A DNA stretch of 32,000 nt from Caldivirga maquilingensis IC-167 (GTDB lineage Archaea > Thermoproteota > Thermoprotei > Thermoproteales > Thermocladiaceae): contig NC_009954.1 in the NCBI RefSeq assembly GCF_000018305.1, forward strand, positions 1,560,001 to 1,592,000. The letters run 5' to 3'. The notes beneath the pieces are model-generated. The model was not told where the DNA came from. It saw nothing but the letters and a program-made list of their open reading frames with translations, and did no database searches. Shown in pieces: positions 1 to 32,000 of this stretch (within the stretch, counting starts at the first letter, position 1; each line of letters begins with the position of its first letter). Made by a program: the position numbers and the translations under genes.

Positions 1-139
1 CTAGTTGCAACACATCTTCTACATCTACAGTATCCACTGATATATGCGTCACCATGAAGGTGAATGCGTCAATCTGTGGATATAAAAATGGTTGGCCTCC
101 CCCTTTACTGGTTAATTTCACGAAGACGCAATTAGCCAT
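1..139 (-). CDS. Hypothetical protein, partial: only the N-terminal 46 codons lie in the window and the gene continues past position 1
   Basis: ATG at 139-137 on the minus strand opens a frame (MANCVFVKLTSKGGGQPFLYPQIDAFTFMVTHISVDTVDVEDVLQL...) with no stop before the window edge. A TTTTAAG TATA-like element lies about 30 nt upstream on that strand. No recognisable motif. Confidence 0.3.
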   Translation of the reverse strand, partial: MANCVFVKLTSKGGGQPFLYPQIDAFTFMVTHISVDTVDVEDVLQL

Positions 140-267
140 ATGATGTAATAATTCGCGTAAATTTTGCTTAAAAGGCTACGGAATAATTCACTCATCATGG
201 AGCAGTGTATAGTGGAATTGAATGAAGATCAGTGAACCCGGTGGGATTTGAATCCATGATCTACGGC

Positions 268-630
268 TTAAACTATTGTTATTTGAAAACCTTGACTCAC
301 TAAGTCTGTTAAGGCGTAGTGGTGTTCCTCATCACCTATTAACCTAATGCTCCTAGGCAACTTATCCCTCACGTTTAAGTGGGGTGGTGATGCGCAGTAT
401 CCACATGCACCCAGTATCACGTTCTCCATTAAAGCCCTCTCGTAGGCTGGCCTTAACCCCTTATAAGGGCTTTCAGTAACAGGTATCTTAACCCCTGGCC
501 CATCAAGGTAAACGTAAACATCATTACCAGCCTTCTTAAGCTCCACAGCATAATGAAATGCATGAGCCGCCCTTATTGAATCCACTAGGTTTGATGGATC
601 ACCCATCACTATGAACAGTATCTTAGCCAT
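268..630 (-). CDS. DsrE/DsrF-like (sulfur-relay fold) family protein
   Basis: 120-aa ORF. Its size and pattern (MAKILFIVMGDP..., GACGYC, alternating beta-alpha layout) resemble small DsrE/TusD-type proteins. The family call is from memory of the fold, not from a search. Confidence 0.55.
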   Translation of the reverse strand: MAKILFIVMGDPSNLVDSIRAAHAFHYAVELKKAGNDVYVYLDGPGVKIPVTESPYKGLRPAYERALMENVILGACGYCASPPHLNVRDKLPRSIRLIGDEEHHYALTDLVSQGFQITIV

Positions 631-929
631 ACATGAGCCAAGGCTTAATGATTATTTAAGACTTTTCCACCTATTCAAGTTGCATTAACATAGTTAAGAT
701 ACCTTAGCCAGTAATAGGCTTACCCAGGTACTTCATTAACAGTAATTAGGGGTAGGATTAGCATGTAGAGAGAGTACTCTCCAGATCATTTACCTCAACT
801 ACTGGGGTTATTAGTGTTTGAGCATTTTCATACGGGTTTCCATGCTGGTTTCAGCTGTTGGAAACCGGGAATGTTAAGGTTACACCGAGGATTTTTAAGG
901 CATTATACCGTAAACCCGCTCGACCAAGT

Positions 930-1790
930 ATGAACAGGAAAACCTGGTTAATAGTGGGTGTAGTAACCGTGTTGGTTACAGTGGGTGCACTGGTTCTGGC
1001 TGCCAACGCATACTACTATTACTACTACAGTAACTACTATGGTGGAGTACCGTACTCCGGCCCCTGGGGTATGATGAGTTGGATGTGGGGTTACTGGAGT
1101 GGGTACGTGCATCCAGTGGGCATTAATGCACCTGGTTACGTAAACCCAACGACGGGTTACGCATCGTTCACAATACCCATTAGTAAGGCTGTTAACTTAT
1201 CCATGAGTACCCCAAGTTACGTCCACGTATATAGGAGTAATAACACCATCGTGTTCACCAGTAGTGACATAACACTGGTGGCTTTAGCCATGATGGGTGA
1301 TGACGCCGTTAACATGACTGGTATGCCGCTGCCTGGTTATGCCCACGGTGACGTCTTCGTGATATACGGTCTCATAAACCCAACACTGGTGATACCGCAG
1401 GGTGCTGTTGTTCACGTAATAGTCATTAACCTTGATGACGACATGTACCACAACCTAATAGTAACCGCAGTACCACCACCGTACCCGTATAACGTGATGC
1501 CTTACGTGGGCATGTATGGTGGCTACATGGGCCCAGGCATGATGACCATGATGCAGTGGCTACCGCCAGCTAACTATAATGCTGGCTACGCCTACGGTTA
1601 CGAATACACCATAACCCTCAATGCCCCAGGCACATACTGGTACCTATGCACCTACCCTGGCCACGCACAGGATGGAATGTACGGTGAAGTAATAGTGACT
1701 GGTGATGCTGGTTACCAGGGTTCAGTGAATAGTAATGTTAACGCGTACTACGGGTACCCTGGTATGGGTCCTGGTATGATGGGGTGGTGA
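930..1790 (+). CDS. Membrane-anchored type-1 (blue) copper protein, sulfocyanin-like, with Tyr/Gly/Met-rich segments
   Basis: The C-terminal ligand set C-x4-H-x4-M (YLCTYPGHAQDGMYG) plus an upstream HN histidine (DMYHNLIV) is the cupredoxin/sulfocyanin pattern. There is an N-terminal TM helix (WLIVGVVTVLVTVGALVLAA). The track ORF starts at TTG 858, but ATG 930 sits about 35 nt after a TTTTAAGG TATA-like box and is preferred. Confidence 0.75.
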   Translation: MNRKTWLIVGVVTVLVTVGALVLAANAYYYYYYSNYYGGVPYSGPWGMMSWMWGYWSGYVHPVGINAPGYVNPTTGYASFTIPISKAVNLSMSTPSYVHVYRSNNTIVFTSSDITLVALAMMGDDAVNMTGMPLPGYAHGDVFVIYGLINPTLVIPQGAVVHVIVINLDDDMYHNLIVTAVPPPYPYNVMPYVGMYGGYMGPGMMTMMQWLPPANYNAGYAYGYEYTITLNAPGTYWYLCTYPGHAQDGMYGEVIVTGDAGYQGSVNSNVNAYYGYPGMGPGMMGW

Positions 1791-1792
1791 GT

Positions 1793-2017
1793 ATGCCGTT
1801 CGGTTGCCCATGCATGTGGTGGGGTTGGGGTCCATGGTACATGGGTTGGGGATTCGGGTTCGGTTGGATAATTGGTGCACTACTATTCATACTATTCCTA
1901 ATACTCATAGTGTTAGCCATAGTGTGGATAATTAGGGTAATACTGCGTGGATCAAGTGGACATAATGGGGATAATGGCCACCAGCATAGCAGCCAGCATG
2001 GCGGTATGTGTCATTAA
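1793..2017 (+). CDS. Small single-TM protein with an N-terminal CPC motif and a His-rich, Cys-containing tail (possible metal binding)
   Basis: ATG 1793 lies 2 nt after the cupredoxin stop (TGA 1788-1790). Sequence: MPFGCPCMWWGWGPWYMGWGFGFGW, then a TM helix, then a GHNGDNGHQHSSQHGGMCH tail. Tight coupling suggests co-transcription. Confidence 0.5.
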   Translation: MPFGCPCMWWGWGPWYMGWGFGFGWIIGALLFILFLILIVLAIVWIIRVILRGSSGHNGDNGHQHSSQHGGMCH

Positions 2018-2532
2018 TCACCATTACTCTTAAAATCCTTAACCTTAATAATGTTTCTTCCCTTAACCTTAACCACCTCCACAAGACCCTTCTCCTCAAG
2101 CCTCTTAACAATCCTCCACACCCTAACCTTACTCAACCCTAAATCCCTAGTTAACTGGTACTGGTAAACCTCACCACCGGACTTAACTATATACCTAAGA
2201 ACATCACGCTCCTGCCTTGGGAGTAGTCTTAAAACACGTTCAAGATCATTAACAGGTTCAGCGTTGGTTGATGCATTAACACTGGTTGATAACACCGCTG
2301 CATGATTACGCCTACCCATCATTGGTACGAATATGAGTAGTGCACCAATCACGAGTAGTGCCGTTGGTAGGAGTAGTGGGTAGTAGGCTAGGAAACCACC
2401 CATCATACCCATCATGTGGTAGTAGGCCATGCGGTTAATCATAACTAAACCACCGTAGATGAGTAATAAGCCTATGATGATTAATGAGGCACCAACCACA
2501 AGTAAAATAGTGTGTACAGCATCACTAGTCAT
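2014..2532 (-). CDS. Membrane-tethered winged-helix transcriptional regulator (N-terminal TM helices with a Met-rich loop, C-terminal wHTH)
   Basis: The C-terminus DVLRYIVKSGGEVYQYQLTRDLGLSKVRVWRIVKRLEEKGLVEV is a typical MarR/TrmB-like wHTH. The N-terminus has 2-3 TM segments flanking AYYHMMGMMGGFLAYY. A TTTATAAA box lies about 27 nt upstream of the ATG (leaderless). The stop overlaps the convergent stop of the 1793..2017 gene. Confidence 0.65.
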   Translation of the reverse strand: MTSDAVHTILLVVGASLIIIGLLLIYGGLVMINRMAYYHMMGMMGGFLAYYPLLLPTALLVIGALLIFVPMMGRRNHAAVLSTSVNASTNAEPVNDLERVLRLLPRQERDVLRYIVKSGGEVYQYQLTRDLGLSKVRVWRIVKRLEEKGLVEVVKVKGRNIIKVKDFKSNGD

Positions 2533-2646
2533 TAGTTAATTAACATTACGCGCATTTATAAATCCTTCCCGGGATAAGTGGAATCATGGGTTTACCTTAA
2601 TGCTTTAATTTAAAACCCGCATCCTGGATTAGGGTTTAGGCGTGGG

Positions 2647-3699
2647 CTATGGCTTAATTAACCCATTGCTCACTGCACGCTTAACCATTGGGTCATTAAT
2701 TACGTAGCCACCATTAACCTTACTAATTAACCCCATATCCATTAGGCTCTTAATCACGTTACTTAACGCAGTGTCATTTATTGAACCAAGCCTGGCATTC
2801 ACGTAACGCTTAATGGAGCCCCATGTTGATGAACCCATGGCTACGGATTCAAGAACAGCCACAAACCTAGCCCTAGCTGCACCATGGATCTCCAGTGCCT
2901 TATTCACCTCGGATGCGGCCAGTAGTGTTGCCTCATGGATTATCTCCTCAAGGCTTTTACCACGCCTAGTATACTCGTACCCGAACATTGTTAACCAGCC
3001 GATTACCCCATCTAATTCATTAACAGCCCTTTCAATAACATCATCATTAACCTTCACATTAACCTGCTCAAATCCCCTCCTCAGGAACTCCATGGATTTA
3101 CCCCTAGGTAAAGGCTTAATCCTAATCTCATGTATCGACCTACCGTAGAGGGGTGATTCAGGGTCATTAAGCCTAAGAAACCTATACAACAACCCCACCT
3201 CCGAGCCTGAGATGACTACCCTCACGTTAACGTGATCGTAAATGTAGGCTAATAATTCATCAAACCTATAATTAGTGTTTCTAAGTAATTGAGCCTCATC
3301 AATAACCAACACAGTATTGCTTAAACCCTCAATAATGCTAAGTAATGCGCTCCTAACCTTCAACTTAACCTTAAGCCTAAACCCCAGGGCCCCAACCTCC
3401 AGGAAATCAAACCTACCCAGTATTCCCCTTAGCGTGGAGTCCTTACTCATTTCATTGATTATCAACTCCATGAAACCTCTCAGGGTTGGTTTATCACCAA
3501 GTAGCCTGCAGTCAATGAATATGTGATTAACGCCTAATTCATTAAGTCCAGTAAGCATTAGTGATGTCTTACCATACCTCCTAAGCCCAGTAACCAGGGT
3601 TATTTTATAATTCCTAACAGACTCCTGAAACTCGTGAAGCAGCTCATCGTAATCATAGAAATCCTCCCTCCTCCTCTTGGGCTCCGGGTCGAAGTACAT
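2647..3699 (-). CDS. Archaeal ATPase family protein (AAA-type, Arch_ATPase-like) with a C-terminal DUF234-like wHTH
   Basis: Walker A-like GLRRYGKTSL, Walker B VLVIDEAQ, and the characteristic MYFDPEPKRRREDFYDYDEL N-terminus (compare the F.DRE..l motif of this family). Confidence 0.75.
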   Translation of the reverse strand: MYFDPEPKRRREDFYDYDELLHEFQESVRNYKITLVTGLRRYGKTSLMLTGLNELGVNHIFIDCRLLGDKPTLRGFMELIINEMSKDSTLRGILGRFDFLEVGALGFRLKVKLKVRSALLSIIEGLSNTVLVIDEAQLLRNTNYRFDELLAYIYDHVNVRVVISGSEVGLLYRFLRLNDPESPLYGRSIHEIRIKPLPRGKSMEFLRRGFEQVNVKVNDDVIERAVNELDGVIGWLTMFGYEYTRRGKSLEEIIHEATLLAASEVNKALEIHGAARARFVAVLESVAMGSSTWGSIKRYVNARLGSINDTALSNVIKSLMDMGLISKVNGGYVINDPMVKRAVSNGLIKP

Positions 3700-3915
3700 T
3701 GCACTAAGCCCCCTTAGTTACTAAACCCCCTTAGTGTTTTTATCCCTTACTTAATCCTCAATGCGCATGCACTTAACGTGAATTTTTCACGGGTATTTAG
3801 GAAACTTACCATGAATTAGGGGGATTTTGAAGAATGCTTAATTAGCGTTTACGTTACCTAGTACGTGGATTTAGCGTGCATTGGTATCATGAATAAGCCT
3901 TAATAAGTCATGTGA

Positions 3916-5142
3916 ATGGATAAGGCTGTGAGTTCAATACCTAGGGTGAGCCTGATCACCATGGTCATGGGGTTGGGATTACTGGTATTTGGTGGTTTAC
4001 TGGGTATATCCATGCTGTGGCAGGGGCAGGGTATTGGGTTATTGAGGGTACTGCTACCATACACTGACTCCCACTGGTTCATCATGGTTTACGGCTTCTT
4101 CCTGGCTTTAATCGGTAATGAAATACTAGTGGTACTTTCCATGGAGTGGAGTGGTAGACCAGCCATACTGGATCTTCAATTATTCTTCCTAATAATGCTG
4201 GCTTCATCAATCACACTGCGTATCCTAGGCCTCCACTACCTATCCTACGTATTAACCGCGTTGGCGTTTCTACCATTAGTATTCCACGTTAAGACCACGT
4301 ACCTGAAGTCATCTATCCTAGGGCTTAAACCAACACTATACAATTACTTGATATTAACCACATTAATCATAACGGTGGGTGTAATTCTCTATGCGGCATA
4401 CGGGTCATTGAATGGGGTTACAGTGTACGTTCCCATAATGAGCCTAGTCTTCCCAGTGGGCACTATACTGGCTATACTCGTTAGGGACCTGTCACTGATC
4501 ACGGGTGTCAGGGTTTCAGTACCAGGTTACTATCATGTGTTAATGTACTCGTTAGTAATCATAGGTGTATTATCAATGCCAACACTAGCGTACACGCAGT
4601 ACTCTATAATACCCGCGTCCCTAATAATAATGGGTTCAATAATGGCGATACTGGGTTCAGGGCTTTTAAGGGCTAAGACCAGTAGGCCTTTATCCATCAT
4701 TGAGCTTTACACTGCGTTCTCATGGTTAATGGCCTCAGGTACATTAATCATCACTGCTCAATTAACCAATAAGCCCTGGGATTACGTGGATGCCTTCATC
4801 CACTCAATAACCCTAGGCTTCCTCTTCAACGTAATATTCGGTGTAGACGTCATACTCACCGACTGGCTCCTGGCATATGGAGGTAGGGGTGGTGCGGTTA
4901 CCGTGAGGGTGGGTAGGTCAATGCGTAGGTCAATACCAAAGGCACTAATACTACCATACATGCTACTGAATCTCGGTGTAGCCCTGAGGGTAATCTACGA
5001 CATAGCCCTAATACCATGGGCAGGCGCATTAACCGGTGTGTTAAGTGGCCTTGGTATACTGGCGTTTCTCGGATATAACATGGGGAGGGTAGTAATTAAT
5101 CAAGCACCCTGGTTAAAACTAAGTAAATTAGAAAGACCCTAA
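3916..5142 (+). CDS. Polytopic integral membrane protein, function unknown (about 11-12 predicted TM helices)
   Basis: 408-aa ORF, almost entirely hydrophobic helices. No signature motif recognised. Confidence 0.55.
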   Translation: MDKAVSSIPRVSLITMVMGLGLLVFGGLLGISMLWQGQGIGLLRVLLPYTDSHWFIMVYGFFLALIGNEILVVLSMEWSGRPAILDLQLFFLIMLASSITLRILGLHYLSYVLTALAFLPLVFHVKTTYLKSSILGLKPTLYNYLILTTLIITVGVILYAAYGSLNGVTVYVPIMSLVFPVGTILAILVRDLSLITGVRVSVPGYYHVLMYSLVIIGVLSMPTLAYTQYSIIPASLIIMGSIMAILGSGLLRAKTSRPLSIIELYTAFSWLMASGTLIITAQLTNKPWDYVDAFIHSITLGFLFNVIFGVDVILTDWLLAYGGRGGAVTVRVGRSMRRSIPKALILPYMLLNLGVALRVIYDIALIPWAGALTGVLSGLGILAFLGYNMGRVVINQAPWLKLSKLERP

Positions 5143-5202
5143 CCCCCTTACGCTCCAAGTAACCATTAATTCACCCAGTCCTCCCTAGGCGTATTCAACG
5201 TT

Positions 5203-5271
5203 ATCATTAATTCACTTAAAAACATCCCAACAACGTTATGGGTAAGGTATCTTAAATCCTCCTGATAATCA
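5203..5271. repeat. Left copy of a 69-bp direct repeat (att-like) flanking the 3-gene cassette
   Basis: atcattaattcacttaaaaacatcccaacaacgttatgggtaaggtatcttaaatcc[t]cctgataatca recurs at 6889..6957 with a single T/C difference. Confidence 0.9.
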
Positions 5272-5439
5272 CGCGGACTTCTGCATGGCTGTAAGCAGCG
5301 ATGTTAATCTGACTCCTTCAATAATCTGGCCCCCCAGTCCTGAAGGCAGGGTTCCCCCTTCCTTAACCATCGCTGTTAATGATTTTTATACGGAAATATT
5401 TAAATACGTGTAATTTTTTAGTTACACTGATGGAAATGT

Positions 5440-5754
5440 ATGGGAAAAAAGAGACTGGAGGAAATGGCCTCCATAATGGATGGCCTAGGCCATCCGTTGC
5501 GGTTAAGGATAATAGCAATACTGGCCATGAATGGCTCGCTTTACCTATCGGATATAGCGAAGAGACTGGGAGTGAGCCGGGCCTTGGCAAAGGTTCACTT
5601 GGTGAAGCTGCAGAAGGCAGGCTTGGTGAGAAGCAGCGTGAGATTGATGGATGGAGAGGCAAAGGCATTGAGGTATTACGAATTAGTGGACTTCAATATA
5701 ACCGTGAATCCCCGCATAATAGTGGAACTGGCGGGTGGTGGAGATGAGCAGTAA
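5440..5754 (+). CDS. ArsR-family wHTH transcriptional regulator
   Basis: LGHPLRLRIIAILAMNGSLYLSDIAKRLGVSRALAKVHLVKLQKAGLV is the canonical ArsR/SmtB HTH. TATA-like boxes (TTTTATAC, ATTTAAATA) lie upstream. An alternative start is ATG 5464. Confidence 0.8.
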   Translation: MGKKRLEEMASIMDGLGHPLRLRIIAILAMNGSLYLSDIAKRLGVSRALAKVHLVKLQKAGLVRSSVRLMDGEAKALRYYELVDFNITVNPRIIVELAGGGDEQ

Positions 5755-6034
5755 ATATGACAGGGGCTTCATAGTGGAAACGGCCATAGTGTGGGTTGTT
5801 GTGGGGATCAGCGTGGTAGCCATGGTGATGTATGCGGGGATTACGGGCGTGGTCTTTTCCTTCGTGGTTCTGGTGGTGGGCGTCACCTCATGGAGCAGGA
5901 TAATCAGGTCAAAGGAGGAGTCACACTCAATTGGGCAGGCAAGCGATGTCAGTAAGTCCATTGAGGAATTAAGCGAGCAAATGCAGTTGCTTAACGAGAG
6001 GATAAAGGAGCTCGAGAAGGAGCTCCAGGAGTGA
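5741..6034 (+). CDS. Small membrane protein with a C-terminal coiled coil
   Basis: Two TM helices (IVWVVVGISVVAMVMYAGITGVVFSFVVLVVGV) are followed by SIEELSEQMQLLNERIKELEKELQE. It overlaps the ArsR stop and the next gene's start (GTGA), consistent with an operon. Confidence 0.55.
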   Translation, partial: EMSSKYDRGFIVETAIVWVVVGISVVAMVMYAGITGVVFSFVVLVVGVTSWSRIIRSKEESHSIGQASDVSKSIEELSEQMQLLNERIKELEKELQE

Positions 6035-6870
6035 ATATGAGGCTTGAGACCAAGGCAGTGATATTAGTGCTGGCAGTGGCCGTCGCCTCGCTTCTCCTCA
6101 GCATCTTCATAGGCCACGTAATAAGTGGGACGGTATCTATTACGTCTGAATACATCCCCATTAATCACACGCATCATATATATATTAGCGCGGATGATTC
6201 GGCAGGTAACTTAACAATCCGCTCCTATGCCGGCCAATCGCTCGAAGTGATTGAGATTAAACGCTCAATTTTATGCCCACCGAACTATTTGCATTACGCC
6301 GCCTCAGAGGCCGAGGGCTCGCTTTACCTAAGTATAAGGTCCAGCGAGCAATTCTATTGGTGGCCAAGTTGGCTATGCTCCATTAGCTTAGTTTTACTGA
6401 TCCCCCGCTCTCAATTCCTTGAATTAATATCTATTAACGGCACCAATGGATTTGTCTCGCTAAATGGAACCAAGATAACGGCGGCTAGGATAGGCCTTGT
6501 TAATGGAATGGTTTACCTGGATGACATGAATATATCGAGCCTCCGCATATCCCTGGTCAATGGCGTGGCTCTCCTCATGAATTCCAGCTCTAATGATGCG
6601 GCAATATCAATAGTTAATGGCGTTGCCAATCTATCGTTGTCCGGCCATTACGGTAAATACTCCGTTTCAGTTATTAACGGTGTAGTGAACTCCATCGTTC
6701 CGGTGAACTCGTCAATATCGATATCCGCTGACAACGGTAAATTAATCATTGAAACCCCAACTGGGATAGAAAAATATGCGGGCGTATCATTATTATATAC
6801 AGAGGGCCTCGGCTCCCCCTCATTCACGGCCTCCGTGGTCAATGGGGTTATTAACGTGCATGAACATTGA
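6031..6870 (+). CDS. DUF4097-like beta-strand repeat protein (putative adhesin/LiaG-like fold) with an N-terminal TM anchor
   Basis: Repeated (I/L/V)VNG(V/M) strands: LVNGMVYL, LVNGVALL, IVNGVANL, VINGVVNS, VVNGVINV. There is an N-terminal signal anchor, and the gene is translationally coupled to the upstream gene. Confidence 0.55.
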   Translation: MNMRLETKAVILVLAVAVASLLLSIFIGHVISGTVSITSEYIPINHTHHIYISADDSAGNLTIRSYAGQSLEVIEIKRSILCPPNYLHYAASEAEGSLYLSIRSSEQFYWWPSWLCSISLVLLIPRSQFLELISINGTNGFVSLNGTKITAARIGLVNGMVYLDDMNISSLRISLVNGVALLMNSSSNDAAISIVNGVANLSLSGHYGKYSVSVINGVVNSIVPVNSSISISADNGKLIIETPTGIEKYAGVSLLYTEGLGSPSFTASVVNGVINVHEH

Positions 6871-6888
6871 ATCCCTTCTCAATTGAGG

Positions 6889-6957
6889 ATCATTAATTCA
6901 CTTAAAAACATCCCAACAACGTTATGGGTAAGGTATCTTAAATCCCCCTGATAATCA
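6889..6957. repeat. Right copy of the 69-bp direct repeat
   Basis: Matches 5203..5271 with one mismatch. It lies 19 bp after the cassette's last stop codon and 38 bp before the next host gene. Confidence 0.9.
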
Positions 6958-6994
6958 ACGGAAGGCTTTTATAGGTCCTTATCGTTATCGGTTT

Positions 6995-7780
6995 ATGATT
7001 AATCAAACCAACATCAGCTTCAAATCCTACGACGGCTCAAGTATAAGCGCCTTCCTCGCGTCACCTGAATCCTATAAGTCAGCGGTAATAGTTATTCACG
7101 AGATCTTTGGGATAACTGAGTATATTAGGAATGTTGCACGTAGATTAGCCTCACTGGGCTACCTAGCCGTGGCCCCAAACCTATACTCAAGGCGTAGTGA
7201 TGTATTGAATGAGAGTAATATAGCCAGTGTAATGAGAATGTTCTGGTCAATACCACCGGAGAGGAGGAGTGATCCAAACGCTATCAAGGAGTTGATTAAT
7301 AGTTTGAGCCCAACTGAGAGGATTATTGCCGAGGAGCTTGTGCTTAATAGGGAGTCCACTGAGGAGCGCATGGTTAAGGATATTGAGGCGACCTTCAACT
7401 ACATTAAGGAGACTTATAAGCCAATTAAACTTGGGGTAATTGGATTCTGCATGGGTGGTGGCTTAGCCTTCGAATCATTAACAAGACTACCCTTCGATGC
7501 AGGAGTCATATACTATGGTAGGGCTCCAAGGAACCTAGACGCCATAGCCAACATTAAGGCTGCGGTACTAGCAATATACGCTGGTAACGATCCGGGAATA
7601 AACCAGGGAGTCCCCAGTTTAATTGAGGCCGTGTTTAAGCATGGTTTACGCTTCGAAATGGTAATCTACCCAGGGACAAGACACGCCTTCGCCACTGAGG
7701 GTGGCCCAGCATATAATGAGGAGGCTGCTAAGGACGCCTGGGAGAGGACGGTTAACTTCTTCAAGAAGCACCTAGGGTGA
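6995..7780 (+). CDS. Dienelactone hydrolase family protein (alpha/beta hydrolase)
   Basis: AVIVIHEIFGI, the nucleophile elbow GFCMGG, and a C-terminal YPGTRHAF histidine motif are typical of the DLH family. A CTTTTATAGG TATA-like box lies about 25 nt upstream. Confidence 0.8.
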   Translation: MINQTNISFKSYDGSSISAFLASPESYKSAVIVIHEIFGITEYIRNVARRLASLGYLAVAPNLYSRRSDVLNESNIASVMRMFWSIPPERRSDPNAIKELINSLSPTERIIAEELVLNRESTEERMVKDIEATFNYIKETYKPIKLGVIGFCMGGGLAFESLTRLPFDAGVIYYGRAPRNLDAIANIKAAVLAIYAGNDPGINQGVPSLIEAVFKHGLRFEMVIYPGTRHAFATEGGPAYNEEAAKDAWERTVNFFKKHLG

Positions 7781-8099
7781 TCAACGTGGATAAGGATAAT
7801 GAGGCAAAGGGTAGTGTAGTATTCGACTGCTTCTTAACATGGGTTGAATTACTTGAGGAGGCTGAGAAGAAGCGTGGGGGTAAGCCTCAACGTAACCAAG
7901 AATCCAAGTAACCTTGACTCAGCACCAGTATTAAGTTAAAATCATGGCTTGAATTCACTACATGAGTACTGGTGACTAGTCGTTACTTTACTGCTTTATC
8001 ATTGATTCACCGCATTATTAATGATTCACTTTCCCACGGCAATTAACGGAATTATTCTTAGAAAATTTAAATTGAGTCAGATATTAGGCCTCATAATTA

Positions 8100-9395
8100 A
8101 TGAGCGCCAGGGAGGTTTCGTTGAGAAGGGTGCTTAATTTCATGGAGCTGGTGGCATTAGGCTACTCCGACGTATCATCAACATACTACTTCTCACTTGG
8201 CGTAATAGCACTATACTCCGGTTCATCATTACCCGTCACCATGATGCTTGGCTCTATTCCACTATGGGTTGCTGGGTTAACGTACAGTGAATTAGCTAAA
8301 GTAAGCCCTGAGGTTGGTGGTGCATACTATTACGTGAACCTTGGCCTAGGCCGCTTTGGAGGCTTTATTGCAGGTTGGTTACTTGGCTTTGATCAAATAC
8401 TAATGATGGCCTACGGCGCCTTAGGGTTCGCGAATTATCTACTAACGGCATTAATTGGGTTAAACCACGGTGGATTCATCATTACGCTTACTTCACTGGC
8501 GATTATTTGGTTTCTGGCTATTTTAAACATAATTGGCATTAAGTTATCAGCTAGATTAAACCTAGTACTAGTTATGATCGATATCATTGGTATCTTAATA
8601 CTAACCACCGCTGGGTTTTATAGATTAATGCATATGCATGAGTCAATTAATGCAGTGAGTCTAAGCATTGCACCAGTGGGTTTAGCATATGCCTTGAGGG
8701 GTTACATTGGTATTGATGTAATAGCTCAAGCAGCAGGGGAGGCTATGGAGCCGAGTCGCAATGTACCTAAATCAATAGTAACCATATGCACCCTCTCAAC
8801 TGTTGTTGCAATACTAGTTTCAACATTAGCCGTCTACACGGGTGGCGTCAAGGTAATGATGATGCATCCTGAAGACCCACTCTCAGCACTTGCAGTGAAC
8901 CTAATCGGCTTCAATGCGTTGAGCATATACATATCGGTATCCATAGCCCTAGTGATGCTTCTAAGCGTTAACTCCGGGATAGTGGACTTCTCCAGGGGCC
9001 TCTATAGGATGAGTATTGATAGACTCCTACACAAATCAATATCAAGTGTTCATTCAAGGTTCAAGACTCCATTTGCATCAATAATAGTGGCTTCAATTAC
9101 ATCATCATTATTCGTAATACCTAACGATGTTGAATTAATAGTAGGCTCATACGGCATAGCCTCACTAGTGGCGTACACATTAGCCTTACTATCACTAATA
9201 AGACTTAGGGATAAGTCACCACTAATGGTAATTGGATTAATGGCATTAATTACGGCTATACTGTTAACGCTAATATTCAAACCATACTATGCGATACCAG
9301 TGTCACTGTGGTTCGCCATAGGGCTTATACTACTAGCCATGACAAGTAAACGGCTAAGACTAATTAAGTTAACCCCACATAGGCCTCATGAATAA
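8100..9395 (+). CDS. Amino acid/polyamine (APC superfamily) permease
   Basis: 431 aa with about 12 TM helices. The N-terminal region (LALGYSDVSSTYYFSLGVIA...SELAKVSPEVGGAYYYV) matches the APC signature pattern (E..s..P..GG.y.y). Confidence 0.8.
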   Translation: MSAREVSLRRVLNFMELVALGYSDVSSTYYFSLGVIALYSGSSLPVTMMLGSIPLWVAGLTYSELAKVSPEVGGAYYYVNLGLGRFGGFIAGWLLGFDQILMMAYGALGFANYLLTALIGLNHGGFIITLTSLAIIWFLAILNIIGIKLSARLNLVLVMIDIIGILILTTAGFYRLMHMHESINAVSLSIAPVGLAYALRGYIGIDVIAQAAGEAMEPSRNVPKSIVTICTLSTVVAILVSTLAVYTGGVKVMMMHPEDPLSALAVNLIGFNALSIYISVSIALVMLLSVNSGIVDFSRGLYRMSIDRLLHKSISSVHSRFKTPFASIIVASITSSLFVIPNDVELIVGSYGIASLVAYTLALLSLIRLRDKSPLMVIGLMALITAILLTLIFKPYYAIPVSLWFAIGLILLAMTSKRLRLIKLTPHRPHE

Positions 9396-9433
9396 GTGCT
9401 AAACTGTATATGCCCAATCCCTTAGGCTAATGC

Positions 9434-11428
9434 CTACTTGGTGAGAATAATCTTAAACTTAACGGTACCATTACTGAATAAGCTTGCCGGTGGTGGGAAG
9501 TATTGGATGAGGAGCATTCTTGTTGTGGCATTGTAAAACCAGCCACTGGGTAGACTGGGTGTGGAGATTAAGTAGTATTGAGTTGGTACATACATTGACT
9601 GGCTACTGTACCTATTAATGAGCGTGTTATTCACGTAGACTGTGATGTTAATTGGGTTAAATGGTACGTAAACCTCAAGGTGCGTTATTATACCGTTCGG
9701 CGGCATTAACCCAGCTTTAATAATCAACACCACTGATGAATCATTCTCAACAACATTAATACCAGTTACATTAAGGTACTTCCACTCATTTATGGTTAAG
9801 CCCGTTGAGTTAAGCATCCTCAACTGCCATAGGTAAGTAGATTCAAGTATACCCGGCACACCCTCGGTGTTTGCGAAATTTGAGAATACATAGAATGGTG
9901 GTGGATTGGCGCCAACCTCAATAATGTCATTGAATATTATGTTAATTAATGTTAATGCAATACCTGAATCATTGTATGGTAGATCAGCCTCAAGCCAACC
10001 GAACAAGGCCTCACCAGCCTTATACGGTATTGAGTAGTCTATGTTTAGGGGTGGTGATGAAGTAGACTCATACTCATGAATAGTATCCACCTGAGCCCTA
10101 TAGTACTCATTAAATGCGGCTGCAGCGTTACTGTAACCCATTGAGCCGAGGATCCTTATTAACCAGGCAGTTAACCCAAATCCAGTGGCCCCACCTTTAA
10201 CAGCATTCAACGTTACAGGTGACTCAACGTAATTTAAGGCTAATTGCCTAATACTCCCATTATAAGGCTCGAGGAGCAGCGCCGCCACTAGGAATGTTGA
10301 AACACTCCTAGGGTAGAAGAGACCGTGGGTAACCTCATCCTCCACTATGGGTAACCAGAAGTTTATGAAGCCCTTAGCGAAGTCTAGGACAGTCTCATTG
10401 TAAGTCTCCAAGCCAAGTAACACTGAGCCCAATGCAATGTAACCGAAGCTCGCCGGTGTTGATACGTCGGCGTTACTTGGGTAGAGGCCCTTAAGTAGGC
10501 TAAGCATCACGTATTGTTGACTACCGTAATCCACGGTGACACCGGCCACGTAGACTTTAACGTAACCATTAGCAACCACTGTTAGGCCACTGGCATTAAC
10601 CTTAACCATAGTTAAGTTACCCAGTATGAATAATGCAGTATTACCGAAGGGTGAATTATTAGTGAATGAAGCAACACCCACCGCTGAACCATCAAATGAC
10701 CCGGAACCGCTTATAACTCTAATTAACTCAAGGTTACTTGAATATACGTAAGCATTCAATGCAGGTGGCTTAAATGTTAACGTCAATGAACTACCCTTAA
10801 GGGGCTTTATGAGGAAGTAATTAAAATTACCTAAGGTAACCTCAGCGTCACTGAACAATGCATTAACAGTACCATTACCCGTAACCCAAGTGTAACTGCA
10901 CCCTGATGCACCATTCACCGATGCCAGTGATGCAACGTAATTGAAGCCGAATAACTCCACGCCGAGGGATAATGGGCAGCCACCAAACATGATTATGTTA
11001 TTCCCATAGTAGCCATTATAGGAGTGGATACTTATTTGAACAATCCTGGCAGGCATCATGTAGCCATACGCCCTAATACCGTATAGGAAGTTGAAGGCTT
11101 GGTAAGCCATGGTATAGTTACCCACCACTGATGCTGCTATGAGGATTTTACCAGTATCATCAGCCCAGTAATCATAGTAATCGGTGAAAGTGAAATCCCC
11201 ACCAAGCAATGCGGGGTAACAAACAAAACCATGGAAACTAGGCCTATAGTATGATTCCAATTGATCCTCAAGAAGCCTAACAATAGGTGTAGTTACATTA
11301 GCTTTAACCACAGGTTGCATTTGGTATCGATTAACCTGACTAATGTGGCTAAACACCATGACGTAACTAATAACAGCAATAACACTAATAATAATCACAG
11401 CCAGTAAAATATACGTAATCCTAGCCAT
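9434..11428 (-). CDS. Signal-anchored extracellular protein, function unknown, rich in N-glycosylation sequons
   Basis: 664-aa ORF with an N-terminal TM anchor (ITYILLAVIIISVIAVISYVMVF) and many N-x-S/T sequons. No catalytic motif recognised. Confidence 0.55.
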   Translation of the reverse strand: MARITYILLAVIIISVIAVISYVMVFSHISQVNRYQMQPVVKANVTTPIVRLLEDQLESYYRPSFHGFVCYPALLGGDFTFTDYYDYWADDTGKILIAASVVGNYTMAYQAFNFLYGIRAYGYMMPARIVQISIHSYNGYYGNNIIMFGGCPLSLGVELFGFNYVASLASVNGASGCSYTWVTGNGTVNALFSDAEVTLGNFNYFLIKPLKGSSLTLTFKPPALNAYVYSSNLELIRVISGSGSFDGSAVGVASFTNNSPFGNTALFILGNLTMVKVNASGLTVVANGYVKVYVAGVTVDYGSQQYVMLSLLKGLYPSNADVSTPASFGYIALGSVLLGLETYNETVLDFAKGFINFWLPIVEDEVTHGLFYPRSVSTFLVAALLLEPYNGSIRQLALNYVESPVTLNAVKGGATGFGLTAWLIRILGSMGYSNAAAAFNEYYRAQVDTIHEYESTSSPPLNIDYSIPYKAGEALFGWLEADLPYNDSGIALTLINIIFNDIIEVGANPPPFYVFSNFANTEGVPGILESTYLWQLRMLNSTGLTINEWKYLNVTGINVVENDSSVVLIIKAGLMPPNGIITHLEVYVPFNPINITVYVNNTLINRYSSQSMYVPTQYYLISTPSLPSGWFYNATTRMLLIQYFPPPASLFSNGTVKFKIILTK

Positions 11429-11695
11429 AGCCTAGAGGATATGATCCACTATTTAAGCATTTTCCAAAATACGGTAATTAATGTGAAAACCATTATTTGA
11501 AGTTACTCCAGCATCCTCATGATGCCTTCAATGGGTATTTAATGCCTGTTTCATGATGTGATTTCAGTAATTGACCATTAATCATATAGTCTATTAATAC
11601 GCCTAGTGGATAATCTGGTGATATCTAATGCTCTTAAATTAAATATGTGAATAAAGCTTATATAGTTATAGTGATTAGTAAGTATTGGTGGTTAG

Positions 11696-13858
11696 ATGGG
11701 GAGAATTATGAGTAAGGGTTTAATCACTAAGTTACTGATCCTTAGTATATCAGTACTGGCATTGGTTACAGTATTCTCAAGCTACGTACCATCATTAACC
11801 ATGGCTCAAACATACAACATCACACCATATAATACAATATACATGTTCGTTACTAGGAGTCCACCGGCAACTGGTTGGAGTACTTATAATCCTAATATTT
11901 TTCAAGGTGGCATATGGTGGTATGGTGTTTACCAGCAGTTTTTGGCTGCGGTTAATATAACTACTGGTGAATTTGTACCTCTTCTTGCTGATAATTGGAC
12001 GATGACAGTGCTACCTAATGGTACCTTAGAAGTCTTAGTGCATCTTAGGCATAGTGGGTGGGATAATGGTATTCCAGTAACCTGCTGGGATGTTTGGGCA
12101 ACTAATATGCTTCTTGGCCTTGTATCAGCAATGGTTGGTAATGTTACCGTGTTTAATAATTACACGTGCGCATTCATGATACCTAAGGGTTACTATGTAC
12201 CATTAACCCTACCTGGCGCCCATGAGGCTAACTCATTCATAGCCCTTGAGTGGGGTCAAGGTATTGCCCTTGATTGGCAGGACAGCTACGTATGGGAACC
12301 AATAATAAAGACCGCGGCTGCAAACTATAGCTGGATTTGGTTGTACATGTTCGGTAACTCAACCCAGAAGGGTGAGGCTGCTAAGGTCCTCTCAACATTA
12401 ATCCATGATTACTTAACCTACAAGCCACCCTACACCACTGGTTACTCAAATGGACCATACTACCTATGCGATATTACGCCTGAATACTTCCTACTCTGCA
12501 AGAACCCATACTACTATACTGTTAATGAATTCAAGCCCGATTACATTGTTGAATGGCAGTACTCCTCAATGTCTCAAGTTTACGCAGCCTTAGCCACAGG
12601 TAAGATTAGCCTATGGTCGACTTGGATCGGCTCAGTATCACCAACAGTAATACCAACAATAACCAGTAACCCGTACATTAAGGCATTATCATTCCCAGCC
12701 TTCGGTGGTGATGCCTTGTATTTCAACTTCCTTAATCCTTGGTTGGCTATGCCTCAGGTTAGGCAGGCTATTTACTATGCTGTTAATTGGACTCAATTAG
12801 CCCAAGCAGCATACGGTGTAGGCTACACGTACCCATCACCAATGCCTCAAGATGGATTAATGCCCTACTACACTAATTGGCAAAGCATGATAACCAGTTA
12901 CTTCGCATCACTAGGCCCACAATGGACTATGGTAAATTACACTTATAATGCTTCATTGGCTACTAGCCTACTTGAGAGTGTTGGCTTCACTAAGAAGAAT
13001 GGTGTATGGTATACACCCAACGGCTCAGAATTCACATTAACACTATACATCGGCTCAAACGCACCACCAGCGCAGTTAACACTGGCAACAGAAATAGCTA
13101 ATGCATTAACAAGCTTCGGAATACCAACAATAGTAATAACATATCCCTCAGCTGAGGGGCTTACAATAATTAAGCAGGGTAAGTACGACTTATTATTCTC
13201 ATACTACAGTGACATATATAGGCCAGGCGTACCATACTACTTCCCTGAGGCATTCTACTTCCTAGGTTACCCATTCAACTACAGTCACTGGAATGGTATC
13301 GTAACTCTACCTAATGGAACCTCATTCAGCGCACCTGAATGTGGTACCATGTTATCGTTGAATTGCATACTCAGGGTTGCCTGGGCCATAAATCATGATC
13401 CATGGTATATTCAGATTGATTGGAATAGTGGTATAGTATTCCTCAATACCCAGTACATCAACTGGCCCATTAATGACACGTCAATTTGGATCGGCACACT
13501 ACAACACACTACACCAGCATGGACAGTGTTACTGACTCACATATCCTTTAAGCCACCAGTTACTACTACTTCGACTACTACTCCTGTTTCCACTGTTACT
13601 TCTACTGCTGTGGTTACTTCTACGACTACTGTTGTTACTTCGACTACTGTGGTTAGTGGTACTACTACGACTTACACAACCACAAGCACTGTACCAGTAA
13701 CAGCAACAGTAACATCAACAATACCGGTAACAACCACGGCAGTATCAACAGTAACAGTCACTAAACCAGTAATAAGCACAACACTAATAATAGGCATAAT
13801 AATCATAGTAATCATCATAGTAGCAGCAGTAGCAGCAATAGCATTAAGAAGAAGATAA
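11696..13858 (+). CDS. ABC-transporter solute-binding protein (family 5, Opp/Dpp class) with a C-terminal Thr/Ser/Val-rich stalk and TM anchor
   Basis: The size, N-terminal signal anchor and body resemble archaeal Opp-class sugar/peptide binding proteins. The C-terminal TTTSTTTPVSTVTST... linker, hydrophobic helix and RRR tail are typical of crenarchaeal binding proteins. Confidence 0.75.
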   Translation: MGRIMSKGLITKLLILSISVLALVTVFSSYVPSLTMAQTYNITPYNTIYMFVTRSPPATGWSTYNPNIFQGGIWWYGVYQQFLAAVNITTGEFVPLLADNWTMTVLPNGTLEVLVHLRHSGWDNGIPVTCWDVWATNMLLGLVSAMVGNVTVFNNYTCAFMIPKGYYVPLTLPGAHEANSFIALEWGQGIALDWQDSYVWEPIIKTAAANYSWIWLYMFGNSTQKGEAAKVLSTLIHDYLTYKPPYTTGYSNGPYYLCDITPEYFLLCKNPYYYTVNEFKPDYIVEWQYSSMSQVYAALATGKISLWSTWIGSVSPTVIPTITSNPYIKALSFPAFGGDALYFNFLNPWLAMPQVRQAIYYAVNWTQLAQAAYGVGYTYPSPMPQDGLMPYYTNWQSMITSYFASLGPQWTMVNYTYNASLATSLLESVGFTKKNGVWYTPNGSEFTLTLYIGSNAPPAQLTLATEIANALTSFGIPTIVITYPSAEGLTIIKQGKYDLLFSYYSDIYRPGVPYYFPEAFYFLGYPFNYSHWNGIVTLPNGTSFSAPECGTMLSLNCILRVAWAINHDPWYIQIDWNSGIVFLNTQYINWPINDTSIWIGTLQHTTPAWTVLLTHISFKPPVTTTSTTTPVSTVTSTAVVTSTTTVVTSTTVVSGTTTTYTTTSTVPVTATVTSTIPVTTTAVSTVTVTKPVISTTLIIGIIIIVIIIVAAVAAIALRRR

Positions 13859-13962
13859 GCAAAAAACCAAAATCAAAAACAAACAATTTTTTCCATTTAT
13901 TCTTAAATTTACTTTAACCTATTTTAAGCATAGGCTTTTAAGTATTACGTATTCCTAATTGT

Positions 13963-14997
13963 ATGGGTTCGCAATCCAAGGTTAGGCTTGGTTTCATAGG
14001 TGCTGGTAGGCGTGGTAGGGAGCTTATGGCTGCTGCTAAGAATGCTGGGGCTGAGCTTGTTTCGGCTGTGGATGTTAGTGAGGATGCCTTAAGGGAGGTT
14101 TCAGGTAGGTTTGGTATTAGGGTTTATAGGGATGTTGATGAAATGCTTAGTAAGGAGAGGCTTAATGCTGTTGTTGTTTCAACACCAGTTAGGCTTCACG
14201 TTAATCACGTTGTGAAGGCCCTTGACCACGGCCTTGATGTGCTTGTTGAGAAGCCTGTGACCTTAAGTGTTAATGAGGCTAATGAACTCCTCAGGAGGGT
14301 TAAGGCTAGTGGTGGCATTGTGGTTGTTGGATTCCAGAATAGGTACTCTGAGGCGGTTAGGGGGGTTGGGGGTATTATTAATGATTGCCGTGAATCAATG
14401 TTCGCTGGTTACTGGTATTGGACTATTCCACCAATACCATGGTTTAGACGTAGGAGTGAGACTGGTGGGCAGATTGTTGAGCAGGTTATACACGTGATTG
14501 ACTTAGCCAGGTACTTCATGGGTGATGTTAAATCAATCTACGCAGCATACACCGAGGCTGGTAGGGATACTGGTGAGGATAAGGCCTTAGGCTTCGAGAA
14601 TTGGGCGAGCTATAGTTTAACCATGGTTTTTAAGAATGGTACAGTGGGTTCAATACACAGCACCTACGCCCTATACCCTGAGCTTGGGAGAGAGGTACCG
14701 TTGGTTGGTTTTGACGTAATCTGTAGGGAGGAGTTAATTAGGTTCACCGGCTTTAATGAGGCTAGAGTGTATAGGAGGGGTGGGGAGACCCTCACCTTTA
14801 AGTCATCAACAGACTCAACGGTTAACATGTTTAAGGCCTTTATTCAAGCAATCCAAACTAGGGATAAGGGGATTGTACCAACAATATACGAGGATGCTTA
14901 TTGGAGTAATGTAACAGCCTTGGCTGCCAATGAATCAGCACTTACGGGTAGGGTTATTAATATTGATGATTACGCATCACTGGGGGTGAATTCATGA
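13963..14997 (+). CDS. Gfo/Idh/MocA family NAD(P)-dependent oxidoreductase
   Basis: N-terminal Rossmann motif LGFIGAGRRG and VLVEKP (the EKP motif), followed by a typical C-terminal alpha/beta domain. Confidence 0.85.
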   Translation: MGSQSKVRLGFIGAGRRGRELMAAAKNAGAELVSAVDVSEDALREVSGRFGIRVYRDVDEMLSKERLNAVVVSTPVRLHVNHVVKALDHGLDVLVEKPVTLSVNEANELLRRVKASGGIVVVGFQNRYSEAVRGVGGIINDCRESMFAGYWYWTIPPIPWFRRRSETGGQIVEQVIHVIDLARYFMGDVKSIYAAYTEAGRDTGEDKALGFENWASYSLTMVFKNGTVGSIHSTYALYPELGREVPLVGFDVICREELIRFTGFNEARVYRRGGETLTFKSSTDSTVNMFKAFIQAIQTRDKGIVPTIYEDAYWSNVTALAANESALTGRVINIDDYASLGVNS

Positions 14998-15833
14998 GGA
15001 TTGCCACGGATCTATGGCATAGGAGGGGTTCCTCATTGGTTGAGGAGCTTAAGCTAATTAAGGAGGCTGGATTCGATGGCGTTGAATTCACCTTCTCGGA
15101 GGCTAATGAGGCATTACCCAGTGTATCTGATAGGGGTTACTTGAGGATTGAGTACCTTAATGATGATGTTGAGGTCCTTCGTAAGGCCAGTAACGAGGTT
15201 GGTCTCGAGGTTCACTCAATTAGAAGTGGCCTACTGTGGAGGTACCCGTTAACCTCGCTTGATTCGGGAATTAGGGGTAAGGCGATTAGTATTGTTGAGA
15301 GGGAGCTTGAGGCATGCCACCGCCTCGGCGCCACTGCCCTACTCATAGTCCCCGGCGTGGTTAATGAGGATACACCCTATGATAAGGCTTATGAATCGGC
15401 TAAGAATGCCTTGAGTGCATTGGTTAAGAGGGCTGAGGATCTTGGCGTTAACTTAGCCATTGAGAACGTTTGCAATAACCTCCTCCAAAGCCCCCTGGAG
15501 TTCGCAAGGTTTATTGATGAGTTAGCCTCACCAATGATTGGGGCTTACCTGGATATTGGTAATGTAATGGATTGTAGGTTAGGCTACCCTCAGCATTGGA
15601 TTAAGATACTTGGTGGTAGGATTAAGAGGGTTCACGTTAAGGATTACAGCATTGGCTTAAGGGGTGTTGTGGATTTGTTTAACGGTGATGTTAATTGGCC
15701 TGCGGTTATGAAGGCCCTGAGGGATGTTGGGTACGACGGCTACTTAACAGCTGAACTACACCCATTCAATACAGCGTATGAGCTCTACTTCAGGCAGTTA
15801 GCCGAGAGAATGAGACTACTCTTAAGGCTTTAG
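14994..15833 (+). CDS. Sugar phosphate isomerase/epimerase (xylose isomerase-like TIM barrel, AP endonuclease 2 family)
   Basis: FDGVEF, LAIEN, YLDIGN and HVKD motifs characteristic of the fold. ATGA overlap with the upstream gene. Confidence 0.8.
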   Translation: MRIATDLWHRRGSSLVEELKLIKEAGFDGVEFTFSEANEALPSVSDRGYLRIEYLNDDVEVLRKASNEVGLEVHSIRSGLLWRYPLTSLDSGIRGKAISIVERELEACHRLGATALLIVPGVVNEDTPYDKAYESAKNALSALVKRAEDLGVNLAIENVCNNLLQSPLEFARFIDELASPMIGAYLDIGNVMDCRLGYPQHWIKILGGRIKRVHVKDYSIGLRGVVDLFNGDVNWPAVMKALRDVGYDGYLTAELHPFNTAYELYFRQLAERMRLLLRL

Positions 15834-16973
15834 GTGATTAATATGGGTAGGGTTATTGGGGTTGGTTTAATTGGACATGGCTTCATGGGTAGGGCTCACA
15901 GCCTCGCCTGGAGGAACATAACCCTATTCACAGACAGTCCACTAACCCCTGTGCTTAAGGCTGTGGCTGGTAGGAGGGAGGATGCTGTTAGGGAGTTTGC
16001 GGTTAGGTTTGGGTTTGAGAGGTATTACACTGATTACAGGCTTATGATCAAGGACCCCGGCATTGAGGTTATTGATAATGTTACGCCGAACTACATGCAT
16101 AAGGAACCAACCATTGAGGCTATTGAGGCCGGTAAGCATGTTATTGTTGAGAAGCCACCGGCCCTTAATGCTGAGGAGGCTTACGAGATGTATAAGGCTG
16201 CTGAGAGGGCTGGTGTAGTCAATATGGTTGCCTTCAACTACAGGTTCGTACCAGCCATTGTTTTAGCCAAACAGCTAATAAGCAGTGGGAGGTTGGGTAG
16301 GATTTACCACTTCAGGGCATTTTACCTACAGCAGAGTTTAGCAAACCCCAATGCCCCATTAACCTGGAGGCTTAAGCGTGAGTACGCCGGCTTCGGTACA
16401 TTAGCCGACTTGGGCAGTCACATAATTGACTTAGCCAGGTATTTGATTGGTGAGATCAATGAGGTTAACGGTGTATTATACACATTCAATAGGAGTAGGC
16501 TTAATCCAGCCACTGGGCTTAGTGAGGAGGTTAATGTTGATGAGGGGTTCACGGCAATGGTTAAGTTCAGCAACGGGGCCACCGGTATACTTGAGGCCTC
16601 TAAGTTGGCTACCGGTCACTTTAATTCACTAATCATTGAGGTTAATGGTAGTGAGGGCTCGATTAGGTTTAACCTGGAGAGGGTTAATGAACTTGAAGTG
16701 TACTTAACCAGTGATGGTGAGTTAAGCGGCTTCAGGAGGATTCTAGTTACTCAAAGAACCCACCCATTCATTAGGTTCTGGTGGCCTCCAGGTCATGTGC
16801 TTGGTTGGGAGCACACCTTCACCCATGAACTCTACCACTTCCTAACAAGGCTTAATGAGGGTAGGGGTGTTGGCCCTGAGGCCGCTGATTTTAAGGATGG
16901 TTGGAGGGTTATGAGTATTATTGAGGCTATAGCTAAATCCTCCAGGGAGGGTGATTGGGTTAATGTTCCTTAA
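15834..16973 (+). CDS. Gfo/Idh/MocA family oxidoreductase
   Basis: VGLIGHGFMGRAH Rossmann motif and VIVEKPPA. The track start is GTG 15834; ATG 15843 is an alternative. Confidence 0.85.
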   Translation: MINMGRVIGVGLIGHGFMGRAHSLAWRNITLFTDSPLTPVLKAVAGRREDAVREFAVRFGFERYYTDYRLMIKDPGIEVIDNVTPNYMHKEPTIEAIEAGKHVIVEKPPALNAEEAYEMYKAAERAGVVNMVAFNYRFVPAIVLAKQLISSGRLGRIYHFRAFYLQQSLANPNAPLTWRLKREYAGFGTLADLGSHIIDLARYLIGEINEVNGVLYTFNRSRLNPATGLSEEVNVDEGFTAMVKFSNGATGILEASKLATGHFNSLIIEVNGSEGSIRFNLERVNELEVYLTSDGELSGFRRILVTQRTHPFIRFWWPPGHVLGWEHTFTHELYHFLTRLNEGRGVGPEAADFKDGWRVMSIIEAIAKSSREGDWVNVP

Positions 16974-17791
16974 TCCTCAAAGAAGCCCCTTAAATTCTCA
17001 TTATAATACTTAATGAAGAACCTTAAGTCACTTAATGGATCCGACCCAGGGTCCTCGTACTCAACGGTCACCCAGCCGTTGAAGCCATTGCTCTTAAGTA
17101 TGTTTAGAATCCTAGCAATATCCAGCCTTCCCTTACCAGGCACCTTGAATCTACCAGCCACCTCACCCCAATCCCCAGCTGGCTTAAGGGGTTCTGAGTC
17201 ATCCTTAAGGTGAATGTAACCAATCCTACCACTCCACTTACCTAGGAAACCATACACGTCAATACCGGTCACCGATAAGTGCCCTATATCAGGGTATAGT
17301 TGAAGCCTGGGGTCTGTGAGCTTCATGAGTAGGTTTATTTCATCCTCATTTTGAATAATAGTACCCCAGTGATTATGAACACCAAGCCTAACGTCACCAG
17401 CCTCCTCAATAATCCTATTAAGGACTTCAGCCATAGCCTCAACATACCTCTCCCTATTACCCTCAAAAAGCCTAAACCTTGAGGGTGGCCCGATAATAAT
17501 GTTGCGTGAATTAAGTTTACTTAACCTATCCTTAATCACCCTAAACTCCCTAATTATGAAATCATGCTCCTCCCTCAAGTGGAACTTAGCAGACCAATAA
17601 ACACCAGCAAGCTCAATATCAAACCTACTCAACCTACGCCCAAACTCCTCAACACCACCAAAGGCAGTTAAGTAAGCCTGATTAACCTCAATACCCCTAA
17701 ACGGACTCAGGTAAAGCACAGCAATAGCCTCACCAAGACTCATCAACCCACCCCTAACCAAACTAGCACCAACCTGAATACCCAAACGCAC
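16970..17791 (-). CDS. Xylose isomerase-like TIM-barrel protein (sugar phosphate isomerase/epimerase family)
   Basis: HNHWGT, YPDIGH, IHLKD and VEYE motifs. The track ORF extends to 17935, but its first 48 codons are low-complexity G/T-rich sequence. A TTTTAAA TATA box lies about 25 nt upstream of GTG 17791 (VRLGIQVGAS...), supporting the shorter, leaderless gene. Confidence 0.7.
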   Translation of the reverse strand: MRLGIQVGASLVRGGLMSLGEAIAVLYLSPFRGIEVNQAYLTAFGGVEEFGRRLSRFDIELAGVYWSAKFHLREEHDFIIREFRVIKDRLSKLNSRNIIIGPPSRFRLFEGNRERYVEAMAEVLNRIIEEAGDVRLGVHNHWGTIIQNEDEINLLMKLTDPRLQLYPDIGHLSVTGIDVYGFLGKWSGRIGYIHLKDDSEPLKPAGDWGEVAGRFKVPGKGRLDIARILNILKSNGFNGWVTVEYEDPGSDPLSDLRFFIKYYNENLRGFFED

Positions 17792-18316
17792 ACCCAAGGC
17801 ACAACACCCCAACTTTAAAACATTACCACAACATACAAACACAAAAACACAATAATAAACATAAAAACCATTAACAACATTATGGATAAATAGTGAATAT
17901 GAGTTAAATAAACAATATAACCAAACAAATACCATTAATCAACAATACTACACAATAATCAACATAGCATAATGAATATAAAGTAGCAACCAAATAACAC
18001 AATTTAACTATATAGTAAATATATTAAACAATAAACAATGTACATTACCCATGGTTAATAAATAGCCAACTACAATTCAATCCCTCCCGGGAAACACAGG
18101 CCAACCACCCTGAGTCAGTTCGGGGGACCTGACTCACAGTAAATGAACGCCCTCATACTGGGTATCATGCCGGTTGCTTCAGTTGGCTTAGTCTTTATTT
18201 TTGAAGCATTCATAGTGAAATTACTGATAAGGGTGGATCCATATGTGCTTGTGAATGCTATCATTATGTTTTGGTAATTACTTATTTAGTTTTAAGTATG
18301 ATGGTTTTCATGCTGC

Positions 18317-20131
18317 TTATTCCTTGCTCCTTACAGGTAGGACGATGTAGCTATTGGGTCCCAGATGCAGATTGACTACCGTATCCACCATTCTTGGTAG
18401 GAAGTATACGCCACCAATTGCAAGACGGCTATACATATCATCCTGGGTCCTTATTATGACACCTATCCTGTGCCCCTTCTGGATGACCCATGTTATCGGC
18501 ATTAAGTTGATGTCGTACTTCACCTTCTCTCCCTTCGGTACAGGGACTGGATCCTGGACCTTGTGCACTGGAGCCCATGGCTTTGACTTATTTTCATCAA
18601 TAGCTCTAAAGGAACCCCTGAGCCAGCCCTCTGTCATTAATTGCTTGCTACCGTCTGGGCTTACATCCACTACCGTTATCATCCAGTTTACGTCATCTTG
18701 ATCAATAGTCGCCTCTAAATGTAAGGCGGTTGGTCCTACTATCTCAGTGTCCTCGGTGAATGGATCCGTGTAGTAGTTTAGTGAGTAGACTGTGGGGTCC
18801 TTGAGGGGCATAGGTTGATACAACACGTCAGGTCTTGAATCACTCTCAGGGATAGTGGATAATTTATTCCCCTTCCTTAAGTAGAGGTTAATCCACTTAA
18901 TATCCTTCGGTGGCCAATCATCCTCAAACTTCCACTTATTCACCCCACCCATGAAGATCTTCACCGGTGGCTCATCCATGATGCCGTTGTCTATTCCCTT
19001 CAACCAGTAGTCAAACCACCTTATCATCTCGTATTGCATATGTACGAACGGTCTTGGGAACTCACCAGGGATGAATATGAGGAATTTCTTGTATTTTGAA
19101 CGGACCTTATTGTAAGCCTCAAATCCAGACCAATACACACGTGCCCCTCCACCCCCTGGGGCAGGAACACCGATGTATATTGGGAGTGTTACCTTATCAA
19201 GATTATCATTAACAGGCGTTGGATGAAAAGCTGACATCAGGTAATCAAACAAGATGGGTTCTCTCGGATAAACCAGTGATGATCTAACCTTGGGATGGAA
19301 CTTAATGTCAGGGTGCTCCAGTAACTCCTTAAGTCTCTTTTCAAATTCATCCTTGGGCAATATTTCTGGAGACATCGGTGGACCCCATTGGCGTACCGGC
19401 AACGAGCTATCGTGTATATGGCCACCATGGAATATGCCCGCTAGAGCAAGGTCTATCATCCCTGTAAATGGATCCGCAGGAGGATAGAATGAACCAATCG
19501 GGAACAGTGCAACTAAATGCGGTGGGGGATTATTGGTTGCAATCATGTATTGTGAAAGGGAGTAGGAGCTGGGGCCAATCATCCCCACCTTCCCGTTGCA
19601 CCAAGGCTGCTGTGCAACCCATTCTATGAGGTCGTAAATATCCTCAGGCTTGTGGAGGTCTATCAGAGTACGCGGAGGCCCCCCTTCAGATTTTCCTATC
19701 CCTCTTGGATCCGGTATCACGTAAACATACCCCCTGGAGACGAAGTACTCTATGTCTCCTGCCTCAAGGCTTCCATCCCACCAAGGACTCGTGTAATATG
19801 GTTGAGGAAGGTCTTTAAGCCATAGCACTGTTTCCTGGTTGTCCTTACCCCACATTCCCCATGCAACTAAGCAAGGAAACTTCTCGCCCTCCGCGTCCGG
19901 CAGATAGATATCGACAGCAAGATGCACCCCATCCCGCATCTTTACCATAATATCCTTCAGAATCTTCATCCTGTATTTTGGCGGAGAAACCTCCTCTTTA
20001 ACTATCACGGGGTAACCATCGAAAAGTCTACCCTTTATCTGCGCGTTAGGCGGCAACTTTTCGGGTTCTAGGCTGAATTGATTCGGAGCAATTTTTATTT
20101 CATCAGCCTTGAAAACAGACACAATCGACAT
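18317..20131 (-). CDS. CocE/NonD family hydrolase (X-Pro dipeptidyl-peptidase S15-like alpha/beta hydrolase)
   Basis: 604 aa. The nucleophile elbow is in GKVGMIGPSSYSLSQY (G-x-S-Y), the N-terminal region MRDGVHLAVDIYLP is typical, and there is a C-terminal beta-jelly-roll-sized domain. Confidence 0.7.
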   Translation of the reverse strand: MSIVSVFKADEIKIAPNQFSLEPEKLPPNAQIKGRLFDGYPVIVKEEVSPPKYRMKILKDIMVKMRDGVHLAVDIYLPDAEGEKFPCLVAWGMWGKDNQETVLWLKDLPQPYYTSPWWDGSLEAGDIEYFVSRGYVYVIPDPRGIGKSEGGPPRTLIDLHKPEDIYDLIEWVAQQPWCNGKVGMIGPSSYSLSQYMIATNNPPPHLVALFPIGSFYPPADPFTGMIDLALAGIFHGGHIHDSSLPVRQWGPPMSPEILPKDEFEKRLKELLEHPDIKFHPKVRSSLVYPREPILFDYLMSAFHPTPVNDNLDKVTLPIYIGVPAPGGGGARVYWSGFEAYNKVRSKYKKFLIFIPGEFPRPFVHMQYEMIRWFDYWLKGIDNGIMDEPPVKIFMGGVNKWKFEDDWPPKDIKWINLYLRKGNKLSTIPESDSRPDVLYQPMPLKDPTVYSLNYYTDPFTEDTEIVGPTALHLEATIDQDDVNWMITVVDVSPDGSKQLMTEGWLRGSFRAIDENKSKPWAPVHKVQDPVPVPKGEKVKYDINLMPITWVIQKGHRIGVIIRTQDDMYSRLAIGGVYFLPRMVDTVVNLHLGPNSYIVLPVRSKE

Positions 20132-20377
20132 TACCTCACCTAAATCCTAACACTCTGTGCTTTCTTATAAACCCTGTGCTATTATTAATTCTCTCATGTT
20201 AATGCCATTTCACAGTAAACGGACTTGCATGTCACATTATTGACCAATTTTAATTTTTAATTATCAGCATTATAATTAAGCTAAGTACTCATGCAAGCCA
20301 TTAAGACTTAACCAGTAAGTCCCTGAACCTTAATAATGCTTTCCTGAAGAGTGAGCAGGGTAGGTTCCTACTTTACT

Positions 20378-21568
20378 TCATGGTAAGGGATAGGTGTTAA
20401 GGATTCCTACTACTCCCCCAGTCAGTATCATGCTTATTGTTGTGAAGTAGATTATTGTTCTTAGCCTAGTGTAGGCGTATTGACCCATTATCCTCCTATT
20501 ACTGATTAGTATTCCAATTAGGGTTGCTGGTATTGCTATAACTATTGGTGCCAGGGATAGTAGTGTTAGGGCGAAGTTAAGTAGTGTTGAGTAATTATTA
20601 AGCATTAGTGAAACTATGATCACCGCTGGTACTGATTCAGCGGCATAGATTTTAATTGTGTTTTCGTAATTATTCTTACCCAGGGCCTCCAGTAAACCCC
20701 AGGCGCTGCTTAGGGATACCACCACTAGTGTTAGGAATCCTGCACTAACTAGGGCTAACCCAAACATGTAGTGGACTTTACCTAGGCTACTCAGTAACTG
20801 TATTGGGTCTGTTGGATCAACTCTACCTATTGATGAGCCTATGATTTCAGCGAACACTATTATTAACTCGGTTACAATAGCACCCATTAGCGTCTCCATG
20901 GTGATCCACTTATTCTTCTCATGAATACTCACCCTTATTCCCGGATTCGCATACTTCATTGCCGTTGCTGAGGATTGGTACACTAGCATGCATGGGGGAG
21001 TAACCACAGCACCTATGTTGACTGCCAGGAAGAAGAGGAAGCTCCTTGATGTTGAGAAGTAGAATAAGTCACTACCAGTGAAGTATAGTTTCGGCTCAAC
21101 TATGATTAACGTTGAGGTAATTAGTAGTAGGGAGATTATGATTAAGTACCTCTCAGTGACCTCATACTTCCTCGTCAACACGATGATTATGTGCAGTGTG
21201 AAGAAGGTGAGTAATCCGATAAGCGGGTTAATGCCGATTAAGTAACTCCCAATGGCAATCCCAACGTACTCGGCTAGGTATGTGAAGAAGTCCACTAGGA
21301 ATATTGGAACTATGGAGACTAGGGAAACCCTCCTGGAGTAATACTCCCTGATGAGTTCACCAACACCCTTACCGGTTATAGCCCCCAGTCTCCCAGCAGC
21401 CTCCTGTATTATGAATATTGGGATTGATAACAATAGGACAAACCACATTAACCTATACCCATAAACCTCACCAGTGGATAAACCACCCAGTATGCTGGCT
21501 GCATCAGCATCAGCCATTAAAGCCACCCATGCTGGCCCAAAAAGCCTAATTGCATCCCTTATGCTCAA
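20378..21568 (-). CDS. NRAMP-related metal-ion transporter with non-canonical binding-site motifs
   Basis: FGPAWVALMADADAASILGG...YGYRLMWFVLL aligns without gaps to the NRAMP TM1 region (GPG....DPGN....GY.LLW). About 11 TM helices. The DPGN and MPH motifs are replaced (see findings). Confidence 0.65.
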   Translation of the reverse strand: MSIRDAIRLFGPAWVALMADADAASILGGLSTGEVYGYRLMWFVLLLSIPIFIIQEAAGRLGAITGKGVGELIREYYSRRVSLVSIVPIFLVDFFTYLAEYVGIAIGSYLIGINPLIGLLTFFTLHIIIVLTRKYEVTERYLIIISLLLITSTLIIVEPKLYFTGSDLFYFSTSRSFLFFLAVNIGAVVTPPCMLVYQSSATAMKYANPGIRVSIHEKNKWITMETLMGAIVTELIIVFAEIIGSSIGRVDPTDPIQLLSSLGKVHYMFGLALVSAGFLTLVVVSLSSAWGLLEALGKNNYENTIKIYAAESVPAVIIVSLMLNNYSTLLNFALTLLSLAPIVIAIPATLIGILISNRRIMGQYAYTRLRTIIYFTTISMILTGGVVGILNTYPLP

Positions 21569-21693
21569 TCTAAATCACTACGATACGTAACCACTATGAA
21601 TTTTAAGGTTTCAGGCATAGTTCAAACCCAGGTGACTACCCTAAAAGTAAGTCAATTAAACTAATTCATCAAGGCAAGACCACTAGTTCAGAG

Positions 21694-22983
21694 TCACCTA
21701 ACCCAATAGTGAATTAGCAATGGTGTAATTAACCTCAACCAATGCAGCATAATAAACCAGTAACCAGTATTAACAGTATTCACACGTATAGTGGAGTCAC
21801 TGGGGCTTAGCGTGATTAAGGTGCATGCATTACTCAATACACCCTCACCCAGTAAGCCCCCTAATGGTGTAATCTTAACGTAGGTTAAATTATAGAAGTC
21901 GTAACCCACCAAGTACCCGCCCAGGATGAGTGAACCATTAATTACAGTAATACCAGAGACACCCAATTGCTCATTAAGCAGGGTTACCGGTATTACATTA
22001 CCGTAGGCTGGGTTTATGAAGCCTAGGTTCACGGTTAATTCATAATACATGGGTAAGCATGATGGGTTAATTAATGAGCCATTGGGAAGCATTAGTATTG
22101 GTGAGTAGTAGACTAATGGACCCAGGGGGGCTAGCCTACTAATATTAAATACCCTGTAACCATAATCAGTCTCACCACCAAGCAGGTAATCAACACCAGC
22201 ACTGGTTGAATTAACCAGAACCCCCTTGTAGAATTGATTAAGCGTAATGGTGAAGTACCTTAAGTAACTTGGGAATGGTAGATTATTTAACACCACTGGT
22301 AGTGACGTTACCCTAAATGACGCATTCAAGTCATTACCGAACCAGGAGTAAAAGACCGTGACACCGGGTAGTGGGACACCATAGTATAGTGAACCATTGT
22401 ACAGGTAGTGATGCCACAGGTAATACTTGAAGCCATTAGCCTCAATCAAGTAACCATTAACGCTGGTTAAATTACCCAACACATCACCCAACGACTCACT
22501 ACCAGTTATGAATAAGAACACAGTGTAGTTAAACCCACCCACGGACGCAACAATTGAAACAAGCCAACGACCACTAAGGCTTAATGGCTGAGGCATTAGG
22601 TTAACCGGGTATGTTAAATTAACCACCCACTCAACACCACCCCTTAACCCACTCACTGAAGTAGACTTAAGCAATATTGGGTACTGCATTGAGGTCGCAT
22701 TAGCAATAATTAATGTTAACCTCAAACCAGCCACACCAAGCCATGGAGCCGTAACATTCTCCTCATTAATCAATATGCCGTAGGCTAATGGGTGAGTTAA
22801 CTTCAGTGAATCAATGTAGCTTAATGGCGGTTCACCGTGGGTTAGATTCATTGAAATAATGTAAACCTTACTAACATACACAACGGGCAATGGCGATGAT
22901 GGAACATAAACCGCTAACGTAACTACCGCTAACACTAATAATAAGGTAATGGTAATCAGTATCACTAAGTTACCTGACTCCAT
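21694..22983 (-). CDS. Signal-anchored extracellular protein, function unknown, sequon-rich
   Basis: 429-aa ORF with an N-terminal TM anchor (LVILITITLLLVLAVVTLAV) and many N-x-S/T motifs. No recognisable domain. Confidence 0.5.
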   Translation of the reverse strand: MESGNLVILITITLLLVLAVVTLAVYVPSSPLPVVYVSKVYIISMNLTHGEPPLSYIDSLKLTHPLAYGILINEENVTAPWLGVAGLRLTLIIANATSMQYPILLKSTSVSGLRGGVEWVVNLTYPVNLMPQPLSLSGRWLVSIVASVGGFNYTVFLFITGSESLGDVLGNLTSVNGYLIEANGFKYYLWHHYLYNGSLYYGVPLPGVTVFYSWFGNDLNASFRVTSLPVVLNNLPFPSYLRYFTITLNQFYKGVLVNSTSAGVDYLLGGETDYGYRVFNISRLAPLGPLVYYSPILMLPNGSLINPSCLPMYYELTVNLGFINPAYGNVIPVTLLNEQLGVSGITVINGSLILGGYLVGYDFYNLTYVKITPLGGLLGEGVLSNACTLITLSPSDSTIRVNTVNTGYWFIMLHWLRLITPLLIHYWVR

Positions 22984-23087
22984 AATTATGGAGTATTAAT
23001 TCAGTTAAAAACTTTATTCAAACCCAGCACCAATATTAAAGCTTTACAACACCATGCAGGCTTAACACTATTAAAGCAACATGCGTA

Positions 23088-23382
23088 CTTTCTAATCCCT
23101 TTTGGGATTTTCATGAAAAAGCCATAATTGTTACAGGGAAAAAGGAAAATAACTTTCTAATCCCTTTTGGGATTTTCGGATGCATTCCCCTACTCCATAA
23201 CAACCGTGAGGGGTTTGATTAATCTTTCTAATCCCTCTTGGGATTTTCTTAATTATTAAGTCTTTATCCTTAATTTTTTAATTCGAATTCCCTTTCTAAT
23301 CCCTCTTGGGATTTTCTGGATTGATTTAAGCGGTAACGGTTACAATGCAGTATTCGTCTTTCTAATCCCTTTTGGGATTTTC
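23088..23382 (-). CRISPR. CRISPR array 1: five 25-bp repeats and four spacers, transcribed on the minus strand away from the leader at 23383
   Basis: Repeats CTTTCTAATCCC[T/C]TTTGGGATTTTC at 23088, 23153, 23224, 23292 and 23358. Spacers are 40, 46, 43 and 41 bp. The reverse complement ends in ATTAGAAAG, resembling the ATTGAAAG 8-nt crRNA handle source of crenarchaeal repeats, which sets the orientation. Confidence 0.95.
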
Positions 23383-23590
23383 TGAGCTATCAGCTTTTTT
23401 AGGTTTTTTAAGTTTTTCTTCATGGTTTGCTTTGTTTATCATTGGCACAACCATTCCGCTATTCCTCACTCCCACATCCCTGTGCTGATGATGCAATGAA
23501 GCCCTCTAATGGTTGTGCCAATTGAAAGAAATGAAGAATGATAATGAAACTGTGCCGATGAAAAAATATAGAGTATATATTTGACTCAAT
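23383..23590 (-). promoter_or_regulatory. CRISPR leader 1 (AT-rich, about 200 bp)
   Basis: It directly abuts repeat 5. Its reverse complement aligns by eye along most of its length with 28300..28508 upstream of array 2. Confidence 0.75.
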
Positions 23591-23726
23591 GAAAGAAGAC
23601 AGGAATCACAAACAAGAATAAAACCACAAACCAACACAACCCCCGTCAACCCCCGTGTTCCCCAGGTGGTTGTGGGATTTCATAAGGAGTTCCACTGAGG
23701 CTGGTTCATATATTGAGACTAGGGGT

Positions 23727-23751
23727 ATTTCTAATCCCTCTTGGGATTTTC
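23727..23751 (-). CRISPR. Orphan CRISPR repeat followed by an approximately 40-bp leader-like fragment
   Basis: ATTTCTAATCCCTCTTGGGATTTTC has one mismatch to the repeat. The next bases, taaactattggttttaagatttttaagtttttct, resemble the repeat-proximal leader tgagctatcagcttttttaggttttttaagtttttct. Confidence 0.8.
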
Positions 23752-24067
23752 TAAACTATTGGTTTTAAGATTTTTAAGTTTTTCTCTATTAGTTGTTCAC
23801 AAGGGTAGGCATCAATTAGCTCAGGTTGTGGCGTATGCGTTGGCTGTTGAGGAGACGCTTAAGGTTACTGTTGATGAGGCGGTAATGATTAGTGTTAATG
23901 GTGGTTTAACTAGGTTTAAGATAACCCCATGGTTAAGGAATTGGATTATTAATGAGTTAGGTAGTTTAAGGAGTATGATCAATAGGCAGGAGTTACCGAA
24001 GCCTACTATTGATAAGGCTAAGTGCTCAGCATGCTTCTATAGGAGTATTTGCTTAAAGTACGGTTAA
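23741..24067 (+). pseudogene. cas4: 5'-truncated cas4 remnant; only the C-terminal part looks like Cas4
   Basis: HQLAQVVAYALAVEETL matches the RecB-nuclease Q-h-x-x-Y motif, and the C-terminal KCSACFYRSIC matches the Cas4 C-x2-C-x5-C Fe-S cysteines. The N-terminal roughly 20 codons of the ORF are encoded by the orphan repeat and leader-like DNA. The N-terminal Cys and the D..ExK nuclease motifs are absent. Confidence 0.6.
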
Positions 24068-24085
24068 GTATTTATTACGAGTAAA

Positions 24086-24973
24086 GTGAATACACTTATG
24101 GTTACTTTACATAAAGTAACCATAGCCTTCACCCCAAGTATTGATGTACCCTTCATTAATTGGCATGGCTTAATATTAAGTGCATTAGTCACTGAGGCAT
24201 TGATTAATGGTGGATTCGCCATTGATCATAATGCCAGGAAACACCTATACATTACACCAATACTGAATCAGAAGGATGAACCAATACTGGGTAGAGTGTT
24301 GAAAGGAGGCTTGGAGTATAAGTTTAACGTAACCGTAGTTAATGAGGAGGCTAGGGATGCATTAGTGAATTGGTTCGTTAAGAAGAACGGCTTCATTCTA
24401 AACGGCGTCAACGCATCATTAACATCAGTAAGCATAACGGAGGAGAAGGTTGAGATAAGCAGTGGAGGTAAGGGTAATGAGTCAAGTAAGGTTATTGTAA
24501 CGTGGAATGTGGATTACGGCCCAACCGTGTTTAGGTTTAGGGCCAGTAACGTACTTTATCCAAGCCCAAGGATGCTCATCTTCAGTATGGCTAGGAGGTT
24601 GAGTGATGTACTTACGAATAATGAGATAGTTATTAGGAGGGGTAATGTGGAGTACGTGGGTGTAATAGGCAGTATTAACCTTAAGGATATTGCCAGGGAA
24701 TTAGCATTAAACACTGAGCTAATTAAGTTCACTGGATTTAAGTTAATTAAGTTAAGCCTTGGGAGTAGGGGTAATGTTGAGAGGAGGGTACCTGCATTCA
24801 CGGCTAAGGCAAGCTACTTAACACTAGTGGATAAGTCAACGTTACCCATATTTAGGGAGATGATTAAAGTAGCCAACATGACTGGTGTAGGTAAGAATAC
24901 ATCAATAGCATTAGGGTACGTGAAGACAAGGATAGAGGGCATTAGGGAAATTAAGGGGAGCAGTAATCAATAA
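24086..24973 (+). CDS. cas6: Cas6-like CRISPR repeat endoribonuclease
   Basis: The C-terminal glycine-rich loop GVGKNTSIALGYV resembles the Cas6 G-h-G-x(5-7)-G-h-G signature. The size fits a double-ferredoxin protein and the gene lies inside the CRISPR locus. The likely true start is ATG 24098, about 25 nt after a TATTTATTA box. Confidence 0.6.
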   Translation: MNTLMVTLHKVTIAFTPSIDVPFINWHGLILSALVTEALINGGFAIDHNARKHLYITPILNQKDEPILGRVLKGGLEYKFNVTVVNEEARDALVNWFVKKNGFILNGVNASLTSVSITEEKVEISSGGKGNESSKVIVTWNVDYGPTVFRFRASNVLYPSPRMLIFSMARRLSDVLTNNEIVIRRGNVEYVGVIGSINLKDIARELALNTELIKFTGFKLIKLSLGSRGNVERRVPAFTAKASYLTLVDKSTLPIFREMIKVANMTGVGKNTSIALGYVKTRIEGIREIKGSSNQ

Positions 24974-25032
24974 TTCATCGATAATTCCTTACGCCTATCC
25001 GCACCTCGGCTTGGGAAGCATGCTTAATTTAA

Positions 25033-26394
25033 TTAATCCACGCAGCAGCTCATCTTAGTGATGTCTCTATAGAAGGCTTGTGCAGCTAACTTCAGTGACT
25101 CAGCCATTGTCGGGAAGACGTGTATTGTGTCTATTAGGTCATTGATTGTTGCCTTAAGCCTAATGGCTAATGCGGCTTCATTTATGAATTCCGCCGCGTT
25201 CTCACCCATGGCGTGGACGCCAATTATCCTCCCACTGCCCTTCTCAATAATCATTTTAACTAAACCATTAGTGTCACCTAGTATGTGTGCCTTAGCCACA
25301 TTATCCATGAAGACAACCCTATAATCCACATCAATACCCATGGCAACAGCCTCAGCAACAGTTAACCCAACCCTAGCTAAATTAGGCTTAGTGAATATGG
25401 CTTGAGGCACAGCAAGCATGTCAATTCTCCTATGGGCATTAAGCACAGCGTTATCAACAGCAACCACACCCTGCTTACCGGCCAGGGCCTCAAGCATGGG
25501 TCCGCCTAATACATCACCAGCCGCGTAAACCCTTGGGTTTGTGGTCCTTAACTCATCATCAACCAGGATACCGCCTTTCTCACTTAGTTTAATACCAGCC
25601 TCATTAAGGTTAAGGTCAACATTAGGCCTCCTACCCATGGCTACAAGGATTTCATCAGCCTCCAACTCACCCTTATCAGTCACAACAACCTTACCCTCAA
25701 CACCCTGCTTAACCTCCAGCACCCTAGTACCTGTAAGCACCACTACGCCACTCTGCTCAAGCACCTGCCTAATGCCCAGTGATATTTCAGGTTCCCAATC
25801 CGGTATGAGTACTTGACTCCTCTGAACCACGGCTACATCAACACCAAGCATCCTATACATTTGCGCAAACTCCAATGCCTGCGCCCTACCACCGAGCACT
25901 ATCAGTGACCCAATTCTACGCTGTGGGTTAAGGGCCTCCACATTTGTCCAGTAACCCACCTCCCTTAATCCCTTTATGTTGGGTATGTTTGGTGATGAAC
26001 CCGTGGCCACTATGAACCTCTCACCCTCAATAACCCTACCATTAACCTTAACTGAATTAGGGGAGGTGAAGTACGCCCTACCCTCAATCAACTCCACGTC
26101 ATACTTAGCTAACACATCCTCGTACTTAAGCTTCCTAAGCTTATTCACAATATCCAGTTCATGCTTAAAGGCGCTCATGTAATCCCAGTTAAGGCTTGGT
26201 TCAAAACCCTTCGCGTAACCGTAAAGTTCACCAATCCTGAGGACTGTCTTTGATGGTACGCAACCCACATTAACGCACGTCCCACCCAATGGTCCATAAC
26301 CAATCAATGTGGGTTTAATACCGAGTTCATTAGCCCTTATCAATGCTGCGAAGCCAGCTGCCCCATAACCAATAATAACCAGTTCCTTAGCCAT
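25033..26394 (-). CDS. merA: Mercuric reductase (core enzyme without an NmerA domain)
   Basis: The FAD motif IIGYGAAG, the redox-active GGTCVNVGCVPSK that is characteristic of MerA, and the C-terminal vicinal cysteine pair (KMSCCVD) that distinguishes MerA from other pyridine nucleotide-disulfide oxidoreductases. Confidence 0.85.
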   Translation of the reverse strand: MAKELVIIGYGAAGFAALIRANELGIKPTLIGYGPLGGTCVNVGCVPSKTVLRIGELYGYAKGFEPSLNWDYMSAFKHELDIVNKLRKLKYEDVLAKYDVELIEGRAYFTSPNSVKVNGRVIEGERFIVATGSSPNIPNIKGLREVGYWTNVEALNPQRRIGSLIVLGGRAQALEFAQMYRMLGVDVAVVQRSQVLIPDWEPEISLGIRQVLEQSGVVVLTGTRVLEVKQGVEGKVVVTDKGELEADEILVAMGRRPNVDLNLNEAGIKLSEKGGILVDDELRTTNPRVYAAGDVLGGPMLEALAGKQGVVAVDNAVLNAHRRIDMLAVPQAIFTKPNLARVGLTVAEAVAMGIDVDYRVVFMDNVAKAHILGDTNGLVKMIIEKGSGRIIGVHAMGENAAEFINEAALAIRLKATINDLIDTIHVFPTMAESLKLAAQAFYRDITKMSCCVD

Positions 26395-26471
26395 AAAACC
26401 ACCACGGATTCATTACTGGGAATAAGGATGAGTCATTTTGATTCACAGTTAATCACTCACCGTGAGGTGAT

Positions 26472-26639
26472 TTAAACACCCCCATGCCTCTGTTCAAAGG
26501 CATTAGCGCAGTGCTCGCAACAGAAGTAATGCCTCTCACCGTTTATTACACGCACATAGGCTCTCTCCAAGGTTATAGGCATACCGCAGTTCTCGCACCT
26601 TAATCCACCCTGTGTACTCGTATTATTCCTCAGCCTCAT
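26472..26639 (-). CDS. merH: TRASH-domain metallochaperone-like protein (MerH-like), 55 aa, absent from the ORF track
   Basis: Hand translation gives MRLRNNTSTQGGLRCENCGMPITLERAYVRVINGERHYFCCEHCANAFEQRHGGV. C15-x2-C18-x21-C40-x3-C44 fits the TRASH pattern C-x2-C-x19-22-C-x3-C. The gene lies immediately upstream of merA on the same strand, with an ATTTAAATA TATA box about 25 nt upstream. Confidence 0.65.
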   Translation of the reverse strand: MRLRNNTSTQGGLRCENCGMPITLERAYVRVINGERHYFCCEHCANAFEQRHGGV

Positions 26640-26659
26640 AACGGGCACTCAGCCTCAGT

Positions 26660-26720
26660 ATTTAAATTATTTTTTCTTCATATGAAAATTTATTCATATG
26701 TTAAAAATCTTTAAAAGCTA
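26660..26720. promoter_or_regulatory. Divergent mer promoter region: two TATA boxes flanking an 8-bp inverted repeat
   Basis: ATTTAAATA (26660-26668) serves the minus-strand merH-merA genes and TTTAAAAG (26710-26717) serves the plus-strand membrane gene. Between them lies CATATGAA-N6-TTCATATG (26679..26700). Confidence 0.45.
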
Positions 26721-26738
26721 AGCAATTACTCAACGGTG

Positions 26739-27260
26739 ATGCTGAGGCCAGGTAACCAAACCTTCAGTGAGATTCAAACCGTGGCCAAGGTTCTGGTAAC
26801 GGTCATTGGTAACCCAAGGTACACGATTGTTTTCATAGCCTCCTTCCTACTACTCTTTACAGCATTCTACTACCTGTATACCACGGGGCATGTGGGTTAC
26901 ATCCTCCTAAGAAACTACTACGTATACTACGACTTGGCTTCATCATTAGTCGTATCCCTATTGAACAGTATGGTTATGGTAATGGGTCTTTACGGTTTGA
27001 GACTTAGATTAAGTGGCTTAAGTATACCTTCCATAGCTTTAGGATTAGCGCCAACCGCATGCTGCGCCCCAACCGTGGCAGCATTAGTAACCTCAGTGGT
27101 GGCTTCAATGGCTGGTTCATCAACAGCATTACTAACCGTGGGTAAGCTTCAGGGTGTATTAGGCGTCTATAACCCAATCTTCGTGGCATTATCCATAGCA
27201 ATAGCTGTTGTGGGGCTTAATAATGTGGCAAAGAACCTAGTGTGCTCATGCAGTAGGTGA
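26739..27260 (+). CDS. Four-TM membrane protein with an intramembrane vicinal cysteine pair (PTACCAPT) and a C-terminal CSC; candidate Hg(II) or thiol-disulfide transporter
   Basis: 174-aa ORF (track start GTG 26736, ATG 26739). The CC pair flanked by prolines sits in a predicted TM helix, and the second cysteine cluster VCSCSR lies at the C-terminus. The gene is divergent from merH-merA. Confidence 0.55.
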   Translation: MLRPGNQTFSEIQTVAKVLVTVIGNPRYTIVFIASFLLLFTAFYYLYTTGHVGYILLRNYYVYYDLASSLVVSLLNSMVMVMGLYGLRLRLSGLSIPSIALGLAPTACCAPTVAALVTSVVASMAGSSTALLTVGKLQGVLGVYNPIFVALSIAIAVVGLNNVAKNLVCSCSR

Positions 27261-27817
27261 GAGGAATGAGGACGCGTACTGTAATCCTAGTAATCGCATC
27301 TATAGTAGTCCTTTCAACAGTAGTATACTTATTCACTAGACCAACAAGGACTACAGGTGTTTCAGTGGGTTATTATGCACCAGACTCTAGCTTTGAGTTA
27401 ATCAATGGCACAAGCGTTAAACTATATGACTTCCTAAACCATGGTCACTACGTTCTAGTTTACTTCGTATCCACCTGGTGCAGTGACTGCGCCATTGGGT
27501 TAATAATGCTTAGCCATAGGCTGGAGCCCATACTACAGTCACATAATGTGATTGTCCTAGTTCTTGAGAATTATAATGACTTAGGTTACCAGGGTGAACC
27601 CGTTAATGAGTTTGTTAGCTACTTTGCAGGTAATTCATCAAAGTACTTTACCGTGGGTATTGCAAGCCTTAAGATGACTGAGACCTATAATCCAGAGGGT
27701 TACCCAGAAATCTACTATTTAATAGCACCCAATGGTAAGATAATTTACGAGAACACGGACCTAGCCGGCACCTATAATTCCTTAATCAGCATCGTAAATG
27801 GGCTTGGGAACTCATAA
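27257..27817 (+). CDS. Membrane-anchored TlpA/ResA-like thioredoxin-fold protein
   Basis: An N-terminal TM anchor is followed by YAPDSSFELINGTSVKLYDFLNHGHYVLVYFVSTWCSDC (W-C-x-x-C redoxin motif). GTGA overlap with the upstream membrane gene. Confidence 0.7.
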   Translation: MRGMRTRTVILVIASIVVLSTVVYLFTRPTRTTGVSVGYYAPDSSFELINGTSVKLYDFLNHGHYVLVYFVSTWCSDCAIGLIMLSHRLEPILQSHNVIVLVLENYNDLGYQGEPVNEFVSYFAGNSSKYFTVGIASLKMTETYNPEGYPEIYYLIAPNGKIIYENTDLAGTYNSLISIVNGLGNS

Positions 27818-28174
27818 GCCACGATTTAAATTAACACTCACCTTCTCCTCATTAATTACATCACACGCTAATATCGACCTACTATTCCTCATGGCATGCT
27901 CAATGGCTAGTTTCACAATACTAGCCACGGCATCATTTGCTATTGAGTAGTATGAGTACTTACCCCTCCTCTCCACCTTAACCACACCGCAATTCCTTAA
28001 GCAAGCCAAGTGATGGGAGATTAGGGATTGAGACCTCCCAAGAGCCTTAGTAATCTCCTGAACAGAGGATGAACCATGATTAAGGAGAAAAAGCACAATC
28101 TCAAGCCTACTCCTATCTGATAATGCGGTAAAGAACATCTCCAACGCCATCAACAACGGCTCCCTCCCACTCAT
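27812..28174 (-). CDS. ArsR/SmtB-family metalloregulator, candidate regulator of the mer cluster
   Basis: ALSDRSRLEIVLFLL...SVQEITKALGRSQSLISHHLACLRNCGVV is the canonical ArsR HTH. Cysteines occur in and after the recognition helix (C-x3-C) plus one C-terminal Cys. Confidence 0.8.
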   Translation of the reverse strand: MSGREPLLMALEMFFTALSDRSRLEIVLFLLNHGSSSVQEITKALGRSQSLISHHLACLRNCGVVKVERRGKYSYYSIANDAVASIVKLAIEHAMRNSRSILACDVINEEKVSVNLNRGL

Positions 28175-28299
28175 TAAACCATGAGAACCTTAGCATTTAA
28201 TAAATCTTTCGCACCGCCACACACAACACCCAACGAAGACCTACAGTAATCTAAAAGCAGTACAAAACATATTCCTCCTTCTAATCCCTTTAGAATCTC

Positions 28300-28508
28300 A
28301 ATAAAATTAAATATATACTCTATATATTATCATCGGCACAGTTTCATTATCATTCTTCATTTCTTTCAATTAGCACAACCATTGGGGGGCTTCATTACAC
28401 CATCAGCACAGGAATGTGAGAGCACAGAATAACAGAATGGTTGTGCCAATGATAAACAAAGCAAACCATGAAGAAAAACTTAAAAAACCTAAAAAAGCTG
28501 ATAACACA
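28300..28508 (+). promoter_or_regulatory. CRISPR leader 2 (inverted copy of leader 1)
   Basis: It abuts repeat 1 of array 2 and aligns with the reverse complement of 23383..23590. For example, aatggttgtgccaatgataaacaaagcaaaccatgaagaaaaacttaaaaaacctaaaaaagctgata is shared. Confidence 0.75.
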
Positions 28509-29276
28509 GAAAATCCCAAAAGGGATTAGAAAGCCGCAGACGTTGCTCAGCTTGTTTAACAGTTTAGCGAAGCCGCGAAAATCCCAAAAGGGATTAGAAA
28601 GGATAAGGCCACGGTTTCAAGTACATTGAGGAATCGTTACAATGAAAATCCCAAAAGGGATTAGAAAGTGTATGATAATTCCACCTTAGTGCTAGTTCCC
28701 CATGAACCTAGAAAATCCCAAAAGGGATTAGAAAGGGCGTATAATTGAGTACCGTTACTGAACATGAACTTGAGGAAAATCCCCAAAAGGGATTAGAAAG
28801 TGTAGTAACGTGGAAATAAAGGTACACTTGTAGCAGGTAGAAAATCCCAAAAGGGATTAGAAAGTTGTGGTCGTAGAAGTCGAAACCTAACCCTATTAAG
28901 TCTCGAAAATCCCAAGAGGGATTAGAAAGTTTACAAAATCCTCAAATCCCTCAAATTTTTCCATAGGGAATCAAGGAAAATCCCAAGAGGGATTAGAAAG
29001 TAATTACAGCTGTGAACTCAGGAAACATAAAATATATATCACTGAAAATCCCAAGAGGGATTAGAAAGGCTTATGATGATTGCCGTTGATGGTAAGACAT
29101 AATTAATCACTGAAAATCCCAAGAGGGATTAGAAAGTTATCACTACTCCAATGCAATGAACCCAGCAAGTCTTCATACTCATGAAAATCCCAAGAGGGAT
29201 TAGAAAGATAACTTATGCTAGGTATTTCAATTACCCAATGGTCATGCCTATGTAAATCCCAAAAGGAATTAGAAGG
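28509..29276 (+). CRISPR. CRISPR array 2: 12 repeats (the last degenerate) and 11 spacers, transcribed on the plus strand
   Basis: Repeats GAAAATCCCAA[A/G]AGGGATTAGAAAG at 28509, 28577, 28644, 28711, 28775 (26 bp, extra C), 28840, 28905, 28976, 29044, 29112 and 29183. The degenerate terminal repeat GTAAATCCCAAAAGGAATTAGAAGG is at 29252. Spacers are 43, 42, 42, 39, 39, 40, 46, 43, 43, 46 and 44 bp. Confidence 0.95.
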
Positions 29277-29301
29277 GTATTAAATCGGCTAGGATGTTGG
29301 T

Positions 29302-30198
29302 TTATGATTGTAGTGTGTTTATTAGTTTCTGGATCCATTCTCTGGGTTTTATGATGCCTTCTTCGTTAGTTACTAGACCTCTTTCTATTAGGTCGTTTAC
29401 GTCTATTCCCATTTGCTTTAAGATGTTTTGCAGTGTTCCGTTGCCTATTATTTTTAATGCCTCTATGTATTTTTCCTGTATTGTTAGTGGTAGTTTCGGT
29501 AATTCCACTATGCTTTTGAATGATTCATGCATGTAGATTATTTTCCAAGCACCGGTTAATTGGGCTACTAGGGCTATATACGCTGTTTCTGGTTTATAGC
29601 CTGCTGTGGCATTGACTACTACCTTGTACCCACTACGTGTTTTGTTTATTATTAGTCTGGCGAATTTATTCACTAGTTCTATTAATCCTTCGTTAAACCA
29701 GTTTATGTCTCTTCCAAGATCCTTTACGACTATTGGTTCATCAACCTTAGGTTTAATGTTGATTCCAGCCTTCTGCATGAATTCATTTCCGTAACGGTCT
29801 AGGTACTCCTTGATTACCTGTGCGCAGAATTTCCCCGTGCCTGTATCCGTGGGGTATAGGTAAATCTCCAACTCCTCAAACTGCCTGTATGGGAAATCCA
29901 GGAGAAACCTTATCAATGTATTTAACTCTGCACTAGTCCCCTCTGGGTTATTCCTCACGAACTCTATAGTCTTCTCGAAAAACGAATCACCCCTATGCCT
30001 CATGTGTTCAATCTTCTCCTGAAGCGGATCATCAGGGCCTAGTTTACTCAGTTTTCCCTCCTTTAACTTTGCCTGTATCTCTTCAGGAATCCCCGTGAGG
30101 TCTATGGTACTCACACCCCTTTCTATGTCATTTCTTATAGTAGCTTCCATGTTAGATAGTATGCTTGTACCTACGGTGCTTAGAACCGCTAACTTCAC
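29302..30198 (-). CDS. CARF-domain protein (Cas_APE2256-like) with a probable C-terminal winged-helix domain
   Basis: The MKLAVLSTVGTSILSN N-terminus, SAELNTL and VVVNATAGYKPE (the CARF N-x-T-G-G-x-K-like motif). The C-terminal roughly 60 aa (IEALKIIGNGTLQNILKQMGIDVNDLIERGLV) look like an HTH. The GTG start is preceded by an ATAAATTAAA TATA box at about 25 nt. Confidence 0.6.
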   Translation of the reverse strand: MKLAVLSTVGTSILSNMEATIRNDIERGVSTIDLTGIPEEIQAKLKEGKLSKLGPDDPLQEKIEHMRHRGDSFFEKTIEFVRNNPEGTSAELNTLIRFLLDFPYRQFEELEIYLYPTDTGTGKFCAQVIKEYLDRYGNEFMQKAGINIKPKVDEPIVVKDLGRDINWFNEGLIELVNKFARLIINKTRSGYKVVVNATAGYKPETAYIALVAQLTGAWKIIYMHESFKSIVELPKLPLTIQEKYIEALKIIGNGTLQNILKQMGIDVNDLIERGLVTNEEGIIKPREWIQKLINTLQS

Positions 30199-30336
30199 AG
30201 TGTTACTGTAGTATACTTTAATTTATTAGTTTTTCCTTTATGACTATAATGTTCTTTACCCTTATACTCAAGATATTGATTTAACGTAAAACTTAGTAAT
30301 TTAACATTAATAAAGAAGACGCGTGCAATACCTTAG
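30199..30336. promoter_or_regulatory. Divergent promoter region between the CARF-wHTH gene and csx1
   Basis: TTAATAAA (30307-30314) lies about 27 nt upstream of csx1 ATG 30337. On the opposite strand, ATAAATTAAA (about 30219-30228) lies about 25 nt upstream of GTG 30198. Both genes look leaderless. Confidence 0.4.
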
Positions 30337-32000
30337 ATGAGTAGTGGAGATTCCGAGGAAAGAGTCTTAGTACTGGCACCTTGGGGTTTACCCACTCTTT
30401 GGGATGAAGTTAATTACGTAATCCCCAGGGTTAGTGAGAGTGGTGGGAAATTATGCGTTAGGCCCATTAATATTGAGTGGAATGATGTGGATAAAGTTAA
30501 GAGTTATACTTCATTGGCTGGAGTCCTACGTTACATCACTAATGCTGGCCATAAAGGCTTTATTGACGTGATAATCATGGGCTTGGATACATTGGCATTC
30601 CCAGATACGCGTAGTCAAAGTGGAAACTGCAACGTAGTGGGGATTCTTAGTGATTTTACCAATACTCTACGTAATGGTAAAGTTAACTACCGTGATATTG
30701 AGAACACAGCTTATTCACTCCTTAAGAATTGTATTTCTCAATACCTTGGTGGTTTCAATAGTAAAGCTGATAAAATCAATATTGAGGTCGAGATACTGCC
30801 CGGTACAGGAACCTACAGAGCCGGTAACTTTAATGCAAGGTTTATGGGCGGCATCAACAATCTGAACTTCACCATGCTATATAAGCTATACAATAAGGTT
30901 AGATACAATAAGTACAGTGCCATTATTATCGACATAACACATGGTGTGAATTACTTACCCATGATAACGTACATGGCTGCTCAGTTAATAGCCAAGTACC
31001 TGAGTGCCAGGGATAATAAGGATATATGCTTAATAACCTTTAATGCAGACCCAATCTCAAGACAAAAAACAGAAGCCACACAGGAGCGAAGACTCAACAT
31101 AATCGAGATGCAAAACATAAGTATTGAACCTCATGAATTCCTCAAAGAGTTAACTGGTAGGTTAAATAAGGAGAAGATCTTTAGAATTGTGAGAACTAAT
31201 CATGATAAGGATAAGATAAACAAATTAAATAAGTTGAATAATAATTATGAAGATATACGACGCCGCTTAAATCCATCGAGGATTACCACATCTCTTGAGT
31301 ATGGTTTTGCACTTTACCTAGTTACTTATCTACGCAAAAATAACCTAACACATGTGAAGGATCTGGAGGAGTTATCAAGGAATATTTCGAATTTATGCGA
31401 TGAAATTTACAACTATATGAATGAGGCAGTTGATATTAGTATTAATAATAATGAGGTTCTCATTTCGAGGATTTACGATTTTGAGACTTCACCGCTGTTA
31501 TTATCCATGGCTTTTGACGTGGTGAGAAACAGGGTCATTAACGTATTGAACCTTGATCAATTAATGGATAATGAGGGTGGTATAGATATTGAATATCTAT
31601 TGAAGATACCGGTTAGCAGTGTAGCTGACACAATACTTAGTAATGAGGTTGATTCAATTAAGCGTGCAGCTGAGTTATTTAGGGATGTTGCTGTTAACTT
31701 ACTGGGTATGAATAAAGGAATCCTGGGTGGTTATGTGAAATACGGAAATATCCATGATTTTGTGAATAAATCCATCATAGACATAGGGCGTAGGTCTAAT
31801 GATATTCGTGAGGAGATTAAGAATTATTCATGCGATAACCAAGATTCACATGATGATTCCGAGTGTAGGTTCAACGATAGGAATTTTATTGCTCATGCTG
31901 GTCTTGAGAGAAATATCACATGTATTAAAATCAGTGGCGATAAAGTATTCATTAAGTATATTGATAAGTGCTTCGAAGATATTGATAAGCACATGGAGAA
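30337..32000 (+). CDS. csx1: Csx1-family CARF-HEPN protein (DxTHG-motif family), 3'-partial, absent from the ORF track
   Basis: The hand-translated frame is open from ATG 30337 to the window end (554 codons, no stop). It has an N-terminal RVLVLAPWGLP strand, the DITHGVN DxTHG motif (30931-30945) and the HEPN R-N-x-x-x-H motif RNFIAHAGLE (31879-31896). Confidence 0.8.
   Translation, partial: MSSGDSEERVLVLAPWGLPTLWDEVNYVIPRVSESGGKLCVRPINIEWNDVDKVKSYTSLAGVLRYITNAGHKGFIDVIIMGLDTLAFPDTRSQSGNCNVVGILSDFTNTLRNGKVNYRDIENTAYSLLKNCISQYLGGFNSKADKINIEVEILPGTGTYRAGNFNARFMGGINNLNFTMLYKLYNKVRYNKYSAIIIDITHGVNYLPMITYMAAQLIAKYLSARDNKDICLITFNADPISRQKTEATQERRLNIIEMQNISIEPHEFLKELTGRLNKEKIFRIVRTNHDKDKINKLNKLNNNYEDIRRRLNPSRITTSLEYGFALYLVTYLRKNNLTHVKDLEELSRNISNLCDEIYNYMNEAVDISINNNEVLISRIYDFETSPLLLSMAFDVVRNRVINVLNLDQLMDNEGGIDIEYLLKIPVSSVADTILSNEVDSIKRAAELFRDVAVNLLGMNKGILGGYVKYGNIHDFVNKSIIDIGRRSNDIREEIKNYSCDNQDSHDDSECRFNDRNFIAHAGLERNITCIKISGDKVFIKYIDKCFEDIDKHME

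What the first reader, a model, noticed from the sequence alone, without database searches (positions are those of the whole stretch)
23088..29276. Inverted twin CRISPR arrays whose core lacks cas1/cas2 and carries a mercury-resistance cluster instead
Two arrays share the same 25-bp repeat and are transcribed outward from inverted leaders of about 200 bp that are nearly identical (23383-23590 versus 28300-28508). In Sulfolobales and Thermoproteales, this twin-array layout normally brackets the adaptation cassette (cas1, cas2, cas4, csa1). Here the 4.9-kb core holds only a truncated cas4, a cas6 and five mercury or thiol-related genes. Long inverted repeats flanking a metal-resistance cargo also resemble a composite mobile unit. 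Either the adaptation module was replaced by recombination, or leader and array units mobilised the cargo. I do not recall either arrangement being a described configuration.
Basis: partly seen in the sequence, partly recalled or inferred. Interest (0 to 1): 0.75.

Follow-up and report, generated by a model that had tools for sequence, protein, structure and literature searches.

The report
Decayed CRISPR twin-array locus holding mercury operon
Two outward-facing CRISPR arrays in Caldivirga maquilingensis really do flank a mercury-resistance operon, but the layout is best read as an ordinary type I-A adaptation locus that lost csa1-cas1-cas2 and half of cas4 in one deletion, not as a new mobile element.

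Summary
There are two arrays of the same 25-nt repeat, one with 5 repeats and one with 12. Their inward-lying leaders are inverted copies, 187 of 208 nt identical with no gaps. The core holds a cas4 fragment, cas6 and a five-gene mer cluster. The window is Caldivirga maquilingensis: Cas6 and MerA are 100% identical to its proteins.

New evidence explains the missing adaptation genes. An orphan repeat (23727-23751) is followed by a 35-nt leader stub, and that stub is fused directly to the 3' half of cas4. The three closest full-length Cas4 relatives are each the last gene of a csa1-cas1-cas2-cas4 operon. In one of them (L011) that operon follows a leader and an array with a 21/25-identical repeat in the same orientation. 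A single deletion of about 2.7 kb would turn that layout into this one.

The mer genes form a conserved five-gene block. The same block, in the same order, sits in Vulcanisaeta among housekeeping genes with no CRISPR repeats nearby. It lies about 1 kb from the deletion scar, so its arrival was a separate event.

I found no transposase, integrase or tRNA, so nothing supports a composite mobile unit. I could not test whether cas1/cas2 exist elsewhere in the genome. Interest is modest: this is locus decay plus an unusual passenger.

The parts
23088..23382 (-). Left CRISPR array: 5 repeats of 25 nt and 4 spacers of 40-46 nt. From the leader outwards the repeat variants are AAAA, AAGA, AAGA, AAAA, AAAA. 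It has no degenerate terminal repeat.
23383..23590 (-). Left leader. It holds the promoter-like box AAAAACTTAAAAA at 23405-23417 and a one-mismatch copy at 23396-23408. It also has an internal 14-nt inverted repeat, TTGGCACAACCATT / AATGGTTGTGCCAA.
23591..23726 (.). A 136-bp stretch between the left leader and the orphan repeat. It resembles nothing else in the window. It may be the distal part of a leader of about 344 bp.
23727..23751 (-). Orphan CRISPR repeat, 23 of 25 matches, AAGA variant, in the same orientation as the left array.
23752..23785 (-). Leader stub: a copy of the first ~35 nt of a leader. It includes an exact AAAAACTTAAAAA box at 23771-23783. It ends abruptly where Cas4 homology begins.
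   Evidence: (D7)
23741..24067 (+). cas4 3' fragment. Cas4 homology starts at about nt 23792, which is residue 18 of the ORF. The first ~17 codons, including the TTG start, are read from the orphan repeat and leader stub. It retains QxxxY and the C-terminal CxxCxxxxxC. It lacks the first Cys and the motifs in the N-terminal half.
24086..24973 (+). cas6, apparently intact. It matches PF10040 at E = 1.3e-12. Among 5.8 billion proteins the only hit, 100% identical, is the C. maquilingensis protein.
25033..26394 (-). merA, mercury(II) reductase. It scores 576 bits against TIGR02053 (cut-off 454). The CxxxxC active site and the C-terminal CC pair are both present.
26472..26648 (-). 58-aa TRASH/YHS-domain protein encoded upstream of merA. 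Its position and domain match MerH of Sulfolobus.
26736..27260 (+). 174-aa membrane protein with a vicinal Cys pair (TACCAP) and a C-terminal CSC. It matches no family. It is conserved by position in the Vulcanisaeta mer block, at 26% identity.
27257..27817 (+). Membrane-anchored thioredoxin-like protein (WCSDC motif; weak AhpC-TSA/Redoxin/ResA-like matches). It is 52-56% identical to the Vulcanisaeta counterpart.
27812..28174 (-). ArsR/SmtB metalloregulator. It is 63% identical over its full length to the arsR of the Vulcanisaeta mer block, so it is a mer regulator and not a Csa3 remnant.
28276..28300 (-). Degenerate repeat relic with a 13-nt exact core, TTCTAATCCCTTT. It abuts the inner end of the right leader but has the orientation of the left array. 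Together with the 7 nt before it, it most resembles the junction of the left array's first repeat and first spacer.
   Evidence: (D5)
28301..28508 (+). Right leader. It holds the promoter-like box at 28474-28486 and a one-mismatch copy at 28483-28495.
28509..29276 (+). Right CRISPR array: 12 repeats and 11 spacers. Repeats 1-6 are the AAAA variant (repeat 5 carries an extra C), repeats 7-11 are AAGA, and repeat 12 is degenerate.
29302..30198 (-). CARF protein of the Cas_APE2256 family, the family that includes ring nucleases. This is a type III accessory gene.
30337..31998 (+). csx1 (CARF plus HEPN). It runs off the window end and is 562 aa in full. It is followed by NurA and a HerA-like ATPase in locus L009.

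Best explanation
This is a decayed type I-A style adaptation locus of Caldivirga maquilingensis.

Inferred ancestral layout: array <- leader | csa1-cas1-cas2-cas4 -> ... | leader -> array.

One deletion of about 2.7 kb ran from position +35 of a leader to about codon 109 of cas4. It removed csa1, cas1, cas2 and the catalytic half of cas4. What remains is an orphan repeat, a 35-nt leader stub that keeps its promoter-like box, and a dead cas4 3' half. A second, intact array and leader (the present left array) lies just outside the scar.

Separately, a self-contained five-gene mercury-resistance block came to lie between cas6 and the right leader. The block is arsR | thioredoxin-like, membrane protein | TRASH, merA. 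It is inherited as a unit in the Caldivirga/Vulcanisaeta lineage.

How it works now (inferred). Both arrays are still transcribed outward from promoters next to their first repeats. The adjacent Cas6 cuts the transcripts, and the crRNAs serve effector complexes encoded elsewhere; type III accessory genes csx1, a CARF gene, NurA and HerA lie just to the right. New spacers can be added only if Cas1-Cas2 is supplied from another locus. The mer block works independently as an ArsR-controlled Hg(II) detoxification unit.

Shown: the anatomy, the truncation, the scar, the gene order in relatives, and the conservation of the mer block. Inferred: the order of events, array transcription, and supply of the adaptation proteins in trans.
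For: 1. The scar is precise. The orphan repeat 23727-23751 and leader stub 23752-23785 match the left and right repeat-leader junctions up to ...AAGTTTTTCT and no further. Cas4 homology begins at ORF residue 18, about nt 23792. The ORF start codon lies inside the repeat.
2. The fragment covers only the C-terminal half of the Cas4 models and of a solved Cas4. No trace of the N-terminal half exists anywhere in the window (tblastn best E = 0.07).
3. An exhaustive HMMER search of 1.84 billion representatives gave full-length relatives of 183-207 aa that match only at about 95-200. These carry the N-terminal Cys and the D/ExK region that the fragment lacks.
4. All three closest full-length relatives (P0123, P0125, P0128) are the last gene of csa1-cas1-cas2-cas4.
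5. In L011 that operon is preceded by a leader of about 410 nt and an 18-repeat array. Its 25-nt repeat is 21/25 identical to this one and in the same orientation as the orphan repeat. It is followed by a convergent csa3-like wHTH gene. [quoted passage not shown]
6. The mer block has the same five genes in the same order and orientation in Vulcanisaeta souniana (L005) and in a metagenome contig (L004). There it is flanked by pirin, fumarase and rhodanese genes and no CRISPR repeats are nearby. Identities are MerA 72-76%, ArsR 63%, Trx 52-56%, TRASH 56-58% and membrane protein 26%. DNA homology starts at the merA stop codon and ends inside arsR, so the block boundaries coincide with gene boundaries.
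7. The leaders are best conserved at the repeat-proximal ~70 nt and the distal ~85 nt, and carry the conserved promoter-like box. cas6 is intact.
8. The junctions are reproduced in independent assemblies.
Against: - No close relative of this locus could be found. The repeat, Cas6 and the cas4 fragment are singletons in all collections searched. The ancestral state is therefore inferred from relatives at only 38-47% Cas4 identity.
- The tandem arrangement (left array with full leader, then orphan repeat with leader stub) needs an extra assumption: either two tandem arrays or a duplication.
- The degenerate repeat at 28276-28300 and the mosaic of repeat variants show that further rearrangements took place which the model does not resolve.
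- Nothing shows how or when the mer block arrived. It could even predate the CRISPR modules at this site.
- Transcription, processing and the presence of cas1/cas2 elsewhere in the genome were not testable here.
Confidence: 0.72

Rival explanations
1. Composite mobile unit. The two inverted leader-plus-repeat arms act like the ends of a composite transposon, or as portable homology for recombination, and moved the mer cargo into or out of this site.
For: A 233-nt inverted repeat at 91% flanks a 4.7-kb core that carries a metal-resistance block. The mer block sits in a different genomic context in Vulcanisaeta, so it has moved in at least one lineage. Repeat relics at 23727 and 28276 show that recombination occurred at repeats.
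Against: - No transposase, integrase, IS end or tRNA lies in or next to the unit.
- The arms are exactly a leader plus first repeat, which arrays of one family ordinarily share.
- The arms are 10% diverged, so this is not a recent mobilisation.
- The Vulcanisaeta and Thermocladium copies of the mer genes have no CRISPR repeats or leader-like DNA beside them.
- The unit also contains cas6 and a cas4 remnant whose relatives belong natively between a leader and an array.
Confidence: 0.06
2. The twin arrays never bracketed an adaptation cassette here. The orphan repeat, leader stub and cas4 3' half are a fragment that was translocated or duplicated from the real adaptation locus elsewhere in the genome, for example by recombination between leaders.
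For: The orphan repeat and stub lie in tandem with a complete leader (spacing 366-369 nt). That pattern could result from an ectopic recombination product. cas6 is known to occur apart from adaptation genes (PMC3973734). The rest of the genome could not be examined.
Against: The fragment is joined to the stub at a point that is not homologous to any leader, which indicates an illegitimate deletion-type junction. Copying would need the same deletion to have occurred first at the donor site, or two breakpoints instead of one. The fragment has no near-identical partner among 5.8 billion proteins, where the only hit is itself. However, a full-length paralogue more distant than the shared-word threshold of that search would have been missed.
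Confidence: 0.15
3. Assembly artefact. The inverted 233-nt arms and the repeats caused a mis-join that placed unrelated mer genes between two arrays.
For: Repeats and inverted duplications are classic causes of mis-assembly. The right-hand junction (arsR to right leader) was not covered by any independent contig I could retrieve.
Against: Three independent Logan assemblies reproduce 23612-26181 exactly, covering the inner end of the left leader, the orphan repeat, cas4', cas6 and merA. Two reproduce 29107-32000. The proteins are 100% identical to those of a finished 2.08-Mb genome.
Confidence: 0.02

Closest known systems
Type I-A adaptation locus bracketed by two divergent arrays, as in Sulfolobus islandicus REY15A (acas operon csa1-cas1-cas2-cas4 with an inversely oriented csa3a, PMC4333418) and Thermoproteus tenax (cas genes between CRISPR 5 and 6, PMC3189178).
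   Same: Two arrays of one repeat family with homologous leaders facing inward. cas4 sits in the position and orientation of the last gene of the adaptation operon. Repeats are 25 nt with a ...GAAAG 3' end.
   Different: csa1, cas1, cas2, the 5' half of cas4 and csa3 are absent. cas6 and a mer operon occupy the remaining space. An extra orphan repeat and leader stub are present.
Metagenomic type I-A locus L011 (ena:ERZ6864471 c_000002236973), which encodes the closest full-length Cas4 (P0123, 47% identity).
   Same: Its repeat CTTTCTATTCCCTTGTGGGAGTATC is 21/25 identical and in the same orientation relative to cas4. The order is array, leader, csa1-cas1-cas2-cas4.
   Different: L011 is intact and is preceded by csa2 and cas3 interference genes. 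Its leader is not alignable with this one and lacks the AAAAACTTAAAAA box. It has no mer genes.
Archaeal mer operon of Sulfolobus solfataricus (ArsR-type MerR, TRASH-domain MerH, MerA), as summarised in PMC3466566.
   Same: An ArsR-family regulator, a small TRASH protein encoded immediately upstream of merA, and a MerA without an N-terminal HMA domain.
   Different: Two extra, divergently transcribed genes: a Cys-rich membrane protein and a membrane-anchored thioredoxin-like protein. These are shared with Vulcanisaeta. The block is located inside a CRISPR locus.
Pyrobaculum CRISPR leaders and arrays (PMC3396285).
   Same: The exact promoter-like element AAAAACTTAAAAA lies just upstream of the first repeat. 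The repeats have an A-rich core flanked by a short palindrome. Repeat variants are mixed within one array ('DR mixing').
   Different: A different genus and a different repeat sequence. In this window the element also survives in a 35-nt leader stub attached to a single orphan repeat.
Orphan or stand-alone CRISPR arrays and degenerate cas loci in general.
   Same: Arrays are kept without adjacent cas1/cas2. A processing gene (cas6) is encoded separately from the adaptation and interference genes, as noted for archaea in PMC3973734.
   Different: Here the deletion that created the orphan state can be read directly, at a junction between a leader stub and mid-cas4.

Membership tests
CRISPR array (Rfam CRISPR-DR17 repeat family) | Regularly spaced, near-identical direct repeats separated by unique spacers of similar length | tested here: met
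   5 and 12 repeats of 25 nt with spacers of 39-46 nt, all unique. 15 repeats reach the Rfam gathering score.
CRISPR array (Rfam CRISPR-DR17 repeat family) | A leader with a promoter at one end and repeat decay at the other end | tested here: met
   208-nt homologous leaders carry the AAAAACTTAAAAA box 22 nt from the first repeat. The degenerate terminal repeat at 29252-29276 is seen in the right array only.
CRISPR array (Rfam CRISPR-DR17 repeat family) | Transcription and processing into crRNAs | not testable with these tools
   No RNA data are available. An intact cas6 lies adjacent.
Type I-A twin-array adaptation locus | Two arrays in inverted orientation with leaders facing the inter-array region | tested here: met
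Type I-A twin-array adaptation locus | cas1 and cas2 (with csa1 and cas4) encoded between the leaders | tested here: not met
   Only the 3' half of cas4 is present. There are no Cas1, Cas2 or Csa1 matches among the ORFs of the core.
Type I-A twin-array adaptation locus | A Csa3-type CARF-wHTH regulator next to the cassette | tested here: not met
   The wHTH gene next to the right leader is a full-length 120-aa ArsR. It is orthologous to the arsR of the Vulcanisaeta mer block (63% identity) and has no CARF domain.
Cas4 (PD-(D/E)xK nuclease with a 4-Cys cluster) | A full-length domain of about 180-210 aa with the N-terminal Cys and the D/ExK catalytic motifs | tested here: not met
   The fragment matches only model positions 81-159 of 160 and 96-179 of 180, and scores below the TIGR00372 cut-off (51 against 65 bits). 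Relatives are 183-207 aa and match only in their C-terminal halves.
Cas4 (PD-(D/E)xK nuclease with a 4-Cys cluster) | The C-terminal QxxxY and CxxCxxxxxC motifs | tested here: met
   QLAQVVAY and CSACFYRSIC are present and align to the Cas4 chain 8d3l and to P0123.
Archaeal mer operon | MerA with the CxxxxC redox site and a C-terminal Cys pair, scoring above the equivalog cut-off | tested here: met
   TIGR02053 scores 576 bits against a 454-bit cut-off. GTCVNVGC and a C-terminal CC are present.
Archaeal mer operon | An ArsR-type regulator and a TRASH-domain protein linked to merA | tested here: met
   The linkage is conserved in Vulcanisaeta and Thermocladium.
Archaeal mer operon | Hg(II)-responsive expression and Hg(II) reduction | not testable with these tools
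   This requires an experiment.
Composite transposon or other mobile element | A transposase or integrase gene, or IS copies forming the arms | tested here: not met
   No such ORF or Pfam match lies in 20000-32000. The arms are leader plus repeat.
Composite transposon or other mobile element | Target-site duplication, or an empty site in relatives | not testable with these tools
   The outer ends are CRISPR arrays, so a duplication cannot be read. No relative with the flanking genes was found.

The most novel reading that the evidence does not exclude
CRISPR repeats and leaders may themselves have served as the recombination substrates that rebuilt this locus. Possible products are an inversion of a leader between inverted repeats, of which the oppositely oriented repeat relic at 28276-28300 would be a fossil, and capture of the mer block. 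As a consequence, the Hg-responsive ArsR promoter region would now abut and influence the right leader, tying crRNA output or locus stability to metal stress.
Probability: 0.05. Interest if true: 0.6.

Novelty: new member of a known kind. Interest (0 to 1): 0.28.

Why it matters
The locus gives a clean natural example of how a type I-A adaptation module is lost while its arrays, leaders and cas6 persist. The deletion endpoints are readable to within a few bases, from leader +35 to mid-cas4. That makes C. maquilingensis a candidate for asking whether arrays can be maintained or extended by Cas1-Cas2 supplied in trans. It also shows that a promoter-like leader box known from Pyrobaculum extends to Caldivirga.

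The mer finding is a side benefit. A conserved five-gene archaeal mer block, with a putative membrane thiol pair and a thioredoxin-like partner, has not been covered in the reviews I could read.

None of this changes how CRISPR or mer systems are thought to work.

Tried and rejected
Searches that found nothing:
- Genome contigs: the exact repeat gave 0 matches. Cas6 relatives gave none.
- Metagenome contigs: a relaxed repeat pattern gave 0 matches. The Nramp flank gene gave none.
- Viral contigs: the first 26 nt of the leader-proximal spacers R1 and L1, and the repeat itself, gave 0 matches.
- Exact-sequence look-ups of MerA and ArsR found nothing on record.
- Word-indexed homology searches with the cas4 fragment and with Cas6 returned only the C. 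maquilingensis proteins themselves.
- Literature searches for Caldivirga cas1/cas4/CRISPR content returned nothing useful. Makarova 2015 is not held. The supplement of Vestergaard 2014 is not held. I therefore could not establish whether cas1/cas2 exist elsewhere in this genome.

Ideas considered and rejected:
- The ArsR gene as a Csa3 remnant. It is a full-length orthologue of the Vulcanisaeta mer regulator.
- cas4' as a naturally short family. Its relatives are full-length.
- Leader homology extending into the core. It is not above shuffles.
- Self-targeting spacers. There are none.
- A strongly structured leader RNA. The z-scores are only -1.4 and -2.6.
- Foreign base composition of the core. 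merA is 47-49% GC, within the range of other genes in the window.

Full report
**Identity of the window.** The Cas6 ORF and MerA are 100% identical to NCBI proteins of Caldivirga maquilingensis, and the cas4 fragment is 99% identical. All three proteins are recorded on a 2,077,567-bp contig. The public collections I could scan do not contain this genome or any close relative of this locus. The exact repeat, a relaxed repeat pattern, Cas6 and the flanking Nramp gene gave no hits in genome or metagenome contigs. The comparative evidence therefore comes from more distant relatives.

**Checking the observation.** The left array (23088-23382) has five 25-nt repeats. The right array (28509-29276) has twelve, and its last repeat is degenerate. 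All good repeats reach the gathering score of Rfam CRISPR-DR17. The 15 spacers are unique and have no other match in the window.

The two leaders, 23383-23590 and the reverse complement of 28301-28508, share 187 of 208 identical positions without a gap. Similarity ends there: the sequences beyond the inner leader ends are no more alike than shuffles (292 of 500).

Outward transcription rests on four points:
- The leaders lie on the inner side of each array.
- The degenerate repeat is at the far end of the right array.
- In the outward orientation the repeat ends in ...ATTAGAAAG.
- The exact motif AAAAACTTAAAAA lies 22 nt upstream of each first repeat on the outward strand (5 matches with up to one mismatch, 0.14 expected).

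That motif is the promoter-like element reported as ultra-conserved in all 37 arrays of six Pyrobaculum genomes (PMC3396285).

- a cas4-like ORF
- cas6
- merA (TIGR02053, 576 bits against a cut-off of 454)
- a 58-aa TRASH protein
- a 174-aa Cys-rich membrane protein
- a thioredoxin-like protein
- an ArsR/SmtB regulator

Independent Logan assemblies of three sequencing runs reproduce window 23612-26181 and 29107-32000 exactly.

At 23727-23751 there is a sixth, orphan repeat (23 of 25 matches) in the orientation of the left array. It is followed by a copy of the first ~35 nt of the leader, up to ...AAGTTTTTCT at 23785. That copy includes an exact AAAAACTTAAAAA box at 23771-23783.

Cas4 homology begins a few bases later, at ORF residue 18, about nt 23792. 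The ORF's TTG start and first ~17 codons are simply the repeat and leader stub read in frame.

**The cas4 ORF is truncated.**
- It matches only the C-terminal half of Cas4: Pfam PF01930 positions 81-159 of 160, TIGR00372 positions 96-179 of 180 (51 bits, below the 65-bit cut-off), and residues 114-199 of the 218-aa Cas4 in PDB 8d3l.
- An exhaustive HMMER search of 1.84 billion representative proteins found 56 relatives. The full-length ones are 183-207 aa and align only over about residues 95-200.
- Those relatives carry the N-terminal Cys and the D/ExK region that is missing here.
- No remnant of that half is detectable anywhere in the window.

The fragment is therefore truncated, not a member of a short family.

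**What stood upstream of cas4.** The three closest full-length relatives are P0123 (47% identity), P0125 (46%) and P0128 (38%). Each is the last gene of csa1-cas1-cas2-cas4.

In the longest contig, L011, this operon is preceded by a leader of about 410 nt and an 18-repeat array. The repeat, CTTTCTATTCCCTTGTGGGAGTATC, is 21/25 identical to the one here and lies in the same orientation relative to cas4 as the orphan repeat does. Its degenerate repeats are at the far end. The operon is followed by a convergent wHTH gene, and csa2, cas3' and cas3'' lie upstream of the array.

This is also the published S. islandicus arrangement, with the acas operon csa1-cas1-cas2-cas4 and an inversely oriented csa3a (PMC4333418). 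It agrees with T. tenax too, where cas1-5 lie between CRISPR 5 and 6 (PMC3189178).

In L011 coordinates, a single deletion from leader +35 to cas4 codon ~109 spans about 2.7 kb. It reproduces window 23727-24067. I take this as the best-supported explanation for the missing adaptation genes.

**The mer genes.** The same five genes occur in the same order and orientation in Vulcanisaeta souniana (L005, 8143-11266) and in a metagenome contig (L004, 6860-9976). Both copies are flanked by pirin, fumarase, rhodanese and DsbH-like genes, with no CRISPR repeats in 12-21 kb.

Identities to the window proteins:

| Protein | Identity to window |
|---|---|
| MerA | 72-76% |
| ArsR | 63% |
| Thioredoxin-like | 52-56% |
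| TRASH | 56-58% |
| Membrane protein | 26% |

DNA similarity starts at the merA stop codon and ends inside arsR, so the block is bounded by its own genes. Thermocladium has only arsR-TRASH-merA.

The block is therefore a conserved functional unit of this lineage, and in Caldivirga it lies between cas6 and the right leader. It starts about 1.2 kb from the deletion scar and is separated from it by cas4' and an intact cas6. 'Replacement' of the adaptation genes by mer is thus not what the sequence shows; the two are separate events.

The ArsR gene next to the right leader occupies the place where csa3 would be. It is nevertheless a full-length orthologue of the mer regulator and has no CARF domain.

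**Mobility.** I found no transposase, integrase, IS end or tRNA in or beside the unit. Base composition is not aberrant. The inverted arms are 10% diverged and consist exactly of the leader plus first repeat. The mer block elsewhere carries no leader-like or repeat-like DNA. The composite-element reading therefore has no positive support, although the absence of close relatives prevents an empty-site test.

**Remaining oddities.**
- A degenerate repeat with a 13-nt exact core abuts the inner end of the right leader at 28276-28300. It has the orientation of the left array. Together with the 7 nt before it, it most resembles the junction of the left array's first repeat and first spacer.
- The left array lacks a degenerate terminal repeat. 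It mixes the AAAA and AAGA repeat variants out of order. The right array changes cleanly from AAGA (old) to AAAA (new).
- Such 'DR mixing' was ascribed to recombination between arrays in Pyrobaculum (PMC3396285).

These features show that several recombination events have reshaped the locus, including possible inversions between the oppositely oriented arrays. I cannot order them.

**Likely function today (inferred).**
- Both arrays keep a conserved leader, the promoter-like box and an adjacent intact cas6.
- To the right lie a CARF gene of the APE2256 family, csx1 and, beyond the window, NurA and a HerA-like ATPase. These are known CRISPR accessory genes (PMC3973734).
- The arrays probably still supply crRNAs to effector complexes encoded elsewhere.
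- New spacers could be added only by Cas1-Cas2 from another locus. Whether one exists could not be tested here.

**Verdict.** The locus is a decayed member of the known twin-array type I-A layout, with an unusually legible deletion scar and an unusual but self-contained passenger operon. I rate interest at about 0.28.

Noticed in passing
L007 1716-6201 and L008 3-8631 (Thermocladium sp. contigs): In Thermocladium the arsR-TRASH-merA operon lies one gene (a DegT-type aminotransferase) away from a type III-B cassette with Cmr2, Cmr6, Cmr5 and Cmr4. Two of the three related genera examined therefore have mer genes close to CRISPR-Cas genes. This could be old synteny or coincidence within variable regions.
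   Followed up: partly
window 26472-27817; L004 7242-8585; L005 8530-9869: The Caldivirga/Vulcanisaeta mer block has a TRASH gene plus two divergent genes. One is a membrane protein with a vicinal CC in a predicted membrane segment and a C-terminal CSC. The other is a membrane-anchored thioredoxin-like protein. A 2012 review states that TRASH is linked to mer only in Sulfolobus and that mer transporters are absent from Archaea (PMC3466566). This pair could be an undescribed archaeal Hg(II) uptake and handling module.
   Followed up: partly
window 23439-23452 / 23507-23520 and 28371-28384 / 28439-28452: Each leader contains a 14-nt inverted repeat (TTGGCACAACCATT ... AATGGTTGTGCCAA; one mismatch in the right leader) about 55 nt apart. 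Most of the leader-to-leader differences fall between these arms. The fold z-scores are only -2.6 and -1.4. It may be a protein-binding site or a leader RNA hairpin.
   Followed up: partly
window 23771-23783 (minus strand): The 35-nt leader stub next to the orphan repeat keeps an exact copy of the promoter-like box. It could still drive transcription through the orphan repeat and into the left leader and array.
   Followed up: no
L009 3-2727 (about 0.1-2.8 kb beyond the right end of the window): csx1 is followed by a NurA gene and a HerA-like ATPase gene. This pair is listed as a CRISPR-associated accessory pair in archaea (PMC3973734).
   Followed up: partly
L005 9904-11266 (Vulcanisaeta souniana JCM 11219 draft): MerA residues 1-38 and 37-453 match in two different reading frames, and the gene is annotated as only 421 aa. 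There is a frameshift or sequencing error near the redox-active CxxxxC region.
   Followed up: no
window 13567-13668: Imperfect tandem repeats with periods of 18, 24 and 39 nt encode the Thr/Val/Ser-rich linker near the C-terminus of a 720-aa extracellular solute-binding protein (PF00496). This is probably an O-glycosylated stalk.
   Followed up: no
window 24086-24973: This Cas6 has no relative detectable by the word-indexed search of 5.8 billion proteins other than itself. It matches the Cas6 models only weakly: PF10040 at 48.7 bits, and TIGR01877 at 29 bits, below its cut-off. It is a very divergent, lineage-specific Cas6.
   Followed up: no

Follow-up and report, generated by a model that had tools for sequence, protein, structure and literature searches.

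A mercury-resistance locus of the archaeon Caldivirga maquilingensis encodes a four-helix membrane protein with a vicinal cysteine pair (hereafter the CC protein) and a membrane-anchored extracytoplasmic thioredoxin-fold protein (the redoxin). We propose that this pair is the archaeal equivalent of MerT/MerP, a module of two components within the mer operon that takes up Hg(II) and hands it on, and give this reading a probability of roughly 0.6. It rests on gene anatomy, motifs, charge-bias topology, family conservation, linkage to merA across distant phyla, a remote hairpin similarity and the loss of a cis-proline in most redoxins. Against it stand MerT matches that all fall below cutoff, with none for the Caldivirga protein itself, moderate hhalign probabilities from shallow MerT and MerF alignments, four transmembrane (TM) helices versus three or two, a ResA-like partner, a cis-proline retained in the copy studied here and five of 68 informative loci at which the pair has no merA within about 8 kb. 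In addition, a preprint has judged it unfavourable for cells that lack a periplasm to import Hg(II) (bioRxiv 10.1101/2022.07.06.499078), which counts against uptake.

Surveys of mer systems describe dedicated Hg transporters as absent from Archaea except for one merP in Ferroplasma, with minimal archaeal operons (PMC3466566); a further mer survey contains no transporter analysis (PMC8261052). A literature search found no published description of the CC protein/redoxin pair, and the pair is probably the uptake system for mercury hitherto considered missing from archaea. The initial annotation of this DNA had already suggested a role in mercury uptake, and the HMM searches and co-occurrence survey that it proposed as checks support that reading, in which the pair would transport Hg(II).

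Gene content and control of the locus

The window, the whole stretch of DNA that was analysed, comprises 32,000 nucleotides of the C. maquilingensis genome. All five open reading frames of the mer cluster were found exactly where the initial annotation had placed them, and its gene anatomy held in every detail:

25033–26394, minus strand: merA, core mercuric reductase of 453 aa with redox-active C40/C45 and C-terminal C450-C451 (TIGR02053)
26472–26648, minus strand: TRASH-domain protein, a merH-like cytoplasmic metal chaperone by similarity, with CxxC...CCxxC (PF24273)
26649–26735, no strand: divergent promoter and candidate operator (sequence and repeats; regulator binding predicted)
26736–27260, plus strand: four-TM CC-motif membrane protein of 174 aa, proposed MerT/MerF-like Hg(II) transporter (motifs, family conservation, hhalign)
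27257–27817, plus strand: membrane-anchored extracytoplasmic thioredoxin-fold protein of 186 aa, proposed Hg(II) acceptor or hand-off partner (ResA-like profile, linkage)
27812–28174, minus strand: ArsR/SmtB-type metalloregulator of 120 aa, candidate archaeal MerR-type repressor (NF033788; PF01022)

The CC protein and redoxin genes run divergently from merA and the TRASH gene, and the arsR gene closes the cluster. As the initial annotation had noted, the GTG start of the redoxin shares bases with the TGA stop of the membrane-protein gene (AGGTGAGAGG).

MerA scores 576.4 bits against TIGR02053, above the equivalog cutoff of 454.45, and carries the active site CVNVGC with the redox CxxxxC and the C-terminus SCCVD with its vicinal CC. 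It has no NmerA domain, its match to the NmerA-containing model NF010311 (560 aa) beginning at model position 99, and a separate cytoplasmic acceptor, for which the TRASH protein is the candidate, would therefore fit. The TRASH protein matches PF24273 with 31.6 bits (cutoff 27) as well as YHS and zf-FCS models. Translation of this protein probably begins with the ATG at 26639 (MRLRNN...): homologs at three surveyed loci (L002, L004 and L008) have the corresponding methionine as their first residue, and a TATA-like box lies 22–28 nt upstream of this codon.

The regulator scores 84.4 bits against NF033788, above its cutoff of 55, and matches PF01022. The C-x3-C described earlier is C58-x3-C62 within HHLACLRNCG, accompanied by an additional C104, and of 55 unique cassette ArsRs, 34 share the pattern HxLxCxxxC. 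With these three cysteines, the protein probably keeps the divergent promoters shut until it binds Hg(II), both the effector and the DNA contact being predicted from sequence. The TATA-like TTTAAAT at 26661–26667 serves the merH–merA side and TTTAAAA at 26710–26716 the CC gene side. Between these boxes, repeat analysis revealed direct and inverted repeats, with two copies of TTCATATG at 26677–26684 and 26693–26700. The CATATGAA...TTCATATG pair and TTTAAAA are kept at L002 and L004 and partly at L008. A scan for sigma-70 promoters gave no excess over shuffled expectation and was set aside, its model being irrelevant to an archaeon.

The core of this locus resembles the merR-merH-merA-merI operon of Sulfolobus solfataricus, which likewise combines a core MerA without NmerA, a TRASH gene that precedes merA and a mer repressor of the ArsR type (PMC3466566). 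In the published accounts of that operon that were consulted, however, neither a CC membrane protein nor a redoxin appears, and in Caldivirga the pair occupies the divergent position with the regulator convergent downstream of it.

The CC protein and its relation to MerT and MerF

The CC protein was described in the initial annotation as a four-TM protein of 174 aa with the motif PTACCAPT and a CSCSR C-terminus, all of which is correct; the sequence has four hydrophobic segments. The motif spans residues 106–113, and the only cysteines are at positions 109, 110, 170 and 172. C109-C110 lie in TM3 at a helix break and are the sole intramembrane cysteines, while C170-x-C172 lies in the C-terminal tail. 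An AF2 model (pLDDT 79, pTM 0.71) has four TM helices, in agreement with hydropathy. The positive-inside charge bias predicts an N-in/C-in topology with a cytoplasmic C-tail, Lys plus Arg per region in the family being 3.2 in the N-terminus, 0.7 in loop 1–2, 3.1 in loop 2–3, 0.6 in loop 3–4 and 4.1 in the C-tail.

Searches of Pfam and NCBIfam placed the window protein in no curated family. Word-seeded homolog searches with the membrane protein and with the redoxin each returned only the Caldivirga protein itself, and one with the CC family alignment recovered just 7 members; the family of 88 unique members was revealed only by an exhaustive HMMER scan. One match to a 2,940-aa protein (P0010), in 15 short stretches, was discarded as repetitive and hydrophobic. 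C109 and C110 are invariant (88/88), a proline follows 2–5 residues later in 86 of the 88 (CCAP in the window), C172 is kept in 85, and the C-tail holds at least two cysteines in 82, most frequently as a vicinal CC. With the CC in every member and the pair recurring beside merA in dozens of unrelated genomes, neither the motif nor the gene pair is due to chance. A profile search of the family against PDB sequences gave no match at E up to 10, and Foldseek of the AF2 model against the PDB returned nothing below E = 2, with generic helical bundles only. A plasmid collection contained no homolog of the actinobacterial CC protein.

The initial annotation had further stated that the protein does not look like MerT, MerF or MerC. 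This stands as far as curated models go, none of which it matches, but probably not for the C-terminal half, where profile comparison suggests a remote resemblance to MerT and MerF. By hhalign, the C-terminal half of the family aligned with MerT at 84.4% (P = 7e-6, 62 columns; a shallow MerT alignment of 5 sequences), and the family aligned with MerF at 76% (P = 2.3e-5, 68 columns running through the C-terminal CC; a shallow MerF alignment of 7 sequences), whereas reversed-sequence controls reached at most 14%. The aligned region consists of the last two helices and the cytoplasmic cysteine tail. MerC and MerE, at 1.9% and 0.3%, were rejected as relatives.

HMM scans of the 88 members, in which the matches listed are the best 25 families by member count, point the same way: MerT was the Pfam family matched by most members (7/88, best E = 6.6e-5, below the curated cutoff), and the NCBIfam models matched were MerT (5/88, best E = 2.3e-4), MerTP (2) and MerT/CopZ (3), all below cutoff. 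Sub-threshold MerT was the only recurring metal- or thiol-related match among those listed for the window protein and its 88 relatives.

The profile-profile alignment spans exactly a hairpin that, as in MerT and MerF, has a first helix with a vicinal CC followed by a proline, a loop outside and, past the second helix, another cysteine pair on the cytoplasmic side; the gene also lies in a mer operon beside merA. The CC protein differs in having two extra N-terminal TM helices, four in total compared with two in MerF (PF11431) and three in MerT (PF02411), in its motif CC-[TS]-[SP]-x2-P where the MerT/MerF sequences used have CC-x2-P, in a conserved outside loop T-G-x-I-Q-G, and in its partner, which has a thioredoxin fold instead of the HMA fold of MerP.

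Cysteines at both faces of the membrane would also suit a CcdA/ResA-like shuttle, in which the membrane protein would relay electrons from a cytoplasmic thioredoxin to the redoxin, and the redoxin, under mercury stress, would keep surface thiols reduced or repair extracytoplasmic cysteines that had been oxidised or damaged by Hg. However, no DsbD, DsbD_2, CcdA, DsbB or VKOR model was among the matches listed for the window protein and its 88 relatives at permissive E-values (roughly 100 members scanned), nor were DsbD (PF02683) or DsbD_2 (PF13386) among those listed in single scans of 10, 9 and 7 members at E up to 10. CcdA and DsbD have six TM helices with one redox cysteine in each of two separate helices, whereas the CC protein has four and carries a vicinal pair in TM3. 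Vicinal disulfides are strained and seldom found in electron relays, which counts against the shuttle.

The thioredoxin-fold partner

The redoxin has the 186 residues, the N-terminal anchor and the WCSDC motif (W74-C75-S-D-C78) attributed to it earlier, and its extracytoplasmic placement was borne out: scoring of 86 anchors gave an N-in orientation for 81 and a tie for 5, which puts the domain on the extracellular side. The WCxxC motif occurs in 87 of the 88 family members. The best solved match of the family profile is Bacillus subtilis ResA (E = 2e-16), the partner of CcdA, and the window copy has weak NCBIfam matches to ResA and TlpA; its scores against NF002854 ResA (30.5 bits, cutoff 170) and PF00578 (23.7, cutoff 26) are both below cutoff. 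Like ResA and TlpA, it is an N-terminally anchored extracytoplasmic thioredoxin fold with WCxxC, paired with a cysteine-bearing membrane protein. An invariant N-G was weighed as a possible glycosylation sequon but rejected, ResA carrying the same N-G. Actinocrispum has a second redoxin/SCO1-like gene after the first.

The ResA relationship favours the shuttle, as does P149 of the window copy, which is equivalent to the ResA cis-proline. The family tells a different story: in an HMM alignment to ResA, on which the assignment is based (a single-sequence structure model, pLDDT 45, was discarded), 73 of the 83 members have Leu at the aligned position, 8 have Pro, 1 has Ile and 1 has Thr. About 88% of the family is without the cis-proline, and the window copy is atypical in keeping it. 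Redox-active thioredoxin folds use this residue in substrate handling, and in human thioredoxin it blocks metal binding by the CxxC thiolates (PMC2665069); its absence from 75 of the 83 partners argues against the shuttle. The family also differs from ResA and TlpA in an insert of its own, E-x-Y-[ND]-D-L-G, and its membrane partner is without CcdA/DsbD similarity, in an operon of merA and arsR.

A hybrid of the two roles would make the membrane protein a MerT/MerF-like Hg(II) transporter and the redoxin a dedicated reductase or thiol exchanger, not a MerP analogue. In acidic, oxidising habitats, the redoxin would keep the transporter reduced on its outward-facing side or remove Hg(II) from thiol ligands outside the cell. 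The hybrid shares the linkage and MerT/MerF-similarity evidence with the uptake and hand-off module, it would suit the ResA-like ancestry of the redoxin and the second redoxin gene of Actinocrispum, and translational coupling suggests a fixed stoichiometry. The loss of the cis-proline in most redoxins nevertheless speaks against classical redox catalysis. Sequence alone cannot separate the two, and we regard the hybrid as unlikely.

As a hand-off partner, the redoxin would take the role of MerP, which also acts outside the cytoplasm, has a C-x-x-C and is encoded next to the transporter, in an unrelated fold: MerP is soluble and HMA ferredoxin-like, the redoxin membrane-anchored and thioredoxin/TlpA-like. 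Sco1/SenC offers a precedent for an anchored extracytoplasmic thioredoxin fold that binds a thiophilic metal and does not catalyse disulfide exchange, and the redoxin profile matches Sco1/YpmQ weakly (E about 3e-3 to 5e-3). Sco uses CxxxC and a distal histidine, whereas the motif is CxxC in the redoxin family, for which no third ligand was found.

In the proposed uptake route, external Hg(II) would be bound by the C-x-x-C of the redoxin and handed to Cys109-Cys110 at the TM3 helix break of the CC protein. It would then move to the cytoplasmic C170 and C172, and from these to the TRASH protein, to the C-terminal Cys450-Cys451 of MerA, or to both. MerA would reduce Hg(II) to volatile Hg(0), and the ArsR-type regulator would release the divergent promoters on binding Hg(II).

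Linkage to merA across genomes

A genome survey with the redoxin family alignment as probe gave 80 loci, 68 of them informative for merA. The redoxin adjoins the CC protein (at most 60 nt away) in 72 of the 80, and protein-anchored look-ups found the two adjacent wherever the neighbouring gene was readable. Consistent with the association proposed in the initial annotation, MerA is encoded within 3 kb in 63 of the 68 informative loci (~93%); the MerA near the pair has a C-terminal CC, and all eight flavoproteins sampled scored above the TIGR02053 cutoff. The order CC protein, redoxin, ArsR, MerA is fixed in 45 loci. The pair overlaps or abuts its operon neighbours, with gaps of 0–10 nt to ArsR and about 300–430 nt from redoxin to MerA. 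Gene order varies between lineages and content is constant, which suggests that selection acts on the set.

The conserved neighbours of the pair at the loci surveyed are ArsR and MerA and not the cytochrome c maturation or Dsb genes expected for CcdA/DsbD. Together, the lack of a CcdA-like match among those listed and the strong merA linkage speak against a CcdA-like protein unassociated with merA, and we consider the shuttle quite unlikely.

Hosts include Thermoproteales, Micrarchaeota, Parvarchaeota/ARMAN, Nanoarchaeota, Marsarchaeota and acidophilic Actinomycetota. The crenarchaeal setting of the initial annotation holds in that the module occurs in Thermoproteales, but it extends beyond the crenarchaea and is found most often in DPANN archaea. 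More tentatively, at a little under even odds, the missing archaeal Hg(II) uptake system may consist of a MerT/MerF-derived four-TM protein and a redox enzyme turned extracellular Hg(II) chaperone without its cis-proline, in a four-gene cassette with ArsR and MerA that is exchanged among acidophilic archaea and Actinomycetota and retained even by DPANN archaea with genomes of ~1 Mb.

If the pair is an uptake module, many archaeal mer operons gain a transport arm, including those of Micrarchaeota and Parvarchaeota with catalogued merA, and the picture of operon assembly changes. The MerT/MerF hairpin would have an earlier origin and a wider distribution than hitherto assumed, and the redoxin would be a further case of a thioredoxin fold turned to metal handling via cis-proline loss. 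Two unannotated families become nameable in several hundred genomes, and the hypothesis is testable in C. maquilingensis and, to our knowledge, in the co-culture of Ca. Micrarchaeum A_DKE.

At five of the 68 informative loci the pair is without merA within about 8 kb, and the pair with ArsR but no merA nearby is seen at L006/L066, L071, L028 and L096. Upstream genes at L007 encode an HxlR regulator and a low-molecular-weight phosphatase/ArsC-like protein. Such loci would fit a pair that serves another thiophilic metal or metalloid, or general stress, and whose only tie to merA is a common ArsR-controlled island. This explanation is highly improbable given that merA adjoins the pair in 93% of the informative loci, in several phyla and with several gene orders, and that the pair overlaps or abuts genes of the merA operon.

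Gene content of the mer cluster

Five genes make up the mer cluster of Caldivirga maquilingensis, and the initial annotation had placed all five ORFs exactly where we find them:

25033-26394, minus strand, merA (TIGR02053, 576 bits against a cutoff of 454)
26472-26648, minus strand, merH-like TRASH protein (above the PF24273 cutoff)
26736-27260, plus strand, 174-aa membrane protein (four hydrophobic segments)
27257-27817, plus strand, redoxin (N-terminal anchor, W-C-S-D-C)
27812-28174, minus strand, ArsR of the metalloregulator type (NF033788, 84 bits against a cutoff of 55)

MerA carries the redox site CVNVGC and a C-terminal SCCVD. A model containing NmerA aligned to it from model position 99 onward only, indicating a core MerA that lacks the metal-binding domain at its N-terminus. 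The TRASH gene probably starts at ATG 26639 and not at the mechanically called GTG 26648, because homolog N-termini agree with the former and a TATA-like box lies 22-28 nt from it. The membrane protein, annotated "hypothetical protein" in C. maquilingensis, has cysteines at C109-C110 (PTACCAPT) and at C170 and C172 (CSCSR) and no others, and the TGA stop of its gene is overlapped by the GTG start of the redoxin gene. These motifs, the W-C-S-D-C of the redoxin and the stop/start overlap had all been described from the sequence and were recovered here. The ArsR has cysteines at C58-x3-C62 and C104.

Neither Pfam nor NCBIfam holds a model for the membrane protein, and a word-seeded homolog search returned the protein itself alone. 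When 1.84 billion representatives were scanned exhaustively with HMMER, 17 matches emerged, nearly all of 165-188 aa, and a genome survey enlarged the set to 88 unique members. Judged by these homologs, the protein is part of a real, unannotated family (hereafter the CC protein). The vicinal CC is present in 88/88 members and is followed by Pro in 86; P106 is found in 80/88 and the C-terminal Cys (C172) in 85/88, and within a T-G-x-I-Q-G loop G136 and Q139 each occur in 84/88. Mean K+R is high at the N-terminus (3.2), in loop 2-3 (3.1) and in the C-tail (4.1) but low in loops 1-2 (0.7) and 3-4 (0.6), which places both termini in the cytoplasm. The CC pair is predicted to lie within TM3, with the C-terminal cysteines facing the cytoplasm, where the tail carries at least two Cys in 82/88 members, most commonly as a vicinal CC. 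An AF2 model (pLDDT 79, pTM 0.71) has four long helices and a break precisely at the CC pair (97-110 / 112-126).

Genomic association with the redoxin and merA

In 12 protein-anchored neighbourhoods, the redoxin gene adjoins the membrane gene in every readable case (one contig, L010, was too short for reading neighbours), and merA is adjacent in five independent contexts. The initial annotation had proposed a survey of co-occurrence with merA, which we carried out using the redoxin alignment, with its family-specific motifs, as probe in one genome per species; 80 loci were kept from 165 relatives and annotated with custom HMMs. The CC protein lies within 60 nt of the redoxin in 72/80 loci. MerA, called as a flavoprotein scoring above 200 bits on a MerA HMM and bearing a C-terminal CC, was found within 3 kb in 63 of the 68 loci with enough flanking sequence to be informative (93%), and 8/8 sampled flavoproteins passed the TIGR02053 cutoff at 511-585 bits. 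The case that had been named as damaging, a CcdA-like protein with no linkage to merA, is clearly not what these loci present. In five of the 68, merA is missing nearby, which counts against a role of the CC protein and redoxin in mercury transport; an unrelated or other-metal function of the pair nevertheless strikes us as very improbable given the 63 linked loci.

By record title, the archaeal hosts are Micrarchaeota (36), Parvarchaeota (10, including ARMAN-4 and ARMAN-5), Nanoarchaeota (7), Woesearchaeota (1), Marsarchaeota (4), Thermocladium (3), other Thermoproteota (2), Thaumarchaeota (1) and unclassified archaea (3); the bacterial hosts are Actinomycetota (12, including Conexibacter and Actinocrispum isolates) and one unclassified bacterium. 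Gene order depends on lineage: Caldivirga-like loci are divergent and contain the TRASH gene, DPANN loci are co-directional and without it, and Actinomycetota have other orders. CC protein, redoxin, ArsR and MerA are co-directional in 45 loci. Constant gene content with varying order reads as the signature of a functional unit.

Individual loci vary in their accessory genes. In a metagenomic contig (L014 668-1648, plus strand), a DUF3105 domain is fused to the N-terminal side of the redoxin, which lies upstream of the CC protein. In one relative of the cassette (L008 5461-5694, minus strand, and L009), the TRASH gene and merA are separated by a gene for an additional 77-aa HMA-domain protein (CSRC), which would give the operon a second cytoplasmic protein that binds metal. 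In Actinocrispum wychmicini (L100), a second redoxin/SCO1-SenC-like gene (8595-9200, plus strand) follows the CC-redoxin pair, and a MerR-family regulator follows merA, besides an ArsR. The complete reduced genome (989,838 bp) of Ca. Micrarchaeum sp. A_DKE has the order CC, redoxin, MerA (L069 7029-10003), with a divergent HxlR-type regulator replacing ArsR; the L007 context likewise has HxlR.

A candidate route for Hg(II)

About 100 scans of family members, some run to E = 10, gave no DsbD, DsbD_2, DsbB or VKOR model among the matches listed, where the sole recurring metal- or thiol-related families were MerT-type. HMM searches with the 174-aa protein had been suggested in the initial annotation; across the family, all MerT-type matches fall below the curated cutoffs. 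Pfam MerT was the top family by member count (7/88, best E = 6.6e-5), NCBIfam gave MerT for 5 members, MerT/CopZ for 3 and MerTP for 2, and the window protein itself had no MerT-type match in either. This sub-threshold level of similarity counts against a mercury transporter, as do the family's four helices compared with two or three in MerF and MerT.

Comparison with hhalign against shallow alignments of MerT and MerF made from annotated plasmid genes (5 and 7 sequences) gave a match to MerT that rose from 52% with 16 family members to 84% with 88 (P = 7e-6, 62 columns), and a match to MerF of 76% with 88 (P = 2.3e-5, 68 columns); reversed-sequence controls reached at most 14%. MerC (1.9%) and MerE (0.3%) were rejected as relatives. 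The family CC aligns with Cys24/25 of MerT and, in MerF, with the first CC pair. The family Y-x-P that opens TM4 aligns with MerT P-Y-R-P, and the C-terminal Cys with MerT Cys76 and the C-terminal CC of MerF. The profile alignments thus appear co-linear with function, and TM3-TM4 plus the tail is a probable remote MerT/MerF-type hairpin after two extra helices. Foldseek against the PDB was uninformative for the membrane protein.

The redoxin profile best matches B. subtilis ResA (E = 2e-16). Its N-terminal anchor is present in 86/86 complete members, with K+R of 3.5 before and 1.1 after it, and the redoxin domain therefore faces outside. W-C-x-x-C is found in 87/88 members. By HMM-alignment mapping, the position aligned to the ResA cis-Pro could be scored in 83 members and is Leu in 73, that of Ca. 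Micrarchaeum A_DKE among them, whereas just 8, Caldivirga included, have Pro; this points to a ResA-like fold whose redox hallmark is mostly lost. In human thioredoxin, the cis-Pro keeps the CxxC thiolates from binding metal (PMC2665069). A reducing shuttle of the CcdA/ResA kind draws mainly on this ancestry and on Pro149, retained in the window redoxin, and we regard it as unlikely, since retention of CxxC with loss of cis-Pro in that mapping fits metal binding better than redox catalysis. A hybrid, in which the membrane protein transports Hg and is kept reduced by the redoxin, or the redoxin removes ligands, would accommodate both the MerT-like alignments and the ResA ancestry. It too seems unlikely, loss of the cis-Pro in most members speaking against classical redox catalysis, but by sequence it looks the same as the model favored below. 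A metallochaperone built on an anchored Trx fold has a precedent in Sco1/SenC, whose profile matches to the redoxin family are weak. Residues 104-110 of the window redoxin (E-N-Y-N-D-L-G) belong to a nearly invariant, family-specific E-x-Y-x-D-L-G insertion that ResA lacks and that may contribute to a metal site or to the partner interface.

We favor, with a probability of roughly 0.6, a model in which the CC protein and redoxin pass Hg(II) inward to MerA for reduction. Hg(II) outside would be captured by the redoxin CxxC, handed to the CC pair in TM3, moved to the cytoplasmic Cys tail and delivered to the TRASH protein and/or the C-terminal CC of MerA. On sequence grounds, we classify the system as a putative MerT/MerF-like transporter whose architecture is new and whose partner is of a new type. 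Mer transporters were described as absent from all Archaea, with merP in Ferroplasma the sole exception (Boyd and Barkay, PMC3466566), and a 2021 expansion catalogued MerA in Micrarchaeota and Parvarchaeota, accessory genes not being analysed (PMC8261052). No archaeal mer transporter is reported in the mer literature searched, a search for redoxin or TlpA with mer found nothing relevant, and no curated model covers either family. Specialists would be surprised by a mer transport module that is widespread in archaea, and the idea is testable in available organisms.

Divergent promoter and CRISPR-Cas surroundings

The divergent intergenic region spans 87 bp, and each start codon is preceded at a distance of 20-28 nt by a TATA-like box:

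26661-26667, TATA-like TTTAAAT
26677-26684 and 26693-26700, two copies of TTCATATG between the boxes, from repeat analysis
26710-26716, TATA-like TTTAAAA

The arrangement of boxes and TTCATATG is kept in two homologous loci, L002 and L004, and L008 retains part of it. The TTCATATG region is a candidate operator that the ArsR-type regulator of the cluster would bind. The H-x-L-x-C-x3-C motif of this regulator recurs in 34/55 unique cassette ArsRs, and mer in S. solfataricus is controlled by an ArsR-type repressor (PMC3466566).

Two CRISPR arrays with a common 25-nt repeat (Rfam CRISPR-DR17) flank the mer cassette, cas6 and a cas4 fragment. The arrays run in opposite directions, one with 5 repeats and the other with 12:

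23088-23382, plus strand, CRISPR array
23741-24067, plus strand, cas4 fragment, 108-aa ORF
28509-29280, minus strand, CRISPR array
29302-30198, minus strand, Cas_APE2256/CARF-type protein

The Cas_APE2256/CARF-type protein, directly beyond the second array, scores 84.6 bits on the CRISPR ring nuclease model NF040951, below that model's cutoff of 600. The 108-aa ORF matches Cas4 in its C-terminal part only, at model positions 96-179 of 180, and so resembles a truncated cas4; a lone repeat (about 23727-23751) abuts its start. This layout points to a CRISPR-Cas locus that either took up the mer genes or was rearranged around them.
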